NCBI GenBank assembly: GCA_004211975.1
Contig: RXIK01000113.1
Location: 1 to 61,295, forward strand
DNA length: 61,295 bases
Source: Methanosarcinales archaeon
Lineage (GTDB): Archaea; Halobacteriota; Methanosarcinia; Methanosarcinales; Methanogasteraceae
Reading direction: 5' to 3'
The translations under genes and the position numbers were made by a program. Numbering within the stretch: the first letter of the stretch is position 1; each line of letters starts with the position of its first letter. Positions 1 to 61,295 of the stretch are shown piece by piece. Below the pieces are notes generated by a model that worked only from the letters and a program-made list of their open reading frames with translations, did not search any database and was not told the origin of the DNA.

Positions 1-114
1 AAACCGCTGCCCGACACTGAAAGGGTTATGAGATGCTTGAGCGGTATGAGGGGAAACTCTCACGTACCGTTCTTAGACGAGGAGGAGCGGGTAACCGCTT
101 CCTCCTTAGTCTAC
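1..114 (+). mobile_element. Group II intron, 3' terminal part only (domains V and VI up to the 3' splice site). The intron body and any intron-encoded protein lie upstream of the window
   Basis: nt 39-72 GAGCGGUAUGAGGG/GAAA/CUCUCACGUACCGUUC folds into a textbook 34-nt domain V (AGC triad 40-42, AC bulge 62-63, GNRA loop). nt 75-112 folds into a domain VI hairpin (GUAA loop) with a single unpaired A at nt 108, 7 nt before a ...CUAC end at 114. Confidence 0.8.
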
Positions 115-241
115 GGTTATTTTTCTTGCCAGAGTACAGAATCGCAATCGGGGGACTAATCAACATACCTGAGTAGTTACAAAAATAAGATCTATGCACC
201 AGAGCCTCCAATTCATGGCGTCTCAAGATCTGGTGTAAAGA

Positions 242-263
242 GTGTGTGTGTGTGTGTGTGTGT
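242..263. repeat. (GT)11 dinucleotide microsatellite
   Basis: Perfect gtgtgt... run of 22 nt, 29 nt downstream of the stop of the minus-strand gene 292..912. Confidence 0.97.
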
Positions 264-291
264 AGCGCAGAATCACATGGACGTGAAGCGA

Positions 292-912
292 TCAATCTCT
301 CCTGCGTGCAAAATATATCGCTGCAAGGATGCCAACCACAAATAGAGCCCCGAACCCCGGTGTTTCGAGTTCGGTTTCGGTTTCGTGCTCAGCCACATCA
401 GTCGGAGCAAGGGTCTGAGCCCCGGACGCAGTCTCTGTTACCGCAATTACCTCACTTTCAACGCCATCCCAACTTGCAGGCATCGCATCCGCCATGCTAC
501 TCACGAGCAATCCATCAGAGACCTCCATTGAACATGCACCCGGAACGATCGTCTCAAAGTGTATCGTTGCAAGCGACCCCGATCCGGACACACCGTCAAT
601 ACCAGGGAGATTGAAGAGCACCTGAACATTGTCCTCAGCAACCACCCAGTCATCTATGGGTACTGCGGTTCCACCAACATCACCATCATCAACACCTGTG
701 ACGCTCACGTCATCCGGATTAAAATAGAGAGTAAATTGCCCTGAATCAAGATCTACTACATTTTCCACATCTATCATAACGCTGAAATCACCCTCCGCAA
801 GTTCGGGGGAGTTAATAGTGACACTTGCCTGATCTGCCACCACAAGAGTTGCAGATAGTAGAAGCGTTATCAAAACTATGATAGTTATCGAAACTGTTTT
901 TGATATCATCAA
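292..912 (-). CDS. Secreted single-cohesin protein with a PGF-CTERM (archaeosortase) anchor
   Basis: N-terminal signal/TM (ITIIVLITLLLSATLVVA). Cohesin-like module (SVTINSPELAEGDFSVMIDVENVVDLDSGQFTLYFNPDDVSVTGV...GSGSLATIHFE). Acidic linker. C-terminal TPGFGALFVVGILAAIYFARRRD. Confidence 0.8.
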   Translation of the reverse strand: MMISKTVSITIIVLITLLLSATLVVADQASVTINSPELAEGDFSVMIDVENVVDLDSGQFTLYFNPDDVSVTGVDDGDVGGTAVPIDDWVVAEDNVQVLFNLPGIDGVSGSGSLATIHFETIVPGACSMEVSDGLLVSSMADAMPASWDGVESEVIAVTETASGAQTLAPTDVAEHETETELETPGFGALFVVGILAAIYFARRRD

Positions 913-1008
913 GGCATATTACACTAACATGTTTATAATAAACTTTTCGATGAAGACGCTTACGAGAGAGTTAACTTTAAATACGTCCTATAACAGTTGG
1001 GTTATGCT

Positions 1009-1323
1009 ATGACTGGCTGGGTCTTGATACTGATTGCGGCAATGATCAGCTACATACTTCTTGCCTATTTAGAACACAAGAAGAAGATCGACATGATCGA
1101 TCGAGGACTCTGGAAGCCAGAAGAAAGGAAAGAGAAGCCTGAACATAGGTTAATTAGTGGGATATTCTTCCTTTTATTGGGCGTGGCGCTTCTGATATGC
1201 TCGTACTCGGCGGAACCTGATCTGACGGGTGGATTGAAGATATCAGGTATGCTGACAATAGCAGCCGGAATCACGCTGGTAGCTGCATACATCATCGGTA
1301 AAAAGAGCCACACGGCAGTTTAA
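1009..1323 (+). CDS. Small membrane protein, function unknown
   Basis: ORF with three hydrophobic helices separated by a KKKIDMIDRGLWKPEERKEKPEH loop. First in-frame ATG at 1009 (the track start at 997 is TTG). No family recognised. Confidence 0.45.
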   Translation: MTGWVLILIAAMISYILLAYLEHKKKIDMIDRGLWKPEERKEKPEHRLISGIFFLLLGVALLICSYSAEPDLTGGLKISGMLTIAAGITLVAAYIIGKKSHTAV

Positions 1324-1435
1324 CTTGTTATGTTGGGTGGTTTCTCAAAAACGTCTTCTTTAGCTCATTATATTTTGCGCGTGATTGTGACGGTAACCCG
1401 ACAATGTTTGTGTGGGATAAGCGCATATACGGCCA

Positions 1436-2944
1436 TCAGTTTCGAAGTAGCCACCTCCATAACGGCACGAACACCACCTGCCTGCCATCCATTGTCTCTT
1501 CAGTCTCTGTATCTTTTGTTACAGCATAACCGGAATCGATAGAGAAGTCTTTGAGAAACTTTATCAGCTCTTTTATATCCCTTTTGCGGATATTGCCGCT
1601 GTATTTTGATTCCACAGGCACGATGGATCCATCTTTGAGAATACTACAATCCACATCAAAACCACCCTTCCTCCAGAAGAAGTGAGATCCTGAAGAGTTT
1701 ATTATGAGGTTTTCAACGACCCTGCCATAATCCGGCTCTTCGCACAACGAAAATAGCAGTGTTGTGCTTGACAGATACAGTTTCTTCATTTTCTTTTCGC
1801 TTGTCAGACGGTTCTTTGAGAAGTTGCAAGCATTTCTGTATGAGAAACCCAATCTCCAGATATGAAATGTACTTTGAGAGTGTTTTTCTGCTTATTCCCT
1901 GACTTTCGGCGAACTGAAATAAACATCCCTTATATCGTCACGGTTTTTAAGTGGTTTGAAATCACCGCAGAGGGCGCGGAGTACGCAGAGTTTTGTCGCT
2001 CTGCGTTCCTCTGCGCCCTCAGCGGTTAAATTTCTTGCTTTAATCACCATAGTTTTAACTATATGGTATTGAGCATGTATATTTTTGTGGAAAATTTGCT
2101 AAAAACCCATAATTTATTGAGTGCATTCAAAAACAGTGTTTGTTGGGGATAACAAATACATCGCATTTGTGTGACATGTTTTGGGCAGTAAGTTACATTT
2201 CACCGAAAAATGGGTTATTCCGAGATCATTTGACAGAGAAGCGAAATCCGTGATAATGCAGGGATGCGACGCCACGATCTTGAGTATTCGCTTCAATGTG
2301 TCCGCAATTGTTTATGGGAGATATCTTTGGCAGGTCCTCGTAGATTATCTTGTTCACGATGGACTCCGTATACATGTTGACAAACGACTCGTCAGCGTTA
2401 ACGAGCTCCGGAAGCTGTCTTTTGGCATACAGAAGTGTCTGGTCACGCAGGGATTCCTTAAACATATCCGGGTTCCTGATCAGTTGTTCTTCTCCTTTCA
2501 ATCTCATGAGTTCGGAAAAATTGAGTGCAGGTAACCGGAAAAGAAAAATTCTTCCGGCAAGAGATTCTTCCGCATTTTTCCTTAAGAATACCGAGGATGA
2601 TCCGGAAATAAAGAACTTCAGATTGGGATGGGTGTTGTAGTAGTAGTTCACCTGGTTCTGCCATCCGGCAAGTTTCCGAATCTCATCCATGAAGATAAAA
2701 ATTCTGCCAGCCTCGGATATATCCACACCGATTCTCGACTGAAATTCTGTTATGACATCTTCGATTGTGACTGCTTCCTCGTCAAAGGAGAAATAGAGTA
2801 TTCGGTCCCGCTTCTGCCCGCTTTCCAGTGGCGGTTATGTTTCAGGATGTTTACCATCATCGCGCCAATATGCGTATCTTGTTTCCCATATTATCCAGGT
2901 TTATGGGAATTGAAGGTTACATACTCTGAATGCATCGAACGCAT
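1436..2944 (-). pseudogene. Disrupted AAA+ ATPase of the AAA_14/DUF4143 type
   Basis: Pieces lie in different frames: degraded P-loop with an in-frame TAA (..KPG*YGKQDT..) near 2880-2900; RDRILYFSFDEE...IFIFMDEI (Walker B) in ORF 2226..2726; ..SLSNDLGIT in ORF 2114..2296; then ..GISRKTLSKYISYLE.. and the DUF4143/nuclease-like tail in ORF 1436..1852. Also split by the insertion at 1899-2214. Confidence 0.75.
1892..2221. mobile_element. MITE-like non-autonomous insertion (316 bp) with 7-bp target-site duplication
   Basis: Direct repeat TTATTCC at 1892-1898 and 2215-2221. Removing 1899-2221 restores the reading frame ..DLGISRKTL.. of the ATPase. Imperfect terminal inverted repeats with core TTTCGGYGAA. 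Internal long imperfect palindrome at 1965-2025. No ORF. Confidence 0.6.
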
Positions 2945-3145
2945 ACACAAAACACAAAAAAATAGCCGAGGACACCACCCCCGGATGCCGTCGGGTCATC
3001 ACGTAACCGATGGTCGCACTTGAGTTTGAGTCGCTTGATGCAGGAGTTTATCAGAGACAAGAGATCTGTGTATCATTTTGCATCAAGAACGGTGTCTGTG
3101 CTCCCGAGTTATGAGACTTTAACGGGTGGTGGGGCGGCTCCCCAC

Positions 3146-3499
3146 CTACTTGCTTGGCACATAGATCATTCCACCATCCTGCATCTCATATATTGTTCCG
3201 ACCGTCCCGATAACATCCTCTTCGATCATCGTCTCGCTCATATTCAGTGTCTTGATCTCTTGCCCGCTCTTGACAATTACCTCCATTGTGGGCTCGCCCG
3301 GGTTTTTCACGATTGTCACATCCTGATCTGGCGTGATCAGTTCTGGCAGGTGGTATGAGGTCACAAGCGCGATAAGGAGTGCGACAGCAAAGACCATCGC
3401 TACATCGAAGAGGTTTGTAACTCCGCCCATCGGGTTTTCGCCGTATCGTTTCTTTCTGTTTCTGCCGCGGTTTCCGTTATTTCCGTTCTTCAGATACAT
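3146..3499 (-). CDS. ExbD-like single-pass partner protein (DUF2149-type)
   Basis: Basic N-terminus, one TM (NLFDVAMVFAVALLIALV), then a small beta-rich domain (VTIVKNPGEPTMEVIVKSGQEI...GTIYEMQDGGMIYVP). Overlaps the MotA/ExbB gene by 23 nt. Confidence 0.6.
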   Translation of the reverse strand: MYLKNGNNGNRGRNRKKRYGENPMGGVTNLFDVAMVFAVALLIALVTSYHLPELITPDQDVTIVKNPGEPTMEVIVKSGQEIKTLNMSETMIEEDVIGTVGTIYEMQDGGMIYVPSK

Positions 3500-4136
3500 T
3501 AGAATCTCCGTATATCATGTCGCAAATATATCTCATGTCGTCGATATCCTGATCGTACCACCTGCTCCGCACAATCGAGATCGCGTACGATATGCCGCCC
3601 ACAAGAAGACCGAGCACGGTTGTTCCGAACGCGATGATCATGTTGTTTGCAAGAAGCTCAACGTCTCCTGCCGCAAGCCCTGCAAGCGCGGGACCCATCG
3701 GGATCAGGGTTCCCATCAGCCCGAGCATCGGACCGATTCTCGAGACAAGGTTCGTCCGTTCAAGTCGTTTCGTGATGAGCGTGTCATACTCATGAAGCAG
3801 CTTCTCGATCTCCACCTGGAGGATGTCATCAACCGGGATATTGCGAAGATCACTTATGAATGCGTACACAAACGCTCCGGACATTGAACCCCTGATCAGG
3901 TCGAGCGCATCACCGAAGTTACCGTCATTTGACAGTTCTCTCGCTGTTCTGACCTTTGTCAGGTCCCTTGTCCGCTTTAGCCGCATGTAATGCTCATAAC
4001 CAAACGTTCCGCTCTCTATGATCAGGTATGTAACGAGTATCAGCAGTGCAAGTATCACCGGATACAAAAGCAGCGTGGATATCGTGTATACCGCTTCCTG
4101 AAGCGCTATCGGTAGATTCAGAATACTTATTGTCAT
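3477..4136 (-). CDS. MotA/TolQ/ExbB-family proton channel protein
   Basis: N-terminal TM plus a C-terminal helix pair with the family signature (RIGPMLGLMGTLIPMGPALAGLAAGD...MIIAFGTTVLGLLVGGISY). ATG overlaps the stop of the upstream giant gene (ATGA at 4133-4136). Confidence 0.85.
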   Translation of the reverse strand: MTISILNLPIALQEAVYTISTLLLYPVILALLILVTYLIIESGTFGYEHYMRLKRTRDLTKVRTARELSNDGNFGDALDLIRGSMSGAFVYAFISDLRNIPVDDILQVEIEKLLHEYDTLITKRLERTNLVSRIGPMLGLMGTLIPMGPALAGLAAGDVELLANNMIIAFGTTVLGLLVGGISYAISIVRSRWYDQDIDDMRYICDMIYGDSNVSEERK

Positions 4137-7100
4137 TTCACATATCTCCTGTATCTCCCCCGCTCCTTTCGTATCCCCTGCACAAGCAGCCCGAGCAGGA
4201 TCAGTATCGCGAGGATCGCCATAGTATAGCTGACATAGCCACCGCCCGCACCACCGGTCTTAAGCTCCGTTCCCATCGGGTAGCCCTTCGCCTTCTGTTT
4301 CATACCTGAAGTAGTCTCGGTCTCGTTGATCACAGCCTCGATCCCTGCCTCAGTTGCGTCTTTGTCCGTACCATCCCCAAAGTCAAAGTACTTGCCAAGA
4401 TAGCCACTACCACGCGGACCAATGCCCTGCCGCACTTGTGTATTGGGTGAGGTTTCAGAGTTACCTGGCGGGTCGTTTCCAGGCGGTTCACCACCACCAC
4501 CATCATCGCAGGGAACCGTCACCCCCATCATATTATTGTACTCATCCCGTTCAGGGATATCGCCACCACTGTCCGCATACACCTCCAGATTCCCGCACGC
4601 TCCGTGAAGAGAGAGCGTTACAGCCACAGACTCGCCCGCATCAAGCGCATCCACCGTGTGCTCGTCGATCACACGTCCCCATTGCCTGAGCGCGACCCTG
4701 AAGCTCTCGTTCGTTCCGCCTGTGCCGATGTTCTTGATGGTTGCATGAACCACGCCGCCACCTGCGGATGCGGCTGTGACCACGAGGTCCGGCTGATCCC
4801 TTCCCCCGAATGCGTACAATCGGTTCCCGCCGATCGTGTAGATCCTGCCGTAAGCGATGTATGGGGATGAGCCGCCGTATGGCGAGCTCCAGAGTTCTGT
4901 GCCATTGTATGCGTCGAGGCACTTCAGTCCGTTGTAGTTGAAGTTGCCCGCGCTGACCCCGACAAAGACCTTGGCGTCCCTCGAAACTGCGGGGGAGTTG
5001 GTCCATGAACCAACCTTTTCGCTGCCCCAGATCAGTGAGCCGTTTGTGGCATTGAAACAGTACACGCCACTTCCGGAGAATCCACTGCATCCGCCAACGA
5101 CATAGATATACTTCTTGTCCGAGTCGCCCGGTGCAAAGTATGCAGGTGTTGAGTCTGTGCGCTGTACCGGATAGTTCCATAAGATGCTTCCGTTGAATGC
5201 GTCAAGACAGTTGAATCCGCCAAATCCCATGCCAAACTCATACGTGGATGCATAAACCACGCCGTCCACGATAACCGGCGCGCTGTAGACGTCATGCTTG
5301 AGGCTTGTGTTCCAGACCACTGCACCATCCAGGGTCAGGCAGTAGAGATCACCGCCCCGTCCATAGTATATCCTGCCGTACTTCGGGGTCGGGGTTCCAA
5401 GATGTCTTATGGGTGGCAGATACGTCGAGGTGTTCCAGAGTTCTCCCCCGGTCTCCACATCCAGACAGAATAGGTTTCCTTCACTTGATTCAGGGCATGT
5501 CATGGAAGGGTCCGTATGTAAAGACCTGTAAAATGACGTGACATAAACCCTCCCACCACTGATCGACGGACCTGCGTTGCAGTTTGCGCAGCAATCAGAG
5601 AACGTGTAGTCCCAGAGGATTCTCCCGGTCCTGCCAGCGATCCTGTAGACGTGCATTCCTGATGCGATGAAGATACTGCCGTTGTGGTACGCGGGGGACG
5701 ACCATGAACCGTACTCAGCAGGCGCAATCTCGGTTGCCCATAGCATCTCCCCGTTTGTGGCATTGAGCGCAACCATGTAAGTGTAATCGCTTGATGAGAA
5801 TCCCTCGTTTCCTGTGCAGTAGACAAAGACGGTGTCATCTGCAACAACGATCGATGTGGATCCTCCGGCAAAGATGTCCTCACTCACCCATGCAAGATGC
5901 GGCTCATCAGGCGTGTCGCAGTCAAAGTACCGTGCATTCCCGCCGAGTCCCCCGCTTGCAGCATCGCCATTTAAGACTATGACTGTGTTTGAGGTGTACA
6001 CCCCTCGAAGGATGTACCACCGTGCCGTAATCCTGATCAGATACTCGCCATCAGTGTGGTTTGTGGTGTCCCACAGATAGACTCCATTATAATTTACAGC
6101 GTGTGTTAAATTGGTCGTGTTGCTTGCGTTGGCTGCGTTGGTTGCGTCAGTAGCATTAGTGGCATTGCCACCTTTGATCAGATTCTCTGTTAGATTTGCA
6201 GTCAGTCTCGGGTCGCACGTCAGGTTCGATGCAAGCATGGTCCACTCAATCCCGTAGTTCGAGCTGTAGAGTAGGTCGATTGTCAGATTCTTATCGTGGA
6301 GTGCCTTCCACTTGATCGGATGGATTCCGCCACATATCTCGCCGATTCTTGGCGATACGAGTTCCAGTTGAATCTCGTTTGCGACGAACGCCTCTCCTGT
6401 GTGGTTGTTGTTGCTTTCGTTAGTCTCATTCACATTGTTATCCGGATCCACGACAACAGTCAGGTTGTGCCACCCCTGAAAGTCTGGCTGCCACCAGATC
6501 GTCAGGTTTCCGTCATTGTATGTGTCAAGGTCTGTAGCATTGATGATCGCCAGGTTGGTGACGTTTGTTGTATTGGTGGCGTTTCCAGTCCCGTCCCGGA
6601 CTGTGATCATACCGCCGGGCATGTCTCGTGCGTATGCTATGAGAGTCGCATTGAACCCTTCGGCAGTTCCGGTAACAGGTATAATTATCCTGTTCGTCTT
6701 GTTCAGATACATGATATCAGGAAGTATCCTGATCGGGACGAGATCGGTTCGCGTCACGTTTATGACGCTGCTTAAGTTGTTATTAGTCTCCTCCGTCTCT
6801 AAAATACCACCATCCGAATCAATGACCGCTGTTACAGTGTGATTCCCAAGACTCGTCGGCTTGTACGTAAGATTCACGCTTGTCTGCCCGTAGCAGGTGA
6901 TATTTGTTGCATTCGCAACCACAGCGCCGTTCTCCACAAGCGAGACATTAAACTCCTCGGCAGTGCCATCTATGGTAACTGTAATATTATTTCTGGCGCG
7001 TACAAATGCCACGTCCGGAGTCAGACAGACGGGCACCAGATCGGGTAAGATAACCATGCAATCGAGTGTGGCTGCATTGTTTGTCTCACACACCTCCCGC

Positions 7101-10100
7101 ACCTCGCCGTCCGGATCTGCGACAATCGAGATGTTATGGTTGCCTTTGGCACCTGGTCTCCACTCGTAAGAGAGATTGGTACTACTCCTTATACCCGCAA
7201 CCATTCTTCGGTCCACCTCCACGCCATCCGCAACAAATGAAACATTGAAATGCTCGTCAGTTATTCCGGAGACGTTTGCGTTGATGAGGTTCGTTACGTT
7301 CACGTAGATACTGTCCGGAAGCACCACATCCGCGATCGCAAGGTCAGGGAGGCTTACGTAGACCTCTCGCGTCAGATTATTGTTCTCTTCGTACCGCTCA
7401 TCGACCCTGCCGTCCGAATCGACAAAGACAGTTATATTGACGAATCCATCACTTGACGGCACCCATTCAAGCGAGAACGGGATATCTGATATCTCGGGGT
7501 CGTACCATATCGACCGCACCGTCGTTACGGATGTGGAGACACCGTCCTCAAGGAGGGATACATTAAACATCCCGCCATCGCAACGCAGTGTCCCGTGCAC
7601 GGTGCAGCTTGTATTGACGTAGATGGTGTCAGGAACCTCGATTTTGCCGGTCGGGGATATATCCGGCATCGGATAGGAATCGATATCCGTGATCCTTGGG
7701 GGACATGGGCACGTAGCAAGCGCAGGGACCACCTTTGCGGTGGTATATCTCGGGAAGAACGACTGGTTCGTTGTATAGTTGAACGATCCGTCTGGCTGTT
7801 GCAGGCTCATCAGATAATCGATCGGTGTTACGCTATCGTTTATGCTTGTATTCCTCCATTCGAGCGGGTTCTCGCCCATGGCAATGATCGCCTGCACCGC
7901 ACACGCGGTTGTGACCGCGTCTGAGAGGTTGCCATCGTGACCGATATTCCTGCGCAGGAACTCAAGAGCATCTATCGTTATGTTGGAATCCGGCGGTTCG
8001 CCTGCCGCAACAAGCGCCTGTATTATGAATGCGGTAGTCCTCAAATTGCTCGTAACTTCAAATATGGCGTTTCCATTCGTCGTGTTCCCGCTTGTGGTGT
8101 TTCCGTCAGTTGTGTTTCCATTCGTCGTGTTTCCGTCGAGTATGTCATCGGTTTCGTTCGTATTTCCATTATTGTGATTCTCAATTATCCTGCTCCAGCC
8201 GCCATCCTCGTTCTGATGGGATACAATGTAACCCCGTGACTTGTTGATCCTCTCTGCGGCGCTTCTATCGCCACACGCGGTGAGTGCGAGGATGCCGAGT
8301 GCGTCATCGTTCACAGAAACGGGATCGCCAAACTGGACGCCGTCATGGTACGATTTCACCATTGTTAGGTAGTTCACGTTCCCGAAGTTCGTTGGGTCGA
8401 TGTCCCCGAGCACGCTTATGGCAAGTAACGTGCGTGCACAGTCCTCAAAGGTTGCGATCACGAAATCGTTGTATGGGAGCAAGGGATAGGCTGCAAGATA
8501 GTCAGCGAGCGATCTGCCATAGAGCTTCCGTTCACGAGGGTCTTCCCTTGCGGCAGCGATCGCAAGAACGGCCCATGCAGAGGTTGAGAACGGACCGATG
8601 CTGCCACTGCTCGGGGTCTGTTTCGCTTGCAGGAACTTAAGTGCAACTGCGACGTGACCCCGGCGCTTGTATGGCAGTTCATGTATCTCGGTGGTGATGG
8701 ATCTCTCTGTCTGAAACAAGACTACCGAGTCGTTAATCGATGCAACGAGGGATACTTCGCAAATTCCGGTGCCTTCGGGCTTCCGGACAAATTCCAGAGT
8801 CTTCTGCTTACTCTTGAGTAATTTAATGCGTCTTGACTCGATCATCTCGTTGTTTACTGTCAGGTTCACGGTAATATCAGTAATTCTCTGCGAGTTCTGG
8901 CTGATCACCGCGGTGACTCTGTCTTTCACTCCGGCGTAGGCTCTCTGCGGCAGCGTGATCGATTTGATCGTTAGATAATACTCCTCAGCATAAGGCTTGC
9001 AAAGGGGATAATAATCGCTTGTGTTATTACTTATGTTGTGTGGCACGTCCAGGATTCCATCATCATCATCATCATCGGGATCCGCACCTGTCCAGCTATC
9101 CCAGTAGTTCCCTATATAATTCACAAAGGTGGTGTTGTTGTGTCTGTAACTTAGCGGACTGCTTGCGTTCCAGTGGTTGTTCTGCCCGGTATCTATTGCA
9201 AACGTGTTTTCCGGGCTATCTCCAGCTTCTGCAAAGAACAGACCGTTGGCATAGATCGTGTTGTTATTTCCCTGCACCTTGATTGTGTAACAGCAGTCGC
9301 AGATCATGTTGTTATAGATCGTATTGTCATCAGATTCTGATGTGATCAAGACGCCTGGCGTTGCAAAACGGAAACCCCAACTGGGGGGAGACAAACTGCC
9401 TGACATGAAGTTATCCGCTATCAAACAGTCTGTTGAACCCTCGATTCTTATGAGGGAACTGCTATCAGCCCATGAAGCATGTGTCAGCAGAAGATTTGTG
9501 AGTGAGATCTTCTCAGACTCCGTTATGTTGATTGCCCGCCAGCCCTCAGGAAATTGACTTCCATACGATGAGTCAACCCGTACTACAAATCCATCGAGCT
9601 CAATATTGCTTGAGCCTACTATCCCTATCAGATTGGGTCTGGCGCGTCCGGCGGGGCTGCCATGGGCTATGATTCTTGTGTCTTCGCCACTGCCAAGTAT
9701 CTTCAGGTGATCTCTGTTTGTTATGGTCAATCTACTTTCATAGTCCCCCTCATCGACGTGAATCACAGTATACGTGGTGGAATTGTCCACCGCCCACTGG
9801 ATGGTTGTATAATCATCCGGCACTCTAATGACCAGTGTCTCCCCCACAACCACATCTCCTGATAGGATATTATTGTCCTCATACCACTCATCGACCTGAT
9901 TATCATAATCAATCTCAATTCTGATTGTGTGATCTCCCGCGTCTTCCGTCACCCAGTCAAAGGAGACGGTCGCTTCTTCCATCGGTGAAAGTGACGGAAG
10001 CGTCCGCAGATCAATCACCTCGCCGTTATCCACAAGCACCACACAGAAGCCGCCTGATATGGTTGCGCCCCGGTTCATAACAGTTGTCCCAACAGTCGTC

Positions 10101-10843
10101 TCGAAGTGTGTGTGCAGATCAGATCCGACTGTAAGTTCACCTATTGAGAGCTCAGGAAGCAGCGCGGGAAGTTCCGCATCTTCACAGCTCCAGATGATCA
10201 CATCTCCAGCTGTAAGGGGGTGATCCTCTGACACATTAGTCCATCCATCTGATTTGGAATCGTACAGATGCACAACAGGGCTTTTGATACCGTCGATTCC
10301 GGTTACATTTCCTCCACTCGATTCAAATGCCTGGTTTAGCATCCCACATGCAATCTCTGTGGCATTCATGAGTATGAAATCTGATCCTCGGTTCAGAAAC
10401 AGTGGCTGGTAGTGGATTGTTTCGTCCGAATCGAGGATCAGCACAACAGCATCCACGGATTTGAATGTGATGTTGTGAATCAAGTTCAGTTGATCTGCAT
10501 CAGAGACTGTGTACGTGGAGATGTTTGTGGTTCCGGCATCCCTATTTATAGAATCAAACTGTAGCACATCCCCCGAACAAATATCTGATCTGTTGAGAAC
10601 GAGTTTGTAATGGTTGTGACTGGTATCTGCATCCCACGTTCTGCTCGTGTTCAGGTTCGTAATCCCCACAGTGAAATTGCCGCAGACAATCCCGTTTTCA
10701 TAAACTGCCGATCCTGCGATAAGAAAAGGTATTGGAGGTGCGGGCGCGAACAACGGTTGTGCTGCTACGAGCGCAATAGCAATTGTGCACAGCAGAACAA
10801 CAGGGAGTACACGGGAAGTTCTTCGTATCCTTGCAACCATCAT
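4133..10843 (-). CDS. Giant (2236 aa) C-terminally anchored multidomain surface protein
   Basis: Signal/TM. Domain order read from the translation: ~90-aa NYY beta-sandwich; CARDB; NosD-like right-handed beta-helix (..YIGNYWDSW..DYYPL); CARDB-like; alpha/alpha toroid (HQNEDGGWS, QQPDGSFNY); four tandem CARDB (each ending E.NN); Ig-like; PQQ-like beta-propeller; CARDB; G/P-rich linker; TM plus basic tail (ILAILILLGLLVQGIRKERGRYRRYVK). GAGGT lies 8 nt upstream of the ATG at 10843. Confidence 0.85.
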   Translation of the reverse strand: MMVARIRRTSRVLPVVLLCTIAIALVAAQPLFAPAPPIPFLIAGSAVYENGIVCGNFTVGITNLNTSRTWDADTSHNHYKLVLNRSDICSGDVLQFDSINRDAGTTNISTYTVSDADQLNLIHNITFKSVDAVVLILDSDETIHYQPLFLNRGSDFILMNATEIACGMLNQAFESSGGNVTGIDGIKSPVVHLYDSKSDGWTNVSEDHPLTAGDVIIWSCEDAELPALLPELSIGELTVGSDLHTHFETTVGTTVMNRGATISGGFCVVLVDNGEVIDLRTLPSLSPMEEATVSFDWVTEDAGDHTIRIEIDYDNQVDEWYEDNNILSGDVVVGETLVIRVPDDYTTIQWAVDNSTTYTVIHVDEGDYESRLTITNRDHLKILGSGEDTRIIAHGSPAGRARPNLIGIVGSSNIELDGFVVRVDSSYGSQFPEGWRAINITESEKISLTNLLLTHASWADSSSLIRIEGSTDCLIADNFMSGSLSPPSWGFRFATPGVLITSESDDNTIYNNMICDCCYTIKVQGNNNTIYANGLFFAEAGDSPENTFAIDTGQNNHWNASSPLSYRHNNTTFVNYIGNYWDSWTGADPDDDDDDGILDVPHNISNNTSDYYPLCKPYAEEYYLTIKSITLPQRAYAGVKDRVTAVISQNSQRITDITVNLTVNNEMIESRRIKLLKSKQKTLEFVRKPEGTGICEVSLVASINDSVVLFQTERSITTEIHELPYKRRGHVAVALKFLQAKQTPSSGSIGPFSTSAWAVLAIAAAREDPRERKLYGRSLADYLAAYPLLPYNDFVIATFEDCARTLLAISVLGDIDPTNFGNVNYLTMVKSYHDGVQFGDPVSVNDDALGILALTACGDRSAAERINKSRGYIVSHQNEDGGWSRIIENHNNGNTNETDDILDGNTTNGNTTDGNTTSGNTTNGNAIFEVTSNLRTTAFIIQALVAAGEPPDSNITIDALEFLRRNIGHDGNLSDAVTTACAVQAIIAMGENPLEWRNTSINDSVTPIDYLMSLQQPDGSFNYTTNQSFFPRYTTAKVVPALATCPCPPRITDIDSYPMPDISPTGKIEVPDTIYVNTSCTVHGTLRCDGGMFNVSLLEDGVSTSVTTVRSIWYDPEISDIPFSLEWVPSSDGFVNITVFVDSDGRVDERYEENNNLTREVYVSLPDLAIADVVLPDSIYVNVTNLINANVSGITDEHFNVSFVADGVEVDRRMVAGIRSSTNLSYEWRPGAKGNHNISIVADPDGEVREVCETNNAATLDCMVILPDLVPVCLTPDVAFVRARNNITVTIDGTAEEFNVSLVENGAVVANATNITCYGQTSVNLTYKPTSLGNHTVTAVIDSDGGILETEETNNNLSSVINVTRTDLVPIRILPDIMYLNKTNRIIIPVTGTAEGFNATLIAYARDMPGGMITVRDGTGNATNTTNVTNLAIINATDLDTYNDGNLTIWWQPDFQGWHNLTVVVDPDNNVNETNESNNNHTGEAFVANEIQLELVSPRIGEICGGIHPIKWKALHDKNLTIDLLYSSNYGIEWTMLASNLTCDPRLTANLTENLIKGGNATNATDATNAANASNTTNLTHAVNYNGVYLWDTTNHTDGEYLIRITARWYILRGVYTSNTVIVLNGDAASGGLGGNARYFDCDTPDEPHLAWVSEDIFAGGSTSIVVADDTVFVYCTGNEGFSSSDYTYMVALNATNGEMLWATEIAPAEYGSWSSPAYHNGSIFIASGMHVYRIAGRTGRILWDYTFSDCCANCNAGPSISGGRVYVTSFYRSLHTDPSMTCPESSEGNLFCLDVETGGELWNTSTYLPPIRHLGTPTPKYGRIYYGRGGDLYCLTLDGAVVWNTSLKHDVYSAPVIVDGVVYASTYEFGMGFGGFNCLDAFNGSILWNYPVQRTDSTPAYFAPGDSDKKYIYVVGGCSGFSGSGVYCFNATNGSLIWGSEKVGSWTNSPAVSRDAKVFVGVSAGNFNYNGLKCLDAYNGTELWSSPYGGSSPYIAYGRIYTIGGNRLYAFGGRDQPDLVVTAASAGGGVVHATIKNIGTGGTNESFRVALRQWGRVIDEHTVDALDAGESVAVTLSLHGACGNLEVYADSGGDIPERDEYNNMMGVTVPCDDGGGGEPPGNDPPGNSETSPNTQVRQGIGPRGSGYLGKYFDFGDGTDKDATEAGIEAVINETETTSGMKQKAKGYPMGTELKTGGAGGGYVSYTMAILAILILLGLLVQGIRKERGRYRRYVK
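8067..8141 (-). repeat. 5 x 15-nt imperfect in-frame tandem repeat encoding (G-N-T-T-x)n sequon tract
   Basis: gtgtttcc(a/g)t(t/c).gt. units. Protein reads DGNTTNGNTTDGNTTSGNTTNGN inside the giant protein. Confidence 0.9.
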
Positions 10844-10961
10844 CAATCATACCTCAACAATCAGATCATTATGATTCTAAACAAATCTACCTTATGTTAA
10901 ATGTTATGAGTGTGTCTGTGCTTCTGACATGTCCATCCGTCTAACTGGTGCATCGATAGCT

Positions 10962-12206
10962 TCACATAACCGCAATTGCAATGATTGCGACAACCGCAAT
11001 AACAACGATTCCAACAATTGCGGCGAGTGACTTTTTCCAATTCCTCTCTTCCACTGGTGCGACCGCTTCGGCGTCAGTCCTGCCTTCAGTCTCGCGTCCG
11101 GCAGATTCCGGATGCGCTGTGGTGAGTGAGATCACTTTGACAATCCCGCCCATGATTGAGGCTATCACGACTATGACGATCCCTGCGATCGGTGTTAGAA
11201 TCGGTGATGGAGTCGATTTTGGTTCTGTTCGAAACTTTGTTACATGCCCTGGTTCCTGTGTGGCTACCACTGCTGGCGTTGCAACTTCGAGAGGTGTTGT
11301 TGCAGGCGTTACTGCAGGTGCTGCCCTCGGAGCTGGTGTCGGTGTTGGTGGCGATGTCGGTGTTGGTGTTACACCCCACCCGGGTGGGTATGTTCCGTCT
11401 CTGCTACTACGTCTGTGTGAGACGCTCGTCGTGGTCGTGGTGCTCGACAGTGCGGCGATGATTGTGAAAGCGGCGTCACTCACACCCTCACCGGCATTCC
11501 CTGCCGCATCATGCGCAATCACCTTCACCAGGCACGTGCCCGATGCAGTGTTCGGAATTGTCCAGTTATACGCCCCGCTGTCTGATATTCCGGTTGTTAT
11601 CATCTGGTATGTGGCTCCACCATCCGTGGAGTACGCGATATCAACAGAGGTCACGCCAACGTTGTCAGTTGCGGTCCATCTAATCTCCTCGGCTGTTCCT
11701 GCCTTCCAGTTCTCCCCGCCATCCGGCGAGTTGACCGTAACTACGGGTTCTGAGACCGCGAAATTCCGGACGGTGTGTGGAATCGGTTTTACCTCAGGAG
11801 AGTCCTCTACGATCTCAATTACGCCAATACCTATCTCGCCCTGATCATCATCATTGATTTGTAGCTTGAGGATGGCATAATCAATCAGACCACTTAGACC
11901 CGGGTTGTTTATCTGAAATGCTTGTGTGCGTAATACATTTTTGCCGTCACCCAGGTCGACACGGTTGTAATCAAAATAATCAAAGCTCTCACCAACCACA
12001 TCCGTTATATCAACGAGATTGGAATCGTACGTAAGATTCAGATCACACACGCCGACGTTTGTGACGTTGTCGATTGTGAGTATGTACTCGCCATCGTCGT
12101 TTCTGACGTATATCTCGCAGCAGTACGCGGGAATTGCGAGCAGCAGTATGACAAGAACAATCTTTGCCAGCTTGAGGGTCGCCTTCTTCGGTCTCTTTAG
12201 TTTCAT
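10962..12206 (-). CDS. Membrane-anchored cohesin protein (cohesin, Ig-like, Pro/Thr linker, two C-terminal TM helices)
   Basis: Signal peptide. Cohesin-like module (CDLNLTYDSNLVDITDV..). Ig-like domain (VTVNSPDGGENWKAGTAEEIRWTATD..). PT-rich linker (TPTPTSPPTPTPAP). Two hydrophobic helices at the C-terminus. Confidence 0.75.
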   Translation of the reverse strand: MKLKRPKKATLKLAKIVLVILLLAIPAYCCEIYVRNDDGEYILTIDNVTNVGVCDLNLTYDSNLVDITDVVGESFDYFDYNRVDLGDGKNVLRTQAFQINNPGLSGLIDYAILKLQINDDDQGEIGIGVIEIVEDSPEVKPIPHTVRNFAVSEPVVTVNSPDGGENWKAGTAEEIRWTATDNVGVTSVDIAYSTDGGATYQMITTGISDSGAYNWTIPNTASGTCLVKVIAHDAAGNAGEGVSDAAFTIIAALSSTTTTTSVSHRRSSRDGTYPPGWGVTPTPTSPPTPTPAPRAAPAVTPATTPLEVATPAVVATQEPGHVTKFRTEPKSTPSPILTPIAGIVIVVIASIMGGIVKVISLTTAHPESAGRETEGRTDAEAVAPVEERNWKKSLAAIVGIVVIAVVAIIAIAVM

Positions 12207-12364
12207 GGTCTCATCCTATCTTATCTGTGGGGCAGGGTTACTCAGGGATATCCGGACAATTCATCATAGATATTCAATTTAATCTAACAAATCTCCACCA
12301 CACTTAAGCATTTCGGTTTGGTGAAGACCAAGTTAAATAGAAAAAAGGGTGATCTGCCATCACC

Positions 12365-14083
12365 CTATTTTAGTTCCTCGTATCCACTGATTCCAACAAC
12401 ATGCTTTGCCAGATACATGGCATCGGCTGATGTTATCTTGTCGTCGCCATTGACATCCGCGGTCTCTTTGTATATCTTCTCGAATCCTTCAATTCCAAGC
12501 ACATGTTTCGCAAGATACATGGCGTCATGAATATCCACCGCGCAATCAGAATTGACATCGCCGTTTAAGAATGTGATATACGTCCCGTTCCTCACCGTAT
12601 ACAGCATCCTCTTACCCTCGGGAGTCGCATCCTTAAACGTCGTGACACTCAGATTCAATGGGGATATGCTGCCACCGTCGCCGACAGGTTCGAGCGTAAC
12701 ATTCGCAAAAATTATGTCTCCAGGGAGTCCCGGGTTATTTGCCTGGTATGCGCCGATGCGCACGAATCCCTCGCCTATGTGCTCGAGATTTGCCACGTTA
12801 TCATCGAAATTACCGCCTGTTACGTCTGTGACATTCACAACCGATGAGTTGAACGTGAGCGTGATATCACACGCACCGATATTTACGGCGTTCTCGATTG
12901 TAATTGGCAGAGTCACGACACCGGTACCATTGCCGATGCTGATTATGGCTTCACCGGTTCCGATAACCTGAATCGCCTCGGTGTTGTTGTAGACTAACGA
13001 GTTCACGCCATCATCCATCGTGATATTCACCCGATACGTGCCACCCCTGACAATGACTCCATCATCGTCCGTGCCAGTCCACACTCGCGGGTTCGGATCC
13101 GTTACCTCGGTACATATAAACAGCGATTTCACAACGCCACCATCTACGTTCTCGATTCTGATCGAAGCCTCCACAGCCTCTGAGAACTCGACATCGATTG
13201 TGGTGTAGTCCTCAACCCAGTCTCCATCCGGCGAGATCGTGGTGTTTGAAATCGTGTATGTGGTGAGGTATGGTTCAGGATCTGTGGGATCAGTTGCCAA
13301 CTGAACGATTACGCTCACAGCCACTGTCTTTGTTCCGCCGTTTGAACTCACAGTTACCGTTCCGCTGTGAGCACCACCGGATAGTCCGGTCGTATCAGCA
13401 GTCACCTTGACAGTACCTGCGTCTGACCCGCTCGCCGGGCTAACAGCAATCCACGCCTGGTCGCTCGTGACGTTCCAGTCCAGCGTTCCTGCACCGGAGT
13501 TTGTTATCTCAAATGTGAATGTCTGTGTCTGTGTATTGCCCGTCCGAATACTTCCGAAGTCATGCGATGCCGGGTTGACGCCGAGAATCGGACCTGTAGC
13601 CTCACCAGTGACCGTGAATACGCCATCAATGTCGGTTCGCGGTTCTATCTGAGCGTTGGCTGTATCGATCAGAGCACCGGTTGTAATGTCAAGTACGCTC
13701 TCTTCTCCCGGATTACCATCCACCCTCAATGTGACGGTTGCAAGCAATACGTCCGCACCGGTTACATCCGCATCTATGCTGAGAGGACCTATAACCACCT
13801 TGCCGGTTTTGTTGCTGGCTATAACGCTCATATCCATCCCGAACTCAGGATTGGTCTCTTCGCCAACCACCATAACGATATCAGGATCATATCTAAGGGT
13901 TACCGTGAACCCCCGCAGATGTTCCACATCATGGCATCTGATCTCGGCAGTGGTCGTGAGACCGGGATCTGCCGAAGCGTTCGCGATAATTATTGTTGGT
14001 TCTGCAGATGCGGCAGGGATCATGCCGAGCAGGCATATCACAATTCCTATTGTTGCAAGCAACATTTTATGTATATTATTCAT
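12365..14083 (-). CDS. Adaptor scaffoldin: cohesin, Ig/BACON-like, FlgD-Ig-like, cohesin, dockerin
   Basis: Start moved to MNNIHKMLLATIG (signal peptide), which removes the overlap with 14100..15185. Two cohesin modules. C-terminal duplicated calcium-loop dockerin (GDVNSDCAVDIHDAMYLAKHVLG / ADVNGDDKITSADAMYLAKHVVG). Confidence 0.8.
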   Translation of the reverse strand: MNNIHKMLLATIGIVICLLGMIPAASAEPTIIIANASADPGLTTTAEIRCHDVEHLRGFTVTLRYDPDIVMVVGEETNPEFGMDMSVIASNKTGKVVIGPLSIDADVTGADVLLATVTLRVDGNPGEESVLDITTGALIDTANAQIEPRTDIDGVFTVTGEATGPILGVNPASHDFGSIRTGNTQTQTFTFEITNSGAGTLDWNVTSDQAWIAVSPASGSDAGTVKVTADTTGLSGGAHSGTVTVSSNGGTKTVAVSVIVQLATDPTDPEPYLTTYTISNTTISPDGDWVEDYTTIDVEFSEAVEASIRIENVDGGVVKSLFICTEVTDPNPRVWTGTDDDGVIVRGGTYRVNITMDDGVNSLVYNNTEAIQVIGTGEAIISIGNGTGVVTLPITIENAVNIGACDITLTFNSSVVNVTDVTGGNFDDNVANLEHIGEGFVRIGAYQANNPGLPGDIIFANVTLEPVGDGGSISPLNLSVTTFKDATPEGKRMLYTVRNGTYITFLNGDVNSDCAVDIHDAMYLAKHVLGIEGFEKIYKETADVNGDDKITSADAMYLAKHVVGISGYEELK

Positions 14084-14099
14084 TTTTTGTGTCACCTCG

Positions 14100-15185
14100 T
14101 TATACTCCGGGATAGAGATCCGGATAGTCGGGATCGCCATACGAATACTTGATTAGATGCATCACGTCCTGAAAAGCGCCTGCCGTACCTATTGTACCAT
14201 CACCATTGCAATCGGGATTGTCAAATATCTCAGGATAGTCAGGATCACCATACGAATACTTGATTAGATGTATCGCGTCCTGAAAAGCGCCTGCCGTACC
14301 TGTTATACCATCGCCGTTGATGTCCCCGCTCATTGGGTCTCCAGACTCTGCACCGTAATTCTCAAACGGCTCCATCAGAGGATAATGGTATTTTTCTATA
14401 CTACCACCGAATGGTACATACCGCTCAGCTCCAATACCATCACCTTTGTCCTCACCGACATAGTCATCCCAGTAGTTGCCCATGTAACTGGTGTAGGTAG
14501 TATCCTTATACGTATAGGTCATCTGAACCGGGGAACTCCATTCGTTCCGGGTGCTATAGGCGAAGACGTGGCCCTTGGCATCGTGATTGTTGATGAAGTT
14601 ATTCAGATATACAATGTTGTTAGAACTATCCTTATCATAGAGACTTAACTTATCCATGTTAGAGATCGTGTTCCGCCTCAGGATGCTTCCGGTACTGCCA
14701 CTAGTAAACCAGACTCCTTCGTCGCATCGATCAATGAGATTGTCCTCAATGATCGTTCCTTCTATATCTTCCGGGAGGTTGTCGGTTCCGACAGATACTC
14801 CGAACGCGGTACTGCCGGTGTGGGTGATCGTGAAGCCCCGCAGGACTACGCCTGAAGCCAGGATGTGGACCGCATCGTTACTGTGATGCGCAACTCCGGA
14901 AACACCTCCGGCATCGATGACGGGCTGACCAACACCCTCCAGTGTCAGTCTCTTCTCGACTTTGAGCCTTTCGTTGTAGGTTCCGGCATAGACCTTGATT
15001 GTGTCCCCGTCGCCGGACTCGTTTATCGCATCACCGATTCTCGTATAGTCGGCATCCGGGTACTCAGCCCCATTATCGTCCACATGCCATGTCTCTGCTG
15101 CCACTGGCAGCGCAATCACAAGCATAGCGACAATAGCTATGCCTGCGAGCGTTATAATTCGTTTCGTTCGAGTTTTTCTGTTCAT
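14100..15185 (-). CDS. Secreted NosD-like right-handed beta-helix protein with an atypical duplicated dockerin-like tail
   Basis: Signal peptide. AETWHVDD..GDTIKVYAGTYNERLKV..LTLEG; beta-helix rungs; YMGNYWDDYVGEDKGDGIG..YHYPL. Tail is two copies of (D/C)(I)NGDG(I/T)(T/I)GTAGAFQD.(I/M)HLIKYSYGDPDYP. Confidence 0.75.
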   Translation of the reverse strand: MNRKTRTKRIITLAGIAIVAMLVIALPVAAETWHVDDNGAEYPDADYTRIGDAINESGDGDTIKVYAGTYNERLKVEKRLTLEGVGQPVIDAGGVSGVAHHSNDAVHILASGVVLRGFTITHTGSTAFGVSVGTDNLPEDIEGTIIEDNLIDRCDEGVWFTSGSTGSILRRNTISNMDKLSLYDKDSSNNIVYLNNFINNHDAKGHVFAYSTRNEWSSPVQMTYTYKDTTYTSYMGNYWDDYVGEDKGDGIGAERYVPFGGSIEKYHYPLMEPFENYGAESGDPMSGDINGDGITGTAGAFQDAIHLIKYSYGDPDYPEIFDNPDCNGDGTIGTAGAFQDVMHLIKYSYGDPDYPDLYPGV

Positions 15186-15217
15186 TGTTACCTCCTCTAT
15201 GTTCTTCTAAGTTTTCG

Positions 15218-16159
15218 TTACCGATTGGCTGCCTCATAAAGGATCATCAGTGCGTCCAGTGAGGTGACCTGATCGTCTCTATTCACATCGGCTATCTGCG
15301 AGTATTCACCCTCAACTGCCATCTGTAAGGTGAGAAGGGCGTCTTCCGATGTGATTTCACAATCTCCGTTGAGATCTCCGGGCAGACTTCCAATGGTGAT
15401 ATTGAATAGACGGGATCCACCATTTCGAACGTCCTCAGGAGTCACGGTGTATTTTGCACTCGCTGACCCGTCGCCGTGCAGGGCACTGAATCGCATCGTT
15501 TCGCAACAATCGATGTCAGTGCCTGCGGTGAGCAGGAGCCAGTAGTAATTGCAACCATCATTGGTTGTTGCCTGCCACTGCACACCGCTCTGATTGGACA
15601 TGCTCACAATGGGACCATTACACTCGCTCCCGTCTCCGTGGAACACAAAACCTGATACTAAAAACGGCTTTGGTGCCGCAGAACCCGCAACAACAAATGC
15701 ACCATCGATATCGGTTCGCGGTTCTATCTGATCGTTGGCTGTATCGATCAGAGCATCGGTCGTGATGTTCAGTACGCCCACGTCTCCAGGATTACCATCC
15801 GCCCTCAATGTGACGGTTGCAAGCCAGACGTCATCGCCAGTTACATCCGCATCTATGCTGAGAGGACCCAGAACCACATCGCCGGTTTTGTTGTTGGATA
15901 TAACGCTCATATCCATCCCGAACTCAGGATTGGTCTCTTCGCCAACCACCATGACGACATCGGGATCGTATCCAAGGGTTATCGTGAACCCCAGCAGATG
16001 TTCCACATTATGGCATCTGATCTCGGCAGTGGTCGTGAGACCGGGGTCTGCCGAAGCGTTCGCGATAATTATTGTTGGTTCTGCAGATGCGGCAGGGAGC
16101 GTGCCAGGCAGGCATACCGCAATTACAACTGTTACAAACAATACTTGACATATTTTCAA
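15218..16159 (-). CDS. Cohesin, NYY beta-sandwich, dockerin protein
   Basis: TTG start with AGGAGGT 7 nt upstream. Signal peptide. Cohesin about 88-90% nt-identical to the N-terminal cohesin of 12365..14083. PFLVSGFVF..CNGP..NYYWLLL module. Dockerin GDLNGDCEITSEDALLTLQM../ADVNRDDQVTSLDALMIL. Confidence 0.8.
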   Translation of the reverse strand: MKICQVLFVTVVIAVCLPGTLPAASAEPTIIIANASADPGLTTTAEIRCHNVEHLLGFTITLGYDPDVVMVVGEETNPEFGMDMSVISNNKTGDVVLGPLSIDADVTGDDVWLATVTLRADGNPGDVGVLNITTDALIDTANDQIEPRTDIDGAFVVAGSAAPKPFLVSGFVFHGDGSECNGPIVSMSNQSGVQWQATTNDGCNYYWLLLTAGTDIDCCETMRFSALHGDGSASAKYTVTPEDVRNGGSRLFNITIGSLPGDLNGDCEITSEDALLTLQMAVEGEYSQIADVNRDDQVTSLDALMILYEAANR

Positions 16160-16186
16160 TTGTTTTACCTCCTTTCTGTTATTTCA

Positions 16187-16855
16187 TCACATCAGTTTCT
16201 CGTACCCGCTAATTCCGATCAGATGCTTCGCGAGATACATTGCATCGTGCGACGTGACCTCGCCGTCGCCATTCACATCCGCGGCTTCCGGGACGATCTC
16301 CTCAAATCCGGTAACTCCAAGCAGATGCTGCATCAGATAAATGGCATCATGCATGTCCACCCTGCGATCGGAATCAGCATCGCCGTTTAAGAATATGGTA
16401 CACGTCCCGTCCCCGGTGACCTGCGGCACTATCTCGTAGCCCGGGTCAATGAGTGTTGCGTCCGCAACACAGAGAGTGCTCACAGAACCCGCATCTCCGG
16501 TTGCAGTCAGCTTGAGGTTGGCAGGGACTGCATCGCCGCTCTGCCCGGTTATGTTGATTGCGTTCATGCGCACCCATCCGGACTCGTTATTGATCATGTG
16601 TGTGAGAAGCTCCATATTTCCTGAGATAACATCGGTTACATGGACGACCGAAGCATCGTACGTGACATTGATGTCGCATCCGCCCAGTCCTGTTGCGTTT
16701 GTTATTTGAACCGGTACCGTCACCGTGCCGCCGGATTCAAGAGCGCAGTTAACAATCTCCACGCAGACGGTTGTGGCTGTGGCTCCGGCAGGTGCCAGCG
16801 AGATCAGGAGCAGCATGACAACACCCGGAACTACCAGTTGTCTCCATTCGGTCAT
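16187..16855 (-). CDS. Minimal cohesin-dockerin protein
   Basis: Signal peptide. One cohesin (GGCDINVTYDASVVHVTDV). Dockerin (GDADSDRRVDMHDAIYLMQHLLG / ADVNGDGEVTSHDAMYLAKHLIG). Confidence 0.8.
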   Translation of the reverse strand: MTEWRQLVVPGVVMLLLISLAPAGATATTVCVEIVNCALESGGTVTVPVQITNATGLGGCDINVTYDASVVHVTDVISGNMELLTHMINNESGWVRMNAINITGQSGDAVPANLKLTATGDAGSVSTLCVADATLIDPGYEIVPQVTGDGTCTIFLNGDADSDRRVDMHDAIYLMQHLLGVTGFEEIVPEAADVNGDGEVTSHDAMYLAKHLIGISGYEKLM

Positions 16856-16884
16856 GAAACCAAAAAATGAAGGAGGATGACTGA

Positions 16885-17928
16885 CTATGGCGCATCCTCC
16901 ATGCCTGCCGCATACCTTGCTATGTACAGCACATCAAGCAGGTTCATCATGCCATCGCCCGCAGGGCTGCCGGACGTGCCAACAACATCTCCAACAAGTA
17001 GTATATCCTGCGAACCGGGATCCGGCTCAGCACCTGTGATATAGCCGGAGATGCGCATCGCATCCTGCATGTCAATCCTGTTGTCCCGGCAAACATCACC
17101 CCGTCTCAGAACGGTCAGCGTGATTGCAGCCGTGGTGTTGCTGTTTCCTGCGCCGTCGGTCGCGTTGATCGTCAACTGGTGGGTCTGGTTAACACCCATG
17201 GTTGCACTCGTGGAAACCTTCCAGATATCAGTTCCGGAAACGTGTTCCATCAGTTGGACCGGGGATCCGCCAACAGGCGAGAGATCGATTGTGACGCCTG
17301 AAACGCCACTGTCATCATCATTCACCATAACGTTTATCAGTGTTACGTTGGTTCCTTGCGATCTGGCTCTGTCATTGTCGTTTAATATCGTATCCCGACT
17401 TGCGCCTGTTACTGCAATCATCGGTGGCTCCATGTCAAGCAGTTTCTCGACTGTGAGCGTCCCGTTTGTTACAGTGTAGTTGATCGAATCATAGTTCACA
17501 TCAACGAGCTGATCGACTATGATGTCAAGCGGGCTTGTGTCGCCGTTGCTTCCCACAGCGGTCAGGTTGATGTATGCAGCGACCACGTCGTTATCCGGTC
17601 CGGTTACATCGATTGTGTTTGCATGCATACAGCCGGTTCCGTTGTTGATCGTGTATCTAAGAAGCGTCATGTCACCCGGGGTGATGTTCACTACATGGAC
17701 AACCGAGGCGTCATACCTGATTCTGATGTCGCACCCACCCAGGTCTGTTACGTTGCTCACCATGATCGGCAGAGTTGCGTTTTCTCCCGGTGCAATAGTG
17801 AGATCATCAATTGTTACTGTTGCGTTTTTAGCGGTGGCGGTAGCGGACGTGCCAAACACGACAAGCATGACAAGCATGCATAGCGCAATTCCGGCTGCTA
17901 CAGACCGTTTTTTCTGTATATCTCTCAT
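16885..17928 (-). CDS. Cohesin, Ig-like, variant dockerin protein
   Basis: Signal peptide. Cohesin (GGCDIRIRYDASVVHVVNI). Ig-like module EPPMIAVTGASRDTILNDNDRAR...TINATDGAGNSN. Variant dockerin RGDVCRDNRIDMQDAMRISGYITG ... MMNLLDVLYIARYAAG. Confidence 0.75.
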   Translation of the reverse strand: MRDIQKKRSVAAGIALCMLVMLVVFGTSATATAKNATVTIDDLTIAPGENATLPIMVSNVTDLGGCDIRIRYDASVVHVVNITPGDMTLLRYTINNGTGCMHANTIDVTGPDNDVVAAYINLTAVGSNGDTSPLDIIVDQLVDVNYDSINYTVTNGTLTVEKLLDMEPPMIAVTGASRDTILNDNDRARSQGTNVTLINVMVNDDDSGVSGVTIDLSPVGGSPVQLMEHVSGTDIWKVSTSATMGVNQTHQLTINATDGAGNSNTTAAITLTVLRRGDVCRDNRIDMQDAMRISGYITGAEPDPGSQDILLVGDVVGTSGSPAGDGMMNLLDVLYIARYAAGMEDAP

Positions 17929-17986
17929 TGTAATCGTCTCCTGTCTTCTACAGTTTCAAAAAAATAAGGTGATTATGGTAATCACC

Positions 17987-19702
17987 TCATTTTAGTTCCT
18001 CATATCCGCTGATTCCAACGACATGCTTCGCAAGATACATGGCATCGGATGATTTTATCTCGCCGTCGCCATTGACATCTGCAGCCTCTTCATCGATCGT
18101 CGTAAATCCGGGCTTCTTGAGCACGTACTTTGCAAGATACATGGCATCGTGTATGTCCACTATACCATTGCCATTGACATCACCGTTCATGGATACGCCA
18201 CCGGTGTACGTTCCGTTCCGGACGATATACGGCATCTGGTTGCCCACAGGGGTTGCATCCTTGAATGTCACAACACTCAGGTTCAGCGAACAGTTGCCAC
18301 CGTTGACAGGTTCAAGCACAACATTTGCAAAGGTGATCTCTCCGGAGAGTCCCTGGTTACCGCTCTGGTACGTGCCGATACGCACCAATCCCTCGTGTGC
18401 GTGCTCGAGATTCGCAACGGTTATGTCCATGTCCCCGCCGGTCACCCCGGTTACATTCACAACAGCAGGATCGAATGTGAGCGTTATGTCACATGCACCA
18501 ACGTCCACACCGTTCTTGATTCCAATCGGCAGGGTCACGTTTCCGACACCATCACCGATGCTGATTACGGCGACACTCGTGTCTGCCACGATGATCGATC
18601 TCGTGTTATCGAAGACCACCGGGTTCACGCCGTCATCCATCGTTACGTTCACATAATACGTGCCGTAAGCGACAGTATTATCGCCGTCGTCTGTTCCGTC
18701 CCATATCTTTGGGTTTGGGTCCTTCACACTTGCTGAGGTGTACAACGTCTTGATAACACCGGTTGCGTTCTCAATATTGATAGCAGCCGCCACAGATTCT
18801 GAGAACTTGACATCAATCTCGGTGTCATCCATCACACCATCTCCGTTAGGGGAGATTGTGGAGTTGTAGATCGTGTATGTAACGAGAGTGGGGGAAGGAT
18901 TACCCTGTGCGAACGTTATGTCAAAGTTAAATATCCCTCCCGCAGCGATATCGTCTGCTGCGATGGTGCGATCGGTTGTACTGGAATCAGAACCGCATGT
19001 CACGTTGAATTGCAGCGCATCGCCGGAGTTAATATCTGCTGGCATGCCGAGCACGAGCATGTAGTAATCGCTGCCAGCAGTAGTCGTAGCATCCCAGCTT
19101 ACACCTGTGTTCGTGTTCGTTATCTTAACCGACGGATCACTGCAGGGGGTGCCATCCGAGCCTGTCACACATCCATCGATCACAAACGGCAATTGAGGTT
19201 CTGTTCCCCCGTTTCCACCGCTGACTGTGATCGACCCATTTGTCACCTCAAACAGAATCGGTGTTGTCTTTGACGTATCCCTCAGTTTGGTAACATCCAG
19301 ACCGAGCGGTGTTGAGCCGGTCCCGACCGCCTCGAACGTTACACTGACAAATTCAATGTCGCCGCTCACGCCACCGATATTCCACGCAGAAATACTCACG
19401 ACTCCGGCAGTGTTATCCGCATTATGCGCAGTAACAGTAGAGTTTGTATTACCGGTAACACCAGTAACATGCACCACTGCCGGGTTGTACGTGATGCTCA
19501 TCGTTCCGGTGCCGTAGTTCCGGATATCCTTGAGCATGACCTCCGCGGTCACAGTTCCGCCGGCATCACACGTAAGGTCGCCGATTGATACTGTAGTTGC
19601 GCTGGCAGTGGAACTGCTGCCACTACCAGCGATCATCGGCACAAGCATCATCACAACGAATATTGTGATTACCTGTGCCATACTTTGTTTCATTCGTTTC
19701 AT
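17987..19702 (-). CDS. Adaptor scaffoldin: cohesin, NYY beta-sandwich, FlgD-Ig-like, cohesin, dockerin
   Basis: Signal peptide. Two cohesins. LPFVIDGCVTGSDGTPC..TNTNTGVSWDATT..DYYMLVL module. C-terminal half parallels 12365..14083. Dockerin GDVNGNGIVDIHDAMYLAKYVL / ADVNGDGEIKSSDAMYLAKHVVG. Confidence 0.8.
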   Translation of the reverse strand: MKRMKQSMAQVITIFVVMMLVPMIAGSGSSSTASATTVSIGDLTCDAGGTVTAEVMLKDIRNYGTGTMSITYNPAVVHVTGVTGNTNSTVTAHNADNTAGVVSISAWNIGGVSGDIEFVSVTFEAVGTGSTPLGLDVTKLRDTSKTTPILFEVTNGSITVSGGNGGTEPQLPFVIDGCVTGSDGTPCSDPSVKITNTNTGVSWDATTTAGSDYYMLVLGMPADINSGDALQFNVTCGSDSSTTDRTIAADDIAAGGIFNFDITFAQGNPSPTLVTYTIYNSTISPNGDGVMDDTEIDVKFSESVAAAINIENATGVIKTLYTSASVKDPNPKIWDGTDDGDNTVAYGTYYVNVTMDDGVNPVVFDNTRSIIVADTSVAVISIGDGVGNVTLPIGIKNGVDVGACDITLTFDPAVVNVTGVTGGDMDITVANLEHAHEGLVRIGTYQSGNQGLSGEITFANVVLEPVNGGNCSLNLSVVTFKDATPVGNQMPYIVRNGTYTGGVSMNGDVNGNGIVDIHDAMYLAKYVLKKPGFTTIDEEAADVNGDGEIKSSDAMYLAKHVVGISGYEELK

Positions 19703-19736
19703 TCTATAGTACCTCCATTCTGTTTTATTGAAGTGT

Positions 19737-20657
19737 TTATGTTGGGTGGGTGGACTCCCGAAGGATCATCAACACATCCAGCGCTGTGATCCAGCCATCC
19801 TCATTCACATCGGCTATCTGCGAGTATTCGCCCCGAACCACCATCTGTAGAGCAATCGCAGCATCTTCCGATGTGATCTTGTAATCTCCATTGAGGTCTC
19901 CCTGTATCTGCCCGATTGTGATGTTCAGGCTGAATCCGACGCTGTTGATCTCGTCAAGAGATATGCCATGACCTATTTCTGTTGACCTGCTTCCATCTGT
20001 AGCATTGAATCTCAGCGTTTCGCCGAGATCAACGTCATTGTGTAAGATGAGCGAGATTCTGTAGTGGTTATTGTCAGAATCGGTCTCTGCCTGCCACTCT
20101 GCCCCCCTGTCCGGATTGGTTACACCGACAAACGGACCGTTGCAGACACTGCCGTTTGGGTAGAAGATGTATCCAGTCACCGCAAATGATTGTGGCGTAC
20201 AGTGCCCTCCTGTTGTGAACAATCCGTTCACAGTCGCAGCAGGGATCGGGGAGAAACTGTTGTCGTTTAATTTGACGATCATGAGGTTGAGAGGGCTCTG
20301 GCAGGGTCCGACAGACCTTAGCGTGACGTTTGCAAAGAGTACGTCACCGCTCACGCCGCCCATGTTCCACGCGGATATTATGACGATTCCGGCGGTGTTG
20401 TTGATGCTGGGCGTCACAGTTGACTGAGGCGTGCCTGCAACACCTGTGACATGAACCACCGCAGGATTATAGGTGATCTTGATCGTTCCGGTGCCGTAAT
20501 CCGCGACATCCGATAGCACCACTGGCACGGTCACATCTTCGTGCAGTCCGCAGGTGACGTCACCAATTGAGACCGATGCCGCCTCTGCTGTGCAGACGTG
20601 AGCCACTGCCAGAACAGATGTGATGATCAGTGCTGCAATCAACAATCTTATCGACAT
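19737..20657 (-). CDS. Cohesin, NYY beta-sandwich, dockerin protein
   Basis: Start moved to MSIRLLIAALII (signal peptide), directly abutting the upstream stop at 20660. Cohesin (YGTGTIKITYNPAVVHVTGV). SFAVTGYIF..CNGPFVGVTNPDRGAEWQAET..NHYRISL module. Dockerin GDLNGDYKITSEDAAIALQM / ADVNEDGWITALDVLMIL. Confidence 0.8.
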   Translation of the reverse strand: MSIRLLIAALIITSVLAVAHVCTAEAASVSIGDVTCGLHEDVTVPVVLSDVADYGTGTIKITYNPAVVHVTGVAGTPQSTVTPSINNTAGIVIISAWNMGGVSGDVLFANVTLRSVGPCQSPLNLMIVKLNDNSFSPIPAATVNGLFTTGGHCTPQSFAVTGYIFYPNGSVCNGPFVGVTNPDRGAEWQAETDSDNNHYRISLILHNDVDLGETLRFNATDGSRSTEIGHGISLDEINSVGFSLNITIGQIQGDLNGDYKITSEDAAIALQMVVRGEYSQIADVNEDGWITALDVLMILRESTHPT

Positions 20658-20659
20658 AT

Positions 20660-21436
20660 TCACCTGCCACCTCCACGCTTTGTATTCCATGTCAGGATCA
20701 GGTACCCGAGTAGAATTGATAGTGAGATTGATACGATCCCGGATCCTGGAGCCACCTGTCCGGAAGCCGTCTGTAATTGTGCGTGTGCTGTATCAGCAGG
20801 TTCTGCGTGATCCTCCTCCGGCTGCGCCGAATCAGGCGATTCATCCGGTTCGGATCCTGACTCCGCACCCATCACCACATCAGGGAGCGGTGGTGTGAGC
20901 TGTGAGGGGGATTGCCCGCCAGAACCCTGTTCCGGTGTTGATGTGGGTGTTGCATCTCCGGAACCACCGGTTATCATGAATGTTCCATCACTCACCCCGG
21001 CTTCAATCGGCTTCATTGATGTGTTTACCATCTTGACGAGATCAAGGGTGAGTGTGCTCGAGCCCCCCTCACTTCCGACCGCTGTCAGTGTCACGTCTGC
21101 AAATACGATATCCCCGCTCACACCAGCAAGATTCCATGCGGATACACTGGCGATTCCGGCGGTGTTGTCGATGTCGGGTGGGGTTACTGTCGAATCGTCG
21201 CTATTCGAGATTCCTGTGATGTGAACCGCCCCGGGATCATACGTGATGTTTATCGTGCCGGCACCGTAGTTCGCGATGCTGGCGATTCTGATCGGCACGG
21301 TGACCTCGCCCCCGGTTGCGGCTGTACAGTCATCGATTGCTACAGTCACAGCCGCAACAGAGACCTGCACGGCTCCGACAGCCAGCATCAGCGCCAGAGA
21401 TATGATCATTACGGTTTTATGAGTCATCTGTTCCAT
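20660..21436 (-). CDS. Membrane-anchored cohesin protein (variant PGF-CTERM-like tail)
   Basis: ATG at 21436 (MEQMTHKTVMIISLALML..). One cohesin (YGAGTINITYDPGAVHITGI). Ser/Pro/acidic linker. C-terminal APGSGIVSISLSILLGYLILTWNTKRGGGR. Confidence 0.75.
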   Translation of the reverse strand: MEQMTHKTVMIISLALMLAVGAVQVSVAAVTVAIDDCTAATGGEVTVPIRIASIANYGAGTINITYDPGAVHITGISNSDDSTVTPPDIDNTAGIASVSAWNLAGVSGDIVFADVTLTAVGSEGGSSTLTLDLVKMVNTSMKPIEAGVSDGTFMITGGSGDATPTSTPEQGSGGQSPSQLTPPLPDVVMGAESGSEPDESPDSAQPEEDHAEPADTAHAQLQTASGQVAPGSGIVSISLSILLGYLILTWNTKRGGGR

Positions 21437-21510
21437 GTCATCCTCGTTTGCAAAAAGAATAGCCGATGGCACCCTTCCCGGATGCCATCATGCCATCACG
21501 CAACCACACT

Positions 21511-23751
21511 TCAGGGTGCAGACTCCAGCCCGACACTGTACCGGGCGATGTAGTATGCATCCACGATATCGACGCCGTCCCATGAGTCAGCCGGGATGGT
21601 GCCGGCCACGAACTCATCCGGTTCCGGCTCAAGACCGACTGTGTACCGTGCGATATAGTATGCGTCCACAATGTCCACAGCAACATCACTATCGCGCACC
21701 ACATCGCCGCGTATCAGAACCGTTAGCGGGATGCAGACGCCGGTGTTTGAGTTGCCACTCGTGTCAGTCGCATTAACAACGAGGCAGTGGGTCTCGTTCA
21801 CACCTGTTACCGCATTCACCTCTATCTCCCAGATCGTTTCGCTGCCATGAGTCATCTCTGCCGCGGAATCGCCGCCAATCGGTGTGAGATCGATCGTGAC
21901 AGACGCAATCCCTGCGGTATCAGTCACTGAAACGCTCAGCGTGGAGAGATTCGTTCCGGGAACGCGTGCTCTTCCGTTGTCGTTTAATATAACGTCAGGA
22001 GACGACTGCGGACTTCCCACGACTGGTGGCTCGCTCTCGCTCACCGTGAATGACCCGTCATCGTCGTAGACCGGAATATCGTTGTACGACGTATCTTTGA
22101 GCGTTGTTACGGTCAGATCGAGCGTGGTTGTGCTCCCGCTTGGTCCGCGAGCTTCAAGCGTCACGTTTGCGATGGCAACGTCACCTGACACGCCGTCTGT
22201 GTTCCATGCAGAGAATGTGACAACCCCGGATGGGTTGTTGATGTTCACGCTTGATACTGTGGAGTCAGGAGTGTTATCAACGCTCGTGACCCACGCAACC
22301 GATGAGTCGTACTCGAGTTTGATTGTTGTCGTGCCGTAGTTTGTGATGCCGTAGACCGTTATCGGTGCGACGATACTCGAGTCGCTGGTCACGACGTAGT
22401 CGCCGATATCGACTCTCAGCGCAGAAGTGGCTACACTCACACTCTTCTTCTCAGATCTCGTGTAGTCTGCCCATGTTCCCTTATCCGCATGGATCTGATG
22501 CGTCCCGGGCGATCCCAGTGACATTGTAAGCGTACCATCAGGACCTGTTGAGTCGTGTGGTGCACCATCAACATAGACCTCTGCGGCATCAACAGGCTCG
22601 AACAATCCGGAAGTGCCGTTGTACGCTGTGACGGTTGCTGTGAATGTCTCACCGAGCTCAACATTGGTCTTATTAAGCTCTATTGCAAGCGGGGGTGCTG
22701 TCCATGCTCCGAAGTACCAGAGCACCTCATCAGAATCAGCGAGCGTGTACTCAGCGGCGCCAACCCATGGTGAAACGTAGTTCACACGGTACATCCAGCC
22801 ATCCCCGCCGATCGCAGGCTCGCTGTTGATCTCAGAGACGTACAGTCCGTAAACCGCGTTCTCAGCCACATATCCAAATCCGCCTGATTTGTCTGCGCAG
22901 TCGAGTGCTCCGAGTGCTGTTGGCTCATTTAAGTAGTGGACAGAACCATCGGATGCTGTGATCGTTGAGTTACTGAACGTGACGTCTCCGGTCCAGACCG
23001 TATCAGTCGTACCCTCTATTCTCACGTTTGCTGTGACTGTGAGTTTTTCGAGGACGTTCACAGTCTGCAGGAGATCATTGTTCGTCTCATCCGACTCAAC
23101 TATGACGCCAGATGCGTCTGCCGTTACGGTGAGTGTTGCACTGCCTGTTGCGGCTGGCGTCCAGAGGAGCATGACGGTGGTGTTCTCTCCGGCTGCAAGC
23201 GACGCGATACTCACTGTGTCAACAGTCGTACTACCAACATCAAGCGTCACATCGAAACTTCCGGTATTGTCCGTTCCGGCATTCTCGACTGTTGCGCTGA
23301 TCGGGTTGATCACATCGTTGCGCAGATTGGTTGGCGCAGTGACTGTGGTTACGATTAGATCAATATCTGCGGTGGCTGGTTCAAGCGTTATATCCTCGCT
23401 GAACCCTCCGGTATCAATCTCAGCCAATGCTATCGTATGTTCCACCATCATCGACTCTGAGCATCCTGACGCATCGAATCGCAATACGTCGTCTATGCTC
23501 ACGTTCTCACTGTCGAGCACGAGCAGATAGCTGTTCGATGTTGCTAAAGTCACAGCGTTCCAGATCAGGCCGGTGTTCGTGTTCGTTACTTGCACCACTG
23601 CACCGTTGCATGGAGCACCAGTCGAATCAACTACATATCCATTGATCACAAACGGTGTCGATGGTTCTGCCATCGCTGGCGCAGCAAGTATGAACAGTGC
23701 TACAGCCAGCAGTGCGCCCATTATGTTGTTAGTTTGTATATTATATTGCAT
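21511..23751 (-). CDS. Multidomain dockerin protein: NYY beta-sandwich, CARDB, DUF4430 (transcobalamin-like C-terminal domain), Ig, cohesin, Ig, variant dockerin
   Basis: AGGAG 7 nt upstream of the ATG. Signal peptide. DUF4430 hallmark ..GGDGWMYRVNYVSPWVGAAEYTLADSDEVLWYFG. Cohesin (YGTTTIKLEYDSSVAWVTSV). Dockerin RGDVVRDSDVAVDIVDAYYIARYTVG / WDGVDIVDAYYIARYSVG. Confidence 0.8.
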   Translation of the reverse strand: MQYNIQTNNIMGALLAVALFILAAPAMAEPSTPFVINGYVVDSTGAPCNGAVVQVTNTNTGLIWNAVTLATSNSYLLVLDSENVSIDDVLRFDASGCSESMMVEHTIALAEIDTGGFSEDITLEPATADIDLIVTTVTAPTNLRNDVINPISATVENAGTDNTGSFDVTLDVGSTTVDTVSIASLAAGENTTVMLLWTPAATGSATLTVTADASGVIVESDETNNDLLQTVNVLEKLTVTANVRIEGTTDTVWTGDVTFSNSTITASDGSVHYLNEPTALGALDCADKSGGFGYVAENAVYGLYVSEINSEPAIGGDGWMYRVNYVSPWVGAAEYTLADSDEVLWYFGAWTAPPLAIELNKTNVELGETFTATVTAYNGTSGLFEPVDAAEVYVDGAPHDSTGPDGTLTMSLGSPGTHQIHADKGTWADYTRSEKKSVSVATSALRVDIGDYVVTSDSSIVAPITVYGITNYGTTTIKLEYDSSVAWVTSVDNTPDSTVSSVNINNPSGVVTFSAWNTDGVSGDVAIANVTLEARGPSGSTTTLDLTVTTLKDTSYNDIPVYDDDGSFTVSESEPPVVGSPQSSPDVILNDNGRARVPGTNLSTLSVSVTDTAGIASVTIDLTPIGGDSAAEMTHGSETIWEIEVNAVTGVNETHCLVVNATDTSGNSNTGVCIPLTVLIRGDVVRDSDVAVDIVDAYYIARYTVGLEPEPDEFVAGTIPADSWDGVDIVDAYYIARYSVGLESAP

Positions 23752-23780
23752 ATCATATCTCCTATATTATTCTTTTATGA

Positions 23781-24905
23781 TCACCCACAGGTGGCAGTGG
23801 TCAGCGTGACCGACCCTGCATAGTTCCCGACAGGTGTTCCATACGGCACGTTCAGCCTGAAATCCACGTTTTCAAGGCTCGATGCGCCTGCTTCAATGTT
23901 CACATCGAAGCATCGCGCCACACCAAGATCCAAGTAACCGAGTGCCGCGACCCGGGCATCTATATAATCCCTGGTGATCGTATTACTGCCAGAGGTCATG
24001 TCTGACCCGGCTATGTTCACGTCGACCTCCACATTGCCCGTGTTCCGGACAGTCGGACTACCCGTTGTCCCCATATCCGCATCTCCCGGTATGGTGCTGT
24101 TCTCGCCAGGACTGACTAATCCGAATGCTATCATATCGGCATCAAGACTTACCGCGTTGCAACTGGTATAGTTGAACGTTGACGAACCGGTACCTGATAA
24201 CCCTCCTGCATCCTCTGCCACGACCGTTACCGTATACTCAGTCGGTGCGTCATAGAACTGCATGTCAAACGTTCCGGCATACGTTGCTGTGTTCCCGATC
24301 CCGCTGCCGGATTGATACAAGAGCGTGACAAGACCTGGACCGCCATGAGCCGGATCCGGATTGATATCTGTTATGGTCACAGTGCTGATATCGTCAAATC
24401 CGCCGGGATCACTCACAACAGCAGTTACCGTAACGGTCTTTGCACCGCCCGGATATGGATCGATCTGAACTCCAGGTGTCACACCGTCATCATCCTGAGT
24501 TATTGTGATGCTGTCCACAGTAGGTGGTGCTGCTTGCGCAGAAAGCATCACATTGAAGCCGGAGAGTCCGCCACTGCCGATATCATCCTGAATCACCGGA
24601 TGGATTGTGATGTTGTAGTAGGTTCCGTTGGTGGCGTTACACTCAAGCACATCGCCAACACTCACATCAGCGGTGTCGAGGATGAGATGGTAATAGTTAT
24701 AGCCACTATGCGTCTCAGCCTGCCATGTCCCACTGGTATCCCGGTTGGTTACATCAACAGTGGGATTATCGCATTCGCTTCCATCCGCGTTAAAGACCCA
24801 GCCAGAGATTACAAATGGCGTTTCCGCACCGTCCGCACTCACCTGCGATGCACCCGGAACCAGCAGAAAGATCGCAATCAGTGCCAGCAATCCTTTCGCA
24901 CTCAT
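23781..24905 (-). CDS. Secreted NYY beta-sandwich, cadherin/Ig-like, C-terminal beta-domain protein (fibre/adhesin-type)
   Basis: Signal peptide. ETPFVISGWVFNADGSEC..NYYHLIL. Ig-like modules. C-terminal domain ending FRLNVPYGTPVGNYAGSVTLTT. ATG overlaps the upstream stop (ATGA at 24902-24905). Confidence 0.7.
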   Translation of the reverse strand: MSAKGLLALIAIFLLVPGASQVSADGAETPFVISGWVFNADGSECDNPTVDVTNRDTSGTWQAETHSGYNYYHLILDTADVSVGDVLECNATNGTYYNITIHPVIQDDIGSGGLSGFNVMLSAQAAPPTVDSITITQDDDGVTPGVQIDPYPGGAKTVTVTAVVSDPGGFDDISTVTITDINPDPAHGGPGLVTLLYQSGSGIGNTATYAGTFDMQFYDAPTEYTVTVVAEDAGGLSGTGSSTFNYTSCNAVSLDADMIAFGLVSPGENSTIPGDADMGTTGSPTVRNTGNVEVDVNIAGSDMTSGSNTITRDYIDARVAALGYLDLGVARCFDVNIEAGASSLENVDFRLNVPYGTPVGNYAGSVTLTTATCG

Positions 24906-26623
24906 GATACCACCTCAAAGAGGTTAGCCGCATCATACCTGTTCTGCTCACCATCGCAGCATCCATCGAGATAGTATGGTGAATCCTCGCATCCAGCCCG
25001 GCAGGCATCCCATGTTGCGGATACAAAACCATACTGACCATGAGATGCATCAGCAGGAACAGTCCAGCCAAGATGCACGGTTGCGGTGTCTCCCGTATCC
25101 AGATAATCGGTCTTCTTCCACTCTGTGTTGCAGTACGTTCCATCCGGATAGTGTGCTGCACCACCGATATAGCCATAAGCGGATGCACCATCATTTCGGA
25201 TATCGACTGCAAACGTCATCTCATCGCCCGGATGAACTTCGGTATCATCCGGCGTTATATCAAGTACAACCATATCCGGCTGCAGTGTGCATGTCACATC
25301 CACCCGGACATAATCGGTGCCAATGGATGATCTGAGTACCCATCGCCAGAACTTCCGCTGAGGTGTGTTCTGCTCTGCAATTATGGTGAGTGAACCTGAA
25401 TCATCGATGTAGTCCACAATGTTCTCTGTTATGCTTCCTTCAAGGGTGAGATGGGTGGAGAAGCTGCTCGATAGTTTCTCATAGCAGCCACTCTCAACGT
25501 TCCAGATGTAGAGCGTTGCACCCCCTGTGTCCCAATAGTGATACCCTACACCATTCCACAGGATGTTAATCTCTGTTATACTTGACTCTGGTTCGTCTAT
25601 CGAGAATTTGAACCTGTGTATAGCATATTTTCCGTTTGCAGATGTTCTGTCGGTCTGCATCGTACTATCGTCTGCCATGATCTTTTCATACTTTGACTGT
25701 GTGAACTCGATAGCAGGAACCTTGCTTGTGGCGGGTGGCTTAGCACCATACTGTTTCCGAAATGCCCATCGGTCTCCACCGGCTCCGGTTGTGAAATCAT
25801 AGGTGGTCACAACCTCCTGCGGCATTACCGTTAGCAGGATGTTAACGGCGGTATTCGTGTTCCTGTTCGGGCTGTCATCGGTTGCGGTGACAGGAAGACC
25901 ATACATTCCCGGCGTCGTTCCGACCGCGGCAGTCGTAGTAGTAGTATAGGCGTCGGTGCCCGCGATGCTGGTCATCGGCTGCTCATGATTGCCCCCAATT
26001 GATGAGAGGTCGATTGTGACCGCATAGATCCCGCTTGCATCGGTGACATCCACGCTCAGTTCGGATCCTTCCACGCCATCCGCAACAATTGAGGCAGGGT
26101 CTGCAACCGGATTGGCAACATTAGGCGGCGTTACATCTCCTGCTGTGTGGAAGTAGGTGAAGCTCTCCTGTCCGGTTCCTGAAAGCCCGCCGGCATCATC
26201 TGCCGTAATAATCACGGTGTAGTCGCCTTCCGCATGGTCTGACATGTTGAAGACACCTGTGTAAACCGCAGTGGTAACGTCAATCTCATGATCAAACGTT
26301 AGACTCACAGGACTATCCTCAACAACCCCTGGACCTGTTATCTCTGCTGTGACGGTGCCTGTCAGGTCGTCCCAGCCGTTCATATCGACAACATCCGCTG
26401 TGATCGTAACTGCCCGGTTCCGGGATTCCCAGTCCGGGTTGATCACCTGCACGCCCGATGTTGCCGGATCGTCGTCAGGCGCAAGCCCCACCTCCACCGC
26501 AGGGGCTGCATTGGGCACGGCTGCACTCGATGCCGCATCGTTTGCTGAAACGGATGTCAGGTAGAATGCAGAACATGCGATCAGAACTACCAGTACGATC
26601 GGTATAGTTTTACTGATTCTCAT
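24902..26623 (-). CDS. Secreted multidomain protein: cadherin/Ig-like x3, uncharacterised ~170-aa module, Cys-rich CARDB-like end
   Basis: Signal peptide. NAAPAVEV.. module. Ig-like PPNVANPVADP..VTATDDSPNRN. Module TYDFTTGAGGDRWAF..KYAIHRFKFSID..TLYIWNV..DYVRVDV, shared with the propeller proteins. 4-nt overlaps at both ends. Confidence 0.7.
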   Translation of the reverse strand: MRISKTIPIVLVVLIACSAFYLTSVSANDAASSAAVPNAAPAVEVGLAPDDDPATSGVQVINPDWESRNRAVTITADVVDMNGWDDLTGTVTAEITGPGVVEDSPVSLTFDHEIDVTTAVYTGVFNMSDHAEGDYTVIITADDAGGLSGTGQESFTYFHTAGDVTPPNVANPVADPASIVADGVEGSELSVDVTDASGIYAVTIDLSSIGGNHEQPMTSIAGTDAYTTTTTAAVGTTPGMYGLPVTATDDSPNRNTNTAVNILLTVMPQEVVTTYDFTTGAGGDRWAFRKQYGAKPPATSKVPAIEFTQSKYEKIMADDSTMQTDRTSANGKYAIHRFKFSIDEPESSITEINILWNGVGYHYWDTGGATLYIWNVESGCYEKLSSSFSTHLTLEGSITENIVDYIDDSGSLTIIAEQNTPQRKFWRWVLRSSIGTDYVRVDVTCTLQPDMVVLDITPDDTEVHPGDEMTFAVDIRNDGASAYGYIGGAAHYPDGTYCNTEWKKTDYLDTGDTATVHLGWTVPADASHGQYGFVSATWDACRAGCEDSPYYLDGCCDGEQNRYDAANLFEVVS

Positions 26624-27819
26624 ATCTTAAACCTCCTTTTTGAAATATATAATATTGTAATGATAAGTACTAATCCCGATCCGGAAAATCCCGGAATGCC
26701 AGATAAACCTCCGGACTTTGTTAAACCCACATCAAACGAAACCGCCAATGTATCGGTCTCTTTTCCTTCGTAGAGTGCGCACCCATTCACCACATACCCG
26801 CCAGACGACGGTATCTTGTAGTATGATGTCAACCGGCGGGTCTCACCAACCTCAACTAACATCTCATCACTCCTGATTAAGTCAACGAATTCACCGTCGC
26901 GGTATAGCTCCCCTTTGAATGCTACCTGGCTATCGATCTTTCCGGTGTTCTTGAAGTCTGCAAGTATCTTTATCATGCGACCTACCAGAGGATCGCCTTC
27001 GGTTACGAGATTCGTAAGTTCGCCCTGTCGTGTGAGCGTGCCGAAGGGAAGGATCTTGAAAGGCAGACTCCTTGTGGCAAGAACCTCGCCTCCGAGAGAG
27101 ATCTCCACGTCTGCGGTGTAATCCCCGACCTCCCGATCAGTTGTGTTCCGGATCACTGTGATTGTGTCTTCGCAGTCGTGTTTTACGCCAGTTTCATCGT
27201 GAACAAAGCTATCAACGAGTTCACTGTCCTTTGTCATCGCAACTGCGATCCTTGGTTTTGCAACCACGTTGCCCTCATTTTGGAAGAGTACTTTTATCTT
27301 CAGAGGATGCCCGATCTCGGTATCAGTGGTTGTGATGCTCTTTACGGTTCCTTTCAGGATCTGGGTACCTGTGACATCGATGGTAATCTTTGATGGGATA
27401 CGGATGACCGCCTGCGCTGCGGCACCCTCCGCACCAGTTTCCGCCTTCGGGATGCTCTGCGCATAGATCGTTCCGTCATAGTCAGCATTTGCAATATCCC
27501 CAGGTACATTGAATCTTACAATGACTTTTGCTTTGCCGCCTGCGGGAATTGCCACCTCTGTCAGTGGAGTGGTCAGGTCACCTTCCGCATAGAACGAGAT
27601 CCACTCACTACACTCACCCTCTGCTGTAAGCATGAACGTGCCTGCATCATCGCCAGTGTTAAAGACCGAGATCATTCGCTCATACGATCCGCCTTTCAAT
27701 GCGTCAGAGATTGTCATGCTTGCAGGCGCTATGCCAAGTCCGATGTCAGCACCCGCGGTAGAGCACAGGACCAAAAGTGCTGTAATTACTATTATCAGAT
27801 TTTTTGGGGGGGTTTTCAT
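26620..27819 (-). CDS. PGF-CTERM-anchored two-domain Ig/NEW3-like protein
   Basis: Signal peptide. Two ~170-aa beta-sandwich domains (..GSYERMISVFNTGDDAGTFMLTAEGECSEWISFY..VRFNVPGDIANADYDGTIY..). Tail GIPGFSGSGLVLIITILYISKRRFKI. Confidence 0.7.
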   Translation of the reverse strand: MKTPPKNLIIVITALLVLCSTAGADIGLGIAPASMTISDALKGGSYERMISVFNTGDDAGTFMLTAEGECSEWISFYAEGDLTTPLTEVAIPAGGKAKVIVRFNVPGDIANADYDGTIYAQSIPKAETGAEGAAAQAVIRIPSKITIDVTGTQILKGTVKSITTTDTEIGHPLKIKVLFQNEGNVVAKPRIAVAMTKDSELVDSFVHDETGVKHDCEDTITVIRNTTDREVGDYTADVEISLGGEVLATRSLPFKILPFGTLTRQGELTNLVTEGDPLVGRMIKILADFKNTGKIDSQVAFKGELYRDGEFVDLIRSDEMLVEVGETRRLTSYYKIPSSGGYVVNGCALYEGKETDTLAVSFDVGLTKSGGLSGIPGFSGSGLVLIITILYISKRRFKI

Positions 27820-27898
27820 GGGGTTCTTGTCCTTTTCGAAAAATAAAGGGAGAAGAGATGTTAAATTTATTCTAACATCTCCGATATCTCTTTATTTC

Positions 27899-28657
27899 TT
27901 ACACCACGGTCGGTGTGAAGGTTGTCGTTCCTGCGTATGTTCCTGATAGTGTTCCTGCCGGTACGTCCAGCTCGAAGTTAACATCAGCGCTGGCACCTGC
28001 TACAATCTGCGTCGATACTACCCAGTTGGTTATGATGTGGCTATCAGCGATGGTGTTTGTGCCGAATGTCATATCTGCCCACGAGATTCCATCATCCGCG
28101 TCGTTGTCGTAACCGGTCGTAGACGACTCACCAAAGACAATTGCAACGGTTCCAGTGTTTTCAACGTTATGGCTTCCCGGGTTGCCATTCGATCCGGCAT
28201 TAACCGAGCCATAACTCATGTCACCCACGGTAATCGCGATCACGGTGCTTACCTCGAATGTGCTTGCGTCTGTGTCAGTTGCAGATCCCATATCGGTTGC
28301 AGTAACTGATACATTCCATGTCCCTGATGGGGCGCTGACGCCTGCTGGCAGATCGAAGTTAAGGCTCCACGGACTTACAATTGATAGTATACTCCCGGAT
28401 TCACAGGTAGTCCCGTTCGGATACTTCACATCATACGTTAGCTCATTCACATCGCCGATTCCATTAGGGTCTGATAGTGTTCCGTTGACCGTGACCGTAT
28501 CACCCGGGTCTGCCGGGTCCGGAGCGATTGATGTGATCACAACATCCGGTGCATCGTTACCAACGCTCACACTCGTGCTTGCGTCTTCACTCATGGCTGG
28601 CGCAATCATCGCCGCTATCATGATTCCTGCCATTAATATGGCTAATATTCCTTTCAT
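27899..28657 (-). CDS. Small secreted cadherin-like plus C-terminal beta-domain protein (putative major subunit)
   Basis: GAGGAG RBS. Signal peptide (..APAMSEDA). GNDAPDVVITSIAPDP.. module. C-terminal domain ending FELDVPAGTLSGTYAGTTTFTPTVV, related to the end of 23781..24905. Confidence 0.7.
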   Translation of the reverse strand: MKGILAILMAGIMIAAMIAPAMSEDASTSVSVGNDAPDVVITSIAPDPADPGDTVTVNGTLSDPNGIGDVNELTYDVKYPNGTTCESGSILSIVSPWSLNFDLPAGVSAPSGTWNVSVTATDMGSATDTDASTFEVSTVIAITVGDMSYGSVNAGSNGNPGSHNVENTGTVAIVFGESSTTGYDNDADDGISWADMTFGTNTIADSHIITNWVVSTQIVAGASADVNFELDVPAGTLSGTYAGTTTFTPTVV

Positions 28658-28844
28658 TTCGTTTATTCTCCTCTTGTTGTTGTTCGTATTCTATTCCACA
28701 GAGCCAGCACATGAGCCGCCCTGCACATACGCCGTTTCTGGCAATATAATGCACTTACCACCGCACCATAATGAGCAAGCATCGCCCATATAGGGGCAAA
28801 TCCCCGTGCATCTCGGATTTTTTAAGTGGTGGTTTGAAATAAAC

Positions 28845-28873
28845 AAAAAAGAGAGGAATCAGATTCCTCTCTC
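28845..28873 (-). terminator. Hairpin plus T-tract terminator after 28889..32410
   Basis: Minus strand reads GAGAGGAAU-CUG-AUUCCUCUC followed by TTTTTTG, 16 nt after the stop. The same hairpin recurs at 34517-34546 and 37032-37060. Confidence 0.7.
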
Positions 28874-28888
28874 AATTCTTTCACGCTT

Positions 28889-31800
28889 TCATTTTGCGGT
28901 CACCTCTACCGTATTGCTTCCCTCGAATCTTTCGCCTGTCGTCAACTCTCCTGTAACGGTCAGCGAAACCGCATCGCCTGTTGGCACATTCACGAGATCC
29001 TGTATCTTGAACTTTACCTCAAGTGCTTGTTTGCCAGGTATGACACTACCGTCTCCGAAGGCGTGCGCTCCCTCGCATTCAACCGTACTTACATCAATAT
29101 CGGCAACATCATACCCCTCCGGCAGTGTGATGAATGCTTTGAGGATTCCGTTGCTGTTCAGCTTCAGCTTCTTATGGTCAAATGTCACGCCTGCCGGTAT
29201 CTCACCGCCTCCAAACGCATAGACCCTGCCGCCACCGATCGTGAAGACCGTGTTGTGTGCAACTGCAGGGGATGAGCCGCCCTCGGGATGGCTCCAGATC
29301 ACGTCACCGGTTGCTGCATTAAGTGCGTAGGTGCCCTTGCATCCTATTAATTCATCAGAACTCCCGACATAGACCTTGCCATCCGCAACTGCAACCGATA
29401 TCGTCCAGCCGCCGATGCTATCATTCACATCAGTCGCCCATACCGGGGTACCTGTCACTGCATCGAAGCAGTAGGTTTGAAGATCGCTGTATCCGGCACA
29501 TCCGGCACAGACATAGACATATCCGTCCACGACAGCAGGTGTTGAGTCTGATCTCTGAATCGTCTGACTCCACAGAATCGTTCCGTCTGTTGCATTGAGA
29601 GCATAGATGTCGCCATCACTGTAGAAGCCGTATGTGGTGAAGTACAAGATGCCATTTACGATAGTAGGAGAGCTGCACACATCAAGCGGGACTGTCTGAT
29701 GCCATATTTCGGATCCGGTATCAGGATCAACGCAGTAGATATGTCCGCCAGTGTATACCCAGCTTGTGAAGTACACCATTTCGTCAGAGTAACCTGGTGT
29801 TCCTGCTGCATATCCGCTCACAGTAATGTTCCAGAGTTCCTCGTCATTCTCCTCGTCGCGACAGTAGTAGTGGTGACCATCCCAGTCGCCTCCGAATATT
29901 TTGCCATCAGCAACCATTATTCCGCCGTTGACTGCTCCTGGCATTGCGCACCAGACATTGCCATCGTGATAGCAAGGTGACGCCCATGAGCCATACTTGC
30001 TGCTGCCAGGACCGTGATCTCCCAGATACGCTCCTGTGGATTCATCGAGAGCCTTCACAGTACCACCGCAGTTGACAAACACCTTACCGTCCGCAATAAC
30101 AGGTGAGGAACTTCCGACTGCACCGATGTCATCGCTTATCCAGAGCGTCTCGTTCGTATCAGGTGCGCTGCATGGCGATGTGCCTATATGCGCAGCATCG
30201 TAGTGGAACTGTGCCCAGTCGGTGTAGCCGATGATGACAGATGTTCGTGTGAAGTCGTTGTTCGACTCGTTAATTTCTGCCACAGCGTTTCCGGTGTCTG
30301 CTTCGGCATAAAGCGTATGTGCTCCGGTGCTTGCCGGTGTCCAGATATATTCGAGCTTTGTTGTTGCGCCTGCTGCAAGTGATGGGGCTGTCTGGTCAGG
30401 TAACGATGTCCCGTCAACCGAGAGTGAAACAGTGAATTCACCGGCATCAAGTACGCCCGCGTTCGTTACAGCAACACGGAGAGTGTTATCCTCGTTTGCA
30501 TATCCCGGGGTCGTAAGCGCAATCTTTGCAATGATTAGGTCCGGGTTTGGTAGAGCAGCGTATACGTTCTCGCAGAGTTCGTTGTTCGTCTCATCAGGCT
30601 CCTCGACCTCTGAGTTGCAGTCTGCGAAAGTGCAGATCTCATGGTTTCCTGTACCGGACGGTGTCCAGTTGAAGCTTACTGTCGTGTTATTGCCTGCCGG
30701 GATGTTTGTTACCGCTGCAAGGTCAACAGGACTTCCATCTGCTGCAAGCGAGACATTGAACGCTCCTGAATCAGCATCGCCATTGTTAGCAACTGTCGCA
30801 CTGATCACGTTGTTTATGCCTGCAAAGATGTTTTCAGGCGTTATGATCTCGGTTACTGTGAGTTCCGGCATATCAGGGAACTCAAGCACGTTTTCGAGGC
30901 AGTTGTTAATCTCATCAGGTTCATCAACGTCGTCCGTGATGTCAGAACAGACCTCAATTGTGTCATTTTCGCCAGAGAGCGTGAACGGACCAACTGTGCC
31001 GGTGTAGTTCTCGCCTGCCTGGAGTGCTGGCACTGAATCCGTTGTTTCCCCTACTCCATCGATCGTAATCGATGTTGTGCTTGCGTTTGCAGCGTCGCCG
31101 CCGATGTTCTCAACAGTGTATGTTACAGTGTATGTCCTGTCCTTCAGGCTGACCCAATCCTCAGACTTCTCGGTTACTGTGAGATCAGGTCTGTCGCCTG
31201 CTTCAAGGAGCATATCCTGCACGAACCCGCCGGTCTCGAGATCGGATGCTGTTACCGGGTGGTCAGTCTCACTTGAGGCTGTTCCATCGCTTGCATTGAT
31301 CCGGATCGTGTCGCCTGCGGTTACGCATGTTGAGTTGGTCAGTGTCAGGTAGTAGTTCGAACCTGCTGCGGTCTTGACTGTGAAGTGCTCACCTGATGCG
31401 AGGTTTGTTACCATGACTGCCGGGTCGAGGACATGACCGCCGCTTGTGTAGGCAACACTACCTGAGATGGGGAATGGGGTTGGTGTGTGGGATTCGGGAT
31501 AGTTCTCGAATTCTGACATCAGGGGGTGGTAATCCTCACCAAGACCGTCTGGGACTGTGTAGGGAGTATCTCCGATTCCATCACCATCGCTATCGCTTCC
31601 GGTGTAGTCACTGCCCCAGTAGTTGCCGAGGTAGTTCGTGTGGATTGCGCCGCCGTAGGTGTAGGTAACTGGCTCGGTCGAATTCCAGTAGGTTACGGCT
31701 GGTGGTGTAGTGCCAGAAGTGGTTGCGGTTATGCCGGTGTCAACGAAGTTGTTGAGGTATATCCTGTTGCCCGAACCTGCCCCATATAACTCGATGCCAC

Positions 31801-32410
31801 AGTAGCCGTTGGAAATGATGTTGTTATTTGCGACTATGCAGTCTACACAGTCTCCAGTTTCTAATGATATTCCTGACGCAGTACAGTCTCTGATGGTGTT
31901 GTTAACAATTGTACAGGATGGAGCGTGCACTTGTACAGAATAATAAGCATTACCCTGCTCCAAAACAATATTATTTATAAAAGTAATATTGGCAGCGCCT
32001 ATCATAATATTCTGATTTTGTTTATAAAAAACATTATTTCTGAATATACAATTTGGCGCGATTGGAAATGGCGTCACGCCATAATTGGCGTTTGTCATAT
32101 TGAATCCTTCCACAATACAACCATAAGCACCACTCGAACCACCTATACGCATATTGTCAGGGGCACCCAGACCATCCAGTATTACGACATCTGCACTTTC
32201 TCCTTTCAGTGTGACGTTCGGTGTATTTAACTCGAGACACCCACAATTATAAGTCCCTTCATGAACAAAGATCGTGTCTCCATCGAGTGCGCTATCGATT
32301 GCCGCCTGAATCGATTCTCCTTCGTGGACATACCACGTTGCTGCCGCTGCCGGTGTCACCATCATCGCGCCCAAAAGCGCAATCACACAAACGATATATA
32401 TCGTTTTCAT
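28889..32410 (-). CDS. Secreted beta-helix, NYY beta-sandwich, CARDB x4, PQQ-like beta-propeller, C-terminal ~100-aa domain protein (paralog A)
   Basis: AGGAGG RBS. Signal peptide. NosD-like helix (ATWYVHEGESIQAAIDSALDGDTIFV..YLGNYWGSDYTGSDSDGDGIGD..YHPL). CARDB repeats ending E.NN. Propeller with repeated ..DGKV(F/Y).. blades. Paralog of 37069..40713. Confidence 0.85.
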   Translation of the reverse strand: MKTIYIVCVIALLGAMMVTPAAAATWYVHEGESIQAAIDSALDGDTIFVHEGTYNCGCLELNTPNVTLKGESADVVILDGLGAPDNMRIGGSSGAYGCIVEGFNMTNANYGVTPFPIAPNCIFRNNVFYKQNQNIMIGAANITFINNIVLEQGNAYYSVQVHAPSCTIVNNTIRDCTASGISLETGDCVDCIVANNNIISNGYCGIELYGAGSGNRIYLNNFVDTGITATTSGTTPPAVTYWNSTEPVTYTYGGAIHTNYLGNYWGSDYTGSDSDGDGIGDTPYTVPDGLGEDYHPLMSEFENYPESHTPTPFPISGSVAYTSGGHVLDPAVMVTNLASGEHFTVKTAAGSNYYLTLTNSTCVTAGDTIRINASDGTASSETDHPVTASDLETGGFVQDMLLEAGDRPDLTVTEKSEDWVSLKDRTYTVTYTVENIGGDAANASTTSITIDGVGETTDSVPALQAGENYTGTVGPFTLSGENDTIEVCSDITDDVDEPDEINNCLENVLEFPDMPELTVTEIITPENIFAGINNVISATVANNGDADSGAFNVSLAADGSPVDLAAVTNIPAGNNTTVSFNWTPSGTGNHEICTFADCNSEVEEPDETNNELCENVYAALPNPDLIIAKIALTTPGYANEDNTLRVAVTNAGVLDAGEFTVSLSVDGTSLPDQTAPSLAAGATTKLEYIWTPASTGAHTLYAEADTGNAVAEINESNNDFTRTSVIIGYTDWAQFHYDAAHIGTSPCSAPDTNETLWISDDIGAVGSSSPVIADGKVFVNCGGTVKALDESTGAYLGDHGPGSSKYGSWASPCYHDGNVWCAMPGAVNGGIMVADGKIFGGDWDGHHYYCRDEENDEELWNITVSGYAAGTPGYSDEMVYFTSWVYTGGHIYCVDPDTGSEIWHQTVPLDVCSSPTIVNGILYFTTYGFYSDGDIYALNATDGTILWSQTIQRSDSTPAVVDGYVYVCAGCAGYSDLQTYCFDAVTGTPVWATDVNDSIGGWTISVAVADGKVYVGSSDELIGCKGTYALNAATGDVIWSHPEGGSSPAVAHNTVFTIGGGRVYAFGGGEIPAGVTFDHKKLKLNSNGILKAFITLPEGYDVADIDVSTVECEGAHAFGDGSVIPGKQALEVKFKIQDLVNVPTGDAVSLTVTGELTTGERFEGSNTVEVTAK

Positions 32411-32445
32411 CTTGTTTACCTCCTAAAAAATAAAAAAGAATTATG

Positions 32446-34254
32446 TTATGGTGTCACCACCAGTTTAACATAATCCGTCTCGATGTGGGAATGTTCCCTT
32501 GCTCCTGCGTCTGCACTCTTTTGTTTCACCAATACCGTCACATTGCCTGAATTGGTGTAGCTGTTAATGCCCGATGTTTTCTCGCCAGTTAAAGTCGCAT
32601 CGGTGCCAACACTGTTGTTAGCCAGCTCTTCGTATGCTGTGCCATTCCAGATGTAAAGCGTTGTACCACCGTCATCGCCTCCTACTGCGCCACGATATCC
32701 CTTACCATTCCACGTAACGTTTATCTTCGTTATCCACGACTCCTCGTTATCGATGCTGAAGTTGAACCTGTGGGCTGCGTATTTGCCATTGGTACTCGTC
32801 ACATATGTCTCATAAGTCCCATCATCTACTCTGATGTTAGAGTATGAACCTATCGCACCAGTTGGATCGTTGACAGTAGCGGGTGTACCGCTTACCTCAC
32901 CTTCATACGCCCACTTATCCGTACCAGCTCCTACATCGAAGTCATACCTCGTCCAGTTCGAGAGACCAAACAGGTATCCTGCATCATTTCCAAAGAACAC
33001 ATATCCGCATGAGATCGCTGCACCCTGAAGTGTATACTGTATCTTGCCTGCCGGCGGCTGATAGTGCCATTGCTCTCTGGCAGCAGTGTTTCCGACATAA
33101 TCTTTAAGACAGTATAGCCTTCCACTCGCGTGATTCGTGGTGAAGTATATATATATCTCGTTGTTCGTGCCGTTATCATACCATGTTGATATAGCTGGCG
33201 ATGATTGCACCGCGCCGTTCGGCGTAAAGTCCCATATATGTGTCAAATCAGATTCATTCAGACAGAGCAATGCATGGTTACCTGTGCTGAAGTTTCCTCC
33301 ACCTACGTAAACCCTTCCTTTGTAAACCACTGGTGTTGATGTGCTGTAACGGATGTCGTAGCTGTCCCAATCCAACGAGTTAAAATGACCCTCATAACTG
33401 GCACCAGTGGACTTGTTAAAGCCGATCTTCGATAAATGATAACCCGATCTGTTCGTAAAGAATAGGTGTTCATACCCTGTTGAGTCTGATTCGTTCCGTG
33501 CAATCGAAGATCTGATCTTACCGCTGCCAACGTATAGTGAATCTACATACGCACCGTTATTAGTCCAGTTTAAAGATGTTAGACAACCGCTGTCATTACC
33601 GAAGACTATGTAATCACCTATTACCGCACATCCTGCCCAGTAATTTGCACCTGCCCCGCTGTACGCCCAATCCTCTGTGCCATTGTCATAGTAACTGAAG
33701 TAACTATTACCCAAATCACCAAAGAACAACCTGCCCTTTTCACCATCAGTGCTATCGTTGTAGTATGTAATTGGGCAACCGTTACTGCCACACACATCTA
33801 CATTCCATCGTCCTGCACCTGATGCGGCGTTAATAGCATAGAGATATCCATCCTGACTATTCAGTACAAATATCGTATTGTTGCCATACGCCGGGGTCGA
33901 AAGCTGGAAATTCCCAGAGCCAACCGTTACCGGCCAGTTTCCACCAGCCGCAGTGCCATTCTTGTAGTATTTGAACAAATATGCGCCGCTGTCATTCGAC
34001 GCAAGCACATAGACATAATCTCCTACCACTATTGGTGTTGTATCGATGCCATAATACCACCATCCACTTTGATAATTTGCTGTATGTTGGCTCCAGTTGT
34101 CCGGCGCCGTTATCGGCGCACTGTCCGCGGTTCTTCCGATATTAACTTCATCCTTTTGGAATTGGGACCAGTCGGACGCCGCTATCGTTAGGGTGAGCGC
34201 AAGCGTCACCATCGTTAGTACTGTTACTGTTTTTATCATGTTGATTTTATTCAT
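32446..34254 (-). CDS. Secreted PQQ-like beta-propeller protein with uncharacterised C-terminal module (paralog A)
   Basis: Signal peptide then SDWSQFQKDEVNIGRT (typical propeller start). Repeated blade motifs. C-terminal WTRYDFDVGAGTDKWAY..KYAAHRFNFSID..TLYIWNG..ETDYVKLVVTP. Confidence 0.8.
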   Translation of the reverse strand: MNKINMIKTVTVLTMVTLALTLTIAASDWSQFQKDEVNIGRTADSAPITAPDNWSQHTANYQSGWWYYGIDTTPIVVGDYVYVLASNDSGAYLFKYYKNGTAAGGNWPVTVGSGNFQLSTPAYGNNTIFVLNSQDGYLYAINAASGAGRWNVDVCGSNGCPITYYNDSTDGEKGRLFFGDLGNSYFSYYDNGTEDWAYSGAGANYWAGCAVIGDYIVFGNDSGCLTSLNWTNNGAYVDSLYVGSGKIRSSIARNESDSTGYEHLFFTNRSGYHLSKIGFNKSTGASYEGHFNSLDWDSYDIRYSTSTPVVYKGRVYVGGGNFSTGNHALLCLNESDLTHIWDFTPNGAVQSSPAISTWYDNGTNNEIYIYFTTNHASGRLYCLKDYVGNTAAREQWHYQPPAGKIQYTLQGAAISCGYVFFGNDAGYLFGLSNWTRYDFDVGAGTDKWAYEGEVSGTPATVNDPTGAIGSYSNIRVDDGTYETYVTSTNGKYAAHRFNFSIDNEESWITKINVTWNGKGYRGAVGGDDGGTTLYIWNGTAYEELANNSVGTDATLTGEKTSGINSYTNSGNVTVLVKQKSADAGAREHSHIETDYVKLVVTP

Positions 34255-34372
34255 AAGTATTTCCTTTTCGTCTGCATTAACGCATATGAACTTGTTATCA
34301 CAGTCGAGAAATATAGATCAATCATAATCTATTCCCTCCGGTTATCCTGATAAGCCAGTGGCTGCCATGCAC
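34255..34372 (-). promoter_or_regulatory. Conserved ~115-nt leader/upstream block of the propeller genes (copy A)
   Basis: About 90% identical to 42578-42694. Contains the degenerate version of the GTCTGC-ATTAAC-GCAGAC palindrome next to the RBS. Confidence 0.35.
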
Positions 34373-34636
34373 ATCAATGTGGCAAGCATCACGCCCATCA
34401 TCGTCTTCTTATTCATCCGGTTATACCTCCTTTTCTTTCAGCTCCTTCACGGATTTAAACCGTGCAGAGGACGTTTTTTCCATTTTCATGCTCTTTTACC
34501 TCATTTCAATTAAAGACAAAAAGAGAGGAATACAAGATTCCTCTCTCAGTTCTTTCACGTTCCTTTCGCTATCACTCCTACCGTATCGCTTCCTTCAAGT
34601 GCTGTTCCGTCCGTATGCTCTTGGTTCATAGCTGAA
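34342..34636 (-). pseudogene. Duplication scar: 3' remnant of a beta-helix/propeller gene, terminator copy, promoter copy, and truncated 5' start of the 764-aa gene
   Basis: 34556-34600 encodes ..LEGSDTVGVIAKGT* (compare ..FEGSNTVEVIAKGA* at 37069). Hairpin copy at 34517-34546. 34342-34416 encodes MNKKTMMGVMLATLMC.., the signal-peptide start of 34637..36931, then runs into the propeller leader at an ATGCA junction (34367-34371). Confidence 0.75.
34517..34546 (-). terminator. Orphan copy of the hairpin/T-tract terminator
   Basis: GAGAGGAAU-CUUGU-AUUCCUCUC followed by TTTTTG on the minus strand. May also serve 34637..36931. Confidence 0.55.
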
Positions 34637-36931
34637 TTATACGGGTATGCTATCGCTCGTCTCCACATTCGCTGATAGGTCGTATGTCCATCCGGTAAGC
34701 GAAACATCGTCCACCGTGAAGGTGAAGACTGTTCCGCCCGGAAGATGTTTCACCTTGTCAGAGTCCAGCGCTACCTCTCCGTTTACATCAGTTAAACCGG
34801 AATCAGTATCGCTGGTTGCATCACTCCAGTGACCTTCTACGGTCGCATCTCCAACTGGCACACCAGCCGCATCAACGATTGTTACCAGTGCTACGGCGTT
34901 TGTGTTCGGTCCCGCCGTCTTTAACGACATATCAATACTAACAATGTGCATCTCGTTTGTAACCGATAAAACCACAAGCTCGGAAGCGGCAGAATCAATG
35001 ACACTCGCGTCCTGGTCGCAGGTAGTTGTTGCAGTCAACGTGTATGTGGTCTCCGTAGTGCTCGCCGTTGTGGAAACCGTGACTGTCTGCGCGTTCTCAG
35101 CGTTTGGTGCTAAGGTTCCTGTGTTCCAGTTGAGTGGACTAACATCAATTGTAGCCTCGTCAACCGCAGTCCCGCTCATCACAACACTGTAGGATGCATC
35201 GAGATCACCGGTGTTCTTAACCCGGACGGTGTAGGTCGTGCCATTCACAGGTGCCACTGTCTGTGATGCCTCATCGATTGTAACAGTAACTCCGTAGCTT
35301 GGCGGACCGCTTTCAGATCGGATGAACATCTGGTCGATGCAAATCGTGTCCAGAGCTTTGTTTCCGGCAGTTTGGTCGGTATCCATCACACGGATGTAGA
35401 CGACTCCGCTGAGATCACTCGGCAGATCAAAAGTCTGGTACGTGTTGTCATCAGCAGTCTTGGTAACCGTTACCATCTCGGTGTACGTGCTGTCATCAGT
35501 CGAGTATGCAAACACAAAGTCATCGCCATCACTGCTCGGACTGTGATACGCCTCGAGGTAGAAGGTAATGCTGTTTCCACCAGTTACATCAACCGTCCAC
35601 TTGCGCTCAAGATGGCTATATCTATTGGCTGGTTTCCCTCCGCTTTCAACCTCGGTGATGGATTCGTACACATCGTCAGACCCGTATGTATCCGGATAGC
35701 TTCCAGTCACCGTGCCCGCCACTGGTGTGTCTTCATTTGCTTTGTCATCCGCATATCCAGCCGATGAAACCACGAGATCAGAAGTAGCAGAATTGATAAC
35801 ACTCACATCCTGATCGCAGGTAGCCGTTGCAGTCAATGTGTATGTAGTCTCCGTAGTGCTTGCCGTTGTGGAAACCGTGACTGTCTGCACGTTCTCAGCG
35901 TTTGGTGCTAAGGTTCCTGTGTTCCAGTTGAGTGGACTAACATCAATTGTAGCATCGTCAACCGCAGTCCCGCCCATCACAACACTGCAGGATGCATCGA
36001 GATCACCTGTGTTCTTAACCCGGACCGTGTAGGTCGTGCCATTCCCAGGCGACACTGTCTGAGATGCCTCGTCGATTGTAGCGGTAACCCCGTAGCTCGG
36101 CGGAGCAAGCAGAGAGCGGATGAACAGATGGTCAATGTGAATCGTGTCTAAATCCTGGTTTCCCTTGCTTCGATCCGTGTCTTTCACTCGAATGTAAACG
36201 GTACCACTAAGGTCATTTGGCAGCTCGTATGTCTGGTAGCTGTTGTCATCAGCAGTCTTGATAACCGTTACCATCTCGGTGTACGTGCTGTCATCAGTCG
36301 AGTATGCAAATACAAAGTCATCACCATCGCTGCTCGGACTGTGATACGCCTCGAGGTAGAAAGTGACATTAGTTTTGCTTCCATCAGCTACATCAATCGT
36401 CCATTTGTGCTCTAAATAACTATATCGGTTCTTGGCAGGGTTCCCGGTACTTAGAACCTCTGTTATAGATTCGCACAGATCATCAGACTCATGCATATCC
36501 ATGTAGCTGCCTGACACTGTTCCGCTCACAGGTATGTCTTCAGTTGTCTTGTTATCGACCTCTGCGACTGCTTCAAGCGTCATATCCTCACTGAACCCAC
36601 CAGAATCGATCTCGCTCTGCGTTACCGTATGCGTAACAGTCTTTGTCTCTGTGCAGCCAGACGCCTCGAACAGCAGTACGTTGCCAGCACTCACGTCGTC
36701 ACTGTCGAGTACGAGCTTATAGTAGTTCGATGCCGAATCATTTTCGGCATCCCAGCTCACACTTGTATTCGTATTCGTTACCTGAACCCCTGTGCCGTTG
36801 CATGGACTGCCATCTGAGTCAGATACATGCCCTGTGATCACAAACGGTGATGGCTGTGCCATCGCGGGCGCAACCATCGTTATGCACATCAATGTGGCAA
36901 GCATCACGCCCACCATTGTCTTCTTATTCAT
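34637..36931 (-). CDS. Secreted protein: NYY beta-sandwich, two tandem (jelly-roll-like module plus Ig) units, C-terminal Ig-like
   Basis: GGAGG RBS. Signal peptide (..VAPAMAQP). SPFVITGHVSDSDGSPC..NYYKLVL. ~260-aa unit duplicated in tandem (aa 127-389 and 397-655). Confidence 0.8.
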   Translation of the reverse strand: MNKKTMVGVMLATLMCITMVAPAMAQPSPFVITGHVSDSDGSPCNGTGVQVTNTNTSVSWDAENDSASNYYKLVLDSDDVSAGNVLLFEASGCTETKTVTHTVTQSEIDSGGFSEDMTLEAVAEVDNKTTEDIPVSGTVSGSYMDMHESDDLCESITEVLSTGNPAKNRYSYLEHKWTIDVADGSKTNVTFYLEAYHSPSSDGDDFVFAYSTDDSTYTEMVTVIKTADDNSYQTYELPNDLSGTVYIRVKDTDRSKGNQDLDTIHIDHLFIRSLLAPPSYGVTATIDEASQTVSPGNGTTYTVRVKNTGDLDASCSVVMGGTAVDDATIDVSPLNWNTGTLAPNAENVQTVTVSTTASTTETTYTLTATATCDQDVSVINSATSDLVVSSAGYADDKANEDTPVAGTVTGSYPDTYGSDDVYESITEVESGGKPANRYSHLERKWTVDVTGGNSITFYLEAYHSPSSDGDDFVFAYSTDDSTYTEMVTVTKTADDNTYQTFDLPSDLSGVVYIRVMDTDQTAGNKALDTICIDQMFIRSESGPPSYGVTVTIDEASQTVAPVNGTTYTVRVKNTGDLDASYSVVMSGTAVDEATIDVSPLNWNTGTLAPNAENAQTVTVSTTASTTETTYTLTATTTCDQDASVIDSAASELVVLSVTNEMHIVSIDMSLKTAGPNTNAVALVTIVDAAGVPVGDATVEGHWSDATSDTDSGLTDVNGEVALDSDKVKHLPGGTVFTFTVDDVSLTGWTYDLSANVETSDSIPV
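34967..36553 (-). repeat. In-frame tandem duplication of a ~780-nt unit inside 34637..36931
   Basis: Long near-identical stretches, e.g. DDFVFAYSTDDSTYTEMVTV and PPSYGVT.TIDEASQTV..NGTTYTVRVKNTGDLDAS in both copies. Confidence 0.9.
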
Positions 36932-37031
36932 CCGGTTATACCTCCTTTCTTTTCAGCCCCTTCACGGATTTGAACCGTGTAGAGAACGTCTTTTCCATTT
37001 CCATGCTCTTTACCTCATTTCAATTAAAGAC

Positions 37032-37060
37032 AAAAAGAGAGGAATGCCAGATTCCTCCCT
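37032..37060 (-). terminator. Hairpin plus T-tract terminator after 37069..40713
   Basis: GAGGGAGGAAU-CUGGC-AUUCCUCUC followed by TTTTTG on the minus strand, directly after the stop. Confidence 0.65.
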
Positions 37061-37068
37061 CAGTTCTC

Positions 37069-40000
37069 TCACGCTCCCTTTGCTATCACCTCTACCGTAT
37101 TGCTTCCCTCAAATCTTTCGCCTGTCGTCAACTCTCCTGTAACGCTCAGCGAAACCGCATCGCCTGTTGGCACATCCACCAGATCCGGTATCTTGAACTT
37201 GACCTCTAGTGCCTGTTTACCGGGTACGACACTACCGTCTCCAAACGCATGCGCTCCCTCGCATTCAACCGTACTTACATCAATATCTGCAACATCGTAC
37301 CCTTCCGGCAGTGTGATGAATGCCTTGAGGATTCCGTTGCTGTTCAGGTTCAGCTTCTTACCGTCAAATGTCACGCCTGCCAGTAATATGACTTCCACAT
37401 CTTTCGTCAGTTCGTTATTGGTCTCATCAAGTTCTTCCACGGAATTGTCTGCATCTGCTGTCACGGTGAGCGTTGCATTGCCTGTTGCATCCGGTGTCCA
37501 GAGGAACTCGACCGTCGTGTTCTCGCCTGCTGCAAGTGTTATGATGGTTGCTGTATCCACATGAGTGCCATCGACATCAAGCAAGACTTCGAAGTTCTCA
37601 GCGGCAGATCCGCCGATGTTCTCGATCGTTGCAGTGATCGGGTTGATCACATCGTTTCGCAGATTGGCTGGTGTTCCGATCAATGCTACGGTCAGGTCTG
37701 GTAGCGGATCGCAGAACGCATAGACCCTTCCGCCACCGATCGTGAAGACCATGTTGTCAGCAACTGCCGGGGATGAGCCGCCCTCGGGATAGCTCCATAT
37801 CACGTCACCGGTTGCTGCGTCAAGTGCGTAGGTGCCGGCATAGTCAAAGGAATCGCCTCCTTCGACCCCAACAAAGACCTTGCCATCTGCAACCGCAACC
37901 GAGCAGGTCCATGCACCGATCTCATCGGCTGTATCAGTTTCCCAGACCGGATCGCCTGTTGCCGCATTGAAGCAGTATGTCTGGCGATCGCTGTATCCCA
38001 GGCATCCACCTGTGACGTACACGTTTCCATACGCTACTGCAGGTGTTGAGTCAGATCGCTGGATCGTCTGCTGCCACAGGATCGATCCATCGCTCGCGTC
38101 CATCGCATAGATCGCACCATAGCCATCGAATTTGTAGTTGGTGACGTACACAGTACCATCCACAACCGCGGGAGAGCCACAGGTGTCAAGCGGAGTGGTC
38201 TGGTTCCAGATCTCTTCTCCGGTATCGGCATCTACACAGTACACAGTCCCGCCAACATATATCCAGGTAGTGAGATAGAACTTCCCATCCTCATAAGCCG
38301 GTACTCCCTGGGCGTATCCAACACCCCAATTGCCTGTTTTTGTCTCTGTGAACGTCCAGAGCAGTTCACCGGTCTCTTCATCGAGACAGTAGAAATGACC
38401 TGCCTGCCAGTCATTGACTATAACCTTGCCATCGGCAACGACAGGACCTCCATTAACACCGGACTCGTTCGTCGGGTTCTCAAATACCCATATCGGTTCG
38501 CCGGTTGCGGCATTGTAGCATCCTGCCTCTATGTCAGTAGAGGTGAATACTCTGCCGTTATGATATGCAGGTGATGACCATGAACCGGATGCAGGCGTAG
38601 GGATGCTTATGTTCCAGAGAATTGCCCCAGTGAACTCATCAAGGCAGTACAGTGCGCCATCTCCACCACTCCATCCTGTGGGACCGCTGTAGGCAAAGAC
38701 CTTGCCATCAGCAACCACTGTTGACGTGCCCCCGATCGCACTTATCTCATCGCTGATCCAGAACGTCTCGTTCGTGTCAGGTGCATCTGATGGCGAGAAT
38801 CCTGAATGTACGATGTCGTGGTGGAACTGATGCCAGTCTGTGGGCTTGATGATGACTGAAGTTCTTGCAAAATCGTTGTTCGTTTCAGTGGATTCTTCGA
38901 CATCGTTGTTGGTGTCTGCAGTGGCACTGAGTAGATGTCCTCCGAGTTCGGCTGGCATCCAAGTGTATTCGATCTCAGTGGTCTCTCCTGCGGCAAGCGA
39001 TGGGACTGTCTGCCCGGGCATCGATGTTCCATCGATTGCGAGTGAAAAATTGAACGATCCTGCATCAACGGTTCCTGTGTTCTTCACCCTCACACCGAGG
39101 ATGTTATCCTCGTTCACATAGCCCGGAGTCTTTAGTGCGACCCATACGATAAGGTCAGGCATACTCGGTGCTTCGAGCACGTTTTCGAGGCAGTTGTTCG
39201 TCTCGTTGAGTTCGTTGATGGTCTCACCGCTGTTTGCACAGACCCTGATCGTGTCATTCTCACCCGAGAGCGTGAACAGACCGACTGTGCCGGTGTGGCT
39301 CTCGCCTACCTGCAGTGCTGGCACAGAATCAGTCGTTTCCTCTACTCCGTCGATCTTAATCGATGTTGTGCTTGCGCCGGCACCGTCGCCGCCGATGTTC
39401 TCAACGGTGTACGTTACGGTGTATGTCCTGTCCATCAGGCTGACCCAATCCTCGGACGTCTCTGTTACTGTGAGATCAGGTCTGTCGCCTGCTTCAAGGA
39501 GCACATCCTGCACGAACCCGCCGGTTTCGAGATCGGACGCTGTTACCGGGTGGTCGGTCTCATTTGAGACTGTTTTATCGCTTGCGTTGATCCGGATCGT
39601 GTCGCCTGCGGTTACGCATGTTGAGTCGGTCAGTGTCAGGTAGAGGCTTGAACCCGTGGTGGTCTTGACTGTGAAGTGCTCACCTGATGCGAGGTTTGTT
39701 ACCGTGACTGCCGGGTCGAGGACATGACCTCCGCTTGTGTAAGTGACACTGCCTGAGATGAGGAAAGGGGTCGGTGTGTGGGATTCGGGATAGTTCTCGA
39801 ATCCTGACATTAGCGGGCGGTGGTCCTCTCCGAGACTTTCTGGAACCGTGTAGGGCGTATCTCCAATTCCATCGCCATCGCCATCGCTTCCGGTGTAATC
39901 ACTCCAGTAGTTGCCGAGGTAGTTTGTGAGGATTACGCCGCCGTAGGTGTGCTCGATTGGCTCGGTGGAGTTCCAGTAGGTTACGGCTGGTACCGTACTC

Positions 40001-40713
40001 CAAGTAGTTGTTGCAGTTACACCGTTGTCAACGAAGTTGTTGAGATATATCTTGTTGCCTGAACCTGCATCATATAGCTCGATACCTGCGTAAACGTTTG
40101 AGTTAAGGTTGTTCTTTGTGACTATATTGTTTTCACAGGTATGCTCGAGTCCATCTAATGATATTGCAGCGCCTACACTGCCTTTAATGGTGTTGTTAAC
40201 AATTGTACAGGAGCTTCCCATTATATACACCGCACAAATATCACTTTGTGCATTAAAAACAACATTATTCTCAAAAGTGGTATTCGAGGCAATTGTCTCA
40301 ATCGCACAATATAAACCATCAAAGATGTTATTTCTGACTATGCAATTTGGAGCGGTTGAATAGACTGCTACACCACAACCAAGAGGTGTGTCATTAAAAT
40401 TAAATCCTTCAACGATACACACAGAAGCATCCGAAGGTTCACCATATATAAAAATAATGTTACCCTCTTCAGCTCCATGCAATGTCACGACATCTGTACT
40501 TTCTCCTTTCAATCTGATGTTTGGTTTATTTATTATAATATTTTCACTATAAGTCCCTGCATGAACAAAGACCGTGTCTCCATCAGAAGCTCTATCTATT
40601 GCAGCCTGTATTGAATCACTTTCATATACATCCCGTGTCGTTGCCGCTGCTGGTATCACCATTATCATCACGCCCAAAAGTGCGATCAAACAGACAGTAT
40701 ATATCGTTTTCAT
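37069..40713 (-). CDS. Secreted beta-helix, NYY beta-sandwich, CARDB, PQQ-like propeller, extra CARDB, C-terminal ~100-aa domain protein (paralog B)
   Basis: Same architecture and many identical stretches as 28889..32410. Has one additional CARDB after the propeller (PDLTVALIGTPANLRNDVINPITATIENIGG..ETNN). Confidence 0.85.
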   Translation of the reverse strand: MKTIYTVCLIALLGVMIMVIPAAATTRDVYESDSIQAAIDRASDGDTVFVHAGTYSENIIINKPNIRLKGESTDVVTLHGAEEGNIIFIYGEPSDASVCIVEGFNFNDTPLGCGVAVYSTAPNCIVRNNIFDGLYCAIETIASNTTFENNVVFNAQSDICAVYIMGSSCTIVNNTIKGSVGAAISLDGLEHTCENNIVTKNNLNSNVYAGIELYDAGSGNKIYLNNFVDNGVTATTTWSTVPAVTYWNSTEPIEHTYGGVILTNYLGNYWSDYTGSDGDGDGIGDTPYTVPESLGEDHRPLMSGFENYPESHTPTPFLISGSVTYTSGGHVLDPAVTVTNLASGEHFTVKTTTGSSLYLTLTDSTCVTAGDTIRINASDKTVSNETDHPVTASDLETGGFVQDVLLEAGDRPDLTVTETSEDWVSLMDRTYTVTYTVENIGGDGAGASTTSIKIDGVEETTDSVPALQVGESHTGTVGLFTLSGENDTIRVCANSGETINELNETNNCLENVLEAPSMPDLIVWVALKTPGYVNEDNILGVRVKNTGTVDAGSFNFSLAIDGTSMPGQTVPSLAAGETTEIEYTWMPAELGGHLLSATADTNNDVEESTETNNDFARTSVIIKPTDWHQFHHDIVHSGFSPSDAPDTNETFWISDEISAIGGTSTVVADGKVFAYSGPTGWSGGDGALYCLDEFTGAILWNISIPTPASGSWSSPAYHNGRVFTSTDIEAGCYNAATGEPIWVFENPTNESGVNGGPVVADGKVIVNDWQAGHFYCLDEETGELLWTFTETKTGNWGVGYAQGVPAYEDGKFYLTTWIYVGGTVYCVDADTGEEIWNQTTPLDTCGSPAVVDGTVYVTNYKFDGYGAIYAMDASDGSILWQQTIQRSDSTPAVAYGNVYVTGGCLGYSDRQTYCFNAATGDPVWETDTADEIGAWTCSVAVADGKVFVGVEGGDSFDYAGTYALDAATGDVIWSYPEGGSSPAVADNMVFTIGGGRVYAFCDPLPDLTVALIGTPANLRNDVINPITATIENIGGSAAENFEVLLDVDGTHVDTATIITLAAGENTTVEFLWTPDATGNATLTVTADADNSVEELDETNNELTKDVEVILLAGVTFDGKKLNLNSNGILKAFITLPEGYDVADIDVSTVECEGAHAFGDGSVVPGKQALEVKFKIPDLVDVPTGDAVSLSVTGELTTGERFEGSNTVEVIAKGA

Positions 40714-40750
40714 CTGATTTACCTCCTAAAAAATAAAAAAGGATTATGTT

Positions 40751-42577
40751 TCATGGTGTCACCACCAGTTTAACATAATCAGTCTCGATATGTGAATGGT
40801 ATGTGGTTTGACCTCTCGTGTACTGTGGGCTCTTTTGTTTCACCAATACCGTCACATTGCCCGAATTGATGTAGTTGCTGATACTCGATGTTCTCTCTCC
40901 GGTCAAAGTCGAATCGGTTCCATCAGCATTGCTAGCCAGCTCTTCATATGCTGTGCCGTTCCAGATGTAAAGCGTTGCACCATCGTCATTGCCTACTACT
41001 TTGCCCCGATACCCTTTTCCGTTCCAAGTAACGTTGATCTTCGTTATCCACGACCCCTCGTTGTCATCGATATTGAAGTTGAACCTGTGGGCAGCGTAGT
41101 TGCCATTTGCAGTGCTCTGATTGCTTGCGTACACAGTATCATCAAACCTGATGTTGGCATACTCGGTTGCATTGAATTCCTTACTCGGGTCTCCGGCTCC
41201 CGGGCTATCATCGACCTGATGCTTGAACGCCCACGCCTTCTTCGGTGACTCTCTTGCCCTTGCTGTGTTGAAGTCATACCGCGTCCAGTTTGCAAGTCCG
41301 AACAGATGCCCTTTATCGTTTCCGAAGAATACCCATCCACCTGAGATCGCTGCACCCTGAAGGGTATATCCGGCATTGTCTCCGGATGGCAGATAATTCC
41401 ACTGTTCGCGGGCAGCAGTATTCCCAGAATAGTCTTTGAGGCAGTACAGCCTCCCACTCGCACAGTTCGTCGTGAAGTATATGTATATCTCTTTGTTCGT
41501 GCCGTTGTCATACCATGTGGATATAACTGGCGATGATTGTACGCCACCGTTTGGTGTAAAGCTCCAATCTTCACTGCCATCCGATTCGTCCAGACAGTAT
41601 AGCCCGTCACTACTTCCGACATACACCCTTCCCTTGTAAACCGCTGGCGTGGACGTGGTATATCCGATATTATGCGCCCACCAATCCGATGAGTTGAATT
41701 CTCCGGTGGACTTGTCAAATCCGATCCTTGTCACATGATTACCAGTTCTGTTTGTGAAAAATATGTGTCCGTAGTTTGAGTCCGATGCACTCACATTCCA
41801 TGCAATCGAAGATCTGATCTCACCGCTGCCAACGTGAAGCTCGTCCACATCCGTGCTATTGCACCAGTACACAGATGCCAGGTACCCACCATCGTCTCCG
41901 TAGACCAGATAATCACCGATCACCGCAGCGCCTGCCCAGTAGTATCCACCGCCAGTGTTGTTGTTATTACGCACCCATTTTTGAGTGCCGTTGTTTGCAT
42001 AGTAGCAGTAGTAATAACCCTTGTCACTATTGTTGACACTCGTCATATTCACCGTGCCAAAGAAGATCAAGCCGTCATAGTAAGTCACAGGGGTGTTTGT
42101 CTGCTGATCACCGATGCTTGCATTCGACCATTTGACAGTGCCATTATCTGTGTAGAGCGCATGTATCCCTGTCTGGGTGCTGACATTTCCCTTCGAGAGC
42201 GCCACATACAGTACACCATCGTTGTATGCAGGTGTGGCAAGCTCGAAATATCCATCGCCTCCAATAGTGGTGTTCGTCCACGCCTGAGTGCCGTTTAGGT
42301 ACTTCGCGTATATGTTTCCGTTATAGGCAACCACATACACTTTTCCATCTCCAACGACTGGGGCGGTATCTATGCCGCTCCATGGCGAAGATGCAGTGTG
42401 GTGATTCCATGATGCCGTGTCATCCGGCGCCGTTATCGGCGCACTGTCCGCGGTTCTTCCGATATTAACTTCACCCTTCTGGAACTGAGACCAGTCGGAC
42501 GCAGCAATCGTTAGGGTGAGCGCAAGCGTCACCATCGTCAGTACTGCTGCTATTTTTATAATGTTAATTCTATTCAT
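40751..42577 (-). CDS. Secreted PQQ-like beta-propeller protein with uncharacterised C-terminal module (paralog B)
   Basis: N-terminal 50 aa and the last 15 aa are nearly identical to 32446..34254. Same C-terminal NYAAHRFNFNID..TLYIWNG..ETDYVKLVVTP module. Confidence 0.8.
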   Translation of the reverse strand: MNRINIIKIAAVLTMVTLALTLTIAASDWSQFQKGEVNIGRTADSAPITAPDDTASWNHHTASSPWSGIDTAPVVGDGKVYVVAYNGNIYAKYLNGTQAWTNTTIGGDGYFELATPAYNDGVLYVALSKGNVSTQTGIHALYTDNGTVKWSNASIGDQQTNTPVTYYDGLIFFGTVNMTSVNNSDKGYYYCYYANNGTQKWVRNNNNTGGGYYWAGAAVIGDYLVYGDDGGYLASVYWCNSTDVDELHVGSGEIRSSIAWNVSASDSNYGHIFFTNRTGNHVTRIGFDKSTGEFNSSDWWAHNIGYTTSTPAVYKGRVYVGSSDGLYCLDESDGSEDWSFTPNGGVQSSPVISTWYDNGTNKEIYIYFTTNCASGRLYCLKDYSGNTAAREQWNYLPSGDNAGYTLQGAAISGGWVFFGNDKGHLFGLANWTRYDFNTARARESPKKAWAFKHQVDDSPGAGDPSKEFNATEYANIRFDDTVYASNQSTANGNYAAHRFNFNIDDNEGSWITKINVTWNGKGYRGKVVGNDDGATLYIWNGTAYEELASNADGTDSTLTGERTSSISNYINSGNVTVLVKQKSPQYTRGQTTYHSHIETDYVKLVVTP

Positions 42578-42695
42578 GATTGTCTCCTTTTCGTCTGCAT
42601 TAACGCAGACGAACTTGTTATCACATTCGAGAAATATAAATCAATCATAATCTATTCCCTCCAATTACCCTGATAAGCCAGCGGCTGCCATGCAT
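42578..42695 (-). promoter_or_regulatory. Conserved leader/upstream block of the propeller genes (copy B), with a perfect palindrome beside the RBS
   Basis: GTCTGC-ATTAAC-GCAGAC at 42593-42610, 5 nt from GGAGA and 15 nt from the ATG. Block conserved with 34255-34371. A related GTCT..AGAC motif lies at about 48100-48125. Confidence 0.35.
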
Positions 42696-42753
42696 CTCGC
42701 AGAGGGCAGCCCGCCGCTTATCTGTTCACTCATTCTTCTTGACCTATGCCGAT

Positions 42754-43641
42754 TTACGGATACGTAAGCGTGCAACCCGCTGTTGCCGCAATAAAGTATC
42801 CGTCTCCTCGATCCATCGTTGTGAAGTCGTTGAAGACTACCGGTACTCCTGGCAGATACACCTCATAGCTCTGCGATGATGCATCCCAGTGTGCAACATA
42901 CCTATAGCTGCCATCAACCGACGAAAGCGCACCCGGAAGCGCAGAACCAGTCGCGTTCGTCCAGCCAACGCAGTTCAGTCCTGTCGATAGGCTGGCGGAA
43001 ATCGAAGTGAATGCAGTCCCCTCATACACCCAGTCACCTGCAGTCGTGACATGCACAAAATATCCAACGCCCGGATCCATCGTGGCAGCATCCTCAAACT
43101 GATGTGTGACTGCGTTGTAGCTCTTCACAGCATCATACGCAATCGTAGCATTTCCAAGTACCACACTCGTGCTGCTGTCGATTGGCGTCAGTGGCAGCGA
43201 GACGAGGTTCCAGCCGAGTGGCAGGGACTTGGTGAAGGTCTCGGTCTCTACCGGGACTTCGTAGACTACGATATTGATCTCGTAAAACCCACAACCTGGA
43301 TGGTTAGCCTCCCAAGCGTCTGGCAACTTAACAATCTTCTCACCATACCACCTTTCATCTGGACTGGTTACCCAGACTCGTACATATTCTTCAGTACTCT
43401 CCGCTATACCAGTCACTAAATAGTTCCAAAATGGCGGGTTTGGATCTGTAGGCTCACACCATGGCTCCGTATCAGGATAAGACTGATTCAGGTTTTCTTC
43501 GCACACCGTCCATCCGTATGGGCATGTGGTACCATCTTCGTACTGGATAGTACCCATTGTATTAACTGCAAATGCCGAAGCACTTGGTATCATCGCGAGC
43601 ATCATCACAATCACGATGAGCCCGGTTATTCCTATTCTCAT
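42754..43641 (-). CDS. Secreted protein: Cys-containing N-domain plus two GWN..(V/L)S(L)P-type C-terminal repeats
   Basis: Signal peptide (..PSASAFAVN). N-domain about 93% nt-identical to that of 43831..45801. C-terminal LPLGWNLVSLPLTP.. and GLNCVGWTNATG.. repeats. Confidence 0.7.
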   Translation of the reverse strand: MRIGITGLIVIVMMLAMIPSASAFAVNTMGTIQYEDGTTCPYGWTVCEENLNQSYPDTEPWCEPTDPNPPFWNYLVTGIAESTEEYVRVWVTSPDERWYGEKIVKLPDAWEANHPGCGFYEINIVVYEVPVETETFTKSLPLGWNLVSLPLTPIDSSTSVVLGNATIAYDAVKSYNAVTHQFEDAATMDPGVGYFVHVTTAGDWVYEGTAFTSISASLSTGLNCVGWTNATGSALPGALSSVDGSYRYVAHWDASSQSYEVYLPGVPVVFNDFTTMDRGDGYFIAATAGCTLTYP

Positions 43642-43723
43642 CTGCTTTTACCTCCTGTTATTCGATTCAACGTTCTTTCCTTCATGTTCTCTTACCTCCT
43701 TATGGTTTTGTTTATCTATATCT

Positions 43724-43744
43724 CTCGAAATCACCGATTTCGAG
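43724..43744. promoter_or_regulatory. Perfect 9-bp stem hairpin/palindrome upstream of 42754..43641
   Basis: CTCGAAATC-ACC-GATTTCGAG, about 85 nt upstream of the ATG at 43641. Confidence 0.3.
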
Positions 43745-43786
43745 GAGTTGATAAAACCGTGTGGGCTTATCAACACCAACATTCAC

Positions 43787-43806
43787 CCAAAAAAAAGAAA
43801 AAGGGT
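43787..43806 (-). terminator. Oligo-T archaeal terminator after 43831..45801
   Basis: Minus strand reads CCCTTTTTCTTTTTTTTGGG, 25 nt after the stop. Confidence 0.6.
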
Positions 43807-43830
43807 GAAAAATCAAATGTTGTGATCAGT

Positions 43831-45801
43831 TCAGGTTGTGGTTAGTTCTCCCTCCTGATTGACGTAGTAGGTGCTCTCTCCGATCGTGATCTTCCAGTCC
43901 GGATAGTACGTGGATCCGCCTCTGCAAACCAGTTCAAGGTATGCCTTTCTGGATTGCTTCTCTGCTTCACTGTAAGTGACTCCAACCGTGTCAACACCGG
44001 CATCCTCTATGTCTATCTTCTTGAACTTGCCAGTTACTTTCTCACGTTCCAGTACGTTCACCGTTGATTTTCCATTCATCTCCTTGTGAATGATCTTCAA
44101 CGCGTCCTGTGCTGTTACCGGCAGGTATTTGGTAGGTTCCTTTACCCAGGAAGCCTCTTTGAACTTCCCGCCATCGGAATCCACGACGATCACCGCCGAT
44201 ACGCTCCTGCCATTGGACACGATGCCGAAAGGCACCAGATAATACTCTCCGGTGTCACTTTTCACAGGCATCGGTTTATCCACTACAGTGCCATCGAAAG
44301 CCTCTGCAAAGTCCCGGTCATAAGGTATAAGGCATTCATTAACGCTGTCTACAGCTGCCTGCACGACCTTGTTCTCATTTTCCCGGTCAAGCTTTCTGTT
44401 GCAGATCACCTGGTTGAGTGGAACGCCTTTCACATCTACCACAAGCTCTTCGTCGATTGCATCAGCAGTAATTATTCCGCTGAACCTTGCCTTTGAATGA
44501 ACCAATCTTACGTCAACATCGGGCTGCACTGGTGGCTCGCAAACTGCCACATACCGGTTCTTGTAGATGTCACCATCTCTGACACCTGTAAGGCTCTTGA
44601 AATATGTGCCGGTCCACTGATCCACTGACTTGTAGGTGTTCTCTCCGATACCTGTTGGATTCGGGTCATTGACCCAGAACCCATAGATGTCATAACTGCC
44701 CTGTGATTTCCCCTTTGGATTCTCACTCGTGTGTATCCCACGTATCGCCATCCAGTTGGAGTAGTCCCCATAAGTTGGCGCTGCTCCAGGTCCCAGATGC
44801 TGCCAGTAGCAGATGTAGTGAAGTGCACCCTCGACAGCGGTATAGCTCCCGATACCATAGTGTGCGATGTATGGGGAATACGGGTAATACAGATAGTCAT
44901 TCAACGTGTACCTCATACCCCTCGGATCGACATACGTAAGGTCTGCGTTGCAGCCCTGGTTGTTGCCAATTCCGGTCTCGTTAAGCACTGTCTGGTTCGG
45001 CACATCAGGCGGATCTATGTAGTGGTCAATCAACATCTCCATTACTGTTGGTCCGCTCCAATCCTCCTGTTCCCATGTGGTGAACGGGAAGCTTGGATAG
45101 AAGTTCAGGCAGTAGTGGTTCAGCGTGAGATTGACATTATCGTCTTCTCCGGGAGCGTTCACAACCTCGTGGGTTGAGACGTTGCAGTCACTCTCGTAAT
45201 CCGAGGTAACATCACATGCAGTGATCCGGAGCACATTTCCTGCTTCTACCTCATCCATGACGTCCAGCGTGAGGTTGTAGAAGCCAGTTGCCGGATTGAT
45301 GAAATCTGCACTTCTGTCCTTAACGACGTCTGACTTGTTCAGGTTCGTGATGTTGACCTTGTCCGCTGCTGGGTTGGTGTAGCCGCTGATCGCGTAGGTT
45401 GGTGGGGCTTGATAGTGGACTACGATATTGATCTCGTAAAACCCACAACCTGGATGGTCAGCATCCCAAGCGTCTGGCAACTTAACAATCTTCTCACCAT
45501 ACCACTCTTCATCCGGACTGGTTACCCAGACTCGTACATACTCTTCAGTACTCTCCGCTATACCAGTCACTAAATAGTTCCAAAATGGCGGGGTTGAATC
45601 TGTAGGCTCACACCATGGCTCCGTATCAGGATAAGACTGATTCAGGTTTTCTTCGCACACCGTCCATCCGTATGGGCATGTGGTACCATCTTCGTACTGG
45701 ATAGTACCCACTGTATTAACTGCAAATGCCGAAGCACTCGGCACCATCACAAGTACCATTGCAACCACGATGAGCCCAGTTATTCCTATACCTGCTCTCA
45801 T
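43831..45801 (-). CDS. Secreted protein: shared Cys-containing N-domain, beta-sandwich, C39/papain-like peptidase fold with substituted catalytic residues, PepSY-like C-terminal region
   Basis: Signal peptide. WEQEDWSGPTVMEMLIDHY (Q....[C->S]GP), SNWMAIRG (His position is Asn) and GFWVNDP resemble the three C39-like motifs. C-terminal ..EYYLVPFGIVSNGRSVSAVIVVDSDGGKF.. is PepSY-like. Confidence 0.6.
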   Translation of the reverse strand: MRAGIGITGLIVVAMVLVMVPSASAFAVNTVGTIQYEDGTTCPYGWTVCEENLNQSYPDTEPWCEPTDSTPPFWNYLVTGIAESTEEYVRVWVTSPDEEWYGEKIVKLPDAWDADHPGCGFYEINIVVHYQAPPTYAISGYTNPAADKVNITNLNKSDVVKDRSADFINPATGFYNLTLDVMDEVEAGNVLRITACDVTSDYESDCNVSTHEVVNAPGEDDNVNLTLNHYCLNFYPSFPFTTWEQEDWSGPTVMEMLIDHYIDPPDVPNQTVLNETGIGNNQGCNADLTYVDPRGMRYTLNDYLYYPYSPYIAHYGIGSYTAVEGALHYICYWQHLGPGAAPTYGDYSNWMAIRGIHTSENPKGKSQGSYDIYGFWVNDPNPTGIGENTYKSVDQWTGTYFKSLTGVRDGDIYKNRYVAVCEPPVQPDVDVRLVHSKARFSGIITADAIDEELVVDVKGVPLNQVICNRKLDRENENKVVQAAVDSVNECLIPYDRDFAEAFDGTVVDKPMPVKSDTGEYYLVPFGIVSNGRSVSAVIVVDSDGGKFKEASWVKEPTKYLPVTAQDALKIIHKEMNGKSTVNVLEREKVTGKFKKIDIEDAGVDTVGVTYSEAEKQSRKAYLELVCRGGSTYYPDWKITIGESTYYVNQEGELTTT

Positions 45802-45823
45802 TTGCTTTTACCTCCGTTAAGTC

Positions 45824-45852
45824 AAAAACCCCCGAATTGATCCGGGGGTTTT
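45824..45852 (-). terminator. GC hairpin plus T-tract terminator after 45897..47753
   Basis: AAAACCCCCGG-AUCAAUU-CGGGGGUUUUU on the minus strand, between the stop at 45897 and the next start at 45801. Confidence 0.7.
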
Positions 45853-45896
45853 AAGTGCCCAAAATGGGCTATCTCGTTCTGCATGCTGTACATACG

Positions 45897-47753
45897 TTAT
45901 GCCTCGTATATCCAGTTGTATTGAGCACCTTCTCGCTCACACTCGTATCCAACACCTACTTCAATAGGTTCAACTTCAGTCACTTTTCCGTACCATACAC
46001 CATCATAGTAGTAAGCGGTCTTGTATCCTACTCCAGAGATGTACCTGATAACCTTGTCCCAATTTACTGGGCTGTTAAACGTGGAAAGATCTGTGTCCGT
46101 GAAGTTCACATATCCGATGAGGTTCATCCCATTGTATATCGGCGTACTTATCGTTCCAGTGCATCTTGTGCCATGAACCGTAAGCGTGTAGTCTGCACCT
46201 TCTCGTTCATACTCATATCCCACTTCTGGTTCTATGGGTTCAACTTCAGTCACTTTTCCGTACCATACACCGTCATAGTAGTAAGCGGTCTTGTATCCTA
46301 CTCCAGAGATGTACCTGATAACCTTGTCCCAATTTACCGGATCATCCCCGAACACCGCACCAAGCGACGTATCATCCTGGATCAGCGGTATCGCGATCAG
46401 GTTCATACCGTTGTAGATCGGGATGTCGAACTGTTCCTGCCCTTCCTTAAGCGCATACACATAGCTGCCATCCGTCCCGAAGTAGACCATGCCGTCAGAG
46501 ATCGCTATTCCCTGCAGGATGTACTGGTTGTCAGGCGCTGGCGGGTTCCATTCCCATCTCAGAGCAAAATCGGTGCCAGTGTCCTCGATGCAGTAGGCAG
46601 ATCCATTTTGCACGTTGGTCGTGAAATAGATATATGTATGTCCGTTAACGACCGATACTGCGGGAGATGACTGTGAAACATCGCCGCCTAAACTGTAGTT
46701 ATATAGTATGTTTCCGTTCGATTCGTCCAGGCACCTGAGAACAGCAGGCTCGACACCGTACACACCACCGATGCAGACATAGACTCTGCCGTTATATACT
46801 ACAGGCGTGGACGTGCTGTAGTAAATGTCAGTATTCCATTCACACGTACCGCCGCCCACAGCATTATCGCCTCCTATGTCACCGGTTGCGGCGTTGAAAC
46901 TGACAGCATACGCATGTCCGGAAAGTGGTGATGCTTTCTTGCCTGTGAAGTAGATTCGCCCGGTAGCCTCGTTCCACGTGATCGATGATCTGATCTCCTC
47001 AACCGGTGTGATGCCGCATTGCTCCGAGACGTTTATGTAGTCCACAAACGCGCCCGTGTCCTTGTGCCGGCACGTTATATTCGCTCTGTCATCGCCGTAG
47101 ATGATGTAGTTGCCAACGATCGCCGCGCCTGCCCAGTAATAACCCGTGACATACGATGCGGTCTGGCTCCATATCTGATTGGTCACATCCGATGCGTCAA
47201 TGCAATAATATGTGCCGTTGTCCTCGGTGTGCTCTGATCCGCCTTTCCAGTTGCCGATATAGATTTTGTCATCTGCGTATGTAATCGGTGTATTGAGCTG
47301 GAAATTGCCTATTCCATAATATTTACTTTCACGAATATTTCCGTTGCTCGCATGTACTGCGCATACTCTTCCTGCGCCTTGACCGGCAGCGCCGCTGCTT
47401 ACGGCGGCATACACGATCCCGTTGTGATGTGCGGGCACAGAGACCTCAAAAGTTCCGGTTCCGGGGGTTAGATCCGTGTGCCAGTTCTCTGTCCCGGTCG
47501 TCGGATTGAATGCGTATAGCGTTCCGCTTGCGCTGAGCACAAAGACCTGACCGCCCCCAACAATTGGCGTGGTATCGATCCAGCCAGCGACATTGTACGA
47601 CCACGCCAGTTCCGGATCGTTTATTGGCGCGTGATCGGTCGTCCATCCGATACTGATTGCATCCTTCTGGAACTGGGGCCAATCGGTCGCGGATGCCACT
47701 GACATCGTGAGTGCGATTGCTACCAGGACCATAACAATTCGTGTTTTGTTCAT
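45897..47753 (-). CDS. Secreted PQQ-like beta-propeller protein with two ~90-aa C-terminal repeats
   Basis: GGAGGG RBS. Signal peptide then TDWPQFQKDAISIGWT. Blade motifs. C-terminal duplicated (I/P)IYNGMNLI...NWDKVIRYISGVGYKTAYYYDGVWYGKVTEVEPIE. Confidence 0.8.
   Translation of the reverse strand: MNKTRIVMVLVAIALTMSVASATDWPQFQKDAISIGWTTDHAPINDPELAWSYNVAGWIDTTPIVGGGQVFVLSASGTLYAFNPTTGTENWHTDLTPGTGTFEVSVPAHHNGIVYAAVSSGAAGQGAGRVCAVHASNGNIRESKYYGIGNFQLNTPITYADDKIYIGNWKGGSEHTEDNGTYYCIDASDVTNQIWSQTASYVTGYYWAGAAIVGNYIIYGDDRANITCRHKDTGAFVDYINVSEQCGITPVEEIRSSITWNEATGRIYFTGKKASPLSGHAYAVSFNAATGDIGGDNAVGGGTCEWNTDIYYSTSTPVVYNGRVYVCIGGVYGVEPAVLRCLDESNGNILYNYSLGGDVSQSSPAVSVVNGHTYIYFTTNVQNGSAYCIEDTGTDFALRWEWNPPAPDNQYILQGIAISDGMVYFGTDGSYVYALKEGQEQFDIPIYNGMNLIAIPLIQDDTSLGAVFGDDPVNWDKVIRYISGVGYKTAYYYDGVWYGKVTEVEPIEPEVGYEYEREGADYTLTVHGTRCTGTISTPIYNGMNLIGYVNFTDTDLSTFNSPVNWDKVIRYISGVGYKTAYYYDGVWYGKVTEVEPIEVGVGYECEREGAQYNWIYEA
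45967..46337 (-). repeat. Two 101-nt near-identical copies (1 mismatch) spaced 270 nt apart, inside 45897..47753
   Basis: 45967-46067 and 46237-46337 (ggttcaacttcagtcacttttccgtaccatacacc...cccaatttac). Confidence 0.95.
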
Positions 47754-48982
47754 ATATTCCCTCCAATTTGTTTGTTTTAATGTCTGTTTGTTTGTTCTGA
47801 TGATCCAAAAAAATGTGTCACTTTGCTACCGTATTCACATCACCCCCCTTTGACCGGAATGAACATTTAGGTGAAACATCTCTTATGGCACGCGTGGCAC
47901 CATCGATAAGCCGGGATGTGATAGGAGGAATTGAACTCCCGATAGTGCAGGTGTGCTTCACCTGATTGTTCACCCCCCAGAGCGCATATGATCTCGCCAT
48001 AAGTGGGATGTGCCTGTACTGCTTCACGCGTGGTTTCTCTCTACGCGTATCGATTGTGGTTGGGGTGAGACGCACCATGTTTTTCACATTTTATGTCTTA
48101 ATGCAGACAAACTTGATTTAGTACGACGACTATCCAATTACATATAAGGGTTTTGCATGATGATGGATGTCGCGCTTCACAGTGCCAATGCTTGCCCGTA
48201 AGATTTTGTGAAAGAGCGCCTATACTTTTGATGCTGCGGATTTACGCCCGTATGCGTGAATCAACACGCCGGGGCAAACGCCGTGAACTTATGCGAATGA
48301 TAGTTGTGGAACTTGTTCAGGTGTATATGTTTAGCTAACCACAATTATTCAAGTACCTAAAACCAGAGTATTTTTAATTTATCCTGGCGGTTGAAAAACA
48401 TAATGCCAATCCGGTAAACCGTGGTATGGTTTGACTTCCGAAATCAGTGAAATTTGTGTTTGTGTGAGTGTAAATAATGTTAGTTATCTACGGTCACTAT
48501 AGAGTAGATATATATCTATTAAGATAATATTGTCCGGCATAGATATTGAGATAAAACACCGGAAGCATAACAAGACGAACCTGCACATCACCCTACTTGC
48601 TCAAAACAGCGCAGGGGTGCATAATCCATAAGAAGAATCAGAGAAACCACGCCAGAAGCGATGGATCCAATGCCCGGAATCGGCGCGATCGCCAAATCCC
48701 ACCCGGAGGGGTATCTGATATCCGTTCGGTGCAGATGGGATAAACTATAACTTAATTCACCCGGCTGCCGCCCGCGCCCTGATGCACATCCGACACCACA
48801 CCCGCCAGGGTTCCCCGCGTCATATAAAAGCCTTACGCCCACAATCCATAACTTTGTATTGGTTTCTGATTATACTAATTTCTTTTGATCTTTGAAACCG
48901 TGTCGCCCGTGTACTATCAACCGTGCTATGTGAGAAAACCTTACAAAAGGCTTATATCAGCTCAAATTTAGGAATATGTAAA

Positions 48983-49291
48983 ATGATGAAAGTGCAACAA
49001 CCCATACAGATAATTGAAGAGGTAGCAAGGACTCTTAACATGGGTCGGGAGAGATTGGAGATGGAAAGCCTTAAAACATTCCTGGAAAAGGAGTTGATAG
49101 GTATAGATGCAAAGATGTACAAAATCGGTGCTAAACATGGGATAAGGTCCATCTTCGAACTGGATGAAAAGTTGAAAAGTGGGGCAATTACCGAGGAAGA
49201 TATGATGGATGACTTTATGGAACTTGATTATCTGGAATCCAGAAGAGATGACTTGTTAAAAGCGATGGGGAAAGTTCAGTGGCAGATTTAG
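48983..49291 (+). CDS. Small helical protein, putative antitoxin partner of the TumE-like gene
   Basis: ATG at 48983 (MMKVQQPIQIIEEVARTL..). Acidic helical sequence. Overlaps the downstream gene by 13 nt. Confidence 0.5.
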   Translation: MMKVQQPIQIIEEVARTLNMGRERLEMESLKTFLEKELIGIDAKMYKIGAKHGIRSIFELDEKLKSGAITEEDMMDDFMELDYLESRRDDLLKAMGKVQWQI

Positions 49292-49635
49292 GTAACCTGA
49301 AGAGAATCGTTGATGTTGAATATGATGATACAACAAGGGATTCGAGCATCTACCAGGATAAGCTCAGGGTATTTATAAGAGACGGTTCGATAGTGGACAT
49401 CTGGTTCTCAAAGAAGATGCCGGGTCGTTTCTCATATCACTGGGAGAGAAGGCAAATTGATGGGAAGATATATCGCCATGACAATTTCCCAGACCCTCGA
49501 TGGAAAGAAGTCGCTACGTTTCCTAAACACTTTCATAATGGTTCACAAAATAGAGTGCAGGAGAGCAAAATAAATGACGATCCAGCCTCTGGTGTTCGTG
49601 AATTTATGGATTTTATAAGGAAGATGCTGAAATAA
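49279..49635 (+). CDS. DUF6516/TumE-family toxin-like protein
   Basis: GTG start. Motif ..FSYHWERRQIDGKIYRHDNFPDPRWKEVATFPKHFHNGS.. matches the Y(H/R)Y(H)w...(R)(Y/H)DN.PH...PhHkH pattern of this family as I remember it. Confidence 0.6.
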   Translation: MADLGNLKRIVDVEYDDTTRDSSIYQDKLRVFIRDGSIVDIWFSKKMPGRFSYHWERRQIDGKIYRHDNFPDPRWKEVATFPKHFHNGSQNRVQESKINDDPASGVREFMDFIRKMLK

Positions 49636-49689
49636 AAACTCTCCACAACTTCTGCCATGTCCGCATCGGTCACAGACGCTGTTCATCAT

Positions 49690-49918
49690 AGAGAATCCAC
49701 TACAGTCCTTCGATACATCCGCGCCATCGCCAGTCAGCGTGAGCCGCTTGTTTACATCCACATTCCCGGGTATTCGTTTCCGTATGCACCGGAGATCGTG
49801 TCCCTTGTCCCTGCGGCATCGATCACCGTCTGAATCGGCGTACCCTCGCCAGGGGCTGCACGTCCCACTCAGCACCCGTCGCCACAAGCACCGCCGCAAC
49901 CAGCAGCAAGCAGGTCAT
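49690..49918 (-). pseudogene. Frameshifted N-terminal fragment of a NosD-like beta-helix secreted protein
   Basis: Three frames together read MTCLLLVAAVLVATGAEWDVQPLA / GEGTPIQTVIDAAGTRDTISGAYGNEYPG / NVDVNKRLTLTGDGADV, i.e. signal peptide plus the ..IQ.AID.A..GDTI.V..G.Y.E.V.V.K.LTL.G start seen in 14100..15185 and 28889..32410. Truncated near the TumE-like gene. Confidence 0.5.
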
Positions 49919-49928
49919 GCCGCCCCCT

Positions 49929-50180
49929 TCACTCATGACCACATATTTCCACTGTTTCGTGTGCGACTTTGATTAATCGTAGCCATGTGTTTAGCACGGC
50001 ACGTAGTGTGGCAATCCCGTCGGCTGTTACGCTGAGGTGTAGTGTCTTGTTTTCCAGTGATATTGTCACCTGGCTTTTTGGGAATGTTGCGGCAGCTTCG
50101 GGCAGCAGTGCTCGGTAGATTGTGGGCGTGTTGCTGCCGAAGTTGAATTGGATTTCTGCCGTGTTTGTCGTGTTGGGCAC
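49929..50180 (-). CDS. pcc1: KEOPS complex subunit Pcc1
   Basis: 83 aa, GTG start. ..AEIQFNFGSNTPTIYRALLPE..VTISLENKTLHLSVTADGIATLRAVLNTWLRLIKVAHE fits the Pcc1 pattern. Sits at the expected place in the exosome superoperon. Confidence 0.65.
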   Translation of the reverse strand: MPNTTNTAEIQFNFGSNTPTIYRALLPEAAATFPKSQVTISLENKTLHLSVTADGIATLRAVLNTWLRLIKVAHETVEICGHE

Positions 50181-50194
50181 TTAGGTGATTGTGT

Positions 50195-50332
50195 TTATTC
50201 GGCGCGAACCTTGTTGATTCGGACCGGGCGCTCTTTGAGCAGGATCCGGTGTCCGCAGTATGGGCACCGGATGCCCCGGTATTCGTAGTCGATCTCGACT
50301 GGTTCTTTGCATCGGACACATCGGTATCCCAT
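50195..50332 (-). CDS. rpoP: DNA-directed RNA polymerase subunit P (Rpo12)
   Basis: Not in the ORF track (45 aa). Hand translation: [45 protein letters not shown], with a CxxC...CxxC zinc ribbon. ATG abuts the rpl37ae stop (TGAATG). Confidence 0.85.
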
Positions 50333-50638
50333 TCATGCCTCCGCTAGTGTTGCGTCGCGTTCTCTTTGCTCGAGTGCGCGTTTAACCGATCTTGCAACGG
50401 TTGTTCCGACTGATGTGTGTGGGATGTAGGTGCCGCCTGCGAAGGTGTGGCCGCATTTGGCGCATCTCCAGATGCCGGTGCCAACGCGGCGTACTGAAGG
50501 AAAGCCGCATTGGGTGCATTTGTGCTTGTGGTGGGTTTTTTCCTCGATGTTGGCGACTTTCTTTCTGATGTTGCGCCCGTATCGTACACCGAACCTGCCG
50601 GCTGACTTTGTTTTCCATCCTTTTGTGTGTTTGACCAT
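50333..50638 (-). CDS. rpl37ae: 50S ribosomal protein L37Ae (eL43)
   Basis: ..[46 protein letters not shown].. is a classic eL43 zinc ribbon. Confidence 0.9.
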
Positions 50639-50696
50639 TTATGCCTCCAGGACTTTTCTTTTCTTTGTGTTACTCGTGTTTGCAGCATCTGCCATG

Positions 50697-51476
50697 TTAT
50701 ACGTCCAGGAATTTCTCCCTTATCGTGTCTGCTGCTGCCTTTGCCATGTCAACAGCTTGCAGGACCTGTTCGAATGTGAGTGACTCTGACCCGCTCTTCT
50801 GCATGCCGGAGATGCTGCCGTCGCTGTTTGTGATGACTATAAGGGATGTGCTTGCGATTGCAGCTTCTGTGCGTGATGGGTCGAGCAGTAGTGCGCCGCC
50901 AAACTCAACTACGGTGACTGCAACCGGAATATCTCTTATAGGGAGCGGGATGTCTTCGCCCATGCCGTATTGGGACATTGGTAGCTTTGCGGTGAGTAGT
51001 GCTGCGATGGCGCCCATTGAGGCTGCATCAAGGATGTTGCCCTCGTTGTTCAGCATGTGGATGTCTACGAACATGATCCAGACTTTTTCGCCCGCTGTTA
51101 TGCAGAGTTTTTCGAGGTCAACTGATTTTGATTCTCTGATGCCGCGGTCAACGACCCGTGCAATCTCGATTGCTTTCTCTCTTGGGGGACCTGCCTCAAA
51201 TTCGGGGGATGCTAGCGGGATTAACTCTGCGTTTGTGATGAGCACACCTTTATCGGGGGTGTCAGGGAATGGCTCGCCCGGCTGGATCTTCACGCCAACC
51301 ACTAGTTCGGTTTTTCCGAGTTTCACGTGGGCTGAACCGTCCGCAGTAGCGATGGCTCCTGTTTTAATGCTAATTTCTCGAAACTCATCGAATGCACGAC
51401 CGTCCTCACGTTCACCCTTCAGTATCAGGTTTAATAGGTGGTCACGCTGGATTTCTACCATTACATCATCACTCAT
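50697..51476 (-). CDS. rrp42: Exosome complex protein Rrp42
   Basis: RNase PH-like: ..[38 protein letters not shown]... Start set at MSDDVM (ATG at 51476), overlapping the rrp41 stop by 8 nt. Confidence 0.9.
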
Positions 51477-52242
51477 CGATATCACCGTCCGGTGCGCCGC
51501 CATCATCCTCGGTATCTATCATGGATTCCTTGCCATACTTCTCGATTAGTGCCTGACGCTGTAACTCGTACATCCGGTCACACCCGGTTTTTGCTAGCTT
51601 GAGCGCCTCGTGGAACTCGTCAATGGTCAGGTGTCCGTCCATTTGTAGGAGTGTGATCTGTCCATCCGCGGTCATAGCAACCGGCACATCCGCATCACCA
51701 TAGTTGTCCTCTTCCTTCATCAGGTCGATCACGAGTTCGCCGTCCACCTTTCCAACGGCGCATGCGCTGACAAGCCCGCGCATTGGGATGCCTGCATCAG
51801 CGAGTGCGAGTGATGCGGCGTTGATGCCTGCGGTTCTGGTGCCTGCACCTGCCTGCAATACCTCTACAAACACGTCGATCGCGGTTTTTGGATAGAATTT
51901 GGTGAAGACCACAGGTTCGAATGCCTCGCGACTCACCTTTGAGATCTCTATGCTTCGTCTGCTTGGTCCGGGTCTTATCCGCTCATCCACAGAGAATGAA
52001 GCCATGTTATATCGAAATTGCACGACCGATCGGGTCATGTTTTGTCTGTGTCTTGGATGAAGTTCCCGGGGACCGTAAACTGCTGCTAAAACTTTGTTGT
52101 TTCCCCATTCAAGGTAGCAGGAGCCGTCAGCTCTGCCAAGTGTGCCGACCTCGATCTTGATCGGTCGTAACTCATCAACGCTCCGCCCATCAAGTCTCTT
52201 TCCGTCTATAATAAAATGCTCTGGTTTTTCACTCATCACCAT
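51469..52242 (-). CDS. rrp41: Exosome complex exonuclease Rrp41
   Basis: RNase PH domain: ..[47 protein letters not shown].. Confidence 0.92.
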
Positions 52243-52946
52243 TCCTCTTCGTTTTCATTTTCGTATGTTTTTCCAAATCTTGCTTTCTTTTTCGCGTTCA
52301 AGAACGCCTGCACACGATCTGTTAATCCTGGTGTGTGCGCATTTGTTTCGATGTATCTGACAGTTTGAATTGCCAGATCAACACGATCGTCGTTGCCGTG
52401 GATCCATATTCGCCCGTTTTGCCCGACAAACATATTACATCCAATCGCACTTTTGAGTAGCCGGATCATTGAGCCACTGCGCCCGATCACCCGCGGCATC
52501 TTTGTTGGGTTGATGGCGATGACGCGTCCTTCGGAGAGGCGCCTTAGTTCACGGTCCTTGTCTCTGAGTGTGAGTTCAACTTTCATGCCGGCGTCAACGT
52601 CTCGTACCATTGTCAGTATACAGTCGCCAACCTTCAGATAGCTGCTCATTTGTTCGATCTCGATCCGTCGCGGATACTGGGAGATATGCAGCAAACCATC
52701 ATAAGGCGCGTTGATATCTATGATCCAGTTTGAATATGCAACCTCGGTGACAACCCCGATCACGCGATCGCTGGGCTGTGGGATGTACTTACCTGCGAGC
52801 GGGATTACGCTGATGTAGCGGTCCCCTTTGTTCATAAGCCCGTATAATGCGGCACGCACAGCCCCATCAGCGACGTAAGTGCCACTGCCTGACATTTTTA
52901 TGTCATTAGATAAGATATCACCCGGAATAACAATTCTCTTTCCCAT
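52236..52946 (-). CDS. rrp4: Exosome complex RNA-binding protein Rrp4 (S1 plus KH)
   Basis: [12 protein letters not shown].. N-terminal domain, S1 (..[30 protein letters not shown]..), KH (..[17 protein letters not shown]..). Confidence 0.9.
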
Positions 52947-52975
52947 ATTACTACCTTTATCTTTCCTTGCCGTTT

Positions 52976-53671
52976 CTATTTCAGAAGCTTGGTCTCAGCA
53001 CCGCCCTTGGTTACGCGGTTCACAAGACCGAAAAAATCGAGTTGCATGCCTGCTGGAATATTGATAACACCGATCCAGGATCCATCCGACTGCCATTCCT
53101 CCTTTTGCAGTTCACCAAAACCGGTGATCTCGCCGTATGCTTTTGCAGCATAGTCGGCTGGAACATTAACCGCGATATCGACAGTATCGAACCTGATCGG
53201 GATGATTGGGCGGATCGCTTTCATCGTTGTTTTCACCAGTTCGTCAACGCCCTTCATCGGATCAATGTGGATGCCTGCCTCTTCCATTGCCTTCTCTATC
53301 CTTGCAGGTGGATGCGGCGCCTTTGTCTGGGGGTTGAATGCGCCTGCTGCGATGATGCTTACCACCTGTCTCCGCTTATCCTCAACGATTTGTTTACGCT
53401 GCTCTTTTGTGAGATGAAGTTCTCCGTGCTTTACGATGTGCTCGGCGACTTCAAATATGTCTGTGGTTTCAAAGACTTTCTCCAGGTCATCCCTGCTCAG
53501 GTGCTCGCCACGACTCGCGTTTTCAAACACGTCCTCAACTGCAAGCATCTCTGATAGGTCAACCTCTTCTCCTTTGTGAGCGCGTAATGCGAGTTCGGGA
53601 TCGACCAGCACCTCAAAGTGCTTGCCGCCCCGTTTCAGTCGTGCGGTGATCGCGTTATCAAGTGTGACCAT
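52976..53671 (-). CDS. SBDS-family ribosome maturation protein (Sdo1)
   Basis: ..ARLKRGGKHFEVLVDPELALRAHKGEEVDLSEMLAVEDVFENASRGE.. is a typical SBDS N-terminal domain. Conserved position next to psmA. Confidence 0.88.
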   Translation of the reverse strand: MVTLDNAITARLKRGGKHFEVLVDPELALRAHKGEEVDLSEMLAVEDVFENASRGEHLSRDDLEKVFETTDIFEVAEHIVKHGELHLTKEQRKQIVEDKRRQVVSIIAAGAFNPQTKAPHPPARIEKAMEEAGIHIDPMKGVDELVKTTMKAIRPIIPIRFDTVDIAVNVPADYAAKAYGEITGFGELQKEEWQSDGSWIGVINIPAGMQLDFFGLVNRVTKGGAETKLLK

Positions 53672-53673
53672 GA

Positions 53674-54438
53674 CTATTCCTCGGTATCTTCAGTCTCCGG
53701 TTCCTTCTCCTTAAATTCCTTGACAATCTCCTCAACATACTGCGTGAGCACGTCCCTTCCGATTTTGTTGAATGTGCGATCTTCAAGCATCACAGATCCT
53801 GCTTCAATCGTATCAACCGTGAACGTAGCGTCAGAAACCTGATGTAGCACCACCAGTCCAAGACGGATTGCGTCCTCTATACTGATGTCATCGGTGTACT
53901 CTTTCTCAAAAATCTCCATCGCCTTTGCCCTGCCCGCGCCAATTGCAGTTGCCTTATACTCAAGTAAAGCACCGCTCGGGTCGGTCTCAAACAGCCTTGC
54001 CCGGTGATCATCCACCCCTGCAATCAGAAGAGCCGTGCCATAAGGACGCACACCGCCAAACTGTGTATAGGTCTGTTTGTGGTCGCAGATCTTCTTTGCA
54101 AGAGTCTCCACCCCGATTGGCTCGTCATAATATAGTCGGTTGACTTGTGCCTCTACACGCGCACGGTCTACTAACGCACGTGCATCCGCAACCAGTCCCG
54201 ACGTCGCTGCACCAACGTGCTGGTCGATCTGAAAAATCTTCTCGATAGAGTCGGATTCAAGTAAATGGCTTGTGATCCGTTTGTCAACCATTAATACAAC
54301 CCCCTCGGTTGTTTTAACCCCTAACGCGGTTGTACCTCTTTTCACCGCCTCTCTAGCATACTCTACCTGGAAAAGTCTTCCATCCGGACTGAACACGGTT
54401 ATTGCACGATCATACCCCATCTGGGGTGCCATTTGCAT
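53674..54438 (-). CDS. psmA: Proteasome subunit alpha
   Basis: [42 protein letters not shown].. is the canonical alpha-subunit N-terminus. Confidence 0.95.
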
Positions 54439-54602
54439 TACTGATCATCTCCTTTTATTCGCGTTTAACGTATGAGGGATTTGTGCGTAATGTACATAAA
54501 ATGTTCTTTTGATACGGGTGCATTGCAGGATGAATATATGAGCAGTTCTCAGGTATCTTGTTTCCAGCATTTTCCATTGATAAAATAACGGTCTTGAAAC
54601 TT

Positions 54603-57533
54603 TTAGTTTGTGTCCTTGACATAAATCGCAGGTCTGCCCGGTTCTGCGAATTTCCGCCTTCCCTGGGGGTCAAGATCATCTCTGGCAGCATCGGTTGCAT
54701 CGATTGCATCAGCATCCAGCACCGCAACTGCGCACCCGAGTTCCCGCTCAAAGAACTCAAGTGCCTCTGAAAGCACTGCACGCTCATCCAGTCCCTCAAG
54801 ACGGTTGTTAACCTGCGCAGCGTCCCATGTTCGCACATCTTTGATCAACTGCTGCACAAACTTGGGAACATCCCGCGCATGTTTCTTTATTTCGGGGTCC
54901 TGCATTAATTCTTTCATTAAAGCGCCCATATCAAGTTTTCCAGATCGGCTTGCTATAAGAGCCTGCTTCAGCACCGTATTTTTCCAGGCTGGTGCTGTGA
55001 ACAGAGTTATTCGCTCTGGTTTCATTGAAGTCACCCTGATGATCTCCTCGATGTCATCAAGCGTGTTCTCGACCAGTTCTTCTGCCCGTTCGGCACATCG
55101 GTCAACTAAATTTGGGTCTGGAGCAGGATATTCAGAAAGCGAGATAAAACCATCCTCTCCAATCCCTTTCCACAGTTCCTCGCAGATATGCGGCATGAAC
55201 GGAGCCATTAGCCTGATCCAGACGTGCGCAACAGCTTTCAGTGATGAAACACCGCCTCTGCGCTGATACCACTTCAGATCATGCATCAGCAGGTAGAATG
55301 CGTTCTGTAGCGCGTGTCTTGTGCGGAGTACCTCCAGAGCTTCTCGTGTTTCGGAAATTCGGTGTTGAAGCCGGCTCATCATCCATTTATCGATGATTTT
55401 TGGCGGTTCATCAGCCTCCGGATCGCTGATAACGCGGTACACAAGATTGTAGAATTTTTCGACCTGTTTCTGATTGTTGTTCACACTTTCGGACCGCCAG
55501 TCCGCATCCTGGGTGTGTTCGGCGGTGCCAAGAATGTATAATCTTGTGACGTCCGCCCCGTACGTGGTGACTGCATGTTTCAGCGTGAGCAACGGTCCCT
55601 TTGACTTGCTCATCTTCGCGCCTTCAAGAGAGACAAACCCATTAACAGCAATCGCACGAGGAAGCATTTCCTTCGGAAAGATCGCTACATGGTGAAACAG
55701 GAAGAACAGAAGGTGGTTTGGGACCAGATCTTTCCCGGACGACCTGATATCAACCGGATACCAGTATTTTAAGTCCGCACGGATCTGTTTTGCAAGATCT
55801 TCGTTGATTGGTAGGTTGCGGGCATCTCCTTTCCCGAGCAGCACATAATCAAAGAACGCAGGTGTCAGTTGGCTAACATCGATCCTGTCAAGATACTTTG
55901 AGATGATGTAATACGACATATAAATTGTTGAGTCAGCGAGAGACTCAATGAGCCACTCGTTGTCCCAGGGCAACCTTGTCCCGAGTCCTTTTCTGCGGGC
56001 GCACGCCTTGTCCTTAAGCCAATCAATCTTATTCTCAAATTCAACGCGCAGTTCTTCAGGAATAATCTGCATATCTGCAAGATGTGCGTATACCTGGTCT
56101 TTCCACTCCGGATTTGAGTAGTTGACAAACCACTGGTCCTTCACCATCTTCACAACGCACGTTGTCCCGCACCTGCACACAACAGGTAGTTCGCTGAACT
56201 CGTAGAAGATGTCTGCAACACCACGTTCGACCAGATCACTGGTTAAAACATCTTTTATCTTTGAAACAGCGATCCCCGCGTACTTCCCGGTATTTTCCTT
56301 AAGCACCCCGTTATGAAACTCCCTCCTGTACACAAGCTTCGTAGCCTGTTCGGTGAGCGGGTCTGACTGGTTGCTAACGCCAAGTTCATCCACCGCCTCG
56401 ATGGCGGGAAACTCGCCCATGTCAGGGACACTGATCAGCGAGATCATCTTGAGGTCGGATATGTCATCTGAGATCCCGTACTTGCCAAGATTGGCGCCTT
56501 TCAGGTCACGGAGAGCAAGATAGTCATACGGGGCGTGGGCGGGCACGCTCATCACGATCCCGCTACCGTTTGCCGGATCCACGAAGTTCGCGGGAAGAAT
56601 TAGCACGTTATGATTGATAAGGGGGTTCTCAACCGTTTTCCCGATCAGATCTTCGCCCTTGATCTCCCCGATTTTCCTAACCACCTTGTCAGTGTGCGTC
56701 AGCTTCCGATATGCCTCCTCACTGACGATCCACTGCTCACCATTAACCGTGACCTTTGCATGAACGATATCAGGATTAACCCAGAGATTCGTCACCCCAA
56801 AAACAGTTTCAGGACGCAGCGTGGCGCACGGGAGGATCCACTCATCAGATCGCCCCGATCCATCTGACACGTCCGACACGTCCGACACGTCTGATGCAAG
56901 TTTGAACTTAAGAAGCGTGTAATCAAGGATGTTCGCACCTTCCCCATGAAGCAAATCATGATCCTCAACCGGATTTTCGTCATTCGGACACCACCTCACA
57001 GGATGTGAGCCCTTCACGATATGCCCCAGTTCATGCAACTTATTAAACTGCCATTCAACAAACTTAGTATATGCAGGATCGATCGTTGTGAATCTCCGCG
57101 TCCAATCAATCGAATAACCAATCAACCGCATGGCTGCCTCCGACTCCATGCCAAAATACTCAACAAGCGACTCAGGAGAATCAAGCTTTGCGATCACATC
57201 ATCCGGGATACCGTGCAGCTCCGTATAAACACGAAGCGTCTCAGGATCACGCTTTGCAATAAGTTCAGCAAGCCCAATAATCGGCGTGCCTGTCGCATGA
57301 AAAGCCATCGGGAACAAAACATTTAAACCAAGCATCCGCCTATATCTTGCTATAACGTCCCCTATAGTGAAGGTTCTGGTATGCCCCGCATGCAAATTAC
57401 CATTCAAGTAAGGATAAGGGATCGTTATAAAATATTTCTCTTTATCAGATATGTCAGGCTGAAATATGCGACTTTCATCCCATTTTCTCTGCCATTCACT
57501 CTCAATAGTCCGTGGATTGTATCGTGGATTCAT
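54603..57533 (-). CDS. leuS: Leucine--tRNA ligase (archaeal type)
   Basis: HIGH (..PYLNGNLHAGHTRT..) and KMSKS (..GAKMSKSKG..) motifs, plus the CP1 editing domain (..ATLRPETVFGVTNLWVNP..). ATG at 57533 (MNPRYNPRTIESEWQ); the track start at 57542 is TTG. Confidence 0.95.
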   Translation of the reverse strand: MNPRYNPRTIESEWQRKWDESRIFQPDISDKEKYFITIPYPYLNGNLHAGHTRTFTIGDVIARYRRMLGLNVLFPMAFHATGTPIIGLAELIAKRDPETLRVYTELHGIPDDVIAKLDSPESLVEYFGMESEAAMRLIGYSIDWTRRFTTIDPAYTKFVEWQFNKLHELGHIVKGSHPVRWCPNDENPVEDHDLLHGEGANILDYTLLKFKLASDVSDVSDVSDGSGRSDEWILPCATLRPETVFGVTNLWVNPDIVHAKVTVNGEQWIVSEEAYRKLTHTDKVVRKIGEIKGEDLIGKTVENPLINHNVLILPANFVDPANGSGIVMSVPAHAPYDYLALRDLKGANLGKYGISDDISDLKMISLISVPDMGEFPAIEAVDELGVSNQSDPLTEQATKLVYRREFHNGVLKENTGKYAGIAVSKIKDVLTSDLVERGVADIFYEFSELPVVCRCGTTCVVKMVKDQWFVNYSNPEWKDQVYAHLADMQIIPEELRVEFENKIDWLKDKACARRKGLGTRLPWDNEWLIESLADSTIYMSYYIISKYLDRIDVSQLTPAFFDYVLLGKGDARNLPINEDLAKQIRADLKYWYPVDIRSSGKDLVPNHLLFFLFHHVAIFPKEMLPRAIAVNGFVSLEGAKMSKSKGPLLTLKHAVTTYGADVTRLYILGTAEHTQDADWRSESVNNNQKQVEKFYNLVYRVISDPEADEPPKIIDKWMMSRLQHRISETREALEVLRTRHALQNAFYLLMHDLKWYQRRGGVSSLKAVAHVWIRLMAPFMPHICEELWKGIGEDGFISLSEYPAPDPNLVDRCAERAEELVENTLDDIEEIIRVTSMKPERITLFTAPAWKNTVLKQALIASRSGKLDMGALMKELMQDPEIKKHARDVPKFVQQLIKDVRTWDAAQVNNRLEGLDERAVLSEALEFFERELGCAVAVLDADAIDATDAARDDLDPQGRRKFAEPGRPAIYVKDTN
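56866..56892 (-). repeat. 3 x 9-nt in-frame tandem repeat inside leuS
   Basis: gacacgtcc gacacgtcc gacacgtct encodes SDVSDVSDV within ..KLASDVSDVSDVSDGSGRSDEW... Confidence 0.95.
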
Positions 57534-58348
57534 ACCGATCAAGAAAACCTAAAACCCGATCATACATTAAGATTTCTTAAGGAACCGCGGCTGCCACATA
57601 ACACACCCCCACTTTACAGTAATACCCAACAGTTCAACTGCCAACACATTCCCCCCACAGGAACTACCCGGGCTTCAACAGTATGAGGATATAGTCAGCG
57701 AGGTATTCCTGGCAGATTATGCGAGAGGATCTCCGGATCAAACGAACCAACAGCGGAAAGTAGCAGACAGCTGCGCGACGGTGATGCAACAGAACCGGAT
57801 ACCCCTAAAGACCCTGCCCCCAGTAGAACTGGCAGAGGATCGTGTCTGGCGCACTTGAACCATTCACCAACCGTGACATCGCATGCGAACTTCACACAGC
57901 AGAATCAGAGATACGGGGGCTGTCATGCCCTCTGATGTTAATCGATGTCTTTGAAGCTGTTGGTTCAAGCCGCGTGTCGGTCGCTTCGGGGTTCTGACAT
58001 CCGGAAAAATCCGAGGGTAAGCCCCAATAGCCAGCAAGAGCTGGAGATTTCACTCATGAGAAGTTTTTGCACATGACAGGTTCGCTACCTACCTGGGTGC
58101 GTGCGAGACGCCGGCGCAGCCAAACCGAATGAAAGCGCAACCCCCCCCCGGGCGCGGTGCATAAGTGCAGGGTTTTGAGTGACTCCAGAGACTATGCCAT
58201 AACACACGCAGAGGTCGTTTGAATGCGCGGGCAGCGTACTTTTGAGGTGCGTTGACACCAGAGGATAGGGTTAAAAGGTCCAAGATGCTGCTAATGTAGT
58301 GAACAACACATTTATAAAATATAGATGAATAAAAAGTAGTGGTCAAGA

Positions 58349-58708
58349 ATGAATGTGATTGAACTATTAACACGGTTTTTGGTTGGCGGGACTCTAATCG
58401 TATTAGTTTCTTTACTTTCTAAAACGAAATATTCGGTGATCTCAGGGCTTTTTGCGCTTTTCCCCATCGTAACTTTAGTAGGATATTTCTTCATCGGGCA
58501 ATCCGTGGATTCATCCAAATTACATGAAATCACCCTATTTAGCATGTATTCTCTTCCTACAACTTTTATATTCCTATTTACATTCTACACAGTACAAGCG
58601 AAGTATACACTTATAGAGTCGCTCTTTCTATCGGTTATGGCATGGTTTTTAGCTGCCGGGATGCTGGTTATTATCAACCATTATGTACTGCGAATCGGAG
58701 ATAGTTAA
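58349..58708 (+). CDS. Small 4-TM membrane protein (DUF3147/GlpM-like)
   Basis: MNVIELLTRFLVGGTLIVLVSLLSK...GLFALFPIVTLVGYFFIG.. fits my memory of this family. Confidence 0.55.
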   Translation: MNVIELLTRFLVGGTLIVLVSLLSKTKYSVISGLFALFPIVTLVGYFFIGQSVDSSKLHEITLFSMYSLPTTFIFLFTFYTVQAKYTLIESLFLSVMAWFLAAGMLVIINHYVLRIGDS

Positions 58709-58729
58709 TGTCTCAAAAGGAGGTTTAAG

Positions 58730-59695
58730 ATGATTGAAAGATGTTTTAAAACAGGAAGACCATGTGCATTTGAACCAGAGGAATCGCCCGATCAAGTTTT
58801 TGTCGGCATACCTTACAAAAACCCATTCAAAGATTTATTTGAATATGGCGTGCGACCCGCATTAGAAGAACTTGGGCTCAGCCCATGGATAGCTTATGAA
58901 CACCCCAGCAGTCGCGATATATTTTGTAAACTATGCGAAGGACTGCAGAGTTCTTCTGCCGCTATTATCGATATCTCAGAACCCAACCCAAACGTCCACT
59001 TTGAACTTGGCATATTAGCAGGAACATCAAAACCGACCATATTGATCAAACAAAAAGGAGCAGATGTTTCAACAGACCTCAAAGGTATGGAAAATTTAGA
59101 ATATGATGGTGCGGAAGAACTATGCGAACTTCTGAAAAAACACCTCACACAGGCTACAACCAAAGCAAGAACCTATCCAAAAGTTGCCGGATATGCAACC
59201 TATAGGGAATTCTACCGAGATTGTTCGCTTGCCCTTGATCAATCGTCAAAAAAGGTCGATCTCACACACATCCGCGATGAGCCACCACAAGACTTTGAGG
59301 GCGTTTCAGACTGGTTTGGAGAAGTTATAAAATGGTGTGATGAACACCCATACGGGAAAGTTCGGAGGTTGATCGCCGTTTCCAACGACAGGATGCTTGC
59401 CTGGGCACAAGAACTTGCAGAATATGTAAAAAACCGCCCAAATTACAATTTCGAAGTGAGAGTCTGTCAGTGGACTGCAAATTTCCCGGCTATCAACATG
59501 GTGATATTTGACCGGCGACGAGTTTTTATTGCTCTAACCGGGTTTGGTGCAACGGAAACTGCCGGCTTTCAAGTATCCGACCGCCTGATCGCCGACTACT
59601 TTGTAGATTACTACAATAACATCTGGGGAAAGTCAGACGATCTGAATAATTTTCTTGACAGAGTCGCAAAAGGGGAGATTTGTATTGATGAATAA
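58730..59695 (+). CDS. Two-domain cytoplasmic protein with a TIR-like/nucleoside 2-deoxyribosyltransferase-like N-domain
   Basis: AGGAGG RBS. QVFVGIPYKNPFKDLFEYGVRPALEELG...AAIIDISEPNPNVHFELGILAGTSKPTILI resembles the vFv..pf...NpNV.yElG.A...gKp.i motif. C-terminal domain not recognised. Confidence 0.5.
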   Translation: MIERCFKTGRPCAFEPEESPDQVFVGIPYKNPFKDLFEYGVRPALEELGLSPWIAYEHPSSRDIFCKLCEGLQSSSAAIIDISEPNPNVHFELGILAGTSKPTILIKQKGADVSTDLKGMENLEYDGAEELCELLKKHLTQATTKARTYPKVAGYATYREFYRDCSLALDQSSKKVDLTHIRDEPPQDFEGVSDWFGEVIKWCDEHPYGKVRRLIAVSNDRMLAWAQELAEYVKNRPNYNFEVRVCQWTANFPAINMVIFDRRRVFIALTGFGATETAGFQVSDRLIADYFVDYYNNIWGKSDDLNNFLDRVAKGEICIDE

Positions 59696-60132
59696 ACCTG
59701 ATATTTCTGCATACTAACCTGGCTTTGTTACATTACCAACACCCCAGTTCATATATTTCACTTTAGCCACATCCTACACCCAACAACGACGTTTAAGGTC
59801 GCATCGCATCCATAATCAATCACTCACGGAAGAATGTTTGAACTTCACAATTTTTCTATTCACGGATGCTGAAATGAGACGGTAGAGGAGAATTATGAGG
59901 AGTGTCGATCCAGAGACTGCACCGTTTGATCTCGTATACGAAGATCAAAAGAGCCCCCGCGTTGTCCGGTCACTTGCATCTGTGAGACCAACGCCAGCGA
60001 ACCGCGGCTTCCGGTTGTGTGCAACAGTTTCTTACGTGCTCCTGTCGCATGGGCGTGCCCCCGAAGTGAATCGGAGACGCGAGGTCGCTGGTCTCGATTG
60101 CATTCTGCTCTGGGCGGTTGCAATCGTCCCGC

Positions 60133-61295
60133 TCATGCGCCCATCAGCCGCAGAAAATGCACCCTGCCCGACGCGTCACCTGCGACGATGGTTTTGCCGT
60201 CTGGTGATATGGCGCAGGCGAAGAAGTGGGCGTCCCCGCTGAACGAAACGAGAATCTTCCCACTCTCGATATCCCAAACCTTCAGGGTGTTGTCCCCTGA
60301 TCCTGAGATTGCGTGTCTTCCATCTGGCGTAACCGCAACCACATAGACCAAGCTGGTGTGACCGGTGAGGGTCTGTATCTCTTCTCCACTCTCAATATCC
60401 CAGACCTTCAGGGTGTTGTCCCCTGATCCTGAGATTGCGTGTCTTCCATCCGGCGTAACCGCACGGACCCAGCTGGTGTGACCAGTGAGTGTCTGTATTT
60501 CTTCTCCACTCTCAATATCCCAGACCTTCAGGGTGTTGTCCCCTGATCCCGAGATTGCGTGTTTTCCATCTGGCGTAACCGCAACCGCACGGACCCAGCT
60601 GGTGTGACCGGTGAGTGTCTGTATTTCTTCTCCACTCTCAATATCCCAAACCTTCAGAGTGTTATCATCAGATCCTGAGATTGCGTGTTTTCCATCTGGC
60701 GTAACCGCAACCGCATAGACCGAGCTGGTGTGACCGGTGAGTGTCTGTATTTCTTCTCCACTCTCAATATCCCAGACCTTCAGGGTGTTGTCCCATGATC
60801 CTGAGATTGCGTGTCTTCCATCTGGCGTAACCGCAACCGCATCGACCCAGCTGGTGTGACCTTCCAGTATGCGTATCAATGGTCCGGGCGGTATCAGACT
60901 GGCTGCATGCGGGCAGAGCCACAGATCACCGTCCCATTCACGAGCCTGTTGTAACATTGATTGAATCCCGGATTCCTGAAAGGTTTGCAAGCGACCCACA
61001 AGTTGTCCGGCAAGCTGTGTCTTATCCCGGGCTAACACATGCGCAGACAGCCGGATTGCGCCCTGCACAAGGCGCAGATCAGAGTCACCCGGCAGATGAT
61101 CATAATCCGCAATCAGGGAGTTGACGTCGGTTGCCGCAAGCTTCGCCTGCAGCCAGTCGAAATCAAGTAGAAGCCGCCACAACTCATCTCCTCGTCCTGC
61201 CTCAACCAGATGATATGCCAGATGAGTCCAGAGATATGACTCGCTCTCAGGCAAATCGATCCATCTTCCGAGCCCATAAGAATCGAGAAACTGCT
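60133..61295 (-). CDS. C-terminal part of a STAND (NB-ARC/AP-ATPase-type) NTPase with a WD40 beta-propeller; 5' end lies outside the window
   Basis: The frame stays open to the window edge (..QFLDSYGLGRWIDLPESESYLW..; the track start is only a TTG). Helical ..LAYHLVEAGRGDELWRLLLDFDWLQAKL.. linker is typical of NB-ARC-WD40 proteins. Six WD40 repeats (GHTSWV.AVAVTPDG.HAISGS.DNTLKVWDIESGEEIQTLT). Confidence 0.85.
   Translation of the reverse strand, partial: QFLDSYGLGRWIDLPESESYLWTHLAYHLVEAGRGDELWRLLLDFDWLQAKLAATDVNSLIADYDHLPGDSDLRLVQGAIRLSAHVLARDKTQLAGQLVGRLQTFQESGIQSMLQQAREWDGDLWLCPHAASLIPPGPLIRILEGHTSWVDAVAVTPDGRHAISGSWDNTLKVWDIESGEEIQTLTGHTSSVYAVAVTPDGKHAISGSDDNTLKVWDIESGEEIQTLTGHTSWVRAVAVTPDGKHAISGSGDNTLKVWDIESGEEIQTLTGHTSWVRAVTPDGRHAISGSGDNTLKVWDIESGEEIQTLTGHTSLVYVVAVTPDGRHAISGSGDNTLKVWDIESGKILVSFSGDAHFFACAISPDGKTIVAGDASGRVHFLRLMGA
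60250..60867 (-). repeat. Five tandem ~126-nt WD40 repeat units with very high nucleotide identity (one unit is 120 nt)
   Basis: Repeated ccagaccttcagggtgttgtcccctgatcctgagattgcgtg..ccatc.ggcgtaaccgcaacc blocks. The unit at about 60381-60500 lacks 6 nt (AV missing in ..WVRAVTPDG..). Confidence 0.9.

Follow-up and report, generated by a model that had tools for sequence, protein, structure and literature searches.

We propose that three adjacent minus-strand genes of an uncultured, methane-cycle Methanosarcinales archaeon (Methanogasteraceae; assembly GCA_004211975.1, contig RXIK01000113.1), lying in a window of 61,295 nt that constitutes the DNA analysed here, encode a TonB-independent motor of the 5:2 type, which performs mechanical work on a surface protein of its own, tethered C-terminally, a reading that we hold with somewhat better than even confidence. 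The evidence consists of the homology of the A subunit, an Asp in the transmembrane (TM) helix of its DUF2149 partner, the order and overlaps of the genes, the linkage of a C-terminal module of the surface protein to ExbB, and ExbB clades that divide according to partner type. The stator interpretation offered by an earlier sequence-only reading is supported, having met no refuting result as far as it could be checked. The recurrence of the unit and its handle over several archaeal lineages suggests TonB-free powering of proteins outside the cell.

The gene for the giant surface protein (4133..10846, an ORF of 2237 aa if started at TTG 10846 and of 2236 aa if started at ATG 10843) is followed by those for an ExbB/TolQ-like stator A subunit (3477..4136, 219 aa, three TM helices) and a DUF2149 protein, the presumed inner (B) subunit (3146..3499, 117 aa). 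Re-reading of the minus strand confirmed the two overlaps described earlier: an ATGA at 4133..4136 combines the start of the ExbB-like gene (ATG 4136-4134) with the stop of the giant (TGA 4135-4133), and the ExbB-like and DUF2149 genes share 23 nt (3477..3499). On the same strand, a terminator-like hairpin followed by a T-run (2955..2984), ~160 nt past the DUF2149 stop, is the probable end of the three-gene unit, and the 115-nt, A/T-rich intergenic stretch that precedes the giant (10847..10961) may, to judge from its sequence, hold a candidate archaeal promoter and a putative GAGGT ribosome-binding site. A neighbourhood survey found 18 non-redundant modules with the order giant, ExbB-like, DUF2149; they come from ANME-2c, Argoarchaeum, Syntrophoarchaeum, ANME-1 and related MAGs, and the adjacency of ExbB/DUF2149 to giants is kept across several orders, at 44-50% ExbB identity. 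The spacing of giant and ExbB-like gene is -4 nt in 10 of the 18, and 16 of the 18 modules are overlapping or <=6 nt apart, with a gap of ~200 nt in two ANME-1 modules; ExbB-like/DUF2149 overlaps in relatives usually measure 23-56 nt. Because the same order and the 4-nt overlap return in relatives, the arrangement of the three genes, including the overlap of giant and ExbB-like gene, is not due to chance.

The 219-aa protein matches MotA_ExbB (PF01618, 38.1 bits, cut-off 22.9) in Pfam and E. coli ExbB (5sv0, E 1.2e-3) in a profile search, and hhalign against E. coli ExbB and TolQ gives 78% probability and aligns T143 (3708-3710) and T173 (3618-3620) with the channel threonines T148 and T181 of ExbB. 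The best 50 PDB matches in a fold search with its AlphaFold model (pLDDT 83) are all ExbB, TolQ, PomA or MotA. These results agree with the MotA/ExbB identity first assigned to it, and show, at the level of sequence and predicted fold, a stator protein of the ExbB/TolQ/PomA/MotA class. Its 117-aa partner matches DUF2149 (PF09919, 98.4 bits) and consists of a basic cytoplasmic N-tail, one N-terminal TM helix and a ~60-residue beta-rich ectodomain; a DUF2149 gene lies directly downstream of 76 of the 88 ExbB-like genes, and most linkage counts given here are one-sided, the loci having been collected via ExbB. Within the helix, the ExbD-like motif NLFDVAMVF contains the near-invariant Asp32 (codon 3404-3406). 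The label 'ExbD-like' used in the sequence-only reading is supported for this helix and not, as far as the comparisons go, for the ectodomain fold: hhalign pairs the TM alone, at 6.8% probability, and the DUF2149 model (pLDDT 62), whose ectodomain is all-beta at low confidence, gave zero matches in a fold search of the PDB.

The giant starts with a signal peptide (residues 1-30, ending VLLCTIAIALVAAQP; 10757..10846, from sequence reading and hydropathy), continued by an N-domain, CARDB, a NosD-type beta-helix, CARDB, an alpha/alpha toroid, four CARDB, an Ig-like region, a PQQ propeller, CARDB and a C-terminal module, and it carries 76 N-x-S/T sequons. Pfam recognizes CARDB (215 bits, 6 stretches), the PQQ_2 propeller (99 bits) and, weakly, an SQHop_cyclase_C toroid, while segment searches locate seven domains of the CARDB type, covering residues 231-330, 625-708, 1061-1159, 1167-1258, 1275-1359, 1375-1481 and 2032-2107. 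The right-handed beta-helix (residues 335-620, 8987..9844) is homologous in jackhmmer segment searches to the NosD/Beta_helix regions, called by Pfam, of the window genes 28889-32410, 37069-40713 and 14100-15185. In the toroid (residues ~780-1060, 7667..8509), which includes a low-complexity GNTT insert, the QW-type repeats match squalene-hopene cyclase in a phmmer search of the PDB (E 7.8e-7); toroid homologues are present in some class-A giants, those of the giant-ExbB-like-DUF2149 modules, and in all Thermoleophilia partners. The PQQ_2-type propeller (residues 1660-2015, 4802..5869; Pfam and segment search) and the C-terminal TM helix (residues 2204-2222, 4181..4237; hydropathy 2.41), with a basic tail after it, complete the set of beta-helix, toroid, seven CARDB-type domains, propeller and TM anchor originally read from the letters, all of which were recovered. 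The ectodomain probably handles or binds something of the cohesin-dockerin surface assembly encoded upstream.

Alignment of class-A giants defines the conserved C-terminal module (C-module; residues 2116-2237, 4136..4501), which in the window giant comprises, in order, a Gly-rich linker, an AVINET sequon, a KGYPMG motif, GGAGGG, the TM helix and the tail GIRKERGRYRRYVK, and whose consensus runs from an N-x-S/T sequon and G[YFH]P[MF]G through a Gly-rich stretch to a TM helix in which one Gly is invariant, followed by KE[KR]R. No class-A giant with an available C-terminus lacks it, and it is linked essentially only to ExbB neighbours: 22 of the 24 ORFs with a C-module directly precede ExbB, and MotA_ExbB came next in 3/3 look-ups of database fragments selected by the module alone, these three cases all being short contig-end fragments. 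ExbB clades sort by partner class in an NJ tree drawn without support values, and inside class A by C-module subtype, which holds also where one MAG has two modules (L020 and L050). We propose that the C-module, previously unnamed, is a coupling handle for the motor.

Paralogous pairs of ExbB-like and DUF2149 genes adjoin other C-terminally anchored exoproteins, including CobN-like chelatases, Thermoleophilia toroid proteins and BatD/DUF11 proteins; of the 38 pairs flanked by >3 kb on each side, 25 have an anchored exoprotein as neighbour, compared with 22 among 255 background ORFs. The CobN-like chelatases have a signal peptide and a C-terminal TM, and the archaeal loci containing them, in which DUF2162 is also present, read DUF2162, ExbB-like, DUF2149, CobN-like, which is the archaeal hmuSTUV layout; the pairs of the monoderm Thermoleophilia have toroid proteins as neighbours. 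Against the proposed reading stand, besides the ~200-nt gap of two ANME-1 modules, two partners without a TM anchor (L014 and L018), which end in a dockerin, and the loci L072 and L079, whose examined flanks show no anchored neighbour.

We infer the stoichiometry of the motor, its physical contact with the giant, the transmission of force and the role of the ectodomain as follows. The three genes would encode a dedicated ion-driven motor of the ExbB/TolQ/MotA class plus its cargo, with the ExbB-like protein forming the outer ring, a pentamer by analogy with solved homologues, and DUF2149 contributing inner helices that bear the Asp and carry the ion. The giant would be bound to the motor through the C-module, by the TM helix with its invariant glycine and a KE[KR]R cytoplasmic collar, and the extracellular N-x-S/T and G[YFH]P[MF]G motifs would lie near the membrane, within possible reach of the small DUF2149 ectodomain. 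Ion flow would rotate, or pull on, this handle, and its movement would do mechanical work on the giant ectodomain in the extracellular space, where no ATP is available. The C-module would fill the role of the N-terminal anchor of TonB or TolA, yet be built into the cargo with reversed membrane topology; because the topology of the handle helix is opposite, the likeness would be functional, not structural.

The motor might instead serve biogenesis, the ExbB-like and DUF2149 proteins being needed for insertion, export, S-layer threading or quality control of C-tail-anchored giants and not for powering them afterwards, which we regard as fairly unlikely. The C-terminal TM anchor, common to all partners other than those ending in dockerin, needs post-translational insertion after export of a very long ectodomain, and tight translational coupling would bring the motor to where the giant's C-terminus emerges. 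However, the giants have ordinary Sec-type signal peptides and, for that reason, should need no special exporter; many other large secreted or anchored proteins of the window, such as a TM-anchored cohesin protein (20660-21472) and PGF-CTERM proteins, have no motor, whereas partners as small as ~430-600 aa, and one 76-aa protein that is scarcely more than a C-module, do have one. We know of no 5:2 motor that inserts proteins. The sequence-only reading had allowed for a stator that acts on, or secretes and assembles, the extracellular complex; from the comparative evidence, which favours the former, we infer that it acts on it.

Quite unlikely, in our estimate, is an uptake system in which the anchored exoprotein captures a ligand (metal, tetrapyrrole or corrinoid) and the ExbB-like and DUF2149 proteins, with DUF2162 where present, form or gate the import route. 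[quoted passage not shown] Cobamide genes occur near some modules (CbiA in L002; CbiD and CbiM in L006), and the window cluster holds a DUF4430 domain (in 21511-23751) besides the toroid of the giant. The combination of toroid and DUF4430 presumably resembles the two-domain layout of cobalamin carriers. Against uptake, the class-A modules have neither DUF2162 nor another permease, the cobamide neighbours differ from locus to locus, and the partner ectodomains (CobN, toroid, BatD/DUF11, CARDB/propeller) are too diverse for a single ligand class. ExbB/TolQ/MotA complexes, to our knowledge, conduct ions only. In the solved complexes of this class, moreover, the ring pore is filled by B-subunit helices (10.64898/2026.03.26.714534).

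A C-module acting as a sorting signal, with cleavage and lipid anchoring by an archaeosortase-like enzyme and with ExbB/DUF2149 as merely co-located envelope genes, appears very improbable. The succession of motif, TM helix and basic cluster on a heavily N-glycosylatable surface protein does resemble the tripartite exosortase/archaeosortase signals, including PGF-CTERM; the L019 partner bears a genuine PGF-CTERM, and in Ca. Methanogaster an Exosortase_EpsH gene directly follows DUF2149. That gene, however, is the sole archaeosortase neighbour among ~90 loci, the conserved motif stands 12-15 residues outside the TM helix and not at its start, and the C-module gave zero matches to NCBIfam sorting-domain models even at E<=10, whereas the true PGF-CTERM of window gene 292-912, used as control, scores 2.3e-5; the ExbB linkage and subtype co-variation of the C-module would also be left without explanation. 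Hardly credible is incidental packing in a compact genome with no functional link, for although gene overlaps are common in archaea, the order is kept at 44-50% ExbB identity over several orders, the C-module is found essentially only beside ExbB, and ExbB clades sort by partner type.

A motor that works on its own tethered cargo can be set beside several known systems. The anti-phage system Zorya also contains a non-flagellar MotAB-like 5:2 motor (ZorAB) with an unusual output, but the window module has no long ZorA tail, ZorC or ZorD gene, and PADLOC models gave zero matches to its three proteins. In the gliding and type IX secretion of Bacteroidota, the ion-driven 5:2-type cytoplasmic-membrane motor GldLM/PorLM powers the movement or secretion of giant surface adhesins; here, in contrast, no match to GldL or GldM turned up in sequence or fold, the best PDB matches all being ExbB, TolQ, PomA or MotA, there is no outer-membrane track, and DUF2149 is tiny whereas GldM is a long periplasmic shaft. 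Tol-Pal shares the stator class, TolQ being among the fold matches, and TolA resembles the giant in being long, extended and held to the motor by one TM helix, but it is anchored N-terminally and has no sequence relation to the C-module, and Pal, TolB and a peptidoglycan context are absent from the window module. The Ton system (ExbB-ExbD-TonB) is alike in the A-subunit fold with three TM helices and both channel threonines, in a small single-TM partner with a conserved Asp encoded immediately downstream, and in the presumed recipient of the force, a third protein, which crosses the membrane by one TM helix. It differs in that the window module has no outer membrane, TonB-dependent transporter or TonB-like gene (as noted earlier, no TonB/TolA-like gene was found among the window ORFs scanned), in that the recipient is the cargo itself, held by a C-terminal helix (N-out, C-in) instead of the N-terminal helix of TonB, and in the ~60-residue, predicted all-beta DUF2149 ectodomain, the likeness to ExbD being confined to the TM helix. 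The haem de-chelatase operon HmuSTUV of Bacteroidota has the same gene pair, HmuU being a MotA/TolQ/ExbB and HmuV a DUF2149 protein (PMC11681262, PMC10434189), and for methanogens the literature calls arCOG03208 'linked to TolQ' (PMC11681262, PMC9425974), so that the gene pair as such has precedents. The window module differs from HmuSTUV in having no CobN-like gene or DUF2162, in its CARDB/beta-helix/toroid/propeller giant with a C-module as partner, and in an ExbB of another clade than the CobN-linked ExbBs. Like the giant, HmuS is large and extracytoplasmic, with a TM helix predicted at its C-terminus, and its reaction runs without ATP; the attachment of B. thetaiotaomicron HmuS to the membrane by terminal helices and its independence of ATP support the proposed motor (PMC12583661). 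The HmuSTUV layout recurs exactly in archaeal paralogues of the window pair.

The giant, the ExbB-like gene (presumed stator A subunit) and the DUF2149 gene (presumed B subunit) lie consecutively on the minus strand. The giant (4133..10846) encodes 2237 aa if a TTG is the start codon and 2236 aa if translation starts at the ATG at 10843; the ExbB-like gene (3477..4136) encodes 219 aa with a Pfam MotA_ExbB domain, and the DUF2149 gene (3146..3499) encodes 117 aa matching Pfam DUF2149 at 98 bits. The TGA of the giant (4135-4133) overlaps the ATG of the ExbB-like gene (4136-4134), and the ExbB-like and DUF2149 genes share 23 nt; both junctions were read directly from the sequence and bear out the three-gene unit, with ATGA and 23-nt overlaps, that the sequence-only reading had described. 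Its description of the giant was also accurate: Pfam detects CARDB, a propeller of the PQQ_2 type and, weakly, a toroid of the squalene-cyclase type, and segment searches delimit seven CARDB-type domains, a NosD-type beta-helix (residues 335-620), the toroid (residues ~780-1060, matching the QW repeats of squalene-hopene cyclase with E 8e-7) and the propeller (residues 1660-2015). In addition to a signal peptide, the giant has 76 N-glycosylation sequons, and its C-terminal TM helix leads into a basic tail; it has its beta-helix, propeller and N-terminal domain in common with neighbours in the upstream cluster. A hairpin with a T-run lies ~160 nt past the DUF2149 stop, at 2984-2966, and is kept as a hint; together with an A/T-rich 115-nt spacer upstream of the giant, it suggests that the three genes may form their own unit. 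A sigma-70 promoter scan (16 sites vs 12.2 expected) was discarded because the consensus is not meaningful for an archaeon.

The large genes at 10.9-47.8 kb are all on the minus strand and all encode a signal peptide; they include those for cohesin-plus-dockerin, NosD/CARDB/PQQ (~1200 aa), PQQ propeller, MG2- and CARDB-like proteins. Within this cluster, an array of seven secreted cohesin proteins (12365-21472, minus strand), six of which also have dockerin, is interleaved with a beta-helix protein (14100-15185); two of the array proteins contain two cohesin stretches each, plus BACON, FlgD_ig or CHU_C-like domains, and the last (20660-21472) combines a cohesin with a C-terminal TM anchor and could be a membrane scaffold. 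The next gene (21511-23751, minus strand) encodes a secreted protein of 746 aa in which CARDB and DUF4430 domains are combined with a dockerin-like tail at the end; DUF4430 may resemble the C-terminal domain of transcobalamin and, with the toroid of the giant, would recall the two-domain layout of cobalamin carriers. A tandem duplication (28889-34254 and 37069-42577, minus strand) contains two copies of a two-gene unit, a NosD beta-helix, CARDB and PQQ protein (1173/1214 aa) followed by a PQQ propeller protein (602/608 aa), whose N- and C-termini are nearly identical between copies. Between the surface cluster and the archaeal housekeeping genes at 50-57 kb (L37ae, exosome, SBDS, proteasome alpha, LeuRS), the stretch at ~47800-50300 has a lower GC (0.45), a reversed AT skew and short ORFs only, with no tRNA or Rfam family found in it. 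At the other end, the contig starts with a full-model match to the group II catalytic intron domain (37-114, plus strand; RF00029, 61.6 bits vs gathering 40), followed by a 206-aa secreted protein (292-912, minus strand) with a weak cohesin match. The C-terminus of this protein, ETPGFGALFVVGILAAIYFARRRD, is a PGF-CTERM (E 2.3e-5), which indicates that the organism uses archaeosortase-A-type sorting for other surface proteins; a similar tail, IPGFSG...SKRR, ends the product of gene 26620-27819. Directly downstream of the motor genes (1436-2726, minus strand), a single ATPase gene seems to have been disrupted into two halves, one with AAA_14 (2226-2726) and the other with DUF4143 (1436-1852).

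Several approaches agree in assigning the ExbB-like protein to the stator A subunits. In Pfam it scores 38.1 bits on MotA_ExbB (PF01618), above the curated threshold of 22.9 (E 1.5e-9). Single-sequence phmmer against the PDB gave nothing useful and a profile was required: that of alignment A1 (21 relatives) matches E. coli ExbB (5sv0) over residues 21-195 with E 1.2e-3, and hhalign of the family against E. coli ExbB and TolQ gives a probability of 78% (E 1.8e-5). The AlphaFold model (pLDDT 83) has helices at 8-54, 60-98, 106-156 and 159-209, arranged as expected: TM1 is long, the cytoplasmic domain is small and helical, and TM2 and TM3 form a hairpin. The top 50 Foldseek matches in the PDB are all ExbB, TolQ, PomA or MotA (probability 0.92-1.00, TM-score <=0.55). 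T143 is invariant and T172 and T173 nearly so (T173 is invariant in A1), and hhalign pairs T143 and T173 with T148 and T181 of E. coli ExbB. Judged by profile, modelled fold and the Thr residues of TM2 and TM3, the window protein belongs to the MotA/TolQ/ExbB family of stator A subunits, and the stator proposal stands for this subunit.

The ExbD-like identity proposed for the second protein holds only in part. The DUF2149 protein has a basic N-tail and a single N-terminal TM helix with D32 in GVTNLFDVAMVFAVALLIALV, a residue present in 22/23 sequences of alignment A2 and invariant in A4; its motif NLFDVAMVF parallels TPFIDVMLVLL of ExbD and VPLLDVLLVLL of TolR, and its gene directly follows 76/88 of the ExbB-like genes in the loci examined. 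However, hhalign against ExbD/TolR aligns the TM region only (E 0.005, probability 6.8%, the ExbD side consisting of two sequences), and phmmer against the PDB returned no ExbD, TolR or MotB match. The ectodomain of ~60 residues is predicted as five beta strands and no helix in a low-confidence AlphaFold model (pLDDT 62) built from database homologues, and Foldseek of that model against the PDB gave no match below E=1. The protein would therefore hold the B-subunit position and carry the key Asp, with a likeness to ExbD seen in the TM helix; the model of the ectodomain is too uncertain to count firmly against an ExbD-type fold.

The ExbB-like protein is closest to homologues in Ca. Methanogaster, an ANME-2c member (81%), and in Ca. 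Argoarchaeum ethanivorans (77%). A scan of 185,579 species genomes yielded 589 relatives, and the 80 best loci were taken forward. The order giant CARDB protein, ExbB-like, DUF2149, on one strand, recurs at homologues of 81%, 77% and ~45-50% identity in Methanogaster, Argoarchaeum, Syntrophoarchaeum, ANME-1 and a Methanosarcinales MAG. In the 80 best loci, called ORFs searched with HMMs revealed 18 non-redundant modules of this kind, so that the suggested survey of gene neighbourhoods does place the pair beside giant CARDB genes in ANME and relatives. The giant and ExbB-like genes overlap by 4 nt in 10/18 modules and overlap or lie <=6 nt apart in 16/18. One locus (L008, MAG CSMAG_2052) is 94% identical and probably belongs to the same species as the window organism. 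Some loci depart from the common layout. In L025 (Methanophagales isolate AOM70-1, ~500-9960), the region upstream of ExbB consists of many short CARDB-like ORFs and a 66-aa remnant of the conserved C-terminal segment of the giants (the C-module), either a pseudogenised giant or assembly frameshift errors; the ExbB of L005 is near-identical, yet its giant is intact at 3703 aa. In two Methanosarcinales MAGs (L014, 304-2898; L018, 6015-8603), a protein of ~862 aa stands directly before ExbB with a dockerin-like end in place of the TM-containing C-module; it overlaps ExbB by 4 nt in L014, and no DUF2149 was found within 3.6 kb after ExbB in L018. A 208-aa ORF between giant and ExbB in L004, Ser-rich and of low complexity with neither TM helix nor Pfam match, is probably not a real gene.

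The C-module (residues 2116-2237 of the window's giant; alignment A5) is ~90-120 residues long and is shared by every giant that precedes ExbB and has its C-terminus available. It runs from poly-Gly through a P[VI]N[EA][ST] N-glycosylation sequon, G[YFH]P[MF]G and a Gly-rich spacer to the TM helix, which ends in an invariant Gly followed by [YI]xKE[KR]R and further basic residues. The ectodomains vary widely, with toroid, beta-helix and propeller each in some giants only; the toroid was considered as an element common to all partners and rejected, being absent or undetected in the L005, L015, L016, L020 and L032 giants. The loci, ~1.2 Mb in all, contain 24 ORFs with a C-module, and in 22 cases the ORF stands directly before ExbB; the other two are that of L004, where the doubtful 208-aa ORF intervenes, and a CobN-like partner with a weak match at its C-terminus. 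The C-module is missing from all other secreted proteins of the window. Since the loci were picked through ExbB, we also searched the protein database with the C-module alone. The profile retrieved ten short contig-end fragments and no full giants; the three fragments looked up are all directly followed by MotA_ExbB, two of them also by DUF2149, and one is a stand-alone 76-aa protein. A single-sequence search of 1.84 billion representatives found 5. The stand-alone 76-aa protein, nearly a bare C-module, precedes a gene called as only 108 aa of MotA_ExbB (L092, 1334-2342; L093, 406-1357); this could be either a minimal system or a degraded one.

The ExbB-like/DUF2149 pair occurs in several copies per genome, with a different neighbour each time. 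In addition to the giant-linked modules (class A), archaeal paralogues combine DUF2162, ExbB-like, DUF2149 and a CobN-like protein of 1300-2040 aa that has a signal peptide and Ig-like repeats and ends in a TM helix with a basic tail (class B), or a fused longer ExbB, DUF2149 and a ~520-aa BatD/DUF11 protein with a signal peptide and C-terminal TM (class D); in monoderm Thermoleophilia, a toroid-plus-Ig protein of 600-720 aa with a C-terminal TM accompanies a longer ExbB and a longer DUF2149 (class C). The CobN/HmuS-like and DUF2162 genes adjoin the pair in L028, L029, L035-L038, L049, L052, L058, L061 and L063; Pfam scans of the window ORFs found neither, and the window ExbB falls outside the CobN-linked clade in a neighbour-joining tree. 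Class B is the archaeal counterpart of the hmuSTUV haem de-chelatase operon of Bacteroidota, in which HmuU corresponds to the ExbB-like protein and HmuV to DUF2149 (PMC11681262, PMC10434189). The tree of 84 ExbB-like sequences groups by partner class, although without support values it is indicative only, and inside class A its branching tracks the C-module subtype, even for two modules of one MAG (L020, L050). For pairs with >3 kb of flank on both sides, we counted neighbours of at least 400 aa with a signal peptide and C-terminal TM helix by a crude hydropathy measure: such a neighbour stands beside 25/38 pairs, vs 22/255 of the other ORFs of at least 400 aa, and several of the pairs lacking one are start-codon artefacts. 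Common to these contexts is a stator-type pair beside an extracytoplasmic protein that has a C-terminal helix as its tether.

Some of these partners merit separate description. The extracytoplasmic archaeal CobN/Mg-chelatase-family proteins (L035, 11309-17425; L049, 9875-14536; L063, 5219-9187; L058, 10969-15939; and others) combine a signal peptide and CarboxypepD_reg/Ig repeats with a TM helix plus RRKR at the C-terminus and adjoin DUF2162, ExbB-like and DUF2149, and they bear on the open role of many archaeal HmuS/CobN homologues (PMC12583661). In Thermoleophilia (monoderm actinomycete) MAGs, the module lies at ~7.8-11.6 kb of each of L055, L057, L059, L060, L062, L064, L070, L074 and L082; the partner has a signal peptide and toroid plus Ig, its C-terminal TM helix leads into a cytoplasmic tail that is conserved (GGGSAWERFK...SKDL), and it is followed by an ExbB-like protein of ~335 aa and a DUF2149 of ~195 aa with a Pro/Thr-rich extension. 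Among the loci examined, only the Ca. Methanogaster lineage has an archaeosortase beside the module: contig PQXF01000017.1 carries two ExbB-like/DUF2149/Exosortase_EpsH copies ~12 kb apart (L012, 161-2465; L001, 10001-12281), with DUF2149 reduced to a 56-aa ORF in the former and a weak DUF4430 match in the latter.

The best-supported reading, which we hold at slightly better than even confidence, has the motor do mechanical work on the giant by way of its tether. The C-module would be the contact between giant and motor, with its helix against the ExbB-like ring and its membrane-proximal motifs within reach of the small DUF2149 ectodomain. By analogy, the tether would work like TonB/TolA, yet the anchor would belong to the cargo, in reverse topology. 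Judging from its domains and neighbours, the giant may serve in binding or remodelling as part of a surface assembly of the cohesin-dockerin type; here, as for every step beyond homology and linkage, we infer. The idea of a stator that acts on, or secretes and assembles, the extracellular complex, first put forward in the sequence-only reading, survives the tests that could be run, on stator architecture and adjacency, and the conserved C-module sharpens it.

A motor for biogenesis or anchoring, which would fit the C-tail anchors common to the partners, appears unlikely, because other anchored proteins in the cluster have no motor and small partners do have one. The CobN context bears on the same choice. 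Cytoplasmic class I chelatases need AAA+ ATPase subunits, whereas ATP is out of reach for a CobN-like enzyme outside the cell. Terminal helices bind HmuS of B. thetaiotaomicron to the membrane, and the reaction of HmuS does not require ATP (PMC12583661). Taken together, these points favour energising over exporting. Rather more doubtful still is a ligand-uptake system, a view that echoes how HmuTUV are drawn (PMC12094164, PMC13227078). The nearby cobamide genes and the toroid and DUF4430 domains fit uptake, but class A has no permease. Moreover, to our general knowledge, ExbB-type complexes conduct only ions. We give very little credence to the C-module as a sortase-type sorting signal: the last 90 aa of the giant match no curated NCBIfam sorting model at E<=10, while the positive control in the same run, the C-terminus of gene 292-912, matches PGF_CTERM (E 2.3e-5), no archaeosortase gene was found in the window, and an EpsH-family neighbour occurs only in Ca. 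Methanogaster among the loci. Incidental adjacency is barely credible given the conserved gene order. A Zorya-type defence motor, which would call for ZorA/ZorB together with ZorC/D or ZorE, was also considered and rejected, as PADLOC gave no matches for the three proteins.

Extending mechanical action through the tether to the other classes, we propose more tentatively, as a possibility somewhat short of an even chance, that HmuU/HmuV-type complexes form a separate and widespread branch of 5:2 motors in archaea and monoderms, free of TonB/TolA and of an outer membrane, each energising one C-tethered exoprotein via a built-in handle. If so, the handle in ANME and alkane-oxidising archaea would be the C-module and the cargo a giant surface protein, the motor would replace the AAA+ ATPase subunits for CobN/HmuS-type ectoenzymes, and the 'vestigial, incomplete Ton systems' of monoderms would be functional machines.

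The ExbB-like/DUF2149 gene pair is already known as a pair, and in methanogens the TolQ-like/DUF2149 pair is consistently kept (PMC9425974), an observation that a motor hard-wired to a surface protein could explain. It could likewise explain the role of HmuU/HmuV in the gut-bacterial haem de-chelatase operon, which is open in PMC12583661 and PMC13227078, the two proteins being uncharacterised and HmuV reported to lack homology to any known family (PMC13227078), and the persistence of ExbB-like genes in monoderm bacteria, whose incomplete Ton systems have been called likely non-functional (PMC12204202). A survey of MotAB relatives covered bacteria only (PMC12505986). The extensive dockerin/cohesin proteins of ANME genomes are known from a description that does not include ExbB, MotA or CARDB, and these and other surface systems have been proposed to support syntrophic cell-cell interaction (PMC9012536). 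The lineages concerned here are ANME and alkane-oxidising archaea, and an energised giant, if real, would bear on how consortia are built; more generally, single-membrane cells would deliver membrane-potential energy outside the cell. The C-module offers a concrete mutable target, and the Bacteroides hmu operon a genetically tractable proxy. The literature searched, itself incomplete, contains no description of the archaeal giant/ExbB/DUF2149 module or of the C-module, and an earlier description elsewhere is possible.

To our knowledge, the ion-driven 5:2 motors comprise the MotAB/PomAB flagellar stators, Ton, Tol, GldLM and Zorya, all of them bacterial. The outputs of the non-flagellar motors pass through TonB, TolA or a periplasmic shaft. 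Whereas the Ton system depends on TonB and an outer-membrane transporter, Pfam scans of the window ORFs found none of the TonB, TolA and TonB-dependent transporter families, and the host is an archaeon. On the best-supported reading, the window thus encodes an ExbB/TolQ-type motor that is archaeal and TonB-free, with the coupling element integrated in the cargo.

Follow-up and report, generated by a model that had tools for sequence, protein, structure and literature searches.

ANME archaea are known to encode abundant cohesin and dockerin proteins, some of which combine a dockerin with as many as five cohesins (PMC5244752, 2017; PMC9012536, 2022). Strong expression of such genes has been reported for ANME-2c/Seep-SRB2 consortia (PMC10553843). 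The published ANME repertoires (Timmers 2017, PMC5244752; Chadwick 2022, PMC9012536) resemble the locus described here in their lineage neighbourhood, in their scaffoldin-like proteins with a dockerin and multiple cohesins and in the lack of cellulases; a role in adhesion or surface display has been proposed. PMC5244752 and PMC9012536 give domain counts and general trends, and do not contain locus organisation, module classes or wiring. To these the locus adds a compact set of 11 genes, four dockerin classes, the conserved pairing of anchor and adaptor genes and a dockerin of the insert type. To our knowledge, the wiring of such ANME cohesin-dockerin systems has been worked out by nobody.

The cellulosome of Clostridium (Acetivibrio) thermocellum (CipA; anchors SdbA and OlpB) offers a parallel in its hierarchical assembly, orthogonal types and cell-surface anchoring. 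In contrast to it, the locus encodes neither glycoside hydrolases nor CBM3, its proteins carry at most two cohesins, the anchors are archaeal PGF-type or transmembrane (TM) tails rather than SLH domains, and most subunits combine socket and plug. Many cohesin/dockerin types and adaptor scaffoldins are also found in the Ruminococcus flavefaciens cellulosome and the R. bromii amylosome. Naturally truncated dockerins occur in the Ruminococcus systems (PMC12270676), and R. bromii Amy4, whose cohesin and dockerin share a single polypeptide, may self-associate (PMC4611034). These systems are bacterial, enzyme-loaded and sortase-anchored, whereas the cargo at our locus consists of Ig-like, CARDB, DUF4430 and β-helix modules. 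The cohesin-dockerin proteins of Archaeoglobus fulgidus (PDB 2xdh) are archaeal and non-cellulolytic like those of the locus, and 2xdh is among the best profile and fold matches. The passage of PMC9012536 that cites Peer 2009 describes only a couple of modules in A. fulgidus and no multi-class, multi-gene scaffold, whereas the locus holds such a set.

The stretch of DNA analysed (61 kb, hereafter the window) comes from an uncultured, marine Methanosarcinales archaeon; in the public MAG record ("Methanosarcinales archaeon") the genes are annotated as hypothetical. The closest named relatives are ANME-2c / Ca. Methanogaster, and the MAG may belong to ANME-2c or to another lineage of the Methanosarcinales. 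Ten genes form a run on the minus strand within 10962-23751, and an eleventh lies at 292-912. Their products are listed below with the modules in order; capital letters denote cohesin classes and D1 to D4 dockerin classes.

g21511, 21511..23751, minus strand: 746 aa, the largest "cargo" protein; signal peptide, CPDreg-like, CARDB, DUF4430, Ig, cohesin Y' (nt 22036-22434), Ig-like X module, D3 (nt 21514-21711)
g20660, 20660..21472, minus strand: 270 aa; signal peptide, cohesin Y (nt 20957-21361; Pfam Cohesin 36.5 bits), acidic/Pro-rich linker, PGS+TM+basic anchor (nt 20663-20755)
g19737, 19737..20690, minus strand: 317 aa, probable start at an internal ATG (nt 20657); cohesin Y (nt 20205-20588), CPDreg-like domain, D2 (nt 19740-19904; Dockerin_1 32.4 bits)
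g17987, 17987..19702, minus strand: 571 aa; cohesin Y (nt 19214-19606), CPDreg-like, FlgD_ig-like, cohesin B (nt 18197-18577), D1 (nt 17990-18190); Pfam Cohesin 50.9 bits (2 stretches), Dockerin_1 54.1 bits
g16885, 16885..17928, minus strand: 347 aa; cohesin G (nt 17437-17838), Ig-like X module, D3 (nt 16888-17103)
g16187, 16187..16855, minus strand: 222 aa, a minimal adaptor with cohesin G (nt 16388-16786; Pfam Cohesin 44.7 bits) joined straight to D1 (nt 16190-16387; Dockerin_1 47.5 bits)
g15218, 15218..16159, minus strand: 313 aa; cohesin A (nt 15674-16090; Pfam Cohesin 26.8 bits), CPDreg-like domain, D2 (nt 15221-15388; Dockerin_1 28.3 bits)
g14100, 14100..15185, minus strand: 361 aa; signal peptide, NosD/CASH right-handed β-helix (Pfam NosD 61 bits), D4 (nt 14103-14330)
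g12365, 12365..14140, minus strand: 591 aa, probable start at nt 14083; cohesin A (nt 13595-14011), BACON_2 (44.6 bits), FlgD_ig-like, cohesin B (nt 12575-12955), D1 (nt 12368-12571); Pfam Cohesin 45.4 bits (2 stretches), Dockerin_1 47.9 bits
g10962, 10962..12206, minus strand: 414 aa, an anchor; signal peptide, cohesin B' (nt 11751-12125), Big_7 (Pfam 26.5 bits), Ser/Thr/Pro linker, two TM helices (nt 10965-11195)
g292, 292..912, minus strand: 206 aa, 10 kb away from the cluster; signal peptide, divergent cohesin Z (nt 463-843), PGF-CTERM-like anchor (nt 295-363)

We put a probability of about 70% on the reading that these genes encode a non-cellulosomal system for cohesin-dockerin assembly on the surface of a Methanosarcinales archaeon that forms consortia. 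The ten genes are tightly spaced (gaps of 27-158 nt), and two seeming overlaps vanish with internal ATG starts. Together with 292-912 they hold 12 cohesin and 8 dockerin modules, exactly the numbers of the original prediction, as counted by Pfam, BLAST between paralogs and profiles; HMMs built from these modules found no further cohesin or dockerin among the 741 six-frame ORFs of the window. Seven of the 11 proteins combine cohesin and dockerin, as had also been claimed, and only g14100 has a dockerin without a cohesin. Since the seven carry one or two cohesins (the maximum at the locus) and a C-terminal dockerin, they are candidate adaptors or scaffoldins, and their architecture would permit the chaining and branching that had been predicted.

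The identification of the modules is borne out by sequence, profile and fold, which agree on cohesins and dockerins as originally proposed. Eight of the 12 cohesins lie on six proteins that score above the gathering score of Pfam Cohesin (PF00963, 24.1 bits). Those of g19737, g292 and g10962 fall below it (23.3, 21.3 and 16.1 bits), and that of g21511 has no Pfam match even at E<=1. The assignment of these four therefore depends on homology to paralogs: in-window BLAST ties all of them to strong ones (E 2e-10 to 2e-26), pairing g21511 with g19737 (44% identity, E 2e-26), g10962 with g12365_B (38%, E 4e-17) and g292 with g17987_B (31%, E 2e-10). A profile of the 12 cohesins matches almost exclusively cohesin chains in the PDB, including A. 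fulgidus 2xdh (E 8e-10). An AF2 model of g16885 (mean pLDDT 89.1; 95-98 over cohesin residues 31-164) finds cohesins as its best Foldseek matches (2xdh, 1aoh, 6kge, 1g1k; TMt 0.75-0.81, with 0.81 for 2xdh; rmsd 1.9-2.9 Å), and the module, the one modelled, is predicted to adopt the nine-stranded β-sandwich (jelly-roll) fold of cohesins. The Coh-X-Doc order of CipA recurs in g16885 as well, which aligns over ~340 columns with the CipA chains 4fl4 and 3kcp, the CohI9-X-DocII fragment.

Dockerin_1 (PF00404) detects five of the eight dockerins above threshold, all D1 or D2 (28-54 bits). Scores are weak for D3 of g16885 (16.8 bits) and D4 of g14100 (13.1 bits), and D3 of g21511 has no Pfam match at E<=1, so that D3 and D4 are likewise assigned by homology to paralogs. 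All eight contain a duplicated loop-helix segment, and a profile built from them matches dockerin chains in the PDB (E down to 9e-12). The canonical 12-residue calcium loop (D-x-[DN]-x-[DN]...D) is present in all ten D1 and D2 segments; the remaining six of the 16 segments, in D3 and D4, deviate from it. In D3 the loops miss the position-3 ligand and are either lengthened by 2 or 7 residues or shortened by a deletion, and D4 has a 4-residue insert in each of its two loops. In the AF2 models the three helices of the g16885 dockerin are confident and those of D4 in g14100 are weak (pLDDT only 45-65). D4 is nonetheless homologous to bona fide dockerins. It matches D1 of g17987 by in-window BLAST (E 9e-8), and a phmmer search of 1.84e9 representatives returned weaker matches (E 1e-5 to 1e-3) to C-terminal modules with Dockerin_1 scores of 33-42 bits that share the tail ...KY.Y..P.Y..LYP and lack the insert.

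The sub-threshold modules and the non-canonical D3 and D4 loops would also fit modules that merely serve as β-sandwich or helical spacers in surface-layer proteins and form no specific plug-socket pairs. We consider this very improbable, given the ten segments with canonical loops, the archaeal cohesin-dockerin pairs that have been shown to bind according to work cited in PMC9012536, and the behaviour of the modules: dockerins are always C-terminal and mobile between carriers, D4 occurring on three unrelated ones, and the module classes are kept across genera.

The four dockerin classes of the original prediction hold up, with 49-69% identity within and 18-37% between classes. For the cohesins three classes had been proposed, which proved too few: the identity matrix gives at least five, and the supposed third class merges G and B. 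Cohesin A of g15218 is 83% identical to g12365_A and the g19737 cohesin 55% identical to g17987_A, while the cohesins of g292 and g10962 are outliers.

Signal-like N-termini were found on all 11 proteins, in keeping with Sec-type secretion. Hydropathy and the PGF motif point to C-terminal anchors on three cohesin proteins, g20660 (Y), g10962 (B') and g292 (Z), in line with the anchors first described. The g292 tail is a literal PGF+TM+RRRD and resembles PGF-CTERM at sub-threshold scores (TIGR04126 18.5 bits, cutoff 24.5; PF18204 16.2, cutoff 18.8). The g20660 tail (PGS+TM+KRGGGR, TM residues 243-261) matches neither TIGR04126 nor PF18204, and g10962 ends in two TM helices (residues 343-361 and 396-414). 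The window contains no archaeosortase gene.

No GH, PL, CE (lyase, esterase) or CBM family of Pfam matched any of the 11 proteins. The locus is for this reason not classed as a cellulosome; a cellulosome sensu stricto was rejected, as there is neither a dockerin-borne carbohydrate-active enzyme nor a CBM-bearing scaffoldin among the Pfam results for the 11 proteins. The further claim that the system is enzyme-free agrees with the lack of carbohydrate-active families but is unproven because of the CASH/NosD β-helix of g14100 and BACON_2 of g12365, a putative glycan binder. These domains could instead indicate cellulosome-like polysaccharide processing, in which the scaffold would gather the β-helix protein, as a lyase or esterase, and BACON, as a binder of glycans, on exopolysaccharide or the partner's capsule. 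The g14100 β-helix is confidently modelled by AF2 and carries NosD/Beta_helix (CASH) domains, its Foldseek neighbours include CE8 pectin methylesterases, alginate/PL6/fucoidan lyases and phage tail fibres, and NosD-dockerin proteins recur among the homologs (e.g. P0075, P0250, P0262). However, the TM-scores of only 0.25-0.43 argue for generic β-helix similarity, no CAZyme family was matched, and just one of the eight dockerins sits on a β-helix domain, which makes this explanation unlikely. On g21511 Pfam detects CARDB (77 bits) and DUF4430 (36 bits), and the cohesin and dockerin were found through paralogs only.

Under the favoured reading, that of a surface assembly system, dockerins would plug into cohesins of the cognate class, and the proteins would self-assemble extracellularly into a branched, multi-layer, membrane-rooted scaffold that displays Ig-like, CARDB, DUF4430, BACON and β-helix modules. 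Within archaeal-bacterial aggregates, this scaffold would most likely serve for adhesion or for building a matrix.

Similar clusters occur in related genomes. A syntenic fragment (L004) is 95% identical, Ca. Methanogaster has a cluster of at least 10 genes with D1, D2 and D3, and further clusters were found in L006, L008, L010 and L011; homologs carry the labels Ca. Methanogaster, ANME-2 cluster or Methanosarcinales. The kind of system was thus already known from the published ANME repertoires (PMC5244752, PMC9012536), and with these analogous clusters in Ca. Methanogaster and other MAGs, the novelty first claimed was overstated. New here, from sequence comparison, are the recurring cluster and the conserved gene pairs in related genomes. 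A gene for a Y anchor is followed by a D2 gene in the window, L003 (twice), L006 and L008, with PGF/SGF-CTERM on the anchor orthologs of L003 and L006. Likewise, a B-D1 gene is followed by the B' double-TM anchor in the window, L005, L006, L008 and L017; the g10962 orthologs of L005, L008 and L017 have the same double-TM tail. All eight D4 loci, with three different D4 carrier proteins, have the D4 gene followed by an A-cohesin gene, and the A cohesin is absent from six loci without D4. In the domain order of ~200 homologs, D1 nearly always directly follows cohesin B, G-D3 occurs 40 times, and some proteins have up to 4-5 cohesins. On L002, a contig encoding a head protein, a B-D1 adaptor adjoins a β-helix protein.

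Such gene pairs suggest a hypothetical wiring code, of which each element is tentative, at even odds or somewhat less. D2 may bind Y, so that g19737 and g15218 dock onto the anchor g20660; D1 may bind B/B', placing g12365, g17987 and g16187 on the anchor g10962 and on each other's B cohesins. D3 may pair with G, which would dock g16885 and g21511 onto g16187 and g16885, and D4 with A, bringing the β-helix protein g14100 to g12365 and g15218. L010 has G cohesins and D3 dockerins only, but in the Methanogaster locus D3 is on Y-rich proteins and the single G-like module has 29% identity, so that the D3-G pairing is weak there. The conserved adjacency could also stem from a history of tandem duplication, not from partnership. 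Other regions of the genome probably encode many further partners, dockerins as well as cohesins.

The main partners might even be the dockerins and cohesins of a syntrophic sulfate-reducing bacterium, rather than those of the locus itself. PMC10553843 describes cohesin/dockerin proteins that ANME-2c and Seep-SRB2 alike conserve and express at high levels, and suggests that these serve in partner sensing. Some homologs of g17987 (110 homologs found) and g16885 are also listed under MAGs of bacteria (Thermodesulfobacteriota, Aerophobetes, Phycisphaerae, Patescibacteria). These labels are possibly binning errors, however, and the locus appears self-sufficient, with matching numbers of classes and conserved anchor-adaptor gene pairs that point to partners encoded in cis. 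We therefore regard an inter-species handshake as quite unlikely.

Returning to assembly within the locus, adaptors that carry a cohesin of their own dockerin's target class (Y-D2, B-D1, G-D3) would make head-to-tail chain extension possible. It is conceivable, if rather unlikely, that the locus specifies three cohesin-dockerin polymers (Y/D2, B/D1 and G/D3), orthogonal to one another and each able to propagate itself. Each may be primed by its own membrane anchor and cross-linked by hybrid adaptors, and the rare insert-type D4 may cap them by bringing the β-helix protein to A cohesins. Given the B-D1 adaptor beside a β-helix protein in L002, viruses might exploit such a code. If true, the three polymers would represent a compact genetic code by which a protein matrix or fibres could be built outside the cells, between archaea and bacteria.

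Ten open reading frames on the minus strand (10962-23751) and an eleventh gene at 292-912 (g292; genes are named here by their lower coordinate) encode the cohesin and dockerin modules of this archaeal contig, on which exosome subunits, proteasome alpha and LeuRS are encoded at 50-57 kb. The cluster genes are annotated as 'hypothetical proteins' (EF813_063xx). They are separated by gaps of 27-158 nt, and the apparent overlaps g19737/g20660 and g12365/g14100 disappear in our reading of the sequence once translation is started at internal ATGs immediately ahead of the hydrophobic signal segments.

Six proteins scored above the gathering threshold for Pfam Cohesin, two of them over two stretches each (eight modules), and five did so for Dockerin_1. 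The other modules are weak or escape detection: the cohesins of g19737, g292 and g10962 score 23.3, 21.3 and 16.1 bits and the dockerins of g16885 and g14100 16.8 and 13.1 bits, and in g21511 neither the cohesin (even at E<=1) nor the dockerin is matched by Pfam. All weak modules are nevertheless linked to strong ones by BLAST within the window, the cohesins with E values of 2e-10 to 2e-26, and g21511 is 39% identical to g16885 across the entire Coh-X-Doc region (E 5e-64). Searched against the PDB, a profile of the 12 cohesins retrieved essentially cohesin chains only, among them the Archaeoglobus fulgidus cohesin 2xdh, and a profile of the 8 dockerins retrieved dockerin chains first and then, weakly, EF-hand proteins. 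HMMs built from the cluster modules found no further cohesin or dockerin among the 741 six-frame ORFs of the window, so the 12 cohesins and 8 dockerins of the original prediction are an exact count and the neighbouring giant surface proteins are without either module.

The predicted fold of g16885, a cohesin-dockerin protein, agrees with this identification. An AlphaFold2 model calculated with 59 homologs reached a pLDDT of 89.1, and its cohesin superimposes on solved cohesins with TMt 0.75-0.81 (2xdh: 0.81, rmsd 2.1 Å). Over its whole length the model best matches the CipA chains of 4fl4 and 3kcp (CohI9-X-DocII), with about 340 aligned columns; differing domain orientations keep the global TM low, at ~0.4. 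In the model, the Ig-like module and the dockerin (three helices, pLDDT 89-96) thus resemble an X-Doc dyad. For g14100 the β-helix was modelled confidently. Its dockerin tail reached a pLDDT of only 45-65 with two helices, so the dockerin fold of this tail is putative.

Pairwise identity divides the cohesins more finely than the three classes first proposed, the third of which had lumped class G with class B. The dockerins share 49-69% identity inside and 18-37% across classes.

Cohesin and dockerin classes of the cluster (_A and _B, first and second cohesin of a protein)
Cohesin A: g12365_A and g15218; 83% identity within the class
Cohesin B: g12365_B and g17987_B; 68% within the class
Cohesin B': g10962; 27-35% to class B
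Cohesin G: g16187 and g16885; 39% within the class
Cohesin Y: g17987_A, g19737 and g20660; 48-55% within the class
Cohesin Y': g21511; 36-43% to class Y
Cohesin Z: g292; at most 29% to any other cohesin
Dockerin D1: g12365, g16187 and g17987
Dockerin D2: g15218 and g19737
Dockerin D3: g16885 and g21511; position-3 ligand missing, loop insertions or deletions
Dockerin D4: g14100; 4-residue insert (..GDG-xTGxAGA-xQD) in both repeats

All ten segments of D1 and D2 have the canonical 12-residue loop D-x-[DN]-x-[DN]-x-x-[IV]-x-x-x-D. D4 is rare, with about five strong representative clusters among 1.84 billion proteins. It is a mobile module, carried by β-helix proteins, a 631-aa tri-cohesin protein and a 212-aa protein. 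Weaker relatives found with phmmer are bona fide Pfam dockerins that have the ...KY.Y..P.Y..LYP tail in common with D4 and are missing the insert, which makes D4 a derived dockerin. Single-repeat versions also exist: three homologs of g14100 (P0159, P0162 and P0356) have one of the two repeats only. Such naturally occurring half-dockerins recall the truncated dockerins of R. flavefaciens (PMC12270676).

Each of the 11 proteins has a hydrophobic, signal-like N-terminus. Three cohesin proteins have anchor-like C-termini: PGF, a TM segment and RRRD in g292 (below threshold for PF18204 and TIGR04126), two TM helices in g10962, and PGS, a TM segment and basic residues in g20660. Pfam identified NosD/Beta_helix in g14100, CARDB and DUF4430 in g21511, BACON_2 and FlgD_ig-like in g12365 and Big_7 in g10962, with Big_13-like X modules among the other domains. 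No CAZyme family was matched by Pfam in the cluster proteins, in line with a network described as enzyme-free. However, the closest solved folds of the g14100 β-helix are, at low TM, pectin methylesterases and polysaccharide lyases, so that description is unproven. We also looked in the cluster proteins for dockerin-borne CAZymes and CBMs, found none, and rejected membership in a cellulosome; the predicted scaffold most likely follows cellulosomal logic in its assembly.

A CarboxypepD_reg-like β-sandwich domain of about 95 aa (PF..xG.V...G..C....V.V.N...) occurs in nine window proteins between 4133 and 40713. Four of them carry cohesins and dockerins (g15218, g17987, g19737 and g21511), and five are large surface proteins free of both modules. 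These five are listed here with other genes of the window outside the cluster:

4133-10846, 23781-24905, 28889-32410, 34637-36931 and 37069-40713: large surface proteins with the CarboxypepD_reg-like domain
3477-4136, minus strand: MotA/TolQ/ExbB-family channel protein, overlapping the stop of a 2237-aa CARDB/PQQ surface protein
3146-3499, minus strand: DUF2149 protein, following the channel gene
28889-34254 and 37069-42577, minus strand: two paralogous gene pairs
60133-61254, minus strand: WD40-repeat protein

The recurring domain ties the minus-strand block at 4-48 kb together as one surface-protein island. The channel and DUF2149 proteins may together serve the giant surface protein as an accessory pair for energising or secretion. 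Each paralogous pair encodes a NosD-CPDreg-CARDB-PQQ β-propeller protein (1173 and 1214 aa) and then a second β-propeller protein (602 and 608 aa). By translation and Pfam, their N-termini and C-terminal segments are near-identical, which suggests a recent segmental duplication of ~8 kb. The WD40 protein has at least five nearly identical 42-aa repeats (GHTSWV.AVAVTPDG.HAISGS.DNTLKVWDIESGEEIQTLT), and their very high identity suggests a recent expansion or a risk of assembly collapse.

We found homologs of g17987, g14100 and g16885 in marine metagenomes and in MAGs labelled Ca. Methanogaster (ANME-2c), ANME-2 cluster, Methanosarcinales, Methanophagales and Euryarchaeota; a scan of genome contigs with g17987 gave only 3 loci. 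The archaeon of the window may belong to ANME-2c or to GoM-Arc1, both of which are present in the source study of a related sample. A Gulf of Mexico seep fragment (L004) is 95% identical with unchanged gene order. In Ca. Methanogaster, L001/L003 has ten or more cohesin/dockerin genes, among which D1, D2 and D3 are represented; L006 and L008 have the same three classes and share their terminal gene order, L010 is a four-gene cluster of G cohesins and D3 dockerins only, and L011-L017 are D4 loci. Several close homologs of g17987 and g16885 (40-60% identity) are assigned to bacterial MAGs (Thermodesulfobacteriota, Ca. Aerophobetes, Phycisphaerae and Patescibacteria). They are either mis-binned archaeal contigs or products of archaeon-to-bacterium transfer of cohesin/dockerin genes, on which others have speculated (PMC10553843). 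On a 62 kb contig (L002; ENA ERZ23498480 scaffold_68, 8623-11023), a protein with cohesin B and dockerin D1 (P0082), which shares 54-57% identity with the B-D1 cassette of the window, directly follows a NosD/β-helix protein. This contig looks viral: its genes are packed on one strand and encode a major head protein (phrog_1650, E 4e-8) and members of two other PHROG families. It may represent a virus borrowing the plug-socket system of its host for attachment. Scans of IMG/VR with P0082 and with the B-D1 alignment found no relatives, so this lead comes from a single contig.

Among about 200 homologs, D1 nearly always follows cohesin B directly, with no linker (B-D1, G-B-D1, Y-B-D1, Y-Y-B-D1...), and the commonest small architecture is G-D3. 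The G-D1 protein g16187 (16187-16855, minus strand, 222 aa) is unusual: there was only one other G-D1 versus 23 G-B-D1 proteins of ~340 aa. L006 and L008 have the order [G-D3][G-B-D1][B' anchor]; in the window, the G-D1 gene is separated from the B' anchor by a block [A-D2][β-helix-D4][A-..-B-D1]. This order suggests that recombination split an ancestral G-B-D1 gene.

Three adjacencies recur across divergent loci. In the window (g20660, then g19737), in L006, in L008 and at two places in L003, a D2-bearing gene comes next after a Y-type cohesin on a PGF-type anchor. A gene ending in B-D1 is followed by a B' cohesin with a g10962-like double-TM tail in the window (g12365, g10962), L005, L006, L008 and L017. 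Finally, an A-cohesin gene comes after the D4 gene in 8/8 loci, on three different D4 carriers, and none of six loci without D4 has an A cohesin. From these conserved pairs we infer the wiring D2 to Y, D1 to B/B', D3 to G and D4 to A. Tandem duplication could produce similar adjacencies, and the loci share phylogeny and are not independent. The proposed wiring would supply a partner for each dockerin in the window, with a network rooted in g20660 and g10962 and tipped by the β-helix and CARDB/DUF4430 proteins. Self-avoidance, whereby a scaffoldin dockerin shuns its own cohesins, was dropped as a wiring key, with Y co-occurring with D1, D2 and D3 on single polypeptides. A precedent for a cohesin and its own dockerin in one chain is R. 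bromii Amy4, for which self-aggregation was proposed (PMC4611034).

Tight consortia are the only setting in which ANME and related alkane-oxidising archaea live, and since 2017 cohesin/dockerin proteins have been put forward as candidates for holding the cells together and organising the conductive extracellular space. In the genomes of ANME-2a and ANME-1, Timmers et al. found 52-80 cohesin and 44-149 dockerin domains, for which they proposed a part in adhesion (PMC5244752), and Murali et al. found such proteins highly expressed in ANME-2c and its Seep-SRB2 partner (PMC10553843). Our literature search found no paper characterising the module wiring. The observation as a whole is confirmed. Its interpretation is supported in part: module identity and architecture hold, but 'enzyme-free', the three cohesin classes and the novelty claimed for the locus do not hold in full. 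The cluster is a well-delimited addition to known, functionally uncharacterised systems and not a new kind. Its value lies in a compact 12x8 module set, two non-canonical dockerin classes and explicit falsifiable pairing predictions. Should these predictions prove right, protein engineering would gain several new orthogonal cohesin-dockerin pairs, non-canonical loop variants included, and the assembly of an archaeal extracellular scaffold could be mapped.

Follow-up and report, generated by a model that had tools for sequence, protein, structure and literature searches.

A transcobalamin-like DUF4430 domain on a predicted secreted cohesin protein of a Methanosarcinales archaeon, with a toroid of a DUF4430-linked family on a giant protein of the same gene cluster

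Electrons aside, it is an open question what anaerobic methane-oxidising archaea exchange with the bacteria that accompany them, and genomics predicts that some partners rely on the archaeon for cobalamin (PMC10553843). The locus described here brings this question down to a single gene: does a domain of the vitamin B12-carrier type, borne by a predicted surface protein, hold a cofactor outside the cell, or is it one more structural element? A conserved surface domain of this type is a concrete, expressible candidate for cofactor capture or hand-off. Its choice as a candidate is backed by a co-localised toroid, which normally completes the binding site, and by its spread across ANME-1, ANME-2-type archaea, Syntrophoarchaeum and Argoarchaeum. 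The window is the whole 61,295-nucleotide stretch of DNA that was analysed. The reading that we favour, at a probability of roughly 0.4, is that the domain is a small-ligand-binding module on the surface of an uncultured, ANME-like member of the Methanosarcinales, with the toroid supplied in trans, and that it captures, retains or hands over a cofactor.

The gene (21511..23751, minus strand) encodes a protein of 746 aa that is predicted, from the open reading frame list, Pfam and hidden Markov models (HMMs) derived from the window, to be a secreted modular surface protein. Its domains are arranged as signal peptide, N-terminal Ig-like domain, CARDB, DUF4430/SLBB, Ig-like domain, cohesin, Ig-like domain and a dockerin-like segment. 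The N-terminus reads MQYNIQTNNIMGALLAVALFILAAPAMA followed by EP, a hydrophobic stretch (ending AMA/EP) that by eye resembles a signal peptide, and the remaining domains are all of extracellular types. The CARDB domain (aa 131–226; 23074..23361, minus strand) was matched by Pfam CARDB (E = 1.3e-21) and by a cell-surface protein in the PDB (2l0d, E = 2.7e-9), and is the first element of a conserved CARDB-DUF4430-Ig cassette. The third element is the Ig-like domain after DUF4430 (aa 355–442; 22426..22689, minus strand), with weak matches to Pfam BiPBP_C (E = 0.0072 to 0.031) and a segment that is conserved across 59 homologs. An NCBIfam scan of the protein returned no match, and Pfam detected no toroid on the same chain; CARDB precedes the beta domain instead.

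The sequence-only reading had assigned residues 237–348 of this protein, which correspond exactly to nt 22708..23043 and contain the sequence that it quoted, to DUF4430 and to the fold of the beta domain of cobalamin carriers. Both assignments held. The domain (aa ~237–350; 22702..23043, minus strand) was recognised by Pfam DUF4430 (PF14478) over aa 292–348 (E = 1e-8, 35.9 bits, gathering score 23.8), a model that spans just the C-terminal half of the domain (57 residues), and by an HMM built from 131 relatives, which spans aa 232–354 (E = 2e-53). When a profile of 40 family sequences was compared with the PDB, it matched the human transcobalamin (TC) beta domain (5no0, E = 1e-6) and also haptocorrin (HC), intrinsic factor (IF) and 3u7z, which is labelled just "putative metal binding protein." The AlphaFold2 (AF2) model of aa 229–358 (pLDDT 87.3, pTM 0.83) has a helix at 51–62, hairpin strands at 66–71 and 74–80, and further strands at 89–95 and 114–120. 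It thus contains the clade-specific beta-hairpin after the helix that is the hallmark of the transcobalamin-like SLBB clade (PMC1796856). Foldseek searches of the PDB with this model agreed: the best 19 matches were all TC, HC or IF beta domains or 3u7z (E = 2.6e-6 to 3.5e-4; TM 0.73–0.80 against isolated TC-beta), after which the next match dropped to E = 0.1. Sequence identity to transcobalamin is low (12%–16%). Hence, aa ~237–350 is a genuine and intact member of the transcobalamin-like SLBB clade. The family HMM found no further DUF4430 copy in any of the six frames of the whole window.

A cohesin and a dockerin had also been proposed for this protein. The cohesin (aa 446–572; 22036..22416, minus strand) proved sound: Pfam Cohesin gave nothing at E ≤ 1, but an HMM built from the Pfam-positive cohesins within the window matched it at E = 4.3e-34, BLASTP aligned it with Pfam-positive neighbours at E = 1e-24 and 2e-25, and it is 37%–44% identical to the cohesins of neighbouring genes. 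Moreover, the cohesin of an ortholog (P0183) passes the Pfam cut-off (E = 1.2e-7; 32.4 bits versus a gathering score of 24.1). The dockerin stood in part. Type I dockerins (PF00404) consist of two repeats of about 22 residues, each a calcium-binding loop (D1, N/D3, D5, D12) followed by a helix. The C-terminus of the protein (aa 677–746; 21514..21723, minus strand) is a duplicated, dockerin-like segment in which a window-derived dockerin HMM matched both repeats (E = 5.4e-5), but it is divergent. Its two DIVDAYYIARYxVGLE helices are accompanied by degenerate calcium-binding loops, the first with Val at position 3 and a two-residue insertion and the second two residues short. Pfam returned no dockerin match to the protein at E ≤ 1 and matched Dockerin_1 in the ortholog at E = 0.068; the product of 16885..17928 ends with the same dockerin-like variant. 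The cluster encodes many secreted proteins with cohesins or dockerins, two-cohesin adaptors and membrane-anchored cohesins. Among these is the product of the downstream neighbour (20660..21472, minus strand), which has a cohesin (Pfam E = 6.9e-9) and, at its C-terminus (...GSGIVSISLSILLGYLILTWNTKRGGGR), a hydrophobic anchor and a basic tail, and is a candidate docking site with which the dockerin-like tail may pair.

There are 722 relatives at E ≤ 1e-3, and the best relative in the genome collection (L001) is 80% identical. The closest homologs, among 62 named relatives obtained with a full-length alignment, belong to ANME-1, ANME-2-type Methanosarcinales, Syntrophoarchaeum and Argoarchaeum. 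These relatives also bear on an alternative that we hold to be doubtful, if quite possible, namely that the domain is structural or adhesive: an SLBB fold co-opted as a rigid, or a glycan- or protein-binding, cassette element of the extracellular matrix, with no cofactor bound. The cassette occurs with a wide variety of heads (PQQ propellers, NosD beta-helices, cohesin and an unknown C-terminal domain), and some relatives carry two to six DUF4430 copies per protein, an arrangement that would suit a structural or adhesive repeat equally well as a binder. ANME-type cassette homologs mostly lie amid PQQ, NosD and CARDB surface genes, without transporters or a toroid. In addition, ANME genomes encode cobalamin synthesis (PMC10553843), so there is no evident need to scavenge, and CARDB and cohesin/dockerin proteins of methane-oxidising consortia are usually taken as adhesins (PMC10553843, PMC9012536); the SLBB superfamily itself includes polysaccharide-export and other non-B12 members (PMC1796856). 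A mere spacer, however, would not be expected to be conserved as this domain is. Across CARDB-DUF4430-Ig cassettes, DUF4430 has a mean identity of 74% versus 61%–62% for its flanks, and it exceeded the flanking Ig-type domains in 54/56 and 56/56 comparisons. The domain also retains 41 of the 49 columns that are conserved at ≥70% in toroid-fused relatives linked to importers, with which its mean identity is 44%. Because it keeps these columns and is the best-conserved part of the cassette, the domain looks functional rather than decayed. A further argument against a purely structural role is the presence of a DUF4430-coupled toroid in the same cluster, both here and in two other lineages. If no cofactor is bound, the outcome would be an ordinary one, i.e., another shuffled module of archaeal surface proteins.

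The toroid lies on a giant surface protein (2,237 aa; 4133..10846, minus strand). By Pfam and sequence, this protein combines six CARDB domains with an alpha/alpha toroid and a beta-propeller of the PQQ type, and it has a membrane anchor at its C-terminus. The sequence-only reading had taken this toroid to be the other half of the transcobalamin architecture. A toroid is indeed present (aa ~719–1050; 7697..8692, minus strand): the region, scanned alone, matched SQHop_cyclase_C with 30.7 bits (gathering score 26.1), and its AF2 model has a pLDDT of 85.2. Its family is also tied to DUF4430, as described below, but the toroid itself resembles class II terpene cyclases more closely than it does the TC alpha domain. 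Squalene-hopene and drimenyl-diphosphate cyclases are its best matches in sequence and fold. Class II terpene cyclases lead the Foldseek matches (E = 1.4e-7), with transcobalamin (2v3n) behind them at rank 32 (E = 3.5e-4, TM 0.50), and the toroid sequence profile found no transcobalamin at E ≤ 1. In members of the toroid family, SDVDDTA aligns with the catalytic DxDD region of the class II cyclases; at this position the giant protein has NETDD, then a 38-aa N/T-rich insert that interrupts the most conserved motif of the toroid, and then TTAF. Catalysis is doubtful, since the toroid is probably extracellular. An alpha-2-macroglobulin thioester domain was considered and rejected for this region (matches to C4/A2M thioester domains were weak, E ≥ 3.6e-4, and no CGEQ was seen in the giant protein), as was a second DUF4430 domain at aa ~178–224 of the giant protein (GW...L..GD.IIW; nothing with the family HMM, no Pfam match at E ≤ 10 and an hhalign probability of 2%). 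The DUF4430 protein, with its cohesin and divergent dockerin-like tail, may be mounted on a scaffold. In the giant protein, the window cohesin and dockerin HMMs found neither module, so nothing shows both halves meeting there.

Two further genes complete a unit with the giant gene. One encodes a proton-channel protein of the MotA/ExbB family (3477..4136, minus strand; Pfam MotA_ExbB E = 1.5e-9) and overlaps the giant-gene stop codon; the other, the last gene of the unit, encodes a DUF2149 protein (3146..3499, minus strand; Pfam E = 3.2e-28). NCBIfam gave no specific name for either product. In another locus (L006), both are conserved after a giant ortholog (E = 3.7e-91 for ExbB and 3e-62 for DUF2149), and no DUF4430 occurs within that 21-kb locus. 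The pair was considered as a general partner of toroid and DUF4430 and rejected, as it is absent from all 80 of the toroid loci described next.

How closely the toroid family is associated with DUF4430 emerges from other genomes. The giant-protein toroid is 34%–40% identical, over its full length, to toroids that lie directly N-terminal of DUF4430, and a toroid directly precedes DUF4430 in about 45 of 150 DUF4430 representatives (phmmer E = 1e-49 to 1e-20). We also retrieved 80 metagenomic loci by the toroid alone, using as query an alignment of close toroids from which the giant protein was excluded. DUF4430 was fused to the toroid or on the same ORF in 58 of these loci, elsewhere in the locus in eight and absent from six, and eight were too short to judge; it was thus fused to or near the toroid in 66/72 informative loci. 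Such loci are typically energy-coupling factor (ECF) importer operons, in which CbiQ and a double ABC ATPase are joined by an ECF S component and by a second protein with DUF4430. For example, among the toroid loci of at least 9 kb (n = 29), an S component was found in 21, CbiQ in 18 and the ATPase in 18. NCBIfam gave no specific name for the S component or the second DUF4430 protein, and the S components matched no named B12 family. Quite apart from the archaeal case, the survey thus reveals a large toroid-DUF4430 family in ECF importer operons. Toroid giants co-localise with separate DUF4430 proteins in Methanosarcinales SMBSF02 (L002) and in Methanophagales (L003/L038). The toroid family of the giant protein is therefore tightly tied to DUF4430.

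The ligand was approached through gene context and the literature. The 61-kb window holds no B12, corrinoid, ECF or Btu uptake genes, no ECF S, T or A component and no wHTH regulator, and phmmer searches of its six frames with the ECF proteins of related loci returned nothing. Riboswitch control in relatives, which had been raised as a possible sign of a corrinoid ligand, found no support, as searches of the window and of 17 related loci detected no cobalamin riboswitch. Surface B12 scavenging by the transcobalamin-like clade was proposed in 2007 (PMC1796856), and the human TC-beta domain, when isolated, is able to bind both cyanocobalamin and cobinamide (PMC5599065). Our literature searches brought up no DUF4430 protein of a prokaryote for which ligand binding has been demonstrated, and a full-text search for "DUF4430" found no paper on archaea or ANME.

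A second alternative, which we judge unlikely, is that the domain and the toroid together bind something other than a corrinoid, for example haem or F430, or else a lipid-like compound such as an isoprenoid. The cyclase affinities of the toroid and the SDVDDTA motif of its family point in this direction, as do the ExbB-DUF2149 pair beside the giant gene, which resembles part of a haem-uptake operon (PMC11681262), and the related importers, with their unnamed S components and lack of cobalamin riboswitches. In Lactobacillus sakei, split alpha and beta homologs encoded in an ECF operon have been linked to haem uptake (bioRxiv 10.1101/864751), and Burroughs et al. suggested in 2007 "a distinct metabolite" as a possible ligand of the archaeal members (PMC1796856). 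However, those members of the clade that have been characterised by experiment, namely TC, IF and HC, all bind corrinoids, the haem assignment in L. sakei is based partly on docking, and ExbB and DUF2149 are missing from 80/80 toroid-DUF4430 loci; the alternative ligands remain putative. Finally, the possibility of chance similarity or of a functionless, decayed remnant, which could appeal to the 57-residue Pfam match and the low identity to transcobalamin, is effectively refuted by four concurring independent lines (Pfam above its gathering score, the family profile, AF2 and Foldseek), by the 722 relatives and by the standing of DUF4430 as the best-conserved part of the protein.

The favoured reading, a surface module that binds a small ligand, would then work as follows. 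By homology, the most plausible ligand of DUF4430 would be a corrinoid or another tetrapyrrole-type cofactor. The protein would be held at the surface by its own cohesin and divergent dockerin, the latter docking, for instance, on the membrane-anchored cohesin of the neighbouring gene. The giant protein encoded in this cluster, which is anchored in the membrane, would provide in trans the partner toroid that relatives have fused directly upstream of DUF4430, as in transcobalamin. Where toroid and DUF4430 form a pair in relatives, they would feed an ECF importer; since the window encodes no importer, import is less likely here than capture, retention or hand-over of the ligand in the extracellular matrix. 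We infer ligand binding, the identity of the ligand, the pairing of the halves in trans and the partner of the dockerin. A more specific version, which we consider distinctly improbable, is a split TC-like cofactor holder, uncoupled from the ECF importer of its relatives, that would capture a cobamide, or else F430 or haem, and present it in the matrix between cells; it might, for instance, supply those sulfate-reducing partners in ANME-2a consortia that are predicted to be cobalamin auxotrophs.

Compared with known systems, the domain shares with the SLBB clade (PMC1796856) the beta-grasp core with its post-helix hairpin, a predicted surface protein as carrier, and the association with an alpha/alpha toroid and Ig-type domains. 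It differs from that clade in sitting within a CARDB-DUF4430-Ig cassette on a protein that also has a cohesin and a dockerin-like tail, in having its toroid on another, giant membrane-anchored protein, and in having no CbiO/CbiQ (ECF) operon nearby. With TC, IF and HC (PDB 2bb5, 2pmv and 4kki; isolated TC-beta 5no0/5np4), it shares the beta fold (TM 0.73–0.80 against isolated TC-beta), the motif positions GGF.Y, G.Y, a conserved Trp and P..G..Y in the profile alignment, and the general plan in which a toroid is combined with a beta-grasp domain. Those carriers, in contrast, are single chains of alpha6/alpha6 toroid, linker and beta domain, whereas here the halves are on separate ORFs (the toroid on 4133..10846), identity is 12%–16%, the toroid is nearer to terpene cyclases and corrinoid binding is putative.

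The prokaryotic toroid-DUF4430 ECF fusions (e.g., locus L050) are closer in sequence (44% mean identity in the beta domain and 34%–40% in the toroid), and L. sakei Lsa1839/Lsa1840 illustrate that the halves can be separate proteins. Here, unlike in these systems, the halves are found within very large multidomain surface proteins with cohesin-dockerin display. The MotA/ExbB and DUF2149 pair closes a unit that encodes a large extracellular protein, much as HmuU (MotA/ExbB) and HmuV (DUF2149) close the operon of an extracellular binding protein in the haem-uptake system hmuYRSTUV of Bacteroidota (PMC11681262, PMC10434189). The locus differs from that operon in having no HmuY, no TonB-dependent receptor and no CobN-like HmuS. 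Archaea, unlike the hosts of hmuYRSTUV, also lack an outer membrane. The richness of the cluster in secreted cohesin/dockerin proteins recalls the ANME proteins described by Chadwick et al. in 2022, although the usual cargo there consists of ABC substrate-binding proteins (NikA/OppA, TroA) (PMC9012536). The clade, the 2007 proposal that it scavenges B12 and its large multidomain archaeal members, noted in the same year, are already known (PMC1796856); what sets the present locus apart is the CARDB-DUF4430-Ig cassette combined with a cohesin and a dockerin-like tail, and a toroid on a separate giant protein.

The target gene (21511..23751, reverse strand, ORF list) encodes a protein of 746 aa, in which a Pfam scan placed a CARDB domain at aa 131-226 (E 1.3e-21) and a DUF4430 domain (aa 292-348) that scores 35.9 bits (E 1e-8), the gathering score being 23.8, while an NCBIfam scan of the protein gave no match. 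The sequence-only reading had recognized DUF4430 at aa 237-348, which correspond exactly to nt 22708..23043, quoted sequence included, and the family scan bears this out; the Pfam model leaves out the N-terminal half of the structural unit. With aa 225-354 as the query, 1.84 billion representative proteins yielded 722 relatives at E ≤1e-3, of which 170 remained at E ≤1e-10; proteins with two to six copies of DUF4430 are frequent among them. A family HMM from 131 full-length instances matched aa 232-354 of the target (E 2e-53) and, run over the window in six-frame translation, revealed no second copy. Against the PDB, a 40-sequence family profile (alignment A1) matched the human transcobalamin (TC) beta domain 5no0 at E 1e-6, together with full-length transcobalamin, haptocorrin, intrinsic factor and the structural-genomics protein 3u7z. 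The AlphaFold2 model of aa 229-358 (22-row alignment A3; mean pLDDT 87.3, pTM 0.83) has a beta-hairpin directly after the helix, the trait by which Burroughs et al. defined, within the SLBB superfamily, the transcobalamin-like clade (PMC1796856). The first 19 Foldseek matches of this model in the PDB were TC, haptocorrin or intrinsic-factor beta domains or 3u7z (E 2.6e-6 to 3.5e-4; following match E 0.1), with TM scores of 0.73-0.80 normalized to isolated TC-beta. The domain thus has the fold of the B12-carrier beta domain, as had been proposed.

The window is archaeal, with exosome subunits, SBDS, proteasome alpha and LeuRS encoded at 51.4-57.5 kb, and shares its proteasome cluster with MAGs named Methanosarcinales or Euryarchaeota archaeon. 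Between 4.1 and 47.8 kb, one strand encodes some 24 secreted proteins that combine CARDB, NosD beta-helix, PQQ-type propeller, cohesin and dockerin modules. Within this cluster, 28800-34300 and 37000-42650 form a collinear segmental duplication (70-90% DNA identity), so that one gene pair, for a NosD-PQQ-CARDB giant protein and then a PQQ-propeller protein, occurs twice. At the cluster's upstream end lies a stretch of ~2.9 kb (47750-50640) with no ORF longer than ~130 aa and neither an Rfam match nor notable repeats, and a match to the Rfam group II catalytic intron (RF00029; 61.6 bits, gathering score 40) lies at the very edge of the window (37-114, forward strand).

The target has close named homologs in Methanophagaceae (ANME-1), Methanosarcinales, the "Methanoperedenaceae GB50" genome, Ca. 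Argoarchaeum ethanivorans and Ca. Syntrophoarchaeum. A CARDB-DUF4430-Ig cassette is conserved around the domain in 56 homologs, and DUF4430 is its most conserved part (mean identity to the target 74%, versus 61% for CARDB and 62% for Ig), exceeding CARDB in 54/56 and Ig in 56/56 comparisons; seeding the homologs with DUF4430 introduces some ascertainment bias, but the comparison is nonetheless made within the same proteins. Many different kinds of partner domain are joined to the cassette, with a cohesin in only 7 homologs and a target-type dockerin in only 4. One ~620-aa cassette family (homologs P0013, P0159 and P0164) ends in a ~190-aa domain ("TTYDFTTGAG...STDYVKVD") that has no Pfam match and also lies mid-protein in 24902-26623 (reverse strand); ORFs 32446..34254 and 40751..42577 end in a related "ETDYVKLVVTP". 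FecCD-type importers carry siderophores, haem or B12, and in a Ca. Syntrophoarchaeum locus (L037, 8855-11163) a FecCD-type permease and ABC ATPase lie ~1.6 kb from a cassette cluster on the opposite strand, a single case that may be coincidence.

The target had also been credited with a cohesin and a dockerin, of which the first stands and the second does not in canonical form. A Pfam scan at E ≤1 recovered neither. Nevertheless, sequence comparison makes a cohesin clear at aa 446-572: this region shares 37-44% identity with the Pfam-positive cohesins that the two genes downstream encode (E 1e-24 and 2e-25) and matches an HMM from the window's cohesins at E 4e-34; the ortholog P0183 (65% identical) exceeds the Pfam cohesin threshold. 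The C-terminus (aa 677-746) holds two DIVDAYYIARYxVGLE copies, both covered by an HMM from the window's canonical dockerins (E 5e-5). However, calcium loop 1 carries Val as its third residue and two inserted residues, loop 2 is two residues too short, and Pfam Dockerin_1 reaches only E 0.068 in P0183; we therefore call the tail a divergent dockerin-like module. The same variant closes ORF 16885..17928. The product of the adjacent downstream gene (20660..21472, reverse strand) is a cohesin protein anchored in the membrane by its C-terminus and would be a natural docking site, a pairing that we infer. It is one of three membrane-anchored cohesin-type proteins (with 292-912 and 10962-12206, both reverse strand), one showing a weak PGF-CTERM match and the other two a hydrophobic segment at the C-terminus. 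With two cohesins and one dockerin apiece, the products of ORFs 12365..14140 and 17987..19702 look like adaptor scaffoldins.

The giant protein (4133..10846, reverse strand) had been put forward as the other half of the transcobalamin architecture. Its alpha/alpha toroid (7697..8692, aa ~719-1050) is real: scanned alone, the region matches Pfam SQHop_cyclase_C (30.7 bits; gathering score 26.1), and its AlphaFold2 model (pLDDT 85.2) is confident save for a disordered 33-residue stretch. Along its entire length it shares 34-40% identity with toroids directly N-terminal of DUF4430, an arrangement found in ~45 of 150 DUF4430 representatives and the same order as in transcobalamin. To remove selection bias, we took an alignment of toroids alone (A5) as the query against metagenome contigs. 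Among the 80 loci retrieved, DUF4430 was fused or in the same ORF in 58, elsewhere in 8 and absent from 6 (8 were too short to judge). Typically a winged-helix regulator (wHTH-DUF7839) comes first, followed by toroid-DUF4430, then by a small Ig-like protein and another DUF4430 protein, and finally by CbiQ, a double ABC ATPase and the ECF S component. With S components in 21, CbiQ in 18 and ATPases in 18 of the 29 loci of at least 9 kb, toroid-DUF4430 loci are typically ECF importer operons, which confirms and extends the observation of Burroughs et al. (2007). Secreted toroid-DUF4430 fusions form a large family in these loci (L040-L119; e.g., L050, 5902-12639).

In its relationships the toroid is closer to terpene cyclases than to transcobalamin. 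The family profile matches squalene-hopene cyclase (E 3.6e-38) and prenyltransferases, with no match to the TC alpha domain at E ≤1, and by fold, class II terpene cyclases rank first (E 1.4e-7, TM ~0.63) and transcobalamin 32nd (E 3.5e-4, TM 0.50). The family's most conserved motif, SDVDDTA, aligns with the class II cyclase acid motif (DxDDTA-like). In the giant protein it is split into "NETDD" and "TTAF" by a 38-residue N/T-rich insert (~8100-8215, reverse strand, aa ~878-915) with five N-x-S/T sequons. The insert, modelled at pLDDT <50, may form a glycosylated loop at the mouth of the toroid. A toroid giant and separate DUF4430 proteins co-localize in Methanosarcinales SMBSF02 (L002) and Methanophagales (L003/L038), although not in L006 or around five other cassette genes, and the toroid is a credible trans partner of the target domain. 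Window-derived HMMs found neither cohesin nor dockerin in the giant protein, so that a meeting of the two halves on the scaffold is hypothetical.

The most likely reading, to which we give a probability of about 40%, is that the target DUF4430 is a working soluble-ligand module, displayed on the cell surface, whose ligand would probably be a tetrapyrrole-type cofactor and which the toroid would complete in trans. The observation behind the sequence-only reading is confirmed and its interpretation supported in part. A purely structural or adhesive role is somewhat less probable but a live alternative. Three points argue for a functional binder: the target keeps 41 of 49 columns at least 70% conserved in importer-linked domains; isolated TC-beta binds cobalamin and cobinamide (PMC5599065); and a MotA/ExbB + DUF2149 gene pair (3146-4136, reverse strand) directly follows the giant gene, where stop and start codons overlap, is conserved after the orthologous giant gene of Methanosarcinales UBA203 (L006, 19066-20061), and is the pair that makes up HmuU/HmuV of the Bacteroidota haem-uptake operon (PMC11681262). 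Several results speak against a specifically corrinoid role. ECF, Btu and cobamide genes are absent from the window, and a search for cobalamin riboswitches found none in the window or 17 related loci. ExbB/DUF2149 is absent from all 80 toroid loci, and the ECF S components of related operons match no named B12 family. Moreover, ANME genomes encode cobalamin synthesis, which some partner bacteria lack (PMC10553843), split alpha/beta homologs in L. sakei were assigned to haem (bioRxiv 10.1101/864751), and Burroughs et al. suggested a different metabolite for archaeal members (PMC1796856). A non-corrinoid ligand is likewise a live alternative, the less probable of the two. With no importer present, the module would, under the tetrapyrrole-type reading, serve to capture, retain or hand over its ligand instead of importing it.

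The DUF4430 family, the scavenging idea and archaeal multidomain versions have been known since 2007 (PMC1796856). New here are the cohesin/dockerin display of the domain, the cassette common to alkane-oxidizing archaea, and the split of toroid and beta domain between proteins. In L. sakei, an ECF operon encodes a split alpha/beta pair, in agreement with the ECF context of the toroid-DUF4430 loci. The archaeal bearer of the MotA/ExbB + DUF2149 pair has no outer membrane, a difference from the Bacteroidota hmu operon. Cohesin/dockerin proteins of ANME have been described previously with ABC substrate-binding proteins as their usual cargo (PMC9012536); the target, in contrast, carries DUF4430.
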